Positions 1 through 64,000 of a stretch of 64,000 nucleotides of DNA are shown here, one piece after another. A program made the translations under genes and the position numbers. The stretch is taken from assembly GCA_943704425.1 (NCBI GenBank), contig CALSCP010001735.1, positions 62,199 to 126,198 on the forward strand, read 5' to 3'. The notes beneath the pieces were generated by a model that was not told the origin of the DNA, made no database searches, and was given only the letters and a program-made list of their open reading frames with translations. Source of the stretch: Ministeria vibrans ATCC 50519 (taxonomy: Eukaryota > Protista > Filasterea). Every line of letters begins with the position of its first letter. Within the stretch, counting starts at the first letter, position 1.

Positions 1-2
1 AG

Positions 3-713
3 TTAGATGAGGGGAAAAATCGGACATGCAGAAGGTACCAGTTTGAGGGGTGAACGCCCTTCAATCCCGAGGGTATCCGTCTGCAGCGGGTGTAAGGACC
101 GCAATACAAACACGTCGGTGTCAAGGTAGACACCCCCAAAGCGATAGAGCAGAGCGTAGCGCAGAGCGTCCGACAGGGTGAGAAGAGGCCAGTCGCTGTG
201 AGCGTACTCGCCACTGGCGTAGTAGCCTTCAAGAGGGGTGGTGTGAAACGCAAGCTCGTAGTCAAATAACACAACGTGCACGTTGGTGTGATTCGTCCAG
301 ACATTGAGAAGGGGGGCTGACGCGCGGGCGAGGACAACAACATGGGCGCACGGATGGGCAATGGCGGCGGATATCACGGCACACCGCACGATATCAGACA
401 CATCAGCAGAGAGCTGGGCCATGAATACATGCTGGCGTGGACCCGTCGCTGTGGAAGAGGCGTCGCCCAGCGGGAGTGTCGAATGGCACTGCGTCACTGG
501 GTGTTTGAGGAGCCAGTTGAGCTGCTCTTCGAACTGGTGCGCGGCAGTCACAGTGATTGTGACCTGCGCTGCGCCGGGAGCAGATTGCGCAGGCGGGAGT
601 GGAGTGTCTTTGGCTGTACGCTGGGGTTCCAGTGAGAGTGTTGTGAAGAGGTGGACCAGAGCAAAGACGACGATGCAGAGCGTCAGCAGAATGGCATTTC
701 GACGTGGTCGCAT
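3..713 (-). CDS. Glycosyltransferase family 32 (DXD, A4GALT/A4GNT-like), type II membrane protein, 3' end outside the window
   Basis: N-terminal TM anchor (AILLTLCIVVFALVHLF) and the GT32 signature LSDALRYALLYRFGGVYLDTDV. Confidence 0.85.
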   Translation of the reverse strand: MRPRRNAILLTLCIVVFALVHLFTTLSLEPQRTAKDTPLPPAQSAPGAAQVTITVTAAHQFEEQLNWLLKHPVTQCHSTLPLGDASSTATGPRQHVFMAQLSADVSDIVRCAVISAAIAHPCAHVVVLARASAPLLNVWTNHTNVHVVLFDYELAFHTTPLEGYYASGEYAHSDWPLLTLSDALRYALLYRFGGVYLDTDVFVLRSLHPLQTDTLGIEGRSPLKLVPSACPIFPLI

Positions 714-1110
714 TTTGAACGACTTATGGATTTTGTTCGTGTAAATATATTACACAAACTAAAAGACCCACGGTCACACAAACTGTTCACTACACAGCTC
801 GTGATCCCTTATCGTCAAAGAGGGAGTAATAAGTCTAATAACAAAAGTGAGAAGTGAGAACTAAATTTAGAGTTTCGGTCGAGTTTGCAAGGCGGTCTGG
901 CTGTGTCTTCGCGTGGTGACTGTATCATTAATAAATGGGTTGTATTCTTCTTCTAATTAGGTCATTGGGTGCGTATTATTATTATTTTATAATTATTTTA
1001 TTGTTGTAGTCTTCTTCTTCTTTCCTCTCGATTCTCTATTAATGCTGTACATTATTATCATCATAAAACATTATTATCATTGCTACTATTTTAATTATTG
1101 GTTAATTACA

Positions 1111-2757
1111 TCACGGCGTCTTAGCGTCAATCATGACACTGCCTTTGGTATCTTTTGTTCGAAGAGAGTACTGTGCAAGACGCTTCCACAGCGGAATTTC
1201 TCGTGTAAACCGCCTGAGCACAACAGGACATCGGGCGTCGTGGACACTGCGCGCAGACGATGGATCGCACGTGCATGTGCACTTGCTCCCATGCTTGCTG
1301 TTGTGACCCACCACACGCGAGCGTTGGCGTTGCCTCTGTTCCGGACTTGGCACTTCAATGACCGTGGTGGTGTCAGCTGTGGGCTCATGCACCGTGTCAT
1401 CTTCATCCACGCTCTGTTCAAGCCTCTCCAGCATTTTAGCAAGAAGTTGCTGACAAATGGCAACAGTGTCTAATCTCTCCGATTCATCTCCTACGTATAC
1501 GACATGATCAGCATTGCAAAACAATTGAATCACATGAAATCATATTAAAACAATTTTTCTTATAAATAATTATTTTTTTTAGTATTATTACCTGCGTGAC
1601 AGCCGCGAATGGACTCGGTGACGTCTTCCTTTGCAAGAGCAAGCAAGGTGGTTTGACAATAAGGCGTGCCTGTAGTTGAACCGTAGGTAACAAGTGCTTT
1701 GAGGGCTTCGGGGTGAGAATAGAGCGCTGCAAGATGAACGGGCAGAGCACCGCGCGCGTCCAAGGTGTTGACAATGCGCGAGAGCGTGTCATAGTCTTCG
1801 TCACTGTAGAAGAGGAAGAGCTTACAGGCCATGTGGATGAAAGCGGGAAAGCCATGGGACGCAGCGACATGCATGACGGTTTGATGCTGCGAGTCGCGGC
1901 AATTCAGTTCGGCACCAGCGTGAAGCAACACTTGCGCCAAACGAAAATTTTGTGTTTTCACCGCCATCATGAGCGCAGGCGCCTGCACCTGCGACCCGAC
2001 GTTTCGGTTGGCATAGACAGCCACGCCAGCTTTTCGCAGACGCTGAGCCTCTCGCCAATCGCCGGTGATTTCTGCGCGTGCGAGGCGTTCAATGGCGGCG
2101 CGCGCCAATAAGCGCGCGCAGTCTGTGTACTGTCCTCCTGCATGGAGGGAGCCCTTCTTTTGGCGCAAGCTCGAGGCTATCTCAAAAGCCGTGTGTCCAT
2201 TCACGTCGGTGCTCGTGACGTCGCACTTTTCTTTCAAAAGTTTCTGAGAGTTTAAGAAAAAAAAGAAGAAAAATTCAGTGCTATTGGTTTGCTGTGCGCA
2301 AAAAAATAAAAATATCTGACACATTGAAGCGATAGAGGGAAAGTCACATGGAATTTTCAATGGTATTAGAATAAACTTTAGATGATCAACGTGATTACGT
2401 TACGGAATCGCAGTTGATAACGACGAGGCGAGCGAAATATCGAGGAACACAATCAAGCCGTTGCAGTGAACTTGATGTTTACTTTCGCCCACACGCCATC
2501 AAGAATAACAAGGAAAGCACTGCACGTCCAATTGAACCACACCCACACTACCCTTGTGGTGTGTAGAATGGTGCACATGTATGTCGAGTGGGGCGCCGCG
2601 TGCGACAGGAGGCGGAGAGAGAGAGAGAGAGAGGCGAGTGCAGACGGAAGCCGTGTCTCACCTCGACGGTCGCAGTGGAGCCACAGCGAGCAGCTTGCAG
2701 CAAAAGACTCGCGCCACTGTCTGTCGTGTCTGAAGGGGCTGCTGCACATTCTGACAT
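1111..2757 (-). CDS. Ankyrin-repeat protein, about 3 exons
   Basis: Ankyrin motifs: LLQAARCGSTATVE|..LLKEKCDVTSTDVNGHTA, LLHAGAELNCRDSQHQTVMHVAASHG, DARGALPVHLAALYSHPEALKALV; GT-AG introns. Confidence 0.75.
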
Positions 2758-3080
2758 TATGGGGTCTGACTGTTGAATAAGACCAAGAGGGAGTTGCAAG
2801 AACACAGGAATTAAACTGGATTATACTCATTACATTACGACATCGGTAAACGCCAAACATGAAGTAAGAGTACTCGGCAGGTGCCAGTGACTAATCACCA
2901 AATAATAAATACTGTGACTTACGTACTAACTGTGAGTCTGTGGCTGCAAGGCAGTGAACGGCTACGTAGGGACTACATAGTTCCCAGCGCAGAGAATAAA
3001 GAGATCTATCTGTTGAATCACTTCAATCATAAATCACTTTGCTATTCCGAGCTGACCATCTTTTTCATCACAACATCAGT

Positions 3081-4906
3081 ATGATGAGGTTGGCAGCCTT
3101 AAGAAGAGGCAGTCCTTTATTATATCGACGCGTAAGGGAACGAAAACGAAAATCGTCCGGTTTGACACATTCGCACAGTTCTTCAGCAGCGAAGCCTCGC
3201 CACCACCTCGTCACGCCGCTAAACGGGCAGCGGCAGCATCCACTGATGCGGGCGAAGCGTCGGTACGAGTAGAGAGAACGCTCGTTCCACCTTTCTGCTT
3301 CTCACTCGTCCTTTTCTTCCAGTCTGAGCGAACCACAGCGTTCTCGACACGCGAACCGACCGGGATACAGGATACGACGACCGATTCTGGTGCCGTCGAG
3401 GTAGGCAATCAGAGAGTGCGATGCAGACATGAAGACAAAACACAAATCGTTTGTGCTGATTTTTTTTTTTTTTTTGTCAGGAGAAGCGTAAAAGCAAAGA
3501 AGCGGTAAGAGGACTGCCGACCATTGGCATGCATGCATATATATATACATATATATATATTGTGTGTGTGTGTGTGTGTGTGTGTCTATGTCTTTGTGGT
3601 GTGTGTTCCTAATACGGTTTGTTGCTGCACAGGTGCGACTGTCGTCGGGCGGTCTCAGTGGCGTGAGTGGCAAACCTGATCTGCCCCAACACCACACGGT
3701 TGTTGCGCGCTCAACCGATCCGTTTCTTCTACGCCTGGAGCGCGTTGTCGAAGTGAACCGCGAAATTGAGCAGGAGCGTATGGAGCGGTTCAGCAAGGCA
3801 GGACGTGGACCGACGCTCAAGGCCTACGAGCAAGTGCCAGCAGCAATACAGCCGGACTATGGAGAGGAGCTGTCGCGCATCAACCATGAGGAGAACCGTT
3901 GGGTGCACGACAAGGAGTTTGCGACGCAGAATCAGAGCAAGTCGTTTATGGGGGTATGCCACATGACAATGACAGAACACCACTCACAATGATTGCCTCA
4001 ACTACTGCACAGATTGATACAATGATTCACATGAGCGGACCCAATTTGGCACGATATGTGGCGGTGTTGAAGGCGGCTGCGGCACGGCGAGGCCCGCCAT
4101 TCACACCACCCACAGCAGAACAGTGTGTGCGCGTGCAGACAAAGACAATGCTCCTGACGGAGGAGCAGGAGATCCGACGGATGCGCAAGGTAGCTATGCA
4201 AACGCCAGACAGCGGTGGGGTCTTATTGTATGTGCACATGTGTGTGTGTGCTTTTAGTTGCATTCGACGCGTAAGGTGACGACAGAAACGTTCGTTCCTG
4301 GACTGCCTCTGGATGCAAAGCAGCGCAAAGTGCTTGAGCTGGTTGCGGGTGAACGGTACAATGCCGACACGCAAGTAGTGAAGATTCAAAGCCAACGGTA
4401 CTTTGATTGTCTCAGCTGTGTGTAGAAAACGTGTGCTGACACACGTACGTTCTGTATATTGCGTAGATATCCGTTCCGCGCGCAGAACCGGGTGTTTGCC
4501 AAGCATACAGTGCGCGAGCTGGTGTGCGCGGCGCGTGTCTACCAGGGCGAATTAGCCGAACCTAAGCTGACTCGCGCATCGCGCAAGAAGCTCAAGGCGC
4601 CCCGTAGTGCCGTCCAGGTACGTCACTCACTCTCTTACCTCGCTTACCCAATCTTTGACTTTACTTCTGTCCCCTACCTTTTTGTTTCTTTATCACTGTG
4701 TTCCTCTATTCGTCCCCTCTCTATCACTTTGTTTTTTCCCCCTCTCACTCTACCTTTTCTCCTCATTTATCTTCTTTGGTCAGATGGCTTTGATGGAGCG
4801 GGACCGTGAGGTTGAGTCTCTGGCCATTCCATTGCCGCCTCGCCCGACGCTTCCCAAGCCGACCACGAGCGACCAGGACAAGGTCATTGCCTTTCGTGGT
4901 CTCTAG
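3081..4906 (+). CDS. MRPS35: Mitochondrial small-subunit ribosomal protein mS35 (MRP-S28/Rsm24 family), multi-exon
   Basis: Arg-rich presequence (MMRLAALRRGSPLLYRR|FFSS). Spliced core RKV|VTTETFVPGLPLDAKQRKVLELVAGERYNADTQVVKIQSQR|YPFRAQNRVFAKHTVRELV matches the family pattern RKV..L....L.G.RY......I.S.R.P...QN. Confidence 0.7.
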
Positions 4907-4955
4907 TACTTCTCCTGTCCAGTGTTATTATATTCATTTTAATGCACGAATCGTT

Positions 4956-5807
4956 TTATACACACACGTTTTTACAGTTGCTTCCGTCGCATCGCAGCTC
5001 TCTCTTTCCCGCACACGCAGCTCTCTTTGCCTTTGTCGGCTTGCTCTTGGGTTTGGTATTCGAATGAGTCTGTCTCTGTTGTCGTTGCTGCTGCTGCTGC
5101 TGTCGTTGCTGCTGCTGCCGTTGCTGCTGTTGTCGTCTCCCCTGCGGCGCCTGTTTCGGTCTTCCTCTCCCCGCTCGAGGCGGTGGTTGTGCTCCTCCAC
5201 CACCAAACATGTTCCCAAACTGGCTGAAAAGCGACTCAAACCCTCCTCCTCCTCCTCCAGCACCACCATCGGCACCACCCCCACCAAAGCTAAAGGTGAA
5301 CGCCTGGCCACCACTGCCAGCGCCCCCTGCACCAGCGCCCGGTCGACCGCCAAAGTTGAACATGTTGGCGCCCCCACCACCGCCTCCGCCTCCGCCTCCG
5401 CCAAAAGAAGACGCACCCGGACTCTCTTCACCTGTCTGGTCGTAGGCTCGTCGCTTCTCTTTGTCGCGCAGCACTTCGTATGCTACATTGATCACATCAC
5501 CGTCAGAAGGGACAGAATAGTCTCGCACTTTCGAACCTTTGTTGATGGTCATCATCTGCTTCTCGGCCCACTGGGGACGATGGGCGTTTTTGTCGGGATG
5601 GAACTTAAGGGCGAGTTTGCGGTAGGCCTTCTTGATGTCGCGTTGGGTGGCGCTCCGTTTAATGCCGAGAATTTCGTACAAGTCGCGCTTTGCCTTTTTC
5701 GCCTGACCCGTCTCTCTACCACCTCCTCGCGCCGTGCGCGCCTCCACGTACGATGCAAAGAGCACAAGGGCCAGAAGGAGCAGCAAGAGCCTCGTGCCCG
5801 TCCGCAT
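4956..5807 (-). CDS. DnaJ/Hsp40 protein with signal peptide (ER-type, ERdj-like)
   Basis: Signal peptide; J domain DLYEILG...[17 protein letters not shown]...[15 protein letters not shown]; G/F-rich region; probable 54-nt in-frame intron 5483-5536. Confidence 0.88.
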
Positions 5808-6530
5808 TTTGATGTTGTTTCAACGTCGGCCAATGAGATGCCTGCGCGTCACTTGGCGGTGGAAGTTCAAGAGAAATTCTCTTCTCTTCTGTCAACAACA
5901 GGATGGAAACGAAAAGGTTGTACAGTAATGTATTAAATGAATTGGACGCTTTCAGGAGCAGAAAAAGGTGAGATAAAAGTAATAATTCAAAAATTGGACT
6001 TCTTCTTCATGAAATCAGAAAAACAGTTGAGGGTTAATATTGATACAATTTTACTCTGTGCACGTCACTAGCCTTGCACTCTCGCCCACGGTTATAGTAA
6101 TACAGCTCTCCGTCGTGTGGTGGCGCACGAAAGAGCTTTTTGATGCGACCATTGTCAACCCATCGATCGATGAAGGCGTGTGCGCGCAGGTACTCTCGCT
6201 CATCTCTCCACCCCGCCGTTTGGAAGCGGTACGCTTGAAATGGAGAGAGAAAGAGAGAGCGAGCGAGTGAGCGAGAGAGTGACGGACTGTCACTCTAAGT
6301 AGTTGTCGCTACCTTCTTCCACCGCGTCTGACCACTCCTTTGCGCGCCGCAACGATTTTGGCCGAGGTACCTCGTCGCCGCCCAGTCCGCTGTGACTTGC
6401 GGAAAGGCGACGCTTTTCAGCCGACATTGCAAAAAAGAAAGAGAGAAAGTCTTTTTTATCAGTTTCACATTACAACGATTAATATTTCAATTTTACTCAT
6501 CAGAACAATAAAAAATTCACGTATACCGCA

Positions 6531-9148
6531 ATGGAGATGGCTGTTCTGCCGCGCGGGCATGTCGAAGCCATTCCTTCGACAGAGGGTGCGGGAGTCGCGC
6601 GGGCGGCCCCATCGGCGTCGGGTGTTGACGAGCACCGTCGAGAGCCGCTCGTCGTGCGTGCGCCCCCCACAAGCAGCAACCAAGCGCAGCACAGCGCGGA
6701 GGAGGATGCTCACCATGGCGCGCCGCTCTCGCTGCTTGAGCTGGCCATTTATCAGGTCGGTCTTTGGACAAACTCTCTTTCTCAATGTTTTGCTCTTTCT
6801 CAATGTTTTGCTCTCCCTTCTAATGTGCGTTCGTTCAGGCGGTTGCACGGCGCGACGAAGGCGGCATCGACACCCGCCATCAGTCGCGTCATCTAAAATC
6901 ATTCGACCATGCTTTTTCGGGTGCGCAGTTCGTTGACTGGCTTCTCGAGGTGAAAACAGCGAACGCGAAAAGAAGAAAAAAAATCAAAAACGTCTCTCAC
7001 TCTCTCACTCTGTCTCTCTCGCTCTGTCTCGCTCACTCTTTTGTATGTCAGCGAGCGCCACGAAACAAATGGCCGCTTGCCACCCGTGAAGCATGCATTG
7101 AGTTTGGGCAGAAGCTGCTGGACATTTCGTTTATGGTGCGTGCCAAGGGGATCGCAGCAATGCAGCTCATGAAGGACTCGGGGACGCTGTACATTTGGAC
7201 GCGCACTGGGGCGACGTGGGCGCGCAAGGACGTTGATTTTAGTGACCTCGATCCCGAGTCTGGCGGGGTGGTGCGTCATACGCTTGTGACGGACCACTTG
7301 GCGCGGGCAGTGTTCACGCAGGAGACACGGCGACGCGAGCGCGAGCGGCGCCTCAATGAACACACGTCGTATATTGGGAACCTTTTGGCGGAGCAACGCC
7401 ACGAGAGCGAAACGCGACGTGCAGAGGTCACGGTCAAACAAGCGGAGCGCGTGGCAAAGGTGTTGCAGGAGCACACGGCGATTAGACAGGCGTGGGAGGT
7501 CAAGCTGAAGGAGATTGAGGCGGTGCAGCAAGCGCGCATCGAACACCTGGCGGAGTGTCGACGGAAAGATGCGCTGACAGACAACAATACTGTGTCGCGG
7601 GAGCGAGACGAAGCACTCGAGCAGATGGTGCGTGATGTGCTGGCGGCCACACAGGAGGCGCTGGCACTGCGCGAGACGTCGCAGAAGCACGCGCACTCAA
7701 AACGTGAGATTGCACATGACCAGATGGTACAGGTGGCGACGGAGATGACGAGCCAGCGACGCACCGAGCAAGAGCAAGCGATGGCGAAGCAGAAGGAGCG
7801 CGAGCTGGAGGTGGGACGCCTCGTAGAGGTACGCATGAAGGAGCTGCGGGACGCAACGGCGACGGTGGCACGACTGGAGACGGATGCGACGGAGGCAACG
7901 GCACGCGGGGTTGAGGTGACGGAGCGGCTGCGGACGCAAGCTCAGCATCTTATTGAATTGCTGCTGGCGGAGGCGACGGAGCGCGAGCGAGTCAGACAGA
8001 CGGCTGTGGAGCAGTCGCGACGGGACATTGAGGAGCGCATTGAGCACGAACGGGCGCATCTGCGGGCGAACCAGGCCGACGACGCGACGTTGCGTGAACA
8101 GCGACAGGCGGACCTGGTGGCATTCTTGGCGCGTGTGGAGGCGCAGGTGGACGAACGCAATGGCGCTACACGTGCCCACGTACAGGAGATGCGGGAGATG
8201 CGCGAAAAGGATGGCGTGCGGTTGACTCGGTTGGTTATAGACACGTGGGAGACCCTGCGAAAGGTACAGCGTGAGTATGAGGAGCGGGAGCGGGATCGAC
8301 AGCGCACCCTCATGGACGACATGCGCAAGTTGTATGCGGCGCGCCTGGACATGCTGTCGAGCCTGGGCATGGCGCGCGTGGAGCAGCGTTTGGCTCTACG
8401 TGCCGAGTGGGATGTGGTGTGTGTGGCGGCGGTAGAGGCGGCGCGACTGGCGAGCGCCGCAGACGCCGAGACAGCCGCGGCCCTGCGCGAGACGGCGCAC
8501 GCCATGGAGAAGGAGCGTGAGCTCATGCTGGCCGAGGCGCGTGACGAGGAACTCACTTTACAGCGCGAGATTGCGCGAATGCGCGAAGAACATGGGGAGC
8601 GGCATCGCCAGGCACGAGCGGCCATTGATGCGGCGCTGGTGGCAACGGGTACCGACTACAACGACATGACGGCGCAGGTGCGCACCGAGCGGCTGCTCAA
8701 GGCACAGTTGTTTGCCGAGGAATTGCGTGTCAACGACGAGGCAGAGCGCAAGGCGTTCTTGGAGAAGCACGAGCGGGAGCATGCGGAGAATGTGCGTGCG
8801 GCGGCGGAGCGACGGGCAGCGCTGCTGGCACGCCAGCTGGAGCTCAAGGGTCTCGCCACTGACAAGTTGGCGGGGGCCGTGGCGTTGTTTCGCGAGCGCG
8901 AGGCGGCCCTCGAAGAGCGCGAAAAAGTCCTTGAGGCGGAGAAGCAGGCGGAGGCGGATGCGTTTGCGGCGCGCCACCAGGAGGCACTCGCGCGCGAGAC
9001 GTCACGGCGCGCCGAGTCGAAGCAACAGCAACTCAAGCGTACCGAGCAAGTCGTACAGCTGGCCGCCGACACGGCTATGATGGGAATCGGCGTGCGACAC
9101 ACCTTTGTTTTGTCGGGTGAAGGGGCATCTTCTGCAACACACAGATAG
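6531..9148 (+). CDS. DEP-domain protein with a long C-terminal coiled coil, 3 exons
   Basis: Spliced exons give DTRHQSRHLKSFDHAFSGAQFVDWLLE|..TREACIEFGQKLLD..MKDSGTLYIW (DEP consensus), followed by ~600 aa of E/R/A/Q-rich heptads. Confidence 0.7.
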
Positions 9149-9286
9149 CATGATTACAAATTAATAATAATAATAATAATAGTACTAGTCCGGTGTGGTT
9201 TGGAGAAATTTGAAATAATTATCAGTTTACTTATTTTGAATTGAGTGAATTGATTTGATTGTCAGATTGATTAATTTATTTTTGTG

Positions 9287-10300
9287 ATGATCAGGATTTG
9301 TGTACTACTGGTGGCTACATTATTGTGTTGTGTGTCCGCCGCTTTGCATTCGATTGTGCCACCGGCGAAATGGAAATTTGAGCTGGAAGATCCCAAAGGC
9401 GAAAACTTGTCGAAATGGTCCTTTGTCGAGGTACGTAGGTCGTGGCGTGCCACTGAGCGGCTGGAGGCTGGGTCTAAATAGTATAGTTGTACTGTAGGAA
9501 GGCAATGTGGTAGGGTGTTGATGTGCCGGAGAAGAGAGAGCAAAGAGAAACCCAAACTTCACTGTAGGTGGTCCGCGAGGTTGCACTCAAGTTTGCAATG
9601 CGGTACTTGAGCCACAGCAAACCAGGCGACCCACTGGAGAACTTTTATTTGATTGCAGCATTTGGCAAGGTCTGCCTAAGAGAGAAGAAGAGAGATCAAC
9701 GAGCGAGAAGGAGGAGTGAGCATGAGTTTGACATTATCATACGTTTTTTTTTTTCGTCTGTTTTTGACACTGATTGACAATTTTGAAGGTGGTTCGTGGT
9801 GGAGGCTATCCACGCCGGTATTACTTGCGTATTCGTACACGAGGTGTTGTGGCAGTGACTACGCTGGACAGCGACAATAACGAAGTGTTTGGGGATGTAA
9901 GAATAATAATTATTATTATGTTGAACAAAATTATTTTGTCAATAATTCTAATACAGTTATTGACACTACAAATCATGATTATTGTTTAGCGCTTTGTGTT
10001 TAGAGTTTACGATTGCATCTGTACAATAAGCGCACCGAGTTCAGAAGGGTTCACAATGGACGCTACAAAACTGCTGAGCGAATCAGAGGTGACTGCAATT
10101 AAATACATTAATTATAAAAATAATTATATACATCTCATGTGTTTGGATTTTTGTAGGGGGAGCTGATGCCGGCACGTCAGGAGAATCTTCCTCAAGATGC
10201 AAAGAACGAGCACGTAGAAAAGTTTCAAATGAATATGGAGAAGACGGAAAAGGATGGAGAGCAGGTGAGGACTTTCACCGCGAAAAAGTCAGACTTGTGA
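9287..10300 (+). CDS. Secreted/ER hypothetical protein, possibly cystatin-like fold, multi-exon
   Basis: Signal peptide MIRICVLLVATLLCCVSA; in-frame GT-AG exons including a probable 12-nt micro-exon (EGNV); ends KSDL if the GTGAGG at ~10265 is not used as a donor. Confidence 0.55.
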
Positions 10301-10573
10301 CGAAATGTAGAATGAAATATTTTGAGGTCGAATTTGAATAAAAGAGATGAGAAGATTTATATATATATATATATTATATCGTGATGTTGAGATAACGTTG
10401 TACGCGTACGTACATATATACTGAATCATTTTTTATGCGACAGGTCGAGCATCGACAGAGAGCGGACAGGGTTTATTAATGATTATTATTATATAACTTT
10501 ATTCTTATGTATACTCGTCTGATCATGGGTCCCATGGATGTCGACCGTACAAACAGTATTACTCCACGTAATC

Positions 10574-11703
10574 TCACTCGTCTTCGTCATGTAACGGCAC
10601 AAATTGATGCTCGAGCGGCGCGCGATCGATATCTTCGTCGCAGCTCTCCTGGATCGATTGAGAGTCGTCGAGTGGACCCTTACAATTGGGATGAGTTAAA
10701 GACACTCGCTGACTACGTTGTCCTCTCGTAGGTGTGCAGGTAGAGGAGGCACGCGCACTGCGGCTTGAACCCGCGAGCTTTGCAATGGTTTGTCTTAGGC
10801 GCTGCACGCCTGAGCCCGCCTTGCGCTGGCCATGGGCGACGCAAGTGCCATTGAAAATAGAAGCGGCTGTTGCATCGTTGCCGTAGGCTTCGCGCATAGC
10901 AGGCATGTTGATGGTGATGCCAGTGAACTCGAGGGAGAGGCCGCCGTAGAGGCCCTTGCTGTGTCCAATTGACATGGTTGCCGTGTCACCGTCGACCACC
11001 GCACCCTCGCCCTCGTAGCCAAACGGCCCAATGCAAAAGCTGCCATTGAGGCCGATAGAGCCTGTGGTGGATGTGAACGCGTGCAGGTCCCCGGGATGTT
11101 TGAGTGCAATAATCACGTCCGTCATTTGCAGACCAATGTCTGCGCCAACCGCAACGCCCCCCATCTTCAGCGGCACCGGATCGGAGAATTTGCCATTGTC
11201 AAGCTTGGCGACAACAACACCTCGTCCACCGCGAATGGTGACAATGCAGCCGAGTCGGAAGACCCGTAGCACAACTATAATAAATATTAATTATTATTAT
11301 TAATATTGCGCGACTATCTTAGTAGTATTTTTTTTTTTTTCTACCGATTCCGGCGACTACAGACCAATCGGGCACGGCGTGCATGTCCCAACTGTTTTGA
11401 TTAGCAGGAAGGTGTTGTGCAGCGATTCCTTATGAGAAAAACAAAACAAAAACAAACAAGGGGGTGAGAAGGGAGAGGAAGGACTAAGAGAGAGAGAAAG
11501 TGAGGGAGAGAGTGTGCGCGCGTGAGAAAAGACTCAAAAGAGGGAAGGGGTAGGTAGCAACAAAGTCACAAACTGACAACGACCAAGGGAGAGAGTAGTG
11601 AGTGAATAGTTCGAGAATAAATAAATTGGATTCGAATAATAGGCTTCAGATCTCTCTCACCTGCGGAAATGTCAGCAACGTGATCCATGACGAGATAGGG
11701 CAT
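10574..11703 (-). CDS. Ysc84/SYLF-domain protein (SH3YL1-like lipid/actin-binding domain)
   Basis: GGRGVVVAKLDNGKFSDP..GGVAVGADIGLQMTDVII..SKGLYGGLSLE..N...REAYG matches SYLF motifs; two short upstream exons from ATG 11703. Confidence 0.8.
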
Positions 11704-12161
11704 GAAGAGTGTTGTTGGAGGTAATAATGTTGTGTTAATTTGGTATGCGTAGAGAAAGAGAAATATTAGTGAAGCGAATTGAAGTGTTCGCGCTGAAATA
11801 ATGTGATTTTCCGCGCACGTTCAACTAAAAATAGAAGTTCACGTTCCGCACTAAAAATGTTATACTACCCTAGGACCTAGGTAGTGTGGTGTGTGTGTAC
11901 ATTGAACAGTTAACACATCACTGATTACTGATTAGTAATTTNNNNNNNNNNNNNNNNNNNNNNNNNNNNNNNNNNNNNNNNNNNNNNNNNNNNNNNNNNN
12001 NNNNNNNNNNNNNNNNNNNNNNNNNNNNNNNNNNNNNNNNNNNNNNNNNNNNNNNNNNNNNNNNNNNNNNNNNNNNNNNNNNNNNCGCACACACTCACAC
12101 GCAAAGGCGTACATAAGACACAGTGCACTTGTTCATCTGCACGCGCACCCCCTCACCACTG

Positions 12162-13843
12162 ATGCGTTCCGCCGTTGCCCTTGTACTCGTTCTTGCCTCT
12201 GTGGCCCTTGCCTTGGGTACTTTCCCGTCCTCCCGCCTCTCCCCCTCCTGCCTGTATTCATGTTGCTTTGATGTCTGGATGTGCAGGTCAGAGTGCCGAA
12301 GAGAAGATTAGCGCCTGGTCCAAATTCAAGAATTGTCAGGTTCGAAATATGCGACACAGTGACGAACTCGCCTCATTCCTTGCCTGCTTCATTTTAGGAG
12401 TGCACGGCAGCCGGCAATGGCTGGTGTCCCCTCGCGCGACGCTGTGGCGGCTTTGCAAACCAGCGATGTCGGTAAGGAACGCCAATCGGCGGACGCTGAC
12501 GTAAGGCTGACGACGAATTTTCTCGATAGCGGTGATCACACAGACTTTCCGCGAAACGACGAGGAGAACAAGGTGTGTAGGTGTATGAGTGTGCAGCATC
12601 AGTCGCAGAGTGTACATGGGGCTGACATGATGGCGCGTTGATCCCGTAGGAATTCGAAGCACAGCGAGCGGCCGCCGAGCTGGTCAAGCAGCCCTTTCCC
12701 TTTGGTGCTCCCGTCGAGTTCAATCGGACTTCTCAACAGCGTCTTGTGAACCACCGATCGAGTCCGCAAGTCTTGGTCATGATGGACTCAACAGTACGAG
12801 CATTGGTATTTTGGTGAGAAGAGTGCCACTCATGTTGCGTGTTTTCGTTTCAGGACCAGTACACTGACTCGCAGTTGGCACCTGTCCTTGACCAAGCAGC
12901 ATCAATGGTGGGCGCTCGCGCTCTCATTGTGAAAATGCCCATAACCAGTGCCAATGAAGGCATTCTCCCGCGCTTCCTTGTCGACCGTGCCAGCACCCCT
13001 CTGCCTGTCATTCGCATCGCAAGTTTCATGCGAAACAGACTCGAGGCCTTTGGCTTCATCCTACGCGACCCGGATCAGGTCACCCTCGAATACATCACAA
13101 CGCTCGTAGACTGGTACCTCTCTTCCCAGCAAAAAGAAATCAAATCATATCATGGCTCACTCATATCATTTCCAACTGCTCAGCTTCCATGCGGGGACTG
13201 CGCCGCGTCTGCTGCGCTCACAGTCGCCTCCACCACCCCCACCGGCTCGCTACGACGGTGCTGCCATCCACCACCTCAGCGGCAATCTCTTTGAAGTGTT
13301 TGTCTTGAACCCGTCGTAAGACCAACAGAAGCATTCCACACACACACACACATACACATATTATACCTGCATGCATTCCCACATATACGCACGTACACCG
13401 ACGCACACACGCTCAATCTGTGTTCTTGGTTGTGTATAGGAAGCACGTGATGGTGACGCTGTCCATGCCTGGATGCAGACCGTGCCAGGACATGAAGAAG
13501 GATTATGAGCAACTGGCTCTTGACGTCGCATATGACTCTCTTGTAAGTACAGCACATTCGTCTCGACTTCCACTCACGGGTTTCTGCATTGCAGCTCAAG
13601 ACACGCCCCATTGTGCTTGCGACCGTCAATGCAGGCAGCAACGACGTGTACCTGCCGCAGATGCCGCAAGAAGGCTACCCCTCCATCTGGCTGTTCCCCA
13701 TTGGCGCCAAGGACGCCCCCATCGCGTACACCAGTCGCAGCCGTTCTACGCGCGACATGATGCGCTGGCTCGTCGAGCACACAGCCCCTTCCAACGCCAT
13801 CGCAGCTGAGCCTGACTCCGATTCCCATCGTTCCGACTTGTGA
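12162..13843 (+). CDS. Protein disulfide-isomerase-like ER thioredoxin-domain protein, multi-exon
   Basis: Signal peptide; CxxC (PGCRPC); VLATVNAGSND..QEGYPSIWLFP..PIAY..R thioredoxin motifs; C-terminal RSDL retention-like signal. Confidence 0.75.
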
Positions 13844-13893
13844 TTACATTTATTCCTCCATACGAATTATTCTATACGTCTTTATACGATGCT

Positions 13894-15131
13894 CTACAAA
13901 TTGTTCAGGCGCATGCGTGCGCGCTTGTACACCGCCTCCTTGTACGACTGCGCGTCCACGTCCAGTAGCGCATCCTCCTTGGCTGCTGACCCTAGCCCCG
14001 CCCCCTGCACATACCGCTCTGCCTAATGGTACAGCATGAGGATGCACGTGTGTGTGTGTGGGGTCAGTCGGAGAGACAGGCAGATCGAGTGCCAGTGCAT
14101 CTATCAATCTATCTACAAACCTGCACGGGTGCGCGAATACCGTCGCTCTGTGCGCCCAGCCCTTCGCCTTTGTTCCAGCCCATCTTCTGTAGCATACGAT
14201 TGCCCACATTGCGTTCGTCAATCTCGGTTGTGCTCGACGCCCGCTCAGTCACCACAGGAGCAGTCTCTACAACCAACCAACAACAACAACACCAGCAACA
14301 ACAACAGATCAATAATTTCAATAATTTCATTGTTCGACTAGAAGACACGTACCTTTACTCTTGCGCTTGACACCTGCACTGGCACTCCGTCGTGGTGCCT
14401 GCGGTTCGCCCGTCTCCAGACGCCGCTCAGCCGCCCGGTCGCGATAGCCCGACGCGAGGACGCCCAGTGACTGGTCGCGCGCCCCCAGTGCTTCTCGCTC
14501 CACCTGGTCCCGCTCCACGTTGCTCAAGTGCAGCTGTGACTCGCGTGTATGACGCTCCAGCACCTCTACACTCTTAAACTTGCGCTTGCATAGCAGACAC
14601 GCCAGCTTCTCCCGGTCAATGTACACCTCGGTGTTGTCTTCTTCAGCACATGCCAGCATCTCCTTCTCCTTGTCACCCTCGTCCAGCGGTGGTATGCCCA
14701 CCCCCGTCTGCTCTACCTCACTGCCACTGCCTCCGCCCAGGTCAGTCTGCGCCGTCTCCCGCAGCATTTCCAAGTGCTTCGCCTGGGCCTGCGCCTCCTC
14801 GTGCTGCGCCTCGGCGATCTTCTTTTGCTGCGTCTCCCATCGCTTGAGATCTGCCGCTGCCTTTTTCGCCTGCAGCGATACCCGCTCCTTAAGTGCACGT
14901 GCTTGTTCACGCTCGCGTTCCATCTCCTTCTTGCTCGCACTCTGCGTCGCACTGCCATCGTTTGTCGCTGGGGCACTGGTCTCTACCACATACGTGTTGG
15001 TGGTTCGATCAAGGCGATAGGTGACGCCTTCCTTATAGTAGGCACCCGTGGCACTGTTGTAGTAGAAGCCCGAGGTAGCGTCATAGTAGTAGCCGGTGGT
15101 AGGGTCGTACACAAACGACGACTGCTGCTGC

Positions 15132-15167
<36 letters not shown>

Positions 15168-15994
15168 GATGGAGCGTACTGTTGGGAAAGTGCACAGGCT
15201 GCGGCTGCGGCCTCAGGCATGGCACGGTAGGGTCGCGATGGGCCTCCGCGATGCCTCGCCTGGTGGGGGTGTTCGTCACCGTAGAACTCGTCGTCGTAGT
15301 CTCGATCGAGCTCACGGTCGCGTGGACGCTCTGCGTTCCATCTGCCATTCGATTCGTACTGCGATCGGCCAGTGGCGGAGGACGAAGACGACGCATAAGA
15401 CGTTGTCGTAGTTGTCGATGAGCTCGTGGTGGAGTTGGTGGGATTTGCAGAGGAGGAAATGGAGGAGGACGTCGACCAAAACGGCCAGAGACGAGCATAG
15501 CCAGTCTCGACAGGAACGTCGTCCACTAGGCGGGGCGTAGACGTGCTCGCTGCGAGTGCTGTAGTCGCCTGAGCCTCGGAGGAAAACTTCAAAAACCCAT
15601 AGCCCATTGAGGTGGTGCCGTCGGTGGTGCTGCGTACAACTATGGCGTCGGTAGCGGAGGGAAACGCGCGACGCAATCGTCGCGAAGATGTTTCCGGCGA
15701 CAGTTTGAGAACGCACAGGCACCGCACGGGCTTTGCCGTCACATGGTACGTTCGTAACTCTGCCGTGTCCCGACAGCCAAGCATGAACAAATCAACGCCG
15801 CAGTCAATGCAGCTGCGACGCCCAAAGTTACGCGCAAAGCAAATGATGCACTTCCATTCGTCGTCATGGCGCATCGTCTGCTGCTGCTGCTCCTGCTGCT
15901 GCTTCTGCTGCGACTGGTCCATCAGTGCTACCTGTTCAGCGGCAATCGCAGCAATGTCTTGATCTCTCCATCCTTCCTTCTCGTCCGTTCGCAT
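13894..15994 (-). CDS. RBM5: RBM5/RBM10-like splicing regulator
   Basis: RanBP2-type zinc finger (WKCIICFARNFGRRSCIDC), RRM (MGYGFLKF), OCRE repeats (FVYDPTTGYYYDATSGFYYN), C2H2 (CLLCKRKF..H...SQLH), G-patch (NVGNRMLQKMGWNKGEGLG). Confidence 0.88.
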
Positions 15995-16074
15995 AGCGTT
16001 TGAGAAAATTACTAATAAAAATTAATTAATAATATTATTTTTTCATTTATTCTTTTCTTTCAAGTTTCATCGGA

Positions 16075-16748
16075 ATGGCTACGCTGGGCAAACACTTGTT
16101 CGACTCGCTTCAGGGAGACTTGCGCACCCTGAGCGCCGAGAGTAAGCTCAAGAAAGCGTCGGGAAGCGAAGTCAGAGACTCCGCCGGTAAGCTGTTGATG
16201 TGTGACCTTGGATAGCTTGTCGCAATCCAGTGCCACGCGTCCACGCCCCTCCATCCTCTTGTTTTCCTTTCTGTCTCTTTCATTTGTGTCGTTTTAATTT
16301 TTGTTTCGTTGCACTTTCCCGTCAAGAAAAATCCCCTTTCTCCTTCCTCTACTGTCGTTCTCTGCGCCATAGCGCCACGCACGGGAGGCTCATCTGTTCA
16401 TTGCTAACCATCTGCCGTCCGTTGCCCTTCTCTTCTTGTGTCTTCTTGTGTCTTCTTCTGTGTTTTTGATTGTCATCTCTCGCAGAACGAGCGCTCTTGC
16501 GAGTTCTTCAAGCACGCAACGAATCCGCTCAATCTGCTGGCGCCATTTCGCACGGGGATGCTCTCTCACGCGGTGGTGATGTTCTCGAGCCGTTTCTACT
16601 GGCCTGCGACACGCGCAACGCAAAACTCGCTCAGCTTGCAGCCGAGGGTATCTACAAACTGGTGCGCCACGACTGTGTGCGCTCTCTCGAGCAAGTGGAC
16701 CGTGTCCTGGCGCGCCTCAATGTCCTTGTTGAACAGTCTCTTGAGGAG
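16075..16748 (+). CDS. MON2: MON2 N-terminal exons 1-2 (DCB domain); continues at 35051
   Basis: MATLGKHLFDSLQGDLRTLSAESK (16075-16186) and VLEPFLLACDTRNAKLAQLA...EQSLEE (16486-16748) match the MON2 N-terminus; phase-0 donor at 16749. Confidence 0.88.
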
Positions 16749-16785
16749 GTACCCGTCTCGTTGGTCGTGCACCTCAATCGCATCT

Positions 16786-16786
<1 letters not shown>

Positions 16787-16852
<66 letters not shown>
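16787..16852. repeat. (CA)n microsatellite ending at N gap 16853-16859
   Basis: Read directly from the sequence. Confidence 0.98.
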
Positions 16853-16859
16853 NNNNNNN

Positions 16860-18350
16860 ACACGCCACACTAACAAACACAAGAGCAAACAAACAAACAC
16901 AACGTGCTCAGCAGGCACTCAAAGCCACAAAGACTCATGTCAAAGCTTAAATGACTGAACCGCACCATCCAAACTCAAACTTCATCCATTGCAACCAAGA
17001 ACACCCAACCAAACGCCACCACCATCGCCTTGGCCAGCCAAAACTGCCAATACCATGCCAGCATCCACCGCCACAGACCCACCGTCCGACATTAGCAACA
17101 AACTCAGACTCTATCTGCCGCAACAGAAAATCTTCGTTTGGCCCACATCTCATACCACGTCACCATGTCTTTCACAACATTTGACGCCATCTTCTTCAGA
17201 CGAACACGCTCACTCTCACTGAAACGCTCCAGCACCGCTTGTGGCCACATTCCTGACACAAGAACCGATGGACGCATCACTTGAAACGGCACAAGCCACA
17301 GTGCAACCTGCGCGCTCGCACCATCCTGTGACGCATCCTTCAACCATTCTTGAAAGCCTGCCTGTAGTACGCCCAGGGCGCGCTCTATACCACTAACCCC
17401 AGATGCAGTGCACGCAAACATGTGGTCAACCCTAACCCTAACCCTAACCCTAACCCTAACCGAGACATGAACTTTACGATTGTATTCAGACGTTTAACAC
17501 ATACTCAAGCAGCTTATGGGGCCCACTCGGAATAACCCTAACCCTAACCCTAACCCTAACCCTAGAGACCTCAAAGGGAATCTCCATTACCCCCTCCACT
17601 GCACCATCACGCACGCTCCACCGACTGGCACCCCACGCACGATTGTGGAACACTTCGGGCACCAACATCCGTTGCTGGCGAGGCACCAGCACCCCCGCTG
17701 TGGCCATACGCCCGCTCAAATCAAACGACGCGTCCGTCACCATCAGGATCACACCGTCACCATTGTCAAACCCTAACCCTAACCCTAACCCTAAGAACGA
17801 CATCCGCGCGCTCCACTCGACGGCCCCGGCCATCGCAACCCAAGCGAATGTACACGCCACTGATTGGCGTCGACCCTAGTAAAGCACACCAGTCCCAACG
17901 CATGGCCAGGTCTGCCAATTAGTAACCCTAACCCTAACCGAGACATGAACTTTACGGTTGTATTCAGACGTTTAACAGATACTCAAGCAGCTTATGGGGT
18001 CCACTCAGAATACATCGCGATCCTCAACACACACATCAAACACAAACACACACAAGAGGATATTACAAGCAACACCAAAGAACAAATTTAATTTCAAGAC
18101 AACACACTTAATATCAAAAACAAACAATCACGAACATTAAGAGAACAACACAGTCACACACAAAGCAATTAAAAGCGCCACAATAACAAACACAAGACCA
18201 ATCAAACAAACACAACGTGCTCAGCAGGTGTCCAAAGCCACAAAGACTCAGGTCAAAGCTCAAATGACTGAACCGCACTATCCAAACTCAACCTTCATCC
18301 AATGCAACCAAGAACACCCAACCAAACGCCTCTAACCCTAACCCTAACCC
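16860..18350 (+). repeat. Subtelomeric mosaic: five short (CCCTAA)n arrays with duplicated spacer blocks
   Basis: Arrays at ~17428-17461, 17533-17564, 17769-17794, 17923-17939 and 18332-18350; ~155-bp direct repeat 16863-17017/18176-18330; ~73-bp direct repeat 17462-17534/17940-18012; strongly C/A-rich top strand. Confidence 0.92.
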
Positions 18351-18778
18351 GGTCGTATCTTGGCTCGTTAGGAATGGCTGACTGACGATAATGTTTCAGT
18401 GGTAGACGTATTTCTCTGTCGCAGGTGTTCTTCTTGCGAGGATGAGGATGAATCGGATGACTAGTTTGTCTTGTGGGACACGGAGTGTTGGCCAGCCGTT
18501 TAACAGTACTTGTTATCATGTCGTTAGTATTGTACTTACAAGAAGACACGTAATACGGGAAAGCGGAAAAGTACATATTTGACACCTTGTAACATACGAT
18601 CTTTTTTCATTTGCACGTACGTCGTTGACATCCTTACAGCGTACAAGTGACTATGTGTTTTGTTCTGGTGTGCACGAGTCAAAAGACGTCAGTCGTCATG
18701 AATCTCACACTACCCCACCACACACAATGTCTGGATCATGTCCATCTTTCTTATTGTACATATATTTTACTAAACGTT

Positions 18779-21700
18779 TCAACGGTGCTTTCTTCTCGAC
18801 CCCCAGATTGACTTGTCCTTCTTTCGTCGAAAAAAAGGGCGTCGATCAAGAAACTGCTGAGATGGACAGAAAAGGTCGCTGAGCATACCATTGCCAACGC
18901 CATCTTCTTCCTCGTCTTCTTCATCTTCATCGTCATCTTCTTCCTCGTCGTCATCCTCATCATCATCTTCCTCGTCTTCGTCTTTCTCCTCATCATCTTC
19001 TTCGCTCTCCTCCTCACTCATCGCACCATGTTCAAGCAGTCGTGCGAGACCACCAACACCAAATCGCGGAGGAAACCATACCGCTTTGTCCTCTTCCTCT
19101 TCCACCTCAACCACGCGCCGAATACGAATCGCTTTCCTGCGCTTATACTTCTCCAACAATCCATCACAGTCCGTCACGAGCTTCTCCAGCCTCCCATCAA
19201 GCGCTTCTTCCCTCTGCGTAAAGTACTTCTGCAGCGCCTTGATGTGATTGCTCGTCTCGCGCTCCTCCTCTTGCATCACGTGCTCGCCCTGTCCCGCTCG
19301 TGTTCGCGGCGCCTGTTTCTCCCGCCTCAGATATTTGACCACTCTCTGCAGTCGCTCAGTGGGTGTCAAGGGCTTCTTCTTTGGCTCACTTGTCGCTTTC
19401 TTTGTCGATGCCTTCGCTTTGGCGGGCTCTGGCACAGTCGATTTCAGTAACACGCTCGACGTGGGCTGTGTCCTGCCCATCCGCAAGAATGCAGCATGTG
19501 CCAGTGCCGCATTCTGATTGCCAAAACGTCTGTGAATCACTCCGGATGGGGACACGACAGTTGATGCAAGCGAAGAGCGCGGTACAGACTCAGTCACAAG
19601 GCGGCTTGCGTGAGGGACGGCGGGCGCTCGTGTCGCTGCTGAGGCAGCAGAGTTTGGAGGCCACGGAATAGACTGAGTGTCGAGATGACTCAGATGAGCA
19701 ACCGACGTCGGTCGTGCAGTGACTGCGGAGGAAGTAGAGGCCAACGACTGAGGGGCAGAGTGTGCTTGTGCTCGTGTAAAGTCAGAGGCGGCTGACGCAG
19801 TCGACACTGGAGGTCGCAGCGTAGACTGAATGACAAGACTCGGATGAGTGATAGATGTGGGTCGTGGGGTGGCTGCAGAGGCAGCAGTGACCGGCCATTG
19901 TGGAGCAGAGTGCGCCTGTGCTAGTGTGGAGGCAGTTGCGGCTGACGCAGCCAAGACTGGCACTACGGGCGGAGCCAGTCGGCTCGCAGGCGCAACTGTG
20001 ACCGGTCGTGTCGCAGCTGCCTTGACGCCTGTCGATGTCTTGGCGGGTTTGGACGGAGGCGTTGTGCTGGCTAAACTCGTTGTCGCTGTCACTGTCGTCA
20101 CTGGCACGGCGGCGACGCGCGCTCGTTTCGTCCGCTCCTTTTCCTTTCCCTGTCCATCGCTACTCCCAGACGGCCGTTTTTTTGTGCCCACCGTCTGCGA
20201 CACCATCACCACATCGCCATCGGCATCTTGCAAATCGTCCACCACCTCAATCACATCGTCTTCCTCAAGGTCCACCATCACAAATCGCAGTCCCCGTCCA
20301 ATGCGCCACCACACCACGCGCGGCACTCCACGCATCCCCAACACTCCCGCATAGTACGGTGTCACATCGTCCACGGTCCAACTGCAGTCGCGCAGTGCCG
20401 CTGCATTGATCACCACACGTGTCACACGGTTTGCATAGCACGCGCGGGTGCACGCCATCGTGCGGTACACACTCGCCAAATCCAGTGTGTTTACGGGTCG
20501 TAGAAACAGCGCCCACTGTGGCATGTTTGTAAGCGCGGCCATGTCCACCTGCGCCTGCGTGGGTACACGCTCGGCCAGTGACCAGTGTGTCAGATCGACA
20601 AATGGCACACCACACCGCTCGATAATCTCCACCAGCTGTGTTCGGTCCAGTGTCGCATCGGGCACACCGCTCTTGAGTGCACGCATCTCATCTGGAGACG
20701 GGGCATTTTCCATGCGCAAACCGCGTACCAGGGCGCCTCCTCGCCGCTGCAGCTTCACCTGCACAAACGCCTGGTACTTAAGCACCGCGAGTCCCGCTCG
20801 CTCGCAGTCCGCTGCAAATTTCAAATCCTCGCGAAAGGGCCACGGGCGAAACCAGACATTGCGCGCGACACACGCACTCACATGCACCAGTACAAGGCTG
20901 TACACGTAGGTGCGTCGAAAGGATGAGGTCGCCACATGATGCCCGTTCTGTCGGAAGATCCCCAACATGCCATAGCGCTCGGCCTTGCCCGCTCGCTCAG
21001 GCACAGTCATGTTGAAGGTCGACTCGTAGCGATAGGGCACATCGGGCTCCTCGCCCAGCAGCTGACGCTCCAGATGCGCAAGCACGTCAAAGAAGCTGAC
21101 AGGTTCCACAGCGAGCACAGGTGAGTGGGGTGAAATGCGGTCGCCCGTCACCGCCGCCAAATGGTCAATATTGTCGTCGCACAGAAACATCGTCTTGAGA
21201 CTAAAATAGTGCGCCACTCGCTGGCACACAAGTCGCGCATATCCAACGCCACGCGACACATCGCACAATCCCGTCTCGTGCTCAACTGTTTCCGGCAATT
21301 GCAACACAAGCGCCACATGTCCAACTCGCGCCACAAACCCCTGATACTGCTCCGCGCGCACCACCACCACCCGCACAATGGCCGTCTCGTCAACACCCAA
21401 AGCGCGACTCCAGTCGTGTCGCCCGTCCAACCGCACTGACGGTACAAACACCCACGAGCGCAACAGCCGAGAATTAGATTGTCGTCCCACACCAACGACA
21501 CGACCCTGTTCCAACTCAAACACGTCCTCAAATGCCTTCGGTATCCACAGTGGACTCTGAAATCCCTCGACCTCGAGCACCTGATGTTTCCCCTCCACTG
21601 GCCCTCGCACCACAGCGGCTGCCGTGCGAAAGCGATATAGCTCCTCCGACTCACGTACAGAGAGCTCTGTCAAGGGCACAACCTTTGGCGGGAGCGCAAC

Positions 21701-24700
21701 TGTGACATTTTGACCGGAAAATCTCTCGAGTTGCGTCGGCGAAAAGACAAAGTCGGGTGTGAATGGCTCGCTCAGAATGCCGTCGTATTTGCTTGCCGAC
21801 ACAGACCAGTCGAAGCGCTCCCGGTCAAGGACTGTGCTGGCTATTGGAAAGAACCAGTCGTCGCGCACAAATGACACACCGGGACTGAGCGTGATCCGCG
21901 GCGCAATCACAGCACATCGTTCGCACTCACGTTGGGCTGTCACACCGTCCGTCGCCGCTTCACCCTCCACCTCGCTCTTGAGCTGCACCAGTAACGACGC
22001 ATATGTGCCTGTCTTTCCAATTTGTGGCGCAGCCTGCAACACCAGTCGTCGCGTGTGCACTTCGCCCGCTGCATTCTGACCGTCGTAGCTCTTGTTACCA
22101 CGCACCGGCTCAAAGTGGCTCCACATGTGTGTGGTAGTGTCCACTCTTTGACCTGCAATGCGTGTCATGGTCGTGTCGGGACTGCTGATGATCGCCTCAA
22201 ACGACGCGGCCCTGTCGCGCTTCCTGTGACAGGGACCAAAAAGTCCATTGCCCACCAGAAGCGACGCATTGGGTGTGGACGAGGGTGCATAGCGACAGAC
22301 ACGACCGAGATCCTGAACAACTGACGAGAGCGAGCTGGGCGTAGCAGAGTAGCGCGAACGCAAGTCCATAGTGGAGAGAGACACCGGAAAGGTGTCGCCA
22401 AGACGGCCCTTTTCGACCACCAGAAGCAGTGTGGGAATGCCCTGCAGGTGCGAGTATTCGCGGATTGGCCGATGCACATGACCACAGTCGGTGCAGGTCA
22501 CATGAAAGGTCGACGGTAATTGCGGTGTGGCACACTGATCACACGTGTCGCACGCGCGTCCACACTGCAGCCGATGGTTCCAGTAGTTGCATGCCATGTT
22601 GCGCCCTTCCTCACGGCGGAACATGGTGTCCAGACTCATTCCGCCAAAGTCACATAGCAGAAGAAAGCGTCGCTGCCAGCCCACCAGATCACGAGCCTTG
22701 CGCACCATTTGCCACATTTGCTTGCCCATGGGAATGTCTTCCACGCGCACGAGGGCCATTTTTCCATGCTCAATGGTCAGATCCGCCACAACCCGCTCCG
22801 TCTCGAGTCGCGTGTCAAAGCGCCAAAAGGACTCGGTGAGTCGCGGTCTCTCACGCAGCCAGCTCCAGAGTAAGTCTATCGCGTTGGCGACAGTGTCGAA
22901 GTCCTCGAGGGCAAAGCAATGTTTGACAAGCTGCATGCGAGTCGCGTGGGAGTCGCTCTCTGCGAGGTGCGTGGCATAGTGGCGCGGAAAGAGGCGAATG
23001 AGTGAGCGAATGCTGTCTGGCACAGAGTCAACAAGTGTTGACCAAATCTTGCGCATCGCATTGTGACATCCAAACCAAAAATCACGACAATCTTGAAGAA
23101 TGGTCTGCCCAAAGGCCAATGAGAGGTCTGGGTAAAAGTCGATACGGGATTCGAGCACGGAATTGACCACGACAGAGAGAGCATAGTCACACATGTGGGC
23201 CTGCATGCTCTTGGACTTGCCTGTAGCGTGGCTGGCGAGGCGCGTGAGAAGCGGGTCGGTGCGGAAGAGACGGCGGTGGGGCTCGGGATAGCGCATGGAG
23301 TTGAGGTAGAATGTGAGCGAGCGGTAGAGGGGTGTGTTGGGCGACACGGGCGCGTCGTCAATAAAAAAGTGCTCGCTCAGACGATTGCGCGACCGATCAT
23401 GTGTGAGGTGCAGTCGAGCGGGCACAGTGTCGTCTGCAGTGACACTGAAAAACAGAGAGCCAGCACTGAGCGAGACCATGCCGTAGCCCGGCACGCGATG
23501 GACCGTAAAAAGGTGGTCGGGGCGGGCGGTCAGCGCGGCAGTGAGCTGCGAGATTCTCAGTGAGTGTGTGTCGCTGTGTGACTGGAGAACACGATCCGGA
23601 GTGCCGTTCTGGTCGCAGGCAAAGAGCATCACACGAGTATGGTCGGAACTGGCATCACTAGGGAGTGTCACAAACAGCCACGCATGTTCCCAGTCAAAGG
23701 TGCCTCCCATCGGCTCAGTCTCGTCCACACAGACGACGCTGTCGGCGCGTGGACTCACAACGAGCACAGCATCCGACTTGAAGTGGCGCAGGACAATGCG
23801 ACGAGCCACATTTCGAATGCGCTGTTGCAAGTCGGCCAGACAAGTGGTAGCGTGCAGGGTGAGCGGGTGAAAGGCCAAAAGTGAGTCGGACCAGTCCACA
23901 ATGTTGGCGGGCAAGACACGCGAGCGACAGGTCAGCACGGCGTAGGGAGTCGCCGACACGAGCAGGACAATGACGTTCTCTTGGTCCAGCAGGGAATTGA
24001 CGAAACAATGATTGGCACCTTCGTTTTTTATGCCCCAGTGACACTCGTCAGCAATGAGGACAAAGAGCGTTCGGGGCGACGCTTTTGCCTCGAGCTGTTT
24101 CATTTTGGGGTTATTGCTTGTGTCGTAGCGATGTATGATGTCGTGCGGTGTGAGGCGTGCCTTGCGCAGACGATCGTTTGTCTGCTGCTCCAACGTGAGA
24201 TAGTTGGCGGTGCCAACGCGAAAGCTGATCTTGTTGAAGCGCGCGAGGGAGCCGCCGTAGAAGCTGCGGATGCGCGTCAAAAGAACGCCCGCGAGATCGC
24301 GCTGTGCCGGAAAGATCCCCAGATGATCCGCACCGGGAGGTTCGGGGACATCAGGCAGTGGTGCAGAGTCACTTTCGTCGACATGGTCGAGGTCAATAAG
24401 GTCCAGCTCGAGCGTGTCTTGCGTAGCGCGCTTTGAAGACTCTCGAACATCGACGACGGCGCTGTCATCGGGCTCTTCGTTACCCAGCTCGATCTCACGG
24501 TAGAGAGATTCGGACACTGGGATTTTGTAGCCAATCAGAGTGCCCTCGTGGTATATGTCTGTGTCAGAACAGTTGCGGTGCAAGGGCGCTAGGTGATCGG
24601 GCGACAGCACGCAGTGATATCGCATTCCCAGTTCCAGTTTCTCCAATAAGTCGCTCAGAGTCAAAGGGACCCTCCGCAACAGGGGGAAAAGACCGCGGAC

Positions 24701-24844
24701 AACACTCTCAGCGTGTGCTTCGTCGCTGTCGTCGGCCCGGATCGGCTGAATGAGCTTGGTCAAATCAATGCCGGAAGGCGGAACAAACTCATTGAGGCTA
24801 ACCACATCGCGCATCAAGCACGCGTACAAAAGATACATGGTCAA
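18779..24844 (-). CDS. GREB1: GREB1-like protein: circularly permuted SF2 helicase plus TAGT (TET/JBP-associated) glycosyltransferase, low-complexity and acidic tail
   Basis: 2021-aa uninterrupted ORF. Helicase motifs TLFVLIADECHWG, LLVSATPY, EKGRLGDTFP..MDLR, QDLGRVCRY, then Walker A LVLQAAPQIGKTGTY downstream. GT motifs VFVPS, VVVVRAEQY, GVGYAR, LCDDNI, YGMLG, EDLKF..CERAGL..LKY..F.QVK...GG. A small upstream exon is possible. Confidence 0.82.
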   Translation of the reverse strand: MTMYLLYACLMRDVVSLNEFVPPSGIDLTKLIQPIRADDSDEAHAESVVRGLFPLLRRVPLTLSDLLEKLELGMRYHCVLSPDHLAPLHRNCSDTDIYHEGTLIGYKIPVSESLYREIELGNEEPDDSAVVDVRESSKRATQDTLELDLIDLDHVDESDSAPLPDVPEPPGADHLGIFPAQRDLAGVLLTRIRSFYGGSLARFNKISFRVGTANYLTLEQQTNDRLRKARLTPHDIIHRYDTSNNPKMKQLEAKASPRTLFVLIADECHWGIKNEGANHCFVNSLLDQENVIVLLVSATPYAVLTCRSRVLPANIVDWSDSLLAFHPLTLHATTCLADLQQRIRNVARRIVLRHFKSDAVLVVSPRADSVVCVDETEPMGGTFDWEHAWLFVTLPSDASSDHTRVMLFACDQNGTPDRVLQSHSDTHSLRISQLTAALTARPDHLFTVHRVPGYGMVSLSAGSLFFSVTADDTVPARLHLTHDRSRNRLSEHFFIDDAPVSPNTPLYRSLTFYLNSMRYPEPHRRLFRTDPLLTRLASHATGKSKSMQAHMCDYALSVVVNSVLESRIDFYPDLSLAFGQTILQDCRDFWFGCHNAMRKIWSTLVDSVPDSIRSLIRLFPRHYATHLAESDSHATRMQLVKHCFALEDFDTVANAIDLLWSWLRERPRLTESFWRFDTRLETERVVADLTIEHGKMALVRVEDIPMGKQMWQMVRKARDLVGWQRRFLLLCDFGGMSLDTMFRREEGRNMACNYWNHRLQCGRACDTCDQCATPQLPSTFHVTCTDCGHVHRPIREYSHLQGIPTLLLVVEKGRLGDTFPVSLSTMDLRSRYSATPSSLSSVVQDLGRVCRYAPSSTPNASLLVGNGLFGPCHRKRDRAASFEAIISSPDTTMTRIAGQRVDTTTHMWSHFEPVRGNKSYDGQNAAGEVHTRRLVLQAAPQIGKTGTYASLLVQLKSEVEGEAATDGVTAQRECERCAVIAPRITLSPGVSFVRDDWFFPIASTVLDRERFDWSVSASKYDGILSEPFTPDFVFSPTQLERFSGQNVTVALPPKVVPLTELSVRESEELYRFRTAAAVVRGPVEGKHQVLEVEGFQSPLWIPKAFEDVFELEQGRVVGVGRQSNSRLLRSWVFVPSVRLDGRHDWSRALGVDETAIVRVVVVRAEQYQGFVARVGHVALVLQLPETVEHETGLCDVSRGVGYARLVCQRVAHYFSLKTMFLCDDNIDHLAAVTGDRISPHSPVLAVEPVSFFDVLAHLERQLLGEEPDVPYRYESTFNMTVPERAGKAERYGMLGIFRQNGHHVATSSFRRTYVYSLVLVHVSACVARNVWFRPWPFREDLKFAADCERAGLAVLKYQAFVQVKLQRRGGALVRGLRMENAPSPDEMRALKSGVPDATLDRTQLVEIIERCGVPFVDLTHWSLAERVPTQAQVDMAALTNMPQWALFLRPVNTLDLASVYRTMACTRACYANRVTRVVINAAALRDCSWTVDDVTPYYAGVLGMRGVPRVVWWRIGRGLRFVMVDLEEDDVIEVVDDLQDADGDVVMVSQTVGTKKRPSGSSDGQGKEKERTKRARVAAVPVTTVTATTSLASTTPPSKPAKTSTGVKAAATRPVTVAPASRLAPPVVPVLAASAATASTLAQAHSAPQWPVTAASAATPRPTSITHPSLVIQSTLRPPVSTASAASDFTRAQAHSAPQSLASTSSAVTARPTSVAHLSHLDTQSIPWPPNSAASAATRAPAVPHASRLVTESVPRSSLASTVVSPSGVIHRRFGNQNAALAHAAFLRMGRTQPTSSVLLKSTVPEPAKAKASTKKATSEPKKKPLTPTERLQRVVKYLRREKQAPRTRAGQGEHVMQEEERETSNHIKALQKYFTQREEALDGRLEKLVTDCDGLLEKYKRRKAIRIRRVVEVEEEEDKAVWFPPRFGVGGLARLLEHGAMSEEESEEDDEEKDEDEEDDDEDDDEEEDDDEDEEDEEEDGVGNGMLSDLFCPSQQFLDRRPFFRRKKDKSIWGSRRKHR

Positions 24845-26016
24845 ACGTCAACAGGAGCGGTGAGCGGTAGGGGAAGAGAAGCAGAAATGAACCCAGACCA
24901 GAGAAGCGCACGGGCGAAAATAAGCAAAGGTTCGCGAATACACAAGATTCGTGCGTCCGACCAGGTCAAAGACGATACGAGTTGGTGAAGCTTGCCTGTA
25001 AACCTAAGTAGGGCAAGGAAAAAGGCGAAAGGGACTGATCTGAGGCATTTTGAGAAATGAGTAGGGGTTTAAAAGCGTCGTTGATTTTCAACGACGAAAT
25101 TTCTCTTGCGTCCCGATTTGTGGCGTCAATGTCTGGTACCAGTATGGACTCTCTGTCAGCTCTGGAAACTCGTGACTACCCGTTTGACATGCGCACTGCG
25201 GAAATTGCTGGTGAGTCTTATCCTATCTCTTCCCAAGAGCGACAACTTTTGCCAAAGTGTTTTTGGGATGACATTCACTGAGTTCTTGGCGGGGGGCGAG
25301 TCTATTGCCCATCCCGCCCTTCTTGAGAGTGACGTTGTCAAGAATGAGCAGAAGATTAGCATCTCAAGCTTTTGCAAGTAGATAGCTCGAGAGGTGTGTT
25401 GGATTTTGTATTTTATCTTGGGATTTATCTTCTTTTTAACACATCTTCTCAACACACTATAAAGGGTATCACTTAGTTCGTCAGACTAGCTAGTCACTAA
25501 GACTAAGACTAACTAAGAATTAAGATCCACAGACAGACACAGTCACAGGGGACTTTGTAGTTTGTAGTCACATATGGCCAGGGTGGCGCTGCAGAAGTGC
25601 CCCGTACCGCATTTCGTACAGGACCTTCGTAGTCAGCAAAAGGCGGCAGTCCGATCTCTTTTTTATTTTCACACACACTTTTTAGCACTTCTTCTCAAAC
25701 ACACTACAAACGGTATGCGCTCTATTGGAGTTTGTGTTAAGACGTTGCCTGGCGTCCTGCTATCATCGCGAACGACCGCCTCGCTTTTTATTGTTCTCTT
25801 CAGCCAATGAGCGCTCTTCTGCGTTTGCGACAGATTCGGTGTCATCCCCGCCCATATCGCCTTCATCGTCGTCGGTGTCGCCTCCCCTATGAGTATAGCG
25901 GATATGGTGGTGCTTGCATGCGTGGAATGTCGTCAGCGACACGCTGTTGGGGGCCGGAGGACGGGAAAAAAAAAACACATTCTTGATGCGTGTTTTTGGC
26001 ATTTCTGTAGACAATC

Positions 26017-26974
26017 ATGGGCGGCGGACTTACTCTTGGCGCAGAGATCCCTAACTTTGAAGTGGATTCGACTCAGGGACCGATGAAGTTCCACGATTAC
26101 CTCGGCAACGGCTGGGGCATTTGTAAGCGACGATCAACCCAAACAAACCGCCGCTTATCCGTTTGTTTTGTTCCATCTCAGTGTTCTCCCACCCTGCCGA
26201 CTACACCCCTGTCTGCACGACTGAACTTGGCACTGTTGCCAAGCTTGTTGCCACGGGCGAGTTTGCCAAGCGCGATTGCAAGGTGAAGGATGACGTGTTG
26301 AATATTTATGGCCTGACTCTTTTTTGTTAGGTCGCGGCACTCTCTGTCGACGATATTGAATCTCACAAGGGATGGGTCAAGGACATCGGTATGCTTCTGT
26401 TGTATCCTATCACCATCGTAACGTCATTGCGTTTTTTCAACACACAGAGGCGTCGCAGTCAACCACTGTTGCATACCCCATCATTGCTGACCCCAACCGT
26501 GAGTTGGCTGTCAAGTTTGGCATCCTCGACGCCGACGAGAAGGTATACGAATGTAGAAGAAGTGGGGAGGATCACTCAAGGAACGGAGGTTCATGTCGCG
26601 TAGGACAAGGCTGGCGTTGCCGTGACTGCACGCGCTGTGTACATCATTGGCCCGGATAAGAAGCTCAAGCTGTCCATCCTCTACCCGGCCAGTAAGGAAG
26701 AAAAGTTGAAATTTACAGAAGAAATTGACTATGTCCGTGTGTAGCGACGGGACGCAACTTCAACGAGATCCTGCGCGTGCTGGACTCTCTGCAGCTCACG
26801 GCCAACCATAAGGTGGCGACGCCCGCCAACTGGCAGCACGGCGACAAGTGCATGGTTGTGCCGTCGCTAACCGACGAGGAGGCCACCGCGCGCTTCCCCA
26901 AGGGTTTTGAGAAGGTCGCGGTGCCCTCGGGCAAATCGTACATCCGACTGACTCCCCAGCCCAACGTTGATTAA
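26017..26974 (+). CDS. PRDX6: 1-Cys peroxiredoxin, multi-exon
   Basis: MGGLTLGAEIPNF..FSHPADYTPVCTTE..YPIIAD..TARAV..LYPA|TGRNFNEILRVLDSLQLT..VATPANW..PSGKSYIRLTPQP. Confidence 0.95.
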
Positions 26975-27441
26975 ACGCGAACCGCCCTTTCATTCATTAT
27001 TGTGTGTCTGTATGGTGTGCGTGTATGAGTAAGTGAGTGTGTCATTTGTGCGTGTTTCCTATGACGGCATTCATGGCACCCCGCACATTGATGAGGCGCG
27101 ATGCAGCAAACTTGAGTGTTTTGGGGAATGCGTCAAAGAACGGGATGAACATACAGGACTGTGGGCGACAAACTGTGTCACTGTGCTTTACAACGAAAAG
27201 CAAAGCTGGAGGTGATTGGTACAATTGGATGCATTGGACGTCGAATTTGTCATCGACAGTAGTTCTACTCACTATATGAGTCTTGCCTCTTGAAGTCTAC
27301 GGCGGAAGTATTGTTTTCTTTTTATTTTGTTTCAGTCTTTTTGGATTGAGTACAGCTCTTGATTCTCGATAATAAATATTTTCTAATAATATTTTTTTTT
27401 TTGCTCACGGGAAGCTATCGTTCTCTGTGTTTGACATCGCA

Positions 27442-30400
27442 ATGGACAAAATCCGAACCCTAAAGATGAGGCATCGCGACAGCATTCGTACGCTCTTGCT
27501 CTTGTCTCTTTGACGCTTTTTTTTCGAATTATCAGCTCCACTCACTCTCTCGTGGTTTACAGCCGATGTCCAGCGAAGCATGTCCACTGTGTCTGCCGAC
27601 TCGGCCGTGTCCGACGAGACCAAGGCGTTTTTCGAGCGCTTTCACGCCGTCCGGCAGTCCGAGCCAAACTCGACCGGTTCGTCATTCCCCATTTGCCCGG
27701 CCCCTTCTCGTTTCTCCGTTGGTCAGCATTGCGCTGTGCAACAACCAGCGCTACTTCTGCGTTTCACACCAGCATTTGCACACTGACCTTGCGACACTTC
27801 GCTTTGTTTCTGTTTTTCTGTTTTTCTCCCATTCCATCAAAATACGCCGTTTAGAGGGTAATGCAACGTGGAATCGTGTGCGTAAGACAGTACAAGCCGC
27901 ACGTGAGGCTAGCTCCAAGCATGTCGCGTCCGCTGTCGTGGACCTTCTCTCGAAACGAAACGAGATGAAGGACACAAAAGCGCTATTTAACGAGACGTTT
28001 TTGCCGCCTGTCAAAGGCGACGAGGTGAGGTGGTGTTAGGGTTAGGGTTTGGCTCGTGTTGCCGTAACTATGTTCATTCTGGTTCTTTTCTTCTCATTCA
28101 TTGCAGTTTGCGACGTTGTATCGAGCACTCGTGGCGGCCGTCTTGCAGCGAGTGGGCGCTGTCAAGGAAGGGACGACGGACGCACAAGTGTTTACGTACA
28201 TGCGCGAAGTGTTCAAGATGGACAAGAGCGCACACGATGCTCTGGTCGAACAGGAGCGCCGTCACCAGCGAGAGAGTGGTGACGCCCAGCATCCCGTTCT
28301 CCATGTTGACCTAGTGTCGGCGTCGGGTGTGTACCCAAAGGACGCGACGGGCAAGAGTGATCCCTTTTGCATGCTTGGTGTCGTGCCATCTTCGTTGCCT
28401 CTTGATGACGTTGATACGAGCAACCTTGACAAGTCGTCTACTATCGATCAAAATCTCAATCCAGTCTGGAACGAGACCTTCTCTTTGTAAGTTTCATTTT
28501 TAAAGTGTGTCTGTCGAACTGTACCGCTGTGTGTTTTTGTTGTCGTTGACTCTCACTCACTAATTGTGTGTGCGTGTGTATGTGTGTGTGTGTGTTTTTT
28601 TTCTTTACCTTTTCTTTCATCTCCATAGTTCGCTACCTGAAGACCCAGCTGGTCTCTCGCTATTTCTTGAAATGTGGGACGAGGACGAGGAGAGTGTTGC
28701 AAGTCTGTTTCTTCACAACAAACTCTTCAAGAAGTTCCATAAGAAGAGTGTGTACGTGCTCAAGCGTACCAGCAACTACGCTCATGACCTTTTTTGTGGT
28801 GTGTTTGCGTGTGTAGAACGGACAACACGCAGTTTCTTGGTCGAGTGGTTGTGCCCTTGTCAGAGATTACTACAGATGGCATTGCTCGTGAATTTGAGTT
28901 GCAAAAGCGTTCTCGAAAGTCTCACGTGAGCGGCACGGTCTTTCTCAAAATTCGCTTTGTTTACGAACGCGTACGATGCTTATTGTTTTTACATCATTTG
29001 ATGATTGTTCTTTTTCCCTTTTTATATTTTTGTCACCTTTGTAGATGACCGACGTGGAACGCTTGAACAAGGCTGTGTCGTCGACGACGGGGTCTGTCAC
29101 TGATACATCCCAATTGTTCGAGTATATTGTCGGTGGTGAGTCACACGACGTGGCTTCCTCTATCGCTTCATGACTTTTTTGTCTTCCTTTTTGTCTTCCT
29201 TATTACAGAGATTGTTGCACACGACAGCGTTGCCTACATCGACCCAGAGTGCACACGAGTATGGGATGGTCAGCTGTCAGCTCCTGCACGCTTTCTTCTG
29301 CGCATGTTTGCCCTCCTCAACAATGTGTCCCCTTCGACGCAAGCAACAGCGCTCCTGCGTCATCGTGTGCGCTTTCTCACCCGCTTCCCTCTTGCACTTG
29401 ACCTTCACTCGGCTCTCGACTCCTCCGAGGACGGCATCAATGCCATTCGTACGTCTGCATTGACCGTCGCGGGCCAGACCATCTTTCACTCTACGTTGAG
29501 TGTGCTCCGCGTCACGCTCCTTGAAATCCTACGCCAATACAAGCTTTTCTATCCGTCGAGCGACAGTCTTGGTCAACAGCGATTTAGCGACTTGGTTGGC
29601 CTTCTCATCACTCTCGACGCTGTGCCTATTATGCGCAAAGCTCGTGGTCGTCTGCGTGATGTTGAGTCCACCTCTACTCTGGTCGAAGATGTTCGATTGG
29701 CCCTCTTGGTATGCCTAGCATGATTCCTTTCTCGCTTTGACCTTCTTGATTCTCTTTTTTTTTTCTGTTTTTGTATTCGTGTTTTGTCTCTAGACTTGTG
29801 CAGGCAACACTTATCGTCTCATGTCGGCCGAATGTGAGCGCGACACTCCCGACCGCACCGACGCGACGGTAGCCAAACTCTCCCGCCTGGCCTCGCGCAT
29901 TGCCAAGGAGCTCAAGATCACACACACGGTCTACTCCAAGGCCTTCCTTCAGTACGTCATTAATAACAAAAATAATAATAATACTACAATAAGGCGTGCT
30001 GTAATAATAATATAATAATAAGAATAATAATATCATTAATATTATTAGAGTAATAATAATCATTAATTTGTTTTTACTTCCTTCCCTCCTCTATCAAGGC
30101 TCCCTGGTGTGGACGTGTTTGCTCTTGAGGCTGTCTGCTTCTCGAACCCACTGCTTGACGAAGTGGTCAATTTGACAGAGCAGAAAAAGAGGAGTGCGGT
30201 GGATCCTACGTTGATGACGCTTTACCATACGCTGCGTGAACTTGACCGCGATGTGTGGTCTCTCATGTCTCCTGTGTACTCACAAACTTGCATGCATCCC
30301 TGAAAATATACTTATTTTTATTTTTATCTCGTTTTCTTTTTTCAGATCTCGAAAGGAGATCGTGCGTTCCGAAAGCTACTCGGAGAGGTTTAGTCCGTTT

Positions 30401-31987
30401 GTCATGGACTTTTTGACGGCAAGTGCTAGCAAGACAGAGGAGTGGATTCGTCGTGCCATTGCTGAAGACAAAGTACATCTCTGCTCCTTTGTCTGTTGCA
30501 AACATTGCACTTTCTCATGAATAATTTATAATTTAATTATTTCTTATTGTTATCAATGCTTCTTTATGATAGGTTGTCCGTGTTGGTCAGGAGCTGCACT
30601 CATCGAGTGTTATCGACATGTTCACCGCCTTTCATCAGGTAATCTCACTGTTTCTCCCGGTCTTTTAGCTTTGTACTGCTTCTGTTTTGCTTCTGCTTTG
30701 CCTCTGCTTTGCTTCTATTCGTCTATTTTATCACTCATCATGTTTTTAGACGTACACTGTGCTGAACAACCTTGACTGGCCTGAGCCCATGATGAAGCAC
30801 ATTTTCTTTGTAACTTTCACTCAGGTACGTGTGAACTTTCTGTGAATTAGGGTCAAATACAAGTCTTACTCTCATACACTGCTTTGCTCGTCTGGCGCAG
30901 ATCGTTACGACGGGTGTGAGCATGTATGGCGAAACAATCAAAGAGACCCTCAATGCGAAAGGGTTCTACGACACGGAGGGACAGTTTGACGTCACCGAAG
31001 AGGTAACCTTTCAGTATCAGTGCTTCGAAATTATTAAACGCGCTCGTTCTCTTTCTTTTACAGTTGTGTGTGACGCTGAACAATCTTGAGACGGCCCGGA
31101 GTCATTTGGTAGAACTCTTTGATCAAGTTGATGGGGTTGCACAAGTGGAAACGGTATATAATATACATTAAGGCGTATGTTTTCCCTTCTAAAAATTTTG
31201 CCCATGTGAACTCTTGATCAGGTTCGCAAATTACCAGAGTTTGCCCACTACGAGTCACCCATGCCATTGCTCCTTGACGAAACGTACGAGTCACTGCGAA
31301 TGATTCTCGATCAACTTGTCGAGGTCGTCGTCAAAAAGGTACCAACGAGCAAGAGCAATGTTTGATTTTTCTTTTTAGTTGTCTTCGTTTGGTGACTTTT
31401 ATGTTAATTTTATGGGTGTTATTCTTCTTTTCTTTCTCTGTTCCGTCTTAAAAATTAATTGGAAGCGTCTTCTTCTTTAATGGATATTTCTCTTTGTAAT
31501 GTTGCTTTTGGTTGGTTTTTAGATGTCCCCTGACATTACAGGATATCTGCGTGCGGCAATCACGGGCGATGTGGAGGACGATGGGGCATCATCTTCCTCG
31601 TCGTCGCTTCTGCACTCGCTCTTTACCGTGCGCTCGCGCGGCCATCGTCTGCGTACTGCGACCATGAGCTCTGATGACATACACGCTCTTATCCAGCCGC
31701 TCCTTGACTATCTCGACAGCAACCTGAGCACACTCAGCGAGAATTTTTTCCCAAACATCTTCCAGGCGATTTTGAGCGAGTTGTGGACAGGGGTTCTTGA
31801 GAGCATGCATACACTGCTGCTGCCCCCCTGTGGAGGCGGGGACACCGAATCACCATTTCCCGCCGAGGCTGCACTTGCTGGCACTGCCCTCAAGGTAATA
31901 ATCGTAAAAAGAATATGTCACAAACAAAGACGGAACAAAATAAATTAAGTAGTTATTATTATTATTTGTTGTTGTTGGTGGTGGTGG

Positions 31988-32031
<44 letters not shown>

Positions 32032-33171
32032 GTTTGTTTGTTTATTTTTGTCATCATCATTAATTTGTATTATTGTCGTTTTATGACCTTTTTTAGTATT
32101 CTCTACTTCAGATTTTGTATCAGTTCTTTTACTTTGTTTATTTTTGTAATCATCATTTTGTATTATTGTCGTTTTATGACCTTTTTTTCTTTTACTATGT
32201 TTATTTTTGTAATCATCATTAATTTTGTATTATTGTCGTTTTATGACCTTTTTTTGTTATTTTCGACTTCAGATTTTGTATCAGTTCTTTTACGCGGATG
32301 GCGATGGAATGAAAAATGCAAAGTTGGAAACGGAACTGTACGCGAGCGTGTGTCACTTGGTGGAGCTGTACGCGGTCAAAACACCCGCTCTGGTGGAAAT
32401 GTACTGGAAGGAGAAGAATCGTGTGCGCAACGACGAGAGTGACGCGACGTCCAAGTTGGGCGAGAGGAGCGACGCGGGGTTGGGCACGCTGGTGGTGGGC
32501 ACTCGTTTGGCACCCATGAAGGAGCGTGCGCGCATTATCGTGCACCTTTTCAGTGCCCACGATCTGCCTGTCATGGACAGCAATGGCCTTTGCGATCCCT
32601 ACGTCATCGTCAGTCTATTACCATCAGAGCTCATCAAGTGTGATCAGAAGAAATCCAAAGTTGTCAAGAAGACGCTCACTCCCACCTTCGACCAAAGTCT
32701 TGAATTGTATGTTGTTTTTCAGTTTCCGAGCCCAATTTGACCATCATGACGTTTGTCTAATTGGTGTGTTTTTGTAGTGTTGTGCCAATTGTCCACGCAC
32801 ATAAGGTTGTTGTCCATTTGGAGATGTACGATTACGATCTGTTCAGTGGCGATGATTTTATCGGTACGAATCAGTTGTGGAGGGACAACATCCTTTGTTG
32901 TGATGAAACATTGTTTGTGTTGTTTTTTTTTTCTTCTTTCTTTTCTTTCCTTTTATTCTTCTTTTAAACATGTTCAGGAGAGGCAATCGTACCGGCTACG
33001 CTGACGCCGAGCAAAGAAGAGAAGCTTAAGCCAGTGTCGGTGTTCTTAGCACCAAGCCAACGTGACAACGAGAGCAAAGAGGCTTCGACTCTGTTTGGGC
33101 TGTTGAAGCAGCGCAGTGACGCCGGAGACGAGTCGGCAGCTGCCTTTGTCAAGACGGCCACACGACACTGA
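27442..33171 (+). CDS. UNC13D: Munc13-4/BAIAP3-like vesicle-priming protein (C2-MUN-C2), many exons
   Basis: N-terminal C2 (KDATGKSDPFC..NLNPVWNETF..EMWDED..FLGRV); MHD motifs (HSSSVIDMF, LCVTLNNL, IQPLLDYLDSNL..L.ELW); C-terminal C2 (AHDLPVMDSNGLCDPYV..KKTLTPTFD..MYDYDLFSGDDFIG). Confidence 0.85.
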
Positions 33172-33307
33172 ACCAGTGCGACCCTAAAGTTTTTTTTTGT
33201 ATCTTGATACAGTTGTTCAGACACCCTCTTTTTTTGTCTTTTAGAGCCTGTCCGTCGAGTCGAAAAAGAATTGAAAATTATGTTTTTTTTTTTTGTATTT
33301 ACGCATC

Positions 33308-33652
33308 TCACTTGTTCACTTTCCTCTACAAATAAGAAGAATAACGAGTCAATTAACCAATTTAATATCAACACAACCAAAAAAATTGAACAAGTGTGCA
33401 GTACAACCACGACACGTTTAGCAACTCATTTCTTGTTTGCTGTACCTGGAGATTGGACACCATGTCGATATAGGAGACGGCCGTGTCAGAGCGGTCATCC
33501 TGCAACATCTGCAAGAAGTGCATTCGCATGCGCTGGTTGTCTTCACGGATCACATACAAAATCGGATAAAGACTGGACCGCGCGCGAATCGCTTCAATGC
33601 ACGCACGCACTCGAACATTTACTGGGCTCTGATCCAATGTCGGAAGAGCATC
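33308..33652 (-). CDS. SEC24: SEC24 last two exons, displaced 3' end of the gene at 41826-45677
   Basis: Exon 33652-33446 DALPTLDQSPVNVRVRACIEAIR..LYVIRED..FLQMLQDDRSDTAVSYIDMVSNLQ plus exon 33325-33308 RKVNK*, matching the Sec24A/B C-terminus. Confidence 0.85.
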
Positions 33653-33655
33653 CTA

Positions 33656-33668
<13 letters not shown>

Positions 33669-33701
<33 letters not shown>
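33669..33701. repeat. Poly-A tract at the SEC24 break, partner of the poly-A at 41758-41783
   Basis: Read directly from the sequence. Confidence 0.9.
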
Positions 33702-33703
<2 letters not shown>

Positions 33704-34233
33704 GGGTTCTTGGACGAACTGTGCTTTGTTCGCAGTCATGGCGGAAGTATTGCATGCTTGAGAGGATGCGTTGGCGGTGGGGGTTGACCCGGCGCGTTGC
33801 TTTTATGGCAGAGTCAGAGAAGAAGACAGAGAGAGAGAAAAAAAAAAAGAAGAAAAAAAAAACGAGCCATCAACAATTGCAAAATTGAGACTCCCTGCTT
33901 GACTTGTGGGGACGCAAGTGATGCACGGCACGCCGCTGGTGTGTGAGTGTCCCGCTTGTACTTTGTGATGACGGTGTCGCCCGATACGGTTGCGATGTCG
34001 GACGGGATTTTCCGAGTTTCATCCCAGGTCGCTCGCGTTGAGCCCATTCGTATCGGAGAATCGGGTGTGCTTTTCCCGGGAATGTGTGTGGTGTAGGACA
34101 TTAATTGCATGTGGTGACAGAGGAACGGTGGGGCCTCTCTGTATTTATGAGTCTGACTGGGTCGCATTACTTACTTGTCAAGTTTCCTACTGCATCTCAT
34201 GAAATAAATAATATCATACAATATTCTCTTTAG

Positions 34234-34777
34234 TCGTTTCTTGGCCTGGGCAACACCGCCACGATTGACGTGGATTTGGACAATGCGGACCAGCACAAGA
34301 TGGTGGACATTCGAAACCCTTTGTTGGGACGCAAAGAGAAACTTCCTTTGTACTTGGACGGTGACACAGTGAGCGGCACGGTACGAAAGAAAGAGTATCG
34401 CGTGGAGGACGAGCGAGTTTACGTCATACACACTCACACACCCATACTGCCCCTCCTGTTGATTTTTTCAGGTTGATCTGCGGTTGCGGAATCCCGGAAA
34501 GCCTCTGGAGCACCAAGGCATCACAGTCGAGTTTATCGGTCACATTGAGGTACACCAAATGCCCTCCTTCTTCAACAGTAACCGATACAATTTCTTTATT
34601 TGTATGGCGCGTTGCATTTTAGTTGTTTTACGATCGAGGGAACCACAGCGAGTTTACGTCGCTGATCAAGGAACTTGCGCCTCCGGGCGCACTCATGCGC
34701 AACCAGTCATTTCCCTTCAAGTTTGAGAATGTCGAGAAGCCGCACGAGTCATACAACGGAATCAACGTCCGTCTGCG
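34234..34777 (+). CDS. VPS26: Retromer subunit VPS26, 5' part only, breaks at a (CA)n intron
   Basis: SFLGLG..LYLDGDTVSGT|VDLRLRNPGKPLEHQGITVEFIGHIE|LFYDRGNHSEFTSLIKELAPPG..FENVEKPHESYNGINVRLR. No downstream exons in the window; start exon not located. Confidence 0.9.
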
Positions 34778-34781
34778 GTAC

Positions 34782-34782
<1 letters not shown>

Positions 34783-34860
<78 letters not shown>

Positions 34861-34866
34861 ACACAC

Positions 34867-34868
<2 letters not shown>
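34783..34868. repeat. (CA)n microsatellite at the VPS26/MON2 junction
   Basis: Read directly from the sequence. Confidence 0.97.
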
Positions 34869-34901
<33 letters not shown>

Positions 34902-35050
34902 ATTATAATATTAATATAATTATAATCATTATAATTATTTTATTATTATAGTTATTATTTTATTATTATCATAATAATATTATTATAATTATTATTATAA
35001 TTATCTTGATTCTCTATTAATTATTTTTCTTATCTCTTTTCTACCTCTAG

Positions 35051-38000
35051 GTCAAAACACTTCAAATTCTCATGTCCATGTTGACCGTCTCGAAAGACCT
35101 TCTCGTCGACACTCAACTTGCCAGTGCCTTTGTTCTCTCGTTTCACCTCTATTTCAGCAAAGACTCACTCGTGCAAAACACCGCCGCCGCCACCATTCGT
35201 CAGATGGTCAGCGAAGTTTTTGAGCGTGTTGTCGACGAGGATACCTTCACCAACGGCAGCAGCTCAAGCACCGCCACGCAACTTAGTCGACAAAACAGTA
35301 CTACCGCCAATGACGAAGATGCGACCGACGCTGCGTTCACTCCGCGCCTGCGTCATCGCAAGGCACCCTCGTCACTGCTCCCTTCCGCCAGCAACGCCTA
35401 CCTCCTCTTTCAGGACCTTTGTCATCTTACCAACGCGGATCCTCCCTCATACTTGGTCGGCCTCAACGAAATGTCGCGTCTTTTTGGCCTCGAGCTCATC
35501 GAGTCGGTTCTCTCCGAGTTTCCCAACATGTTTTTGCAGCACCCCGAGTTTTCATTTCTTCTCAAGGAGCGCGTGTGTCCCCTCGTCATCCGTCTCTTTT
35601 CGCCCGGCACTCACGGCCCAACTACCTCATCCGCTACTTCAGCTGGCGCCGCTTCTTCTTCGACCGCTGGCGGTTCAGGTGCCGCAGGGACTACCTCGTC
35701 AGTGGCAACACCGGCATCGGCAATGGCAGGAGGTGGAGTTTTGGGCATCGTGTCTGCTTCCTCCTCCTCCTCCTTCTCCTCAACCTCGCGCAACACCAGT
35801 GGTTTGGGGACTGGCGAGTCGGGTGGCGCGTTGACCGGCAGTTCGTCGGCGTTGAATGCCGCCGAAGAGCGCTCGGCCTTTGGTGTTGCCGTGCGTCTTC
35901 TTCGCATTGTGTCCATTCTCGTGCAACGTTTCTACTCGCTGCTCGTGACCGAGTCTGAGATTTTTCTCTCGATGCTTGTGCGATTCCTCGAGGGCGATCG
36001 TGTCATGTGGCGTCGCACACTTGCTGCCGAAGTCATCCAGCGTCTCTTTGCCCAACCCGAGCTACTGCGGTCCGTCTGCATGTACTACGACATGCGCGAG
36101 CACTCGGCGAAGATCTTCCAAGGCATGGTTAACGCCCTCAGCGACTTTATGCAGTCTCTCCAGCGACGCGCCGCTACCGCTTCGACTTCGTCTGGCTCCG
36201 CAAGTGGCGGTGGCAGCGCTGGTACCGGTATCAACAACAACAACAGTGGTGGTGGTGGTGGTGGTGGTAGTAGTAGTGGCGGCGGCGGCAATGGTGGTAG
36301 TGGTAGTGGCATTGGCATTGGCAATAGTGGTCCTAGTGGGACAGGTGTTGGCGGGTCAAATCTAACTGGCGGCTCGTCGTCGGGTGGTGCCGCTTTGGGT
36401 GCTTCATCGTCGCTTGTGGGCAGCGGAGGCAACCTGGGCGGTATGCTTCCGGGACCCCTTATTGTCAACAACAAACGACACATGCTCATTGAGATGCTCG
36501 ACAAGCACGACTCGCCCTTTATCAGCGATCACTATGGCTTTTCCGTGGCCTTTGCTTGTCTTCTTGAGCTGGTCAACACCGTCTCGTCACTTGTTATGTA
36601 CCGCCCGAGCGACCCGTCTTCAGTACCCGGCACGCCTGCTTCTGGTTCGACCGCCGCCCTGCCCTCGACCCAGTCTACTGCTTCTCCTTCTGCTTCTACT
36701 ACAACGGTTGCCTTCTCCTTGTCGTCGTCCACATTGCTGCCCATGCATCCAGTTGTGCGTGACGTGAAGCGACACACCGATGAAATTGCCGAAAACGAGG
36801 ACTTGAGTATCTGGCGCGAAATGGTTGCTTCTCTGTGGCATGGAGTGCTTGCCGCCTTTGCACCGCTGCTTGACAGTGGCAAACTTGATGAAAGTGGTCT
36901 CCAGGCGGTCCTCAAATCCTTTCAGACTCTTACCAACTTGTGTGGTGTACTCAATTTGGGTACGCAACGCGATGCGTTTGTGACGGTGCTCTGCCAACGC
37001 TCGCTCCCCCCTCGCTACGACCCCAGTGCCCGCATGACCACGGCCAATGTTCAGTGTGTGCGTGCGCTGCTCAACGTGGCACACTGCCTTGGAGCGGTGC
37101 TCGGACCGAGCGCCTGGTATTTGGTGCTGGAGACCCTGATGGAGGTCGATGCCGTGTTGGGTCTGAACACGGCTGGGGCTAGTGCAGCCATGTCTCTTAG
37201 CATGGGCGCAAGTATCAGTTCGTCGGGAGTCACGCAGGTTGCGGCGGCACCGGTTGTTTCTGCATCGGTCAAGAGCAGTCTGCCGCAGCACGAGTTGTCG
37301 CTGTTGTCGTCGACTTTGGCGCGTCTGTTCGAGTCGAGCGAGTACCTTTCCGACGCGGCCCTCAACCACATGCTCAATGCACTGTGTCGTCTGAGCCAAC
37401 CGTCGTCTTCGACGTCAGGTGCGGCGGACAAGAAGAAACTTTCCAGCGGTGAGATGGTCTTTGCGCTGACTCGCATTGCTGAGATTGGTGTTGTGAACGC
37501 TACGCGTGTTGGGTGCTTCTGGACGCCGGTGCGCGATCACCTTTTGTCAATATGCAGTGACACTGCGGCCATGCCGGTGGTACGAGAGTGTGCCGTGGAT
37601 GCACTTGCGGCCATTGGCCAGGCGGCACTGACTGCTTCTGTGTCGCTCGCGACCAATTCGTCGTTGCAATTGATGTGTCTAGAGCCGCTTCAGGCGCTGT
37701 GCACTGCGTCGCAGCAGGTAGACGTGCGTGCACGTCAAATGGAGGCGTTGGTGGCGATTCTACGGACGCACGGGGACGCAGTGCACGCACACGCGTGGCC
37801 CATTCTCTGCGAGATTGCGTCTAGTGCGGTGCAAACGGAGCGAGAGGCGGGCAACAGCGACAACGACGACACCACCATTAGCATGGTGAGCACCACATGG
37901 GGTGCGCGTGTGGTGCGACCGGCGTTTGTTGCGTGCGAGCTTGTCGTCAAGGACTACTTGCAGGTAGTGCCGTTGGTGCAGGTTCAGTCTGTCGTGGCAC

Positions 38001-38346
38001 TGTGCGGACGCTTCTTGCGACAGCGCTACGACATGAACATTTCACTGACGGCCAGTGAATTGCTGTGGAATGTGAGTGACTATGTGGCGACGCGCAAGGA
38101 CGCGGCGCCCATGGCCGACATGTGGATGAGTCTATTCGAGGAGCTCAGTAATGGGTGTGTGCACGAGCGACCCGAGGTGCGCAAGAGCGCCAACCAGACG
38201 CTAATGGCGACTGTCACGTCACACGCCAGCGCCGTAAGACAGAGAAAGAGAGAGGATGGAGGGAGGAAGAACAAATAGAGAGAGGGAGAAAAAACAAATT
38301 GGGAGAGGAAGAAAGGTCAAAGTGATGGAGAGAAAAAAAGAACGAT

Positions 38347-38436
<90 letters not shown>

Positions 38437-40747
38437 GAGAGAGAGAGGTAGAGAGGGAGGGAGACAGTCCATTATTGTGTTTTTTCTTTTCTTTTGGTTG
38501 ATAATTGTGTGTGTGTGCGTGTGCGTACGTGTGTAGTTGACGGAGGAGACGCTGGACGAATGTGTGTGGCGCATCTTCTTTCCGCTGCTGGAACGTGTGC
38601 GACAGGCTTCGCTGGCAGCTGACAACACTGACGCGAAGGCATCCGGCAAGAGCCACAACGGTGAGAAAATAACACAATAATACGTCTTATGATTTTATTA
38701 ATTATAATTATTTTATTGTGGGTTTTTATTTCTTTACTCAGTGGGAAATCGAGCGAACATTATTGTACACCACACTCGTGACACCGAGAGCAAACAGTGG
38801 GATGAAATGAGGGTGCTTAGTCTGCAAGGGATTGCGCAGGTAGCTTCTTGTGCAAAATTCGGTGGAGTGATCTGAGTGACTCATACACGTTCTGCGTGAA
38901 ATAGATATTCTATGGGTTGCAGGGGCGCCTGTCCGCAAGCAAACGCTTTAACGAGGCGTGGCGAACTCTTCTCGATGTCATTCAGGTCAGAGAGGAATTG
39001 TATTTTAAGGGGGGCGAGTTTTTTTTTTTTTTTTACAAACTGCGAGTGTTTTTTTTTTGTCTTTCTTTTTTTAACAGAGCTTGGCATTAAGCGACAGCCA
39101 AGAAGTGGCCCTTGCGGCGGTGAACGTTTTGCGTGATCTGGTGCGCACCGAGCCGAACACTGCAGCAACAACTGGGTCGTCGTCCGTTGCTGCGACCAAA
39201 TGGCGTGATACGCTGCAGGCGTGGGCTGCTGTCAATGCGGCAGCCTCCATTTCACGCACGAGTCCACCATTTTTGCCGCAACCTTTTTTTCATGCGCTTG
39301 CCATGACCTTGATACCTGTGAAAAGGGCGCTGGGAGTCGAGTTTAGTGCGTCTGACGTGCACGCGTGCGCGTCGCTGCTCGTGCAGCTCATGGCGTATCC
39401 GTCGTCCGAGGCCTTTGTTGACCAGGACCATCCGTCCAAGCTGCAGCAGCTCATTCTCGATGCGCTTGTGGAGCTGCCGAGTGGCGTGGGCAAGGCAGAC
39501 GGTACACATGGCAAGGCGGTACATAGTGTGATCGTGGCGCTTTTGGAGTGCGCGGCTGTGTTGGAGCACAAACAAGTGGAACAGCAGTCGGAGCAGCACG
39601 CACGCTTTCCTCTGCGCTATGCACCCATGGCGAGTGAGGCGGTCGAGCGTGCAACGGAATTGTTGGTGACACTTGTCAAAGGAGGGGGCGATGCGGCAGT
39701 GCGGGAGTGTGTGCGACTGGGCACGGCGATGGTGGTGTTGCGTGCACTGTCGCGTGGGTTGCGCCAGGTGCGTGTGACTGTGCCTGCTAGCCATGCCGAA
39801 AAGTGTGGCTTGCTCATGATGGAGCGTCTCTTTGAGTCTGGGGTGATCTTGCAAGTGGTCAAGGCATCGGCGGCGCGCGTGGACGCATACGGCAAGGGCA
39901 ACAGTGACGGGGCGGAGAAGACGACGGCGAGGGTCGCCGAGGCGGATGAGGACGCGGGCGACGTGGCCACGGTGATGCGTCATGTGTTTTCGGCGGTCTA
40001 CGACGACATTGAAGAGTTTTTGTATGAGGTGTCGGCGACGCAGGATGCTGGGGAGGCGAAGAAGAAGAGGGGGGAAGATGAGGCAGTGGAAGGGGTGGTG
40101 CGTGCGCTTGAGATCCGTCTGGCCGACTGCATTGTGTCGGGCATTGTGCCAGCGGTGCAGGCAATTTGCGATGAAGATGCAGGCGAGACGGAGCGCATTG
40201 TGCAGCAGTTGATGTCGCTGCTTGACCGGGGTGCAGCGGCTATTAGTGCAGGAGAGCAAGCGGGAGTGATGGTGCGTCAGGACTTTGCCAAGGCGTGTTT
40301 TGAGGCCCTGCTTCGGTTCTCGGTGAGAGAGGAGGAGCGGCAGAGCGGCGGCGAAGGAGGAGCAAGAGGAGAAGGGAACAACGTGTCGTCGACGGATGCG
40401 TTGATGGAGCGGTGTCGGGTTGTGATTGGGGCGTTTCTTGCGGACGCGAGTGAGAGTGGAGCCGGTCCGACGACGCGCCCCACTGTGGAGGTGGTGCTTG
40501 TGCTCAAGGCTATGAGCGGTCTTGTAGGGTCTCTTGTACTTGCATCCAAAGGTAAGACTGCGAAAAGGTGTGAGTGAGAGTAAGATTTTAATTTTTGTTT
40601 GTTGTAGATTCGGATGCGGATCGCAAACGAAACCGACGGATTGTGCTGCAAATGTATCCTCAGCTGGTGGACTGCGTGACGTGCCGTGACGAGGGTGTGC
40701 GTGCGATGGTGCAGGCGATTCTTCGCGGTATCGGAGAGCTGTTGTAA
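35051..40747 (+). CDS. MON2: MON2 exon 3 to stop
   Basis: VKTLQILM..KDSLVQNTAAATIRQMVSEVFERV, LLFQDLC, FGLELIESVL, LLKERVCPLVIRLFSP, LVTESEIFLSML, DMNISLTASELLWNVSD, RPEVRKSANQTL, HHTRDTESKQWDE, MYPQLVDCVTC. Confidence 0.93.
38350..38432. repeat. (GA)n microsatellite in a MON2 intron
   Basis: Read directly from the sequence. Confidence 0.95.
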
Positions 40748-40996
40748 TATTTTTATCATTTTCCTTTGTGAAGAACGCTCAAGTCTTTCTTTTTACACGA
40801 ATATTACGATCGGCTCAATGATGATTGATGAATGATCAGAATCATCAGTATTGTTAATTTACTTTCGCTATAATAATTACGATTATTATTATTCTCATTC
40901 ACGAACTAATAATTGAATAAAATTATTTTTATGATTATTGATAACTATTTCCGATTTCAGATTAATTATTAATTTTATTTTCGCTGCTTTTTTGAT

Positions 40997-41557
40997 ATGC
41001 CTAAAGTTCGTGTTCCGAAAAAGGCAGCTGCAGTCAAGGCTATTATATCACCGACGGATCCACGGATCAAGGTGAAGGAGCAGCGCGCCAAGCAGAAGGC
41101 GGCTGCACGTGCCCCGACGGCAAAGAATCTGCCGGCTGTTTCGTCGTCGCTGTTCTTCACGTACAACGAAGCGCTTGGGCCGCCCTACCACGTGCTGGTG
41201 GACACCAACTTTATCAACTTTGCCATTCAGAACAAGCTGGACCTGCACAAGGTGAGAGGACGACGCGTCGAGAGAGAACTTGCGAAATCACATTCGGTGT
41301 GTTGTGTCGCGCAGGGTGCCATGGACTGCCTCGTGGCCAAGTGCTCGATCTACATCACAGACTGTGTCATGGGCGAGCTGGAAAAGGTGAGGAAGCGTGG
41401 GGTTGAGCCGTCAACGTGACGCACGCATTCCCTTGTGTAGCTGGGGCCCAAGTATCGCGTTGCGCTGCGTATGGCGAAGGATCCGCGGATTGTGCGCTTA
41501 AAGTGCACTCACAAGGGCACCTATGCCGACGACTGTCTGGTTGACCGAATTACGCAG
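40997..41557 (+). CDS. FCF1: rRNA-processing PIN-domain protein FCF1/UTP24, last exon(s) missing
   Basis: [44 protein letters not shown]|[31 protein letters not shown]; next intron runs into (GT)n and an N gap. Confidence 0.93.
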
Positions 41558-41644
41558 GTATCGCAGAGAGTTTGAGAGAGAGAGAGAGAGAGTTTGAGAG
41601 AGAGAAAGGAGGGAGGGAGAAAGAAACAAAGTGATAGAGAGTCT

Positions 41645-41747
<103 letters not shown>

Positions 41748-41825
41748 NNNNNNNNNNAAAAAAAAAAAAAAAAAAAAAAAAAAACGTATTAATATTCATC
41801 CGTTTGTCTCCCTCTGCACACATAC

Positions 41826-44800
41826 CGCAATTCCTTCAACACTCTGCACGTTGGCAGCACCAAACAGCTGTTGTACGAGGTCATCGGACGCTTGCAATCC
41901 CAGCTAAGCACACAATGCGTCATCAGTCACGACACAACAATACACACACACACTCTCTCTCTTCCTTCTCACGTACCCACACAAACATGTCAATTCCATT
42001 AAAGGCAAAGTAAACTCCATGGCGTGCAATGTTCTCCGAGCACAGGTGCAGACGAGGTGGCATAATCACTTCGCCCTTTTCGTCAAGATGCCCCGCCTGA
42101 AACAACAAACAACAACCAAAAAAAAAAAAAAGTTCAGTACACTACTTCTTCTTCTTCTCTTTTCCCCCCCGGTCCGTACCAACTGTTTCATGTCGTGGAC
42201 GCCGTAAAGCAGCGGGTAGATGCGCGCCATGAGCTGGTTGAGAGGAAGCGTGCGTACGGCGTTGATGGCAAAAGAGCGCGCGTCGAGGGACGTGTTGAGT
42301 CCGACACGGAAGGCAATATTCTTGAGCATAGCCGACGTGTAGAGCGGCAGACAGCGCAAAGAGAAAGGCGCCGGTAGCGTGCCCGGCTGATTCTTCGCAA
42401 AGTTCATGCGGTAGGCACTGAGCACGTCAACACAGAGGTTCTCCATGGCATCGCGCGCGTCGCCCAGCTTGGCCGTCAGCATGCGTTCGGCCGCCATCTT
42501 CGCCACAAGGCCACAGACGGCCTCACAGTCACTCAATGTGAACATATCGTGCAGATTGGTTGTGGTAGGTACGGCAAGGGTGTGCACACGAATGCGTCGT
42601 TCGCCGCTACTCGACGTAAACAGCAGAGCCGACTGGAAGCACACCATGGGAATCTTGTCAAGCGACTCTTCAATGTTGAGTTGCACCGCGTAGGCCAGGT
42701 CCGGCGAAATGACTGGCAGTGACAAGAGATCGGTGGAGCGCAGGAAAAAATGCCCGTGGTACTCGCTGATGCCGACACCCTTGGTGCAGCGGATGCGCAT
42801 GACTGCCTCGAAGCCGATGGGACGCGTGAGGTAACGTTGAAACTCGATGAGAAAGCGATCGGACATGGCCGGGAACTTGGACGCATTAAAGCCGACATAG
42901 CGGTTCACGTTGCCACCCGTGTACTTGGCAATGCCACCCAGGGTCGCCAGGTCAAGGTATTGGTCGCTGAAGACAAAAAGATCCACGGCAATTTGCACGC
43001 GCGAACACTCGGCGGCGAGTTGCTTGTAGAAATCGTTAGCTGGCTGCTGCGCCTTGATCTCCTTGTCGGTACCGCGCACGTCAGGATTCTCGCGCACATC
43101 CACGGCACCAGGACCAATGGTGGCGCGCGCCTGCTGCAACACCGTCACGCGACCACCCGTGCTTTTGAGCAGCTCAAAGGCCGCCTGAAGAGCGGGACCC
43201 AGACACGAACCAGGACGCACCGTGTCGCTGAACATGGCGGGGAGTCGCTGGAGCAGCGACTCAATCATCTCACGGCCCTCGTCCAAGTTCACAAGAAGAT
43301 CGTCGGGCGACGGCAAGAAGATGTCTTCGATGTCGGAGACGACGAGCATTTGCGGTTGCGACTGATGCGACTTGAGTTGGTAAAAGTGCAACACATCGTC
43401 GAAGGTGATAAAGCCGATTTTGGTACGTGAGTCGCCGGATAGGTTGGACAGGTTGTCGAGCAGCGAGCGACACGTAACTTCGAGGATGCCCGAGGCAACG
43501 GCCGTCTGACTGACGTCGACCAGAAAGAGGTAGATGGCGGGCTGCGGGGCACGCACCATGTACTCTGAGGGCGCCACATACTCAACGGTGCCGCGAGCGA
43601 GCTCGGGACGTGTCTCGCGGTCAATGACCTGGCGCGTCTCCATGTTGGTGTCGTAGTCGGCGGGCAGGTCATTGGTCATGAAGCATAGATTGCACAGCCA
43701 ACGACGACCCTGGTCGAGAAAAGTCACAAAAGGATTGATGTAGCAGCGACAGGCACGACAGCGAGTGATGTGGGTGGCGGACACGAGGGGCAGTTCGTCG
43801 GGACTCATCTCGGCAAAGGGGTGGAGATGCAGGCCAAGGGGAAGTTTGCTCTTGCCCAACAGATGATGCGACTTTGGAATGCAATTCATCGTCATTCGCA
43901 GGTACTTGGGCGAGCAATTCTTCGCGGCAAGGTGCGCCGGCAAGGGAGGGCCGCACACGGGCTCGTCAATAGGCGCGAGAACATTGCGTACGGCCATAAG
44001 GTTGAGCTGCTGCTGTTGCCTCTGGTAAAAGGGCGACGAAGTCAGTGCGTTGCCGGGCGGACCCGTGGCGGAGGGGGCGCCAAACGTGGCGGATGGCTGT
44101 GGCGAAGACGCAGTCGGCGCCTGTGAGTGCTGCTGTAATTGTTGTGATGGTTGTAACTGTTGAGGGTGGGGATGGTGAGAGGAAGGCGGGGGATGTTGAG
44201 TCTGGCCCATTTGCGGTGGGCACGGTTGCGAAGGAGCGCCGCGTGGTTGAGGCGGCGTACTGCCTGGTAGGGCGGCGACGGCGTTGCGGTCGCCAGGCAC
44301 AAAAAACTGTGGTTGGTGAGAAGCGGCAGCGACGGGCGCGGCAGAAGAGGCTGCGCCGGACGAAGCAGGCGCAGCAATGGGCGGGGTGGTCGAGGAATAC
44401 TGAGGAGTGGGGTACATGCGACGGTTGCTATTCCGTCGACCTTCGGCACCGGGAGGAAGGGCATGGAAAGAGGCGGAGGGGGCGGGTGGAGGACCATTGC
44501 CAACGGGTGTGTGTTGGCCCGACGACGGGTTGGATGGGAGCGCCGAACCGGGCTGCGTCGATGGATTCGTATTGAGACCACTCTGCCACGACGACGTCGT
44601 CGAATGTGGGTTCGTCGGGATGCCAGGGTTCGACTGGCTGCGTACCATTGAAGGTGGTGCACCACCTGCCATATGCGGCTGTGGTGCATGAAGGGTCGGC
44701 GGGTTGCCTGCTGCCATGGACGGTGAAGAGGCATTGCGTGGTGAAATGGGTTGGGATGAGTGAACCTGCGGGGCAGGTCGCATCTCGCTCGACAGCGAGT

Positions 44801-45677
44801 GTTGCATGCCGCCGGGCGGGGGTGGGCCAGCCGAAGCAGCGGCAGCAGCAGGAGGAGGAGTGTACGTTTGCACGGGTGGGCGAAACTGCTGCGAAGGCTG
44901 CGACAGCGGTGGTGGCGCTCCTCGACTGGCGGAGGAGAAGGCGTTGGGAGGAGCACTCTGAGGCGCAAAGTTACCGCCACCGGAGGAAGGGGCGGCAGTT
45001 CCCCACGACGGTGGCGCGCCACCAGTGCTGACAGATAGCGGCGGTCTTGCGGGGTGCCCTTGGGGCGCTGGAGGTCCTGGAAGAGTGCGTTGTGTGTCAA
45101 AGAATGATCTTTTTTTTTTTTTTNNNNNNNNNNNNNNNNNNNNNNNNNNNNNNNNNNNNNNNNNNNNNNNNNNNNNNNNNNNNNNNNNNNNNNNNNNNNN
45201 NNNNNNNNNNNNNNNNNNNNNNNNNNNNNNNNNNNNNNNNNNNNNNNNNNNGGAAAAAAAAAAAAAAAAAAGCTCTTTCGTGAGCATCAGAGACGATAGA
45301 TAACGCCATGCGCGTGCACAAACCCATTGATTGAAACAGGGCAAGGCGTAGATGGGGCGCTGGGAGGGTAGCGCGTCCCGAGAGAGCGACGACAAGGATG
45401 AGAGAGAATAGCACATTTTTCAACGTTTTGGGGTTTGGACAAATGCCAAATACAAATAGAGCGCAACCCGGTGTCAAGAGGAGACGCACACTCAGTATGG
45501 GCGATGGGCGGGGGCGTTGAAGCGGGCAGAGAGGGCAAAGAGAGCGATGGACCGATCCAAAACAAAAAATTGCACTCGGCGGAAGCTGAGCGACGACTTA
45601 CTCGTTGACGGTGGCCCCGGCGGCCCTTGGGGGCCGGGAGGATACTGCGAGCCGGGACCCCTCGGTGGCAAAGACAT
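41826..45677 (-). CDS. SEC24: COPII coat SEC24 (A/B type), 5' and main exons
   Basis: P/Q-rich N-terminus; zinc finger RCRACRCYINPF..WLCNLC; RPEL..GTVEYVAPSEYM; vWA domain YLFLVDVS; GFEAVMRIRC; GERRIRVHT. Main exon 45076-42180. Confidence 0.95.
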
Positions 45678-45874
45678 GAATAATTTGATATTAATATTGA
45701 TCAGACTTGATCTTTTGTTTAATGTGTATTGGGTTACTTGACCGTAGTCGCCAAATGACATTTTATTATTATCAATCGGTATGTTTTGTGTCCATGCCCC
45801 CTTGATTCTCGCTCATCTTAGACTGCTGTGTAGACCGCTACGCCTTGCAGTTGACAAAGAAAGAATACACGCTT

Positions 45875-46681
45875 ATGCCTCATTTGAATGGCTCCGGTCG
45901 AGCAGCTGCGGCGCTTTCCCGCGCCGTAGGACGCATTGCGGGTGTCGGGGGAGTTGTACAATTGGTCCATCTGACGCAAAGTGTCCCCGAGCAGCTTGCT
46001 TCCTCCGATGTGCTTGTGCGGTATTTCAAACGGGCCGTCGCTTGATTTGAACCGTACCACTCCTTAGGCGGCTGTGCTGCACGAGCTGCAGTCTCTCGCT
46101 CGTGACAAGTCTGTGCAGGCGCTCTCAGCATACACCATGCCCTCGATGGGCACCTTCCTCTGCCTGCTCAACGTCCACAGCACCAATGTGCGCGTCGCCC
46201 GTCCGCTCGTTGCCATCCTCAACCAAACCATTGACACATCAAATGGTACCATTGAATTTGCACACAAAAAGTCATGGACCCGTAGACGCCCCTGAAGTAT
46301 AACACTTTGTTATCATCCTCTGAGTCTGAGCGGCCGAACTGTGTTTAATGACTTTCCCTTATGTCACCATCTCACATTCGTTTTGTTGTAGCTCCATACA
46401 TTGCGGAAGTTGGCCCACAGCTGCTTCCCACCCTCTTGACCATCCTCAACTTCTACCATCCCAACCTCAATGGCCGCGTGATTGTCGTCATGACAACGAC
46501 CATTTTGCAGCTCATCCTCAAACTTGTGAGCCATCGCGAAAACATTGCCCTCTTTGTGCGTCTCAATGGCCAGCATGTCATGTACAAACTTCTTGCAAAG
46601 TGTCGCGACTTGTATGCCCTCCTGCGCTCCCTCATTGAACGTGTGCTCACGTCCACTACTCGCTTTGCATCGCACTTGTAA
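45875..46681 (+). CDS. Hypothetical helical (ARM/HEAT-like) protein, about 3 exons
   Basis: Three splice-compatible exons with Leu-rich amphipathic helices (ENIALFVRLNGQHVMYKLL). Start uncertain. Confidence 0.45.
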
Positions 46682-46984
46682 ATATAAGGAGTAGTTGTGT
46701 AACAAACTTGTAATGTAATCAATATTATCCAGCGCGCGATCGCAACGAAAAAATCATCTATCGCCAGGAGCCGGGGCCGTCCTGGGATGGCTTTGGCAAA
46801 TTTGTTGAGCGCGAAATTATTGAAATAATCGTATTTTTTTCTTTTTTTTTTACTGTCGAACTGCTCCCTCTAACGTTTCGACTATACACACCACAATAAA
46901 ATTGTCGCTTTTGTATTGAGTTGAGGGAAATAAAAACAGGGGGTAGGGAGGGAGGGAGGGAGGGGTTGAGCAGCAGCAAGAGAC

Positions 46985-47058
46985 AAGTCCATTCATCCGC
47001 CGTCGCACAGTCACTCGCGTGTGACTTTCGCGCAACAGTTTCATCCGCAGAAGATTAT
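46985..47058 (-). promoter_or_regulatory. SECIS element (type II) in the SELENOK 3' UTR
   Basis: Minus strand AUGAA-A-CUGUUGCGC-GAAA-GUCAC-ACGCGA-GUGAC-U-GUGCGACGG-C-GGAU: UGA/GA quartet, 9-bp helix II, unpaired AA and an apical mini-stem. Confidence 0.88.
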
Positions 47059-47192
47059 ACATCGCAATGCACATCTCCGTCTTCAAAACTTGCTCACTGA
47101 CAAACTCGGGTCGGAACGTCACTCGAGCGCGCACACGCACAACACACATTCACATTCAGCGTGTGCGCGCTCGTTCATTGAGTGCGTTCCGT

Positions 47193-47644
47193 TTAGCCTC
47201 CTACCAGCGGAAAAAGAAGAAAAAAAATCATACAAATTTTAATACGACTGGCAGGCAAAAGATATGGGTGATTGATATATGTACCTCATCCACCCGACGG
47301 CGGCGGTGCTTTTACTCCGCCAATCGCTTGCAGGAGAAAAGATAAAATTGCAATAAGAAATATATAAGAAGAAGAGAGTCTCCTGTTACTTACTGTTGAT
47401 TCGGCCAATCCGTCTGCTCCCACCGCCACCACTACCGCCGCTACCGCCACCGCCACCACCGCCCCCTGGACCACCGCCACGGCGAGTCTCGTTGGGACCA
47501 GTCGGAGCATTTGATGCGAGATCGTCAGGCTGGAACACACAACAAACAACAAGTCAGTCAAGTCAAGTCAAAATCAATTCAAGTCAGTGGCACACTCACA
47601 GCTACGGCGACGACGCGTGCGCTCTCACCACCGCAACTAGCCAC

Positions 47645-47734
<90 letters not shown>

Positions 47735-48170
47735 TCAGAAGGAAAACATGATAATCGTTCGTGAACAATGTGAAGAACAAAAAGTTCAGTGACGAAAAAC
47801 ACATTTCACAGACACACGCAATTAGCACGACCTCCCCAATACACCAGGCCCGGCAAGAAGGCGTCCAACCACAGGCGTCCGCAGACGCCACTGGGCAATA
47901 CAAACGCCAAATGCGACGCATTAGAAGGAAAAAGAAAAAAAAAAAAGACAAGTTCCACATCAACCAGTCGATTGGACGCACCCACGCATGCCACACGCGG
48001 CATACCCCACCTCCCTAGTCCAGCCGTCGATCCCCCAGACTCCTCACCTGAAACATCGACTTAAGAAAGAGCGCAACGAAATCGAAAATGCCCCAAAAGA
48101 TATCGGCGGGAAGCGACCAGCGCAGGAGCGGGCGCGAGCGACGCACTTCGCCTCCGCTGATGTACACCAT
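47193..48170 (-). CDS. SELENOK: Selenoprotein K (UGA = Sec), 4 exons
   Basis: Exons 48170-48048, 47529-47394, 47326-47285 and 47200-47193 give MVYISGGEVRRSRPLLRWSLPADIFWGIFDFVALFLKSMFQ..G-rich..RRIGRINTIGGVKAPPPSGG-U-GG*; SECIS downstream. Confidence 0.92.
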
Positions 48171-48304
48171 GGAGGGTTGCACGCGCGAAAAGACTCAAGC
48201 GCGTATTTTTAAAAAAAGAAATGTCATAACTCATAACTGAAATATGAGTCAATCGCATTTTTGCACCCAATCGATCGATCAACCAAATATCACAAAATTG
48301 TACA

Positions 48305-49999
48305 ATGTCAACGTTCGGAAAGGTGTTCCGCGTGACAACATTTGGCGAGTCGCACTGTGCAGGAGTCGGCGCTATCATTGATGGCGTGCCACCGCAGGTT
48401 TGATCCGTTGCACTTCTGATTGCGTCTCCTCACACTAACTGGAGTAGATGCAACTCAGCGAAGCGGACATCCAGCCGCAGCTTTCGCGCCGCCGACCGGG
48501 ACAGAATGCATTGACAACACAGGTGTGTACCAACGAGAGACAAGAAAGAGACTCACTCATGGACTGCACAGCGTGACGAGAAAGATCAAGTCAAGATTCT
48601 GAGCGGCACTGAGTTTGGAAGAACACTGGGCACTCCCATTGGGCTGATGGTGGCCAACCAAGGTGACTGCTGTGTGCGCTTGCATCCCGTCTTTCTCACC
48701 GTTGCCTCCGTCCCCTGTGTGTTCCTCCTAGACCATCGACCGGGTGACTACGCCTCCATGAATGCCATCCCACGGCCCTCCCATGCCGACTTCACGTACT
48801 TTGCCAAGTACGGCACGCACGCGAGTAGCGGGGGCGGCCGCAGCAGTGCACGCGAGACAATCGGACGAGTTGCCGCCGGCGCCATTGCCGAGAAGTGGCT
48901 GCGTCTCCGGTTTGGTGTGGAGGTACAACACCAGCACTCTTCTGTGCTCCGCTGCCCTGTGCATTCATTTTTGCCTTTGTTCCCCTTGTAAGATTATTGC
49001 GTTTGTCAGTGGCGCAGGCACCGAACGACTTGCAGACGAGCACGTTGAATTGGCCACCATCTCGCGAAGCGATGTCGACGAAACACTTATGAGATGTCCG
49101 CACAAAGAAACGGCAGAGCGAATGATGAAGCAGGTCGAAGAAGGTAGCGACGCATGTTGATGAAGTTGAAAGATGTCAAATTTGCATTGTATCACAGCCA
49201 AAGAAGCACACGACAGTATTGGGGGCATTGTGACGTGTGTGTGCCGAAACGTCCCGGCAGGTCTGGGAGAGCCGTGTTTTGACAAGGCACGTCACACTAA
49301 GAGCCCGCACGCTCATTCATTCCTTACTGACACCAGTCTCTGTGCCCCCTGTCCTGTGTTACCGTGTAGCTTGAGGCGATGTTGGCACACGCCATGATGT
49401 CCATCCCCGCCACAAAGGGATTTGAGATTGGCAGTGGATTTGCCGGTATTCAAAAAAACAACTCAAAGAAACACAAGTCCAACCCTTCAAACAGCTAGCT
49501 CAACCAACCAAAGCCAAACAACTCTACCAAATTAGATTAAATCACCTCAAAATAACCACAAAAAAAAATAACAGTGCCAAAAAATTTGTGTCATGTAGGA
49601 ACTCGGATGCACGGAAGCGAACACAACGACGCGTTCGAAGGGCGGGCAGACGGTACACTGGGTACAGTGACGAATCGCAGCGGAGGCATTCAAGGTGGGA
49701 TCAGCAACGGCGAGGCCGTGCTCATGCGCATTGCCTTCAAGCCCCCGGCGACCATCGGCCAGGCTCAGGCGACCGTCGACTATGCCGGCACCCCCGCCGA
49801 GCTGGCTGCGCGCGGCCGCCACGACCCGTGTGTCGTCAACCGTGCCGTGCCCATCGTGGAGGCTATGGCGGCGCTTGTCCTCGCCGACGCAGCCATGATC
49901 CAGCTGGCACGTGCTGCTTCTATTGCCCCGCGCGACGCACTGCCCCTCTCCAACTTGCGCGACACCATAAGCGAAGTGACCGAAAGAGCTCCCAAATAA
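48305..49999 (+). CDS. aroC: Chorismate synthase, multi-exon
   Basis: [91 protein letters not shown]. Confidence 0.96.
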
Positions 50000-50032
50000 A
50001 AACAGAATAAAACTTAGTAGTATAATGTCCCT

Positions 50033-50902
50033 TCATTGCATTCCCGTCTCGTCAATGTGCACGGGCGCCTCCATGACACTCGCGTCGACCACGAGCGACT
50101 CCTCTTCGCCCTTGACCAACTCCCAAAACTTGGCCTCGGCACAGGCCACGTCGTTCTTGCGCTTCTCCATCCCCTCCGTCGTCTCCGCCGGCGACTCGTC
50201 CGTCCCGCCTGCTCCTCCGCTACCCCCCTCTCGTTGCTTTAGCCGCATTTCTTTGGTGCGCGCCTCCATTAGCTTTTCACGCTTCGTCTCGCGATCAAAC
50301 AACGCTCCGACCGTCTGCTTCTCTGTTGCACCCGCCACCACCAGCGCCCCTCCCAACTCCACCATTGTCACCGTTCCATCCGCTCCCCCGCAAGCCAACA
50401 GCCGTCCCGTGTCTGGCACAACTGACAGCGACTGCACGGCTACGTCGCTCACGCTGACCGTGAGCGCAGGCTCGCTCTGGCGTACCAAATAGTCCCACAC
50501 GTCGACAGTTCCGTCCATCTTGCTCGTGAAGAAGACGGCAGGGCGCACGGGACTCCAGCAGCCGTCGGTCAGGTAGGCCTGGTGATAGCGCGTCGACATG
50601 ATTGGCGTGCGCAAGTCCTCATTCCACACGCGCGCCGTCCAGTCGCCCACCGACAAAAAGTGCTTGGGAAAGAAGGTGTTGCGTGCAACCGCGTACACCG
50701 GGCCGTGGTGTCCGCCGTATGCCCCGACAATCCGCTCGCTCGCTGACTTTGCCTTGCGGTTGCATGCTACCACCGTTCCCTGCTCGCATCCCACCATAAA
50801 TTTCGTCGGCTACTCGTACGCATCCAGTGTACAAAAAAAAGTCAGAAAAAAAACAAAATAATTAATAATCATAAAAATAATAAGTAAAAATTCATAATAA
50901 TA

Positions 50903-50934
<32 letters not shown>

Positions 50935-52843
50935 ATTATGACACTGATTGTTTTTGTTTTCTTGCTTGTGACTGACCATTGTAGACTCAAACTCGAGTGT
51001 CACTCCGCCCATTAAACGCCCCGTCTTGCCCACGTCAAGCACCAGTGAGTCTGTTGGTTCGCTCAACTTGCGCGTGTCCCACCACAGAACCTTCCATTAA
51101 ATGAAAAAAGAGTTATTTTTAATAAAAAAGAAAAACATCAAAAGCGTACCATTCCATCAGTGGACGTGCTGAAAAACTCGGTTCCCGTCTTGCTGTTGTT
51201 CCATGCAACGCGATGAACAGGGTCCCGATGGCTCTTCTCAATGGGACTTGCCTCCACTGCATGGGAACCCTTGCGCGTGTCCCAGAACGCAACAGAGCCA
51301 TTGTAGCAGCCGCCTGTCAATCGACATCATGTAAAATCATTCATTTCATAATAATTATTATTCACTTCCATTCCTAATAACCCGTCGTTTGTACGTACCA
51401 GCCAAGATGTTCCCGTCCTTTGGATTGTACTCAAGAGAAAGCAAGGCCGACGAAGGTGTGATTGTCATCTCAGGCGCAATCGGGCGTTCAATGTTCCACA
51501 AGTGCGAATCCAATGACAAATCAGAAGGTGCCTGAAGTAACATTAAAACGAAGACGACATGAACAACAATAACATGAATAATAATAAAACACATTAATGA
51601 TTGTCATTAATTATAAATAAATAATTATAATAATTTATAATTATTGAAAAATATAAATAATTTATGCCTATACCTGGTTGAAAAGAGCGACAACAAAATT
51701 GCACCATAGTTGAACAGGAAAAAAAACAGTAATTTTCATCGTAAAACATCAATAATTTAAGCAATACGTATAAATGCATACCTTTTGAAAGTCCAACACG
51801 GAGTAGCTGACTGCAATGCGGCGAGCACCGTCGGGTTGCCAGGACACGTGTGTCGCAGAGCGCGACACGGACGTCTCCTTGGCATGGGGGTCGCGGAAGA
51901 GCTGCACTGTCTTTGCCGTTGGTGTCTCGTTTGTGGGCGCGTTCAACAGCGCTTGCGTTGCATCGTCCGCAAAATACTCCTCGTAAATGTCAAGTGCATT
52001 GTTTTGCTTTACTACATGCTCCATCGTCTACAACATACACACATACATATAATTGTATATTTAATATTAAATTTATGTGCTTGACATATACCAAATCCAG
52101 GATATATTCAGCGTACCTTGCCCAACGAAACCACCGCCTGAATGTACTCCTCTTCCTTCTCCGTCTTTTTTCTGTACCGGATTGTCTGCTCTGCCTCACT
52201 TGCATCCACATCCTTGGGCCAGCCGCCCTCAACATGATTGATGCCGCGCGAAACGTACTCGACAACTTCAGTGTTCACCTACAAAGCAATTTTGCCATTG
52301 TTTTAATAACACCCAGTGCAACGACTGATTCTTCCAGATGTGCACATTGGCAATAGACAGCGTTATTCCCTTGACTTCATGCATACATATGTACGTGTGA
52401 CATATATACGCAACACTTGAGCGCACGAATTGCAGAGGTCCAAAATCATCGTTGCCAAGGCGACGAAAGGTGAGCCAACATTTGTTTTGCCAAAGTGAAG
52501 CAGTTCTAGCGCTAAATTCTCCTCAGATCCCTGCCCCACATTATAATACTCCCCTCATAATACCCATGCAAACGCACCCAAATCACACAGTTAACGCTGA
52601 GCCTCAAACAGTTTGGAAAAATAAAACAGCGAAAAGGTCACGCAAAACTACAATGCTCACTTCATGCTCTGACTTCTCAGCAGACACCTGGACGCCCGCA
52701 CTGGGATGGCTTGAAATCACAAAGTTGTCTTGTAGCTCTTTTTGAGGTGACAAGTCGATGATTAGCTCAGGCATTGTATCACTAAAATGACACATTCGAC
52801 CAAAGTCGGAGCGCTTCCGCTGATACGCATGAACAATCTCCAT
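50033..52843 (-). CDS. DNAI2: Axonemal outer-arm dynein intermediate chain 2 (IC69/IC70 type, WD40)
   Basis: [84 protein letters not shown]. Confidence 0.92.
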
Positions 52844-52975
52844 GTCAAATGACAAAATAATATAGTATATGATTCTGCAAGGAAAATTGAAATTGAAACG
52901 ATAAACTATAAAATATGAATAATATTTAATAATAACTTTGTCACCTTTTTTTCCTTCGTTAGTTTACGTCGGAGT

Positions 52976-53685
52976 ATGCGGGGATGTTGCCCACGATTGT
53001 GTGGCAACAGACTGATCAACACCAATGTGGCAATCATTCCCGCAAGCAAAATGTGTGCGACAGATTACCGCGAAATTGACTGGGCCTTTTGGGGGAATGT
53101 CTTCTTCGCCCTCGGCTCCGCATTGTACCTTATCACTGGCATCATGGCGTAAGGATCCCTGTCACGTTTCGATTTTTGAACTTGTGTCGCGTTTTCACAC
53201 ACATTCCCATCATTCTCGTCCAACTGTTCTCTCTCTCCGACGCCCCACACGCTGACACACGCACCCATACATGCACGCACGCATGCCCCGACTCGCCCAC
53301 ACCCACACTCGCTCACGCTGGTCTGTGTCGTCGTCCCGCTGTAGATTCTGGAGCGGCAAGGAAGACACGCTCGTTGCGTCGTACCTCAATCTGCTCGCGA
53401 GCGTCAACTACATCTTCGACGCTCTTTTTTACCTGCTCGCCTGGTATGTTGAGAAGCGGTTTGTGACGCCCGTCAAGGTTCTCGAAGACGTCGCAGTGGA
53501 CAACGTCTCGCGCGACTACGACCTTGTCGTCAGCGAGCTCCCTACGTGGTTTGAAAAGGCCGACTGGACCTTCTGGGGGTATGCACACACTAAGCTCTAA
53601 GCACACTAAGCACACACACGCGCACACACCCCACATATACCACACACACGCACACCACATATACCACACACACACACCACATATA

Positions 53686-53766
<81 letters not shown>

Positions 53767-54638
53767 ATGTCTTCAAACAATAATCGAAAACAACTTTTGC
53801 TGTAGTGCATTTCTCTTCGTCGTAGCTTCCATTGGTTACTTCGCACAGTCCGTTCTGAGCATCTGGTTTCCCAATGAAGGCTTTGCCAACTTTATGAGTG
53901 GCACTCTGGGCGCAAGTAACGCACCACACAGCAACATCAATGCCTGCTAAATCGCGTCTTACTCTTCATTTTGTTCCTAGTCATCTTCTTGTTCGATAGT
54001 TTTGCCTATATCGCCAGTTGGTGGCTTAACAAGCGCGCCACGGGTGGCACCGAAGACGAGCGATTCATGTTCAGCACAAAGGGCGATTGGAGGTACTCCT
54101 ACCGGCAATCGCTTCAAAATTAATTCGTGTTTCTCTCTAGACTATTCGATTGGTCCGGTTGGGGCGACTGGTACTATCGGTGTTGTAATCGGTGTTGTAT
54201 TTGTGTTATGAGTGTGACCCTAATTCACATCTTCTCCTTCATCATCATCATCTTTTTCTTCTTCTTCTCTCTCGTAGGCTGTTTGTGATAGGATCTGTGC
54301 TCTACATTGCGAGCAACTTTGATCTTGAGTATGTGGATGACACACTGGGCATTCTCATTTCAAACATTATCAACCTGCTCGCCGGTACGTCTCACAACCC
54401 ATGGCGCTTTTTTGGCACTTACTCCATGAAAATAGCCATTCTCTTTATGGTCGATCCATTTTTGTACTTTGTGTCTGGTTGGGCTGAGGAATCTCTGGAG
54501 CGCGAATTCGGGTTGGAAGTGGACTACGACAACGAAGAGGACTACGAAGTCGACGTGGACGAGTACGGCGACAAGGACGACATCAACGACGACGACGACC
54601 AACGCAGTGCGCGACGGTCCCTCTTGCATCATGTATAG
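52976..54638 (+). CDS. Unknown multi-pass membrane protein with three internal hairpin repeats and an acidic tail
   Basis: Spliced exons give three copies of DWxxWG..F...S..Y ... F..D...Y...W (DWAFWG, DWTFWG, DWSGWG). Confidence 0.65.
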
Positions 54639-54862
54639 GCTATCGTCGGACGCATCAGCGTCAACCCCAACAAGCAACAGAAACAACTTATGCCATTTTA
54701 GGAAAATGAAGTGAAAAGACGTAATAAGTAAAAATTAATAATAATAATAATAATAATAATTATTAGTATTATTATAATAATTATTTTACTATGTTTGGAC
54801 TTTTTAAGCAGATCGAAAAAGGGATTTTTTTACCATAAATACCACTTTATTTGATAGTTGCG

Positions 54863-57800
54863 ATGGTCCTGCGGAAGGCCTTCCGCGTCAGCGTGGCGTC
54901 GTCAAAGCTCGTCCAGCGAAGTGTCCTCGTCGAGAACCGCATCGACGACTCGGCCATTCTCCTGCAACCCGATTCCGTCGAACAGCTCAGTACGGACGCC
55001 CGCACCGCCGCCTCTGCTCGGCCACGCATGCATATGCACCTGTGGTCTCCCGCCCTGCGCCAGCACCGTGCGGCGGATTCGCTTCGTCTCCTCTCTTCAT
55101 CGCATCTCTTATTTTTGACAACGATCGAGTGATAATACTTATTATTGTCTCCTTTCAGCACCCGATGAGCTCACTGTGCTCCGCTCTAATAAGCAACACA
55201 CTTTTGCGACCGACGCGTACCACTGTCTGGGCGTTTTGCGCTGTGGTTCGCACGGTAAACACTCAAAGACGCCTCTTTTTTATGGTGTGAGTGTGTGTTG
55301 ATCTGATTTGCTGTGGCGCCTTTCGACTAGGTCTCTATCTGATGCTCATCACTCGCTGTTGCTCGGTTGCCCGTCCATTTGACGGCGCTGAAATATTCAG
55401 GGTGACTCAAGTGGACTTTGTGTCGCTTGTGGATCAGGCGTCGGTGGCAAGCGCCGGCAATGGGGCGGGCGGGAGTGGCACCAGCGACACGGAGGATGTC
55501 GGGACGAAACTGGCGGGAGTGAAGAAGCTGCTCAACTCGGGTTCATTCTACTTTGGCGTTGGTTACGACGTTACTCAGAGTGCGCTCATGTTGTGCAAGG
55601 GCGAAGGCCGCGACACTCGTTTCATTTGGAACCGACACATGCGAAAATTCTTCACGGAACGTGGTAGTGCCGTCCAACCCGACCTGTGGACCACGCGTGT
55701 TATCCGTGGTGCCGTCGTCTTCTCCACCGTCTACGCCGGCGTGCGTCAAGCCAAAATTGGCGTGTTGTCCCGCATCAGTTGTGAACGCGCTGGCAAGCGC
55801 TATCTCACGCGCGGTGTCGATGACGACGGATGTGTAGCTAACTTTGTTGAGACGGAGCAGGTGAGAAAAAAAGACAGTTTGACTGTGTTCCCATCATAAT
55901 TATTATTATTGAATTGTTATTGTATTATTATGTATTATTATAATTGTATTATTATTGTATTATAATTGTATTATTATTGTACTATTGGTATTCACCTCGT
56001 CTGCTTATTTGTAGTTGATCTTCCTCGAGGGCAAAATGATGGCATTCCTGCAAACACGCGGTTCGGTACCCGTTTTCTGGGAGCAGCCGGGTCTGCAGGT
56101 GGGTGCGCACAAGGTGCGTCTGTCCCGCTCGCACGAGGCAACGGCACCCGCGTTCCGGCGTCACATAGACCGCCAGTTCACTCTCTACAGTGCCGTCCAG
56201 ATAGTCAATCTTCTTGGCGCCGGTGCCTCTGAGAAGGAGCTCTCCGATGCATACGTGAAACACTCGCAAGAATGGCAATCTGTCGATGACTCGCCCCTTC
56301 CCCTCATCTCTTTTGACTTTCACGCGGTAAGTATTCAAAGTGCTCTTACGTATGTGTGGACTGGTCGAAAGGAGAGAGGGAGAGAGATGCGGAAAAAGAA
56401 AGAAAGAAACAAACAAACAAAGTGATAGAGAGGCAGAGTGCGAGAGGGAAGAACGAAAGTCGAGAGAGAAAACGAAACTCGAGAGAGAAAACGAAACTAG
56501 AGAAGGGGCGCGGCTTCTGATTGAATGTGTGTTGCAGCGCACCAAAGGAGGACGACTCGAGAACCTGAATGAGCTGGTGGACTCGCTGCAGGATTACATT
56601 TCCAGCAATGGCTACAACATGTTCAACGGCCGCTCCGTCGTCAGTGTTCAGGCAGGTGTTGTTCGCACTAACTGTCTCGACTGCCTCGACCGTACCAATG
56701 TCGTCCAGATGACAATTGCCCATCAGGTAGAGAACCTTTTACTAATATTATGACACTCATAATAGTAATAATTCTAAATTCATAATAATAATAATAATTA
56801 TTATTAATAATTATTTATAATTATTTGTGTTTCTTTGCTTCTCCTTTTGCCGTAGGTCCTTGCCTCACAACTGAAAAAACTTGGTCTTCATACCCCTTTG
56901 CTACGCACACGATTCAGCGAGGTTTTTCGCAAGTTGTGGGTGCGCAATGGCGATGCGATTTCTCGTTGCTACGCCGGCACAGGCGCGCTCAAGGCGGACG
57001 TGACGCTCAAGGGCAAGCGCACCAAGAAGGGTGCTTTCCGCGACACCATGCGCTCCGTCAGTCGTGCCATTCAGAACAACTTTTTTGATGGTAAGCGCCA
57101 GTTGGCCATGGACGTGCTGTTGGGCACAGACGTCGACGAGAGTGTGTTGCGCGCATCGGAGGAGTCATCGGGACTCACCGGCAGTGGCGGCGGTCCCAGT
57201 GGCAGTGCATCGGGCGTTGGCACGCTCAATCGGCGCATCATTGAGAAGCTCAAGGAACGCGAGTCGGAGTTTTCCACCGTCGAGCAGCTTCGTCTTTTTG
57301 TTGGCACGTGGAACGTCAATGGGGGTCTGGCCAAGAGCGAGGAGGACAAACTCGAGGAGTGGCTCGTCAATCCCGCCTGTCAGTCGTACACATTCAAAGA
57401 GGATGCGCTCGTGTCGCTTGACGATAACCACCACAACAACACGAACACCGGCAGCAGGAGCAACAGCGACACCAGCGGCCGTAGCACTGCCGCCACCAAC
57501 GACGAACAGACTCCGTCGCCCGATGTGTTTGTCATTGGCTTCCAGGAGGTGGTCGACCTGACAGCGAGCAACATTGTGGGCGCAGCAGACCAGTTCAACC
57601 GACATGTGTGGGAGAAGAGTTTGAAGCGCACGATCAACGGACAGCAGCATCGAGGCTGGCCCTCGTACGCTCTCGTCGTGAGTCGTCAGCTTGTGGGTCT
57701 GTGTATTTGTATCTTTGCCAAACAGTCGCTCATGCCGTTTGTACGTGATGTGGTCATTGGCACGCAGAAGACTGGTATGCGTGGGATGGCAGCGAACAAG

Positions 57801-58641
57801 GGTGGTATCGCCGCTCGCATCCGCCTGTACAACACAAGCATCTGCTTTGTGTGCGCCCATCTGGCCGCCGGCCAGTCCAATGTGCCCGAGCGCAACCGCG
57901 ACTACCAGAACATTCGCTCGTCCGTCTCGTTTGGCAAAGGGCGCACCATCGACACGCACGACGCCGTCGTGTGGCTTGGTGACTTCAACTATCGCGTCGA
58001 CCTGCCCTACGACGAGTGCAAGCAACGGGCGCTCGAAGGCGGCTACGATATCCTTGCGGAGCACGACCAGCTGCGCTTGCAACGTGCCGCCGGCAAGGTC
58101 TTCGAGGGCTTCACAGAGGGACCCCTTGCCTTTGCACCCACCTACAAGTACGACTTGGGCACCGACGTGTACGACACAAGTGAGAAGGCGCGTTCGCCCG
58201 CCTGGTGCGACCGTGTGCTTTATCAGGGCAAGGCCATTCGCCAGCTGCTCGAGTATGGCCGAGCCGAGTTGCTTACTAGCGATCACCGGCCCGTGTTTGC
58301 CGTCATGGTGCTCAATGCTCTTCACATTGACAGTGACGCACGCGAACGCATTCTGTCTCAACTCATCAGCGAGTTTGAGCTCACCGACGGTGTTACCGTG
58401 ACAATGGCACCTGTGCCGCCCAATGTCACGCGCGACCACGTCGAGCTGCTCATGTCCAAGTACGGGACCATTCTGCGTGTGCGGCTCGTCGCCGGCTGTG
58501 CGCACGTCTGCTTTGAGACCATGGACGGTGCACGGGCCGCCGTTGCCCAGGATGGCAGTCTGAATGTTCTGGGCGCCGAGCAGGCCGATCCGGTCTTTAT
58601 TGAGTATGCTCGTCCTCGCACAGGTGCCTACGAAGGTACGG

Positions 58642-58685
<44 letters not shown>

Positions 58686-59767
58686 NNNNNNNNNNAATCT
58701 CCTTCACCAACAACGTCAATGACTTTGTTTTGTTTATTCATCTTTTAAAACTGTTGTATTTTGGTTTTAATTTAGGGATGTTGGTGGAGTTTGACCCAGG
58801 CGAGAATCAATTGTCGCGGGCGATGATTGCAGCACCACTGCCGGGTGACGAGGAAGTATTTGATGCGCTGGATGAAGACTACAGCTCGGAGGGCGAGGAC
58901 GAAGACGACGAAGGGGACGGCGACAGTCTGCTGGAGCCCGAGAGCGACCGTGACGACAGAAGCCTTAGCGGCGACGTGGAGTTTCGGGCTGTGCCACTCA
59001 GCGCGTCGACTGTCCAACACCAGGATCCTTTTGATGCCGTCGAGCAACAGGCTGTTGCTGCTGCCATTACCAACGCGAATGCTACACCAGCCCCTCGGCC
59101 CTCGCGCCCGCCGCCTCCTCGTGTCGTTGCCAGCTCTTCGTCAACCACACCAGCCAGTACGACGGTATCCTCAGCACCACCCCCGTTGCCTTCGACCCGT
59201 CCCAAATTACCCACGACGGCAACGAAAGCACAACCTCCTGCGCGCCCCGCCCCTCCGGCCAAGCCTCAGCGACCTGCCCCCCCCGTCGTAAAGCGACCTC
59301 GCAGCACTGTTTCGACGTCGGAACACTCAGACAGCACTTCTCAACGTCCACCTTCGACTTCGTCGTCCTACTCCGACGTCACATCACTTGTCAACGACGA
59401 GTCCCCTGCCACGTCCTTTTCCCGTCGGCCGCTGTCCTCCTCCTCGTCGTCGTCGTCGTCGCTCAGTCGTGCCGCTGCGCCTCCTACACGTCCGCCCGCA
59501 CCGCGCCTCACCGTGACCCCATCATCATCGTCACCAGCTGCTGCACCTGCCATCCCTTCATCTCGTGGTCCTGCCCCTCAACTCGAGGCCAGCAAGAGGG
59601 GCACCCCTCCACCACGCCCCGCCCCAGCCGTGCGCGGCCCTCCGCCCCCACTCCCGTCCGCCCCATCGCCAACCTCCTCTGCAGCGCACCGCAAGCCCCC
59701 GCCCCCCATTGTCGCACCGCGTCCCCGTCTATTACCCGAATCCGGCCAAGCGGGTGATGCCGAATGA
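54863..59767 (+). CDS. SYNJ1: Synaptojanin (SAC1, inositol 5-phosphatase, RRM, Pro-rich tail)
   Basis: RGVDDDGCVANFVETEQ, RGSVPVFWEQPG, RTNCLDCLDRTN, GTWNVNGG, GFQEVVDL, GDFNYR, PTYKYD, PAWCDR, SDHRPV, then an RRM-like segment and a Pro-rich tail. Confidence 0.95.
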
Positions 59768-60121
59768 CGTTCTATGATGATTGTACAGCCAATGCAAATT
59801 TATATTATTACCCTTTCATCAACCAAGGAAAAAAAAATAAAAATAAAAAATAAAAAAAAACGTGTCGGCGACCCGTTTCAAAATCGAAAAACACTGCACA
59901 GTGGCCCTAGAAGGAACGAAACACGACGTGGCGGTGGCGTCGTTGCTGGCATATACTGTGCGTTCTCTGTGCGTGCCTTCCGAACGCTGGTTTGTTGTCG
60001 CATCACATTGTGTTGTTTTTTTTTTTCCGTTGGCGGCGTGTCGCGATCTCGAAAAAAAAAAACGCTTTTCAGACACAATTTGAATTCAACTTCCCTGCCG
60101 AAGTCGCGTAGCACTACAGAC

Positions 60122-61192
60122 ATGTCGCAGGCATCGATGGAGAACCCAATAGACCGCATTCAGTGCCTGATACAGGCCACGTCGCAAGATATCATTCGCG
60201 ATCTTCAAAGCGACTCAATGGGCGGCGAGCTGCTCGACGGCAGCCTGCGCATGACGGACACCCAGCAACAGTGCACGCCGACCACGGCGGCGGCCAATGC
60301 GGTGGGAGTCCTCGCACAGCCCATGGAAGTGCCTCAAAACGACAGTGGCGCCGAAGACCACCAACATTTTGCAATAGGCGACGGCGACGAGACCGACGAG
60401 ATCGACGGGGCTGTGCGACGAGGAGCCGGGCGTCCCCGGTCGAAGCGCATGTCCGAAAAGCGAAAGTACGCGGCAGCGATGGGTAACGGTCACGAACGAA
60501 ACGGAGACCACATCGACCTTGACGACGACGACGACGACGACGACGATGATGAGGAGGATGACGAGGACGATGATGACGATGAAGACGGTGGCGGGGGTGG
60601 GTACAATCGTCGTGGCAACGGCGCTCAGAAGGGACGCTCTCGACGACGCCGTCAACGACCGGTCGATATGGACGAGGACGATGAGGGAGCAATGAGTGAT
60701 GAGGTCAAGTTGTTTTTGCCGTCGGCCAAACGCAAGCGCAACACCAAGAAGCGCAAGGTCTCCGGTGGTGCAGGTGGTGCTGCAGAGTCCTCTTCGCCGC
60801 CCACGTTCCGACCGCCGGGACTTTCGCGAGGAGGGCATCGTGGAAGCAGTGTGAGCAGCGGCCGCTCGAGATCCTCCGCCGCCGCTGGTGGTGGTGGGGT
60901 GTTTTCGCCGTCCCTTCCCGAACACGATACTCTGGCAGCGCACAGCGCTCGTCCCCAGCCTAGCGGACCGTTCAATTTCTCTGTGGAGTTGCCTCGTGAC
61001 AAGACTCTGGGCGTGTCCGATCGCTCTAAGGCCTGGATTTACTCATCAACCTACAACAGGTATGAATCATATTATTAATAACAAAAAAATCAACAGAATG
61101 ATAAGAAAATAAAGAGATTGTGGAGCTGTACAAATTTATCATATTATTACTATTATTATTATTATTATTATTATATTATTATTATTATTATT

Positions 61193-61268
<76 letters not shown>

Positions 61269-62457
61269 TTGTTGTTGTTTTTGTTGTTGTTCCTGTTGTT
61301 TTTTGTTTTTATTGTTCATTATTAATTTTTTTTATTGTTCATCTTTCTTCTTTGTCAACTGTTGCAGATTATTTGTGAGACCGCAAAAACCAATCACAGT
61401 CATCTTTGCGGTGCGACGACGACTTCCTCCGGGCTCGACAGCACGCGTGCGCATGGTCGCGCGCTTTGAGGCACCCGAACGCCGACACACACCTATTGTG
61501 CGCTGTCCCCTCCACTTGGTACCCACTCAGTCTGCCGCGCCAGCATTGCCTGGCGCCAAGCCGGTCGAGTCGCCGTCGGCGTCTCCCATCAAACCGACAC
61601 GTCGTCAGGCGGCTGTCGCTGCCGCTGCAGCCGAAGCTGCTGCAGCCGCTGCAAAAGCCGCTCCTTCTTCTACCGCCTCCTCCTCTTCGTCGCACAGCGG
61701 CGCTCGCCGCAACCTGGACATATCATCGCGTCAACGCATGGACATCAGCTCATCTGGTGGTGGCGGCGGTGGTGGTGGTGGTGATAATGGTCCAACAGAC
61801 AGATTACTGATGCTTGCGCGCACAGCGAGCATGGCCGACGAAGACAAAATCAGCTTGCCCGACAATGACACACCCGTCGCACCAACGTCGCTCGAAGGTC
61901 GTCGCTTCATGGGCTCGTCCCTTCCGCCCCGCACTCAGTTTTTGCTGGTGCAAAATGACCGTGCCATGTACGAAGCGGTCGACGGTCACGAGACAGTCAC
62001 TGTGCCACTGGTGCGTGCCGATGTCAGCTCGGGTACTACCCAGTTTGAAGTGCTCTCCATGGGCTGCTTCACGTCGTGCAAGTCCATCGACAAGCACGGA
62101 ATTGAGTTGCACTTTTCCCTCGAAATCGATGGTGTTGTAAAGGGCACCTACACCATTGGCGTGCGTGTATGTGCATGTCCTATTCGGTAAAAAGAAAAAG
62201 AACCAACAATTATTATGAATTAAAACATTTTATTGTATTTTTTTTTTTTTTTTTTCCCTTTTAGTGACCATCGACAAGTGGAACAACCGTCGACAAAAAA
62301 GTCACGCAAAAAGTCGGATTTGGCAGCGGCAGCAGAAGCGGCAACGAACAACGGTTGGGAGCAGCAGCACCAGCAACAAACGTCACACCTGAACGGACGT
62401 CTGGCGCAGACACATCAATTGCAAGAACAGGGGGCCTACTATCAGCCTCAACTGCAT

Positions 62458-62499
<42 letters not shown>

Positions 62500-63155
62500 C
62501 CCGGTACTTCTCATGGTGCAGCCTTTCCTCCTATTGACGAGTCAGCACGAGTGCGACCCGCCTCACTTGTTGATGGGGACATTTACTGGCTCGGTGTGCG
62601 TGGCCAGCGCACCTACTTGGCGCTCAAGAGCATTGTCGAGCTCATTCCCAATGGATTAGTGACGCCAGGAACGTCACGAGCCAGTGGCACCACAACAACC
62701 GACGGTGATGGTGACATTGATGTGGACGGCGACGACAACGACATCATTGCCACGGCGCAAGACAGCGACGCCACCTTTGTCGAGTGGCTCACCAACCTCC
62801 AGTTGTCCTCCTACATCCCCGTCTTTCGCAAATTCGGCTTCAACTCCCTTGCAGCGTGTGCCGATCTCAACGACGAAGACCTCGACATTCTCAACATCAC
62901 TCTTGCGGGCCATCGCAAAGTTCTCAAGGTACAAACTTATTAAAAACACAACAAAAAAAGTGAATAAAAAATAATATAATTATTTATGGTATCTTTTTTT
63001 TTTTTCGATGTGTGCAGGAGTACGGGCGACGTCTGCACGAGCCAGTGCCCGTGGGAATTGGCATGTCCTCCGATGCCAGTCCCGTCCCTGCCCTCACGCC
63101 CTCTCAGATACCTACCAGTCGCACTCTTGCCAAGCGAACTCCCTCTCAACTCTAA
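60122..63155 (+). CDS. p53-family transcription factor, p63/p73-like (DNA-binding domain, oligomerisation domain, SAM), 4 exons
   Basis: GPFNFSV..WIYSSTYNRLFV..PPG..VR..RCPLH..H.TV.VP..CFTSC..VRVCACPIRD; oligomerisation DGDIYWLGVRGQRTY; SAM FVEWLTNLQLSSY..DL..LNI..GHR. Exons 60122-61059, 61368-62186, 62265-62928, 63018-63155. Confidence 0.9.
61142..61290. repeat. (TTA)n-(TTG)n compound microsatellite in p53-family intron 1
   Basis: Read directly from the sequence. Confidence 0.95.
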
Positions 63156-63285
63156 ACCCTTTGTGTTTTTTTTTTTCTTGTTTTTCTTCCTTGCCCCTTT
63201 TCGATTTGTTTCCCATAAAAATCAATCAAGTTTTGCAAACCGCAACATGAATACATCGTAAGACGTGTCACTTGGAAAAGACAAA

Positions 63286-63971
63286 TCAGTCGGTGGAGTC
63301 GGCATCGGCAGGTGGAAGATTGATGGTGACGCGGTGCCATGCGTTGCTCAGCACTCCCCGCACATTCCACACGGCAGCCGTGTCAGACGGTTGCGTATTG
63401 TACCTACACACAAAGCCTTAAAAAGAGACAATTCTGGCAATTTGCTTACGAATGGTCGACTGCCTTGCACACAATAGTCACCGCGCTGTCGGCATTCTTG
63501 GGCACGGGTACGTCCGCATGCCACAGTGTCCAGCTCCATTTGCGCCCAAACTAGAAAACAAACAATATTTTATACATGTAGTCTCATCCAACTAACTGGG
63601 CACATTCCGCTTCAGTGCAACCCTACCTGTTGTGTTTTCCTGCGCTGCCACACCAGCTCATCAGTGTCATCTTTGGCACTATCGGCATCGCCGTAGACTT
63701 GAAGCGTGGCGGTGGTCCAGTGCGCACCCGCATCAGCACTGACGTCAACACGCGCAATACCCTTGCCCCCTCCGCTCCACGCATAGCCCCTCACCGCAAT
63801 CGTTTCCGTCTCCACTCCCGTCTCAGCGTCCGTCTGCGTCTCCGTCTCCACCTGCTCTCCTTCCACTGGTGAACACATGCACGACTGCACCGGCAATTCC
63901 TGGATCGACGGCGCCGAGTCGTAATCCACCGATGCCATGTCGACCGAACTTGAAAATCCTTTGTAGTCGTG
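63286..63971 (-). CDS. SUOX: Sulfite oxidase, C-terminal dimerisation exons (5' part outside the window)
   Basis: [47 protein letters not shown]|[19 protein letters not shown]. Confidence 0.9.
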
Positions 63972-64000
63972 CTGCGTACACACACACACACACAAAAAAA

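Follow-up and report, generated by a model that had tools for sequence, protein, structure and literature searches.

A single-copy, transcribed GREB1-family gene adjoining telomere-type repeats in Ministeria vibrans

The gene and its transcript

Within the window, a stretch of 64,000 nucleotides of DNA from Ministeria vibrans, a marine unicellular relative of animals, the minus strand contains a frame that is open for 2021 codons counted from a TTG (18779-24844) and that specifies a GREB1-like protein. Its first ATG is at 24838 and its TGA at 18781-18779, so that the coding sequence (18779..24838, minus strand) is for 2019 amino acids. In the residue numbering used here the TTG at 24844 is residue 1 and the Met is residue 3. 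The mRNA (18730..24996, minus strand) is unspliced, and no upstream ATG is present within its leader of ~150 nt. Its 5′ end is deduced to be near 24996 from the size, 6291 nt, of an RNA contig (run X6, record 28), which from 18730 onward is colinear with the genome without a single joint. Before 18730 the contig has a loose end of 24 Ts that is not templated, as the genome there is not T-rich, and on this account the mRNA is taken to be polyadenylated at 18730, 49 nt beyond the stop codon.

The preliminary description had noted an intron-free ORF of ~6 kb in an intron-dense genome, and the first part is borne out by both the open frame and the RNA. Splicing is visible in run X6, where the contig for the neighbouring MON2 gene skips a GT..AG intron (16185-16485), and Vps26 in the same window is split into exons of ~60 codons. 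The genome is thus intron-dense as claimed, but since exons of 1068 and 1116 codons occur nearby, a long exon is not exceptional here. Retroposition was considered as the origin of the intron-free state and rejected, as the poly(A) site has no genomic A-run and all three paralogues have long open frames. The ascription of the DNA to a unicellular relative of animals is also supported, for the window has a holozoan look: the nearest counterparts of its Sec24 are animal Sec24A (54–55%) and that of Capsaspora (51%), and one ORF has a p53 DNA-binding domain.

A permuted SF2 module and its insertions

The presence of SF2 helicase motifs had been noted from the sequence, and all are there in permuted order. 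The Pfam model cpSF2-GREB1 (PF20692) matches with an E value of 4.7e-65 (221 bits, cut-off 26.2), and the circularly permuted SF2 NTPase module extends from aa 177 to ~1000 (21845..24316, minus strand). Alignment of homologues gives the motif order II, III, V, VI, I; because of the permutation, Walker A is C-terminal to motifs II–VI. Motif II, DECH, is at aa 266-269 (24038..24049, minus strand) and Walker A, PQIGKTG, at aa 940-946 (22007..22027, minus strand). Every ATPase motif is kept (DECH, SAT, GDTFP, QxxGRxxR and the GKT P-loop), and in the motif columns of 38 aligned homologues conservation is complete or no less than 90%, the Q, G, K and T of Walker A being invariant. [A regular-expression count in which about half of the family seemed to be without the P-loop was an artefact; by alignment GKT is present in 38 of 38.] Pfam also gives a weak ResIII-type match over motif II.

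An AF2 model shows a beta-trefoil, of ricin-B/MIR-like type, inserted in the SF2 module at aa 319-502 (23339..23890, minus strand). Its Foldseek matches are beta-trefoils (E 3e-5), and its VIA comparisons include an HA33-type lectin (Z 15.7, rmsd 2.4, 135 aligned) and the MIR domain of Pmt4 (Z 13.3). When the PDB was searched with the model of the whole helicase region, aa 170-1000, by Foldseek and VIA-wide, both lists were filled by matches to this insert. As modelled, it resembles the lectin and MIR modules of glycan-handling proteins such as Pmt4. Before motif V the translation has a Cys/His cluster at aa 752-791 (22472..22591, minus strand), partly conserved among homologues, which from its residues is probably a Zn-binding insert. 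The protein ends in a disordered, low-complexity tail of ~490 aa rich in S, T, A and P (aa 1530-2021; 18782..20257, minus strand), encoded in part by tandem repeats at 18901-19003. In this tail are clusters of basic residues, compatible with nuclear import, and at its end an acidic tract; the Pfam matches of the tail are spurious low-complexity ones only.

The glycosyltransferase domain

Pfam (TAGT, PF20691) and the AF2 model place a GT-A glycosyltransferase domain of the TAGT clade at aa 1153-1363 (20756..21388, minus strand), in good agreement with the ~20730-21460 originally suggested for a C-terminal GT-A domain. With the whole protein as query the TAGT match has an E value of 5.7e-4; the domain alone scores 26 bits, just under the cut-off of 27.5, and 28 bits when the neighbouring stretches in frame are included. 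The paralogue with 42% identity scores 42.9 bits, and the match is present in 62 of 63 aligned homologues. The model has pLDDT >90 across the core and its best structural matches are phage TAGT proteins, with E values from 9e-13 to 1e-9; a T-even-type HMC glucosyltransferase is among its structural matches, and generic GT-A structures in the PDB match with Z ~14 and E 1e-5. Sequence searches of the PDB with the whole protein and with a TAGT-domain profile gave no meaningful match.

The three motifs picked out earlier, GVGYAR (aa 1199), LCDD (1221) and EDLKF (1339), were all found again and are on invariant or near-invariant columns of the family. In the alignment of 63 sequences the DxD-type motif, DDN, is at aa 1223-1225 (21170..21178, minus strand), with D1223 invariant and D1224 conserved in 98%. 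The DxD and the ED pair of the domain are intact. In having a GT-A fold, DxD, GxGxAR and ED it is like the TAGT/JGT enzymes, with one exception: residue 1321 is His where 97% of homologues have Asn (N1321H). This substitution and the sub-threshold TAGT score of the isolated domain mean that its glycosyltransferase activity could be altered.

Family membership

That a permuted SF2 module and a TAGT-clade glycosyltransferase are fused here in a protein of the GREB1 family, as proposed, is supported by the Pfam matches, by the nearest Atlas cluster of the protein, which is GREB1 (score 0.94), and by the structural matches to phage TAGT proteins. Only 3 relatives came out of a word-indexed homologue search, and exact look-ups of three proteins from the window gave no match. 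Both animal GREB1/GREB1L and the protist GREB1-like proteins have the same order of permuted SF2 module followed by TAGT-type GT-A domain, a size of ~2000 aa, and the conserved GxGxAR, DD and ED residues. However, the domains GREB1_N, GREB1_2nd and GREB1_C, carried by the Atlas clusters of animal GREB1, have no Pfam match in the Ministeria vibrans protein at E values up to 1, and its beta-trefoil insert and extended disordered tail are further differences. Representatives of ~1950 aa that might have been animal GREB1 are without the animal-specific domains. Shin et al. 2021 (PMC7968844) already list GREB1-like proteins in choanoflagellates and ichthyosporeans; the family is already known, unicellular holozoans included, and the gene described here is a further member. 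Human GREB1 O-GlcNAcylates ER-alpha, a protein substrate, and is the sole GREB1 enzyme to have been assayed (PMC7968844). Its helicase is described as catalytically inactive (PMC7968844), whereas Walker A, DExH, III and VI are kept here and in the 38 homologues; for this reason the human biochemistry may not transfer to the Ministeria vibrans protein.

The telomere-type repeats

Beyond the 3′ end of the gene are five short CCCTAA arrays on the plus strand (17428-17461, 17533-17564, 17769-17794, 17924-17941 and 18333-18350), with 13 matches to CCCTAA runs where 0 are expected. The distance from the end of the nearest array is 429 nt to the stop codon and 380 nt to the poly(A) site, so transcription is indeed toward (CCCTAA)n that ends, as had been put forward, ~430 bp past the stop, and the junction of gene and repeats is present in three independent DNA data sets. 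The arrays, however, are short, of 2.5–6 units each, alternate with fragments of repeats, and do not form a terminal array.

Among and beside them (16860..18330, minus strand) are fragments, not in their original order, of a retroelement that is present in many copies and associated with telomere repeats; its sense strand is probably the minus strand. The fragments were mapped against C1583 and other scaffold ends, and their genomic copies number ≥40 and ≥35; their word depth is 100–300 times that of unique DNA, and an RNA contig of 2.6 kb carries them in a different order. At its constant end the element has a unit of 77 nt joined to CCCTAACC. Among 32 copies of this unit that could be placed, 17 are no more than 2.5 kb from a scaffold end, and all of these point outward. 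A minus-strand ORF of 534 aa in a longer copy has a weak RVT_1 match (E 2.4e-4), and Pfam gave no match for two ORFs of ~400 aa in longer copies.

Bombyx TRAS/SART and Chlorella Zepp are non-LTR retrotransposons specific for telomere repeats. As with these, the constant end is at a fixed point of the telomere repeat with variable truncation at the other end, and the copies are stacked with short telomere tracts between them and are overrepresented at the ends of chromosomes or scaffolds; the differences are the weak evidence for reverse transcriptase, and that no full-length copy is defined and no endonuclease domain identified. The 'telomere' beside the GREB1-like gene is a stack of fragments, bounded by telomere repeats, of a retroelement that inserts into such repeats.

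A misplaced block and the position of the gene

The gene is within a block of 18 kb (16860..34782) that is foreign to its surroundings in an intron of MON2. Besides the element stack and the GREB1-like gene, the block comprises a peroxiredoxin gene, a C2/Munc13-like gene and the 5′ half of Vps26. Its left edge is a scaffold gap of 7 N (16853..16859) directly after (AC)33 at 16787-16852, and its right junction is an (AC)n tract at 34783-34869. The block divides the DCB domain of MON2 (16482-16757 and 35039-35242), and RNA joins ~16750 straight to ~35051 across it. Vps26 positions 2-127 are in the block and positions 121-269 at the start of scaffold C238. The block is mis-scaffolded into the MON2 intron through the (AC)n tracts; it probably comes from a chromosome end and has its continuation in C238. 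A subtelomeric position for the gene is plausible and indeed probable, though the assembly is chimeric here.

Alternatively, the telomere-type repeats could be an interstitial cluster and the gene distant from any chromosome end, the two adjoining because a retroelement inserted here or because an old fusion or healing event left its scar. In favour are element fragments of 80–700 bp, at least 8 in number and some of them with short CCCTAA tracts, which are separated by more than 4 kb from the nearest scaffold end and have no N run close by, as at 123 kb of a 171-kb scaffold; the gap directly left of 16860 would also allow it. The outward-pointing copies of the 77-nt unit near scaffold ends, however, count against it, as do similar multi-array stacks at the termini of C1583, C473 and C2371, which end in longer CCCTAA runs. 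Moreover, the strand and side of CCCTAA match a left chromosome end, and the left edge of the block is a contig end inside the element (joint 18164 to 16863). An interstitial origin is accordingly considered a real, though somewhat doubtful, possibility. The telomere link of the gene is best read as positional only and the adjacency as incidental.

Copy number

Y′ elements and TLH genes also have a helicase-type ORF beside telomere-type repeats, and the gene had been thought possibly to be such an element, part of a repeated unit spreading among chromosome ends. In keeping with this, the ORF is long, of helicase type and free of introns, its transcription runs toward such repeats, and the adjoining repeats are multi-copy and enriched at scaffold ends. 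However, Y′ and TLH are multi-copy families present at many chromosome ends and are of other helicase families, whereas a search of the genome gave one 100% match to the gene, the next best being patches of 68–73% in a paralogue. Contig word depth for the gene is that of the single-copy MON2 flank (126.8 versus 115.3 in X1, 220.1 versus 211.9 in X3), against 4,000–70,000 for the adjoining repeats. Two paralogues, with 42% and ~33% protein identity and by that divergence apparently old, are on scaffolds where neither telomere repeats nor the retroelement were found, and by Pfam the helicase is not of RecQ or Y′-Help1 type. With a single copy and old paralogues away from telomere repeats, the gene does not qualify as an element of the Y′ or TLH kind, an idea that is close to refuted.

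What is glycosylated?

In the most probable mechanism, the NTPase module would bind or move along nucleic acid or nucleoprotein and position the glycosyltransferase domain, which would pass a sugar from a UDP-sugar, via its DxD-metal site, to an acceptor. The acceptor would more probably be a protein, as for human GREB1, than a DNA base, since no TET/JBP enzyme to make hydroxymethyl-pyrimidines was found. A six-frame scan of the 29.7-Mb assembly of 2860 scaffolds, in which a split or unassembled gene could be missed, gave no Tet_JBP candidate, though the same method finds a C5-methyltransferase and at least 4 TAGT-domain loci. A pathway like that for base J would consequently be without its first enzyme.

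JGT and the phage TAGT enzymes act downstream of a TET/JBP dioxygenase. They share the GT-A/TAGT clade with the Ministeria vibrans domain but have no SF2 fusion, and the characterised TAGT enzymes other than GREB1 modify DNA. It had been suggested that the locus may encode a telomeric DNA-modification system, with a translocase-coupled enzyme for glycosylation of DNA bases. In such a reading the SF2 module would track telomeric or other DNA and the TAGT domain would add a sugar to a modified pyrimidine, much as JGT makes base J. The nearness of the glycosyltransferase model to phage TAGTs, one T-even-type HMC glucosyltransferase included, lends this some appeal, and so do the ATPase motifs intact family-wide, the ResIII-type match, the basic clusters of the tail and the adjoining repeats; an intact, translocase-like NTPase fits better with work on nucleic acid than on a soluble protein. 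Yet no Tet_JBP domain was found in an assembly with at least four TAGT genes, the two paralogues are away from telomere repeats, the one assayed GREB1 enzyme modifies protein (PMC7968844), and the beta-trefoil suggests binding of glycan or protein, not DNA. Glycosylation of a DNA base is therefore judged unlikely. More improbable still is a version in which the ATP-driven translocase with its TAGT partner domain adds sugar to DNA or chromatin in or close to chromosome ends, with hydroxymethyl-pyrimidines from a source other than TET/JBP, the ancestral role of GREB1 being nucleic-acid modification that was later redirected to proteins in animals.

The reading favoured, with moderate confidence, is of a single-copy, transcribed, intron-free GREB1-family gene whose product more likely has a protein acceptor and whose adjacency to telomere repeats is incidental. 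[The basic tail clusters, and the distance of only 380–430 nt between gene and telomere-type repeats, are counted on the other side.] Nothing at the locus connects the gene in function with telomeres or with modification of DNA bases, or speaks for a new modification system of telomeres.

Significance

A practical outcome is a correction to the assembly, in which the 18-kb block is wrongly placed in a MON2 intron. GREB1 itself is medically studied and biochemically poorly understood. A transcribed protist homologue with all its ATPase motifs would offer a clean system in which to ask about the role of the helicase-like module, and whether the ancestral acceptor was protein or nucleic acid.

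The GREB1-like gene and its transcript

The GREB1-like ORF extends on the minus strand from 24844 to 18779 as a single open frame of 2021 codons counted from TTG, with its TGA stop codon at 18781–18779. The first ATG of the frame is at 24838 and the leader lacks an upstream ATG (residue numbering of the protein starts at 24844). When 16001–22000 was compared with reads and contigs from four public runs, a 6291-nt contig of RNA run X6 proved colinear with the gene from 18730 on, with zero joints within the compared interval, and to begin with 24 T that are absent from the genome. These are the poly(A) tail of the minus-strand mRNA, and the 3′ UTR is 49 nt. The 5′ end would be near 24996, judging from contig size, the alignment itself having reached 22000 only. 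Because the contig is joint-free and has a non-genomic T run, the 6-kb ORF is a single unspliced, polyadenylated transcript, and the intron-free ORF of the preliminary description is borne out. Genes nearby are spliced: a MON2 contig of the same run skips a 299-nt GT..AG intron (16185–16485), and the exons of Vps26 are around 60 codons long. Exons of more than 1000 codons are present too, in MON2 and Sec24.

In run X10, an algal-culture metagenome, word depth of the GREB1-like gene is about half that of MON2, and contigs of the gene end loosely at 18976 and 19082 in the acidic-repeat region (within 18900–19100). Length polymorphism or a strain difference may be the cause.

A GREB1-family protein with intact motifs

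The GREB1-family identity claimed earlier stands. The protein matches the Pfam profiles cpSF2-GREB1 (E 4.7e-65) and TAGT (E 5.7e-4, aa 1153–1363), and its closest ESM-Atlas cluster is GREB1 (score 0.94). The family is large: among 1.84 billion representatives searched by profile, 786 are relatives with E no higher than 1e-3. In an alignment with the two paralogues and three database relatives the order of SF2 motifs is permuted: DECH (aa 266), SATP (aa 297), EKGRLGDTFP (near aa 815), QDLGRVCRY (aa 844) and APQIGKTGT (aa 940). Alignment with 37 long homologues shows no variation in motif III (ATP), motif V (G.TFP), motif VI (Q..G) or the P-loop (Q.GKT); for DExH, conservation is 90% or higher. 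Because of this conservation the NTPase looks competent, whereas the helicase of human GREB1 has been described as inactive (PMC7968844).

The predicted model of aa 170–1000 (pLDDT 77.8, pTM 0.83) shows a beta-trefoil, ricin-B/MIR-like, inserted in the SF2 module at aa 319–502 (23339–23890, minus strand). It aligns with an HA33-type lectin (VIA Z 15.7, rmsd 2.4, 135 residues) and with the MIR domain of Pmt4 (VIA Z 13.3). A Cys/His cluster (aa 752–791) and a disordered tail from about aa 1530 can be read from the translation.

By itself the glycosyltransferase domain scores 26 bits against TAGT, the cut-off being 27.5; 62 of the 63 aligned homologues match that profile. Kept in the domain are G1201, R1204, Q1208, D1223, D1224, N1225, E1339, D1340 and K1356. 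The sole strongly conserved residue that is changed is aa 1321, Asn in 97% of homologues and His here. An AlphaFold2 model of aa 1090–1490 (mean pLDDT 79.8, core above 90) has generic GT-A matches only in the PDB (Foldseek E about 1e-5; VIA Z about 14 for LH3, RmlT, TarP and GnT-I). Its best matches in a library of viral structures are phage ‘TET-associated glycosyltransferase’ proteins (E 9e-13 to 1e-9).

The genome's strongest TAGT match, 49.5 bits, is a stand-alone ORF of 454 codons (C312:14329–15690, minus strand), a fourth TAGT gene, lacking a helicase fusion.

CCCTAA arrays and a probable retroelement

CCCTAA runs lie 3′ of the stop codon at 17428–17461, 17533–17564, 17769–17794, 17924–17941 and 18333–18350 (a 15-mer search for the repeat gave 13 matches, against none in shuffles). 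As described earlier, they end about 430 bp past the stop; the distance to the end of the last run is 429 nt. The arrays are short, 2.5–6 units, with other sequence in between. The stretch 16860–18330 is multi-copy, with at least 40 copies of its 77-nt unit and at least 35 of its 558-nt piece. Scaffold C1583 begins with at least 11 CCCTAA units, and the canonical element order, as derived by comparison with it, is a telomere tract followed by the 77-nt unit, some 165 nt and then the 558-nt piece. In the window the pieces are truncated and out of order, a telomere tract bounding each, and a 2.6-kb RNA contig has three of them in a different order. In each of the four runs, contigs connect 18164 with 16863 via 12 extra letters; therefore the N gap at 16853–16859 cuts through an element copy.

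The element meets the telomere tract at a fixed junction (CCCTAACC directly abutting GAGACATG), and its opposite end is variable. In a longer copy, an ORF of 534 codons (C2679:3–1604, minus strand) weakly matches RVT_1 (E 2.4e-4). From these features we infer a retroelement that uses telomere repeats as insertion sites and whose sense strand faces the chromosome end. Among the 32 copies of the 77-nt unit that were placed, 17 are no more than 2.5 kb from a scaffold end, and every one of these 17 is oriented outward; at least eight short element fragments are deep within long scaffolds with no gaps close by. The C2679 ORF could help delimit the full-length element. The first 120 nt or so right of the last CCCTAA tract (18353–18474) have 87% identity to C1494:1202–1317, near the left end of that scaffold, and may be another shared subtelomeric piece.

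A mis-joined block and a probable chromosome end

The MON2 DCB domain is in two parts, 16482–16757 (profile positions 32–117) and 35039–35242 (positions 112–177), and in an RNA contig about 16750 is directly continued by the letters of about 35051. Tracts of (AC)n are at both junctions, 16787–16852 (followed by 7 N, 16853–16859) and 34783–34869. The exon directly left of 34783 encodes Vps26 profile positions 2–127, and the remainder (positions 121–269) opens another scaffold (C238:1–700), with no second Vps26 copy in the genome. Because of the split MON2 and Vps26, the RNA joint and the paired (AC)n tracts, the scaffold is chimeric: the block 16860–34782 belongs beside C238 and was put into a MON2 intron via (AC)n collapse. 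Its remaining genes are ordinary. Between the GREB1-like gene and Vps26 are placed a 1-Cys-peroxiredoxin-like gene (26017–26660, plus strand) and an intron-containing C2-domain (Munc13/BAIAP3-like) gene (28100–32740, plus strand), both recognized by eye from ORF translations.

The junction of the GREB1-like gene with the repeat is real, since contigs that span from the gene through the 18333–18350 tract into the repeat occur in three DNA data sets of independent origin (one from 2011, one from 2022, and a metagenome of 2024). The left edge of the block is a contig end within the element stack. The strand and side of CCCTAA fit a left chromosome end, and it is on balance probable that a terminal array follows the stack.

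A Y′-like element or telomeric DNA modification?

The preliminary description had proposed a Y′-like element. The assembly (29.7 Mb, 2860 scaffolds) contains cpSF2-GREB1 at three loci, besides one TAGT ORF that stands alone, and the gene's DNA has one 100% match in it. The paralogues on C1367 (42% protein identity over 1651 aa) and C556 (32–36%, in blocks) match it at the DNA level in patches of 67–73% only. Neither CCCTAA dimers nor element copies occur in the whole of C1367 or in a 34-kb stretch of C556 that surrounds the paralogue. Contig word depth of the gene equals that of the single-copy MON2 flank (126.8 versus 115.3 and 220.1 versus 211.9 in two data sets); in the repeats to its left it is in the thousands. 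Y′-like amplification is therefore excluded.

The proposed telomeric DNA-modification system had position as its sole support. A six-frame scan of the fragmented assembly gave no Tet_JBP candidate, the same method recovering a C5-methyltransferase and four TAGT loci. Several TAGT genes where TET/JBP was not found argues that these enzymes may here be uncoupled from hydroxymethyl-pyrimidines. Polypeptide GalNAc-transferases carry a ricin-B lectin domain, which the beta-trefoil insert recalls, and in its predicted form the insert also resembles the MIR module of the protein O-mannosyltransferase Pmt4. By analogy it may point, weakly, to glycan or protein acceptors. Human GREB1 O-GlcNAcylates ER-alpha, and GREB1-like proteins are given for choanoflagellates, ichthyosporeans and other protists (PMC7968844).

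Source organism and family

Window Sec24 is closest to animal Sec24A (54–55%) and Capsaspora (51%), the ORF at 61120–62187 (plus strand) encodes a DNA-binding domain of the p53 type (Pfam P53, E 1.1e-19), and DNA of the window is present in metagenomes from seawater and algal culture. Together these point to a marine holozoan protist as the probable source. The organism is distinct from Capsaspora, and look-ups of its proteins in the collections searched gave no hit. Its GREB1-like protein belongs to an already known family, to which expression, intact motifs and the beta-trefoil insert are now added, together with the mis-join.
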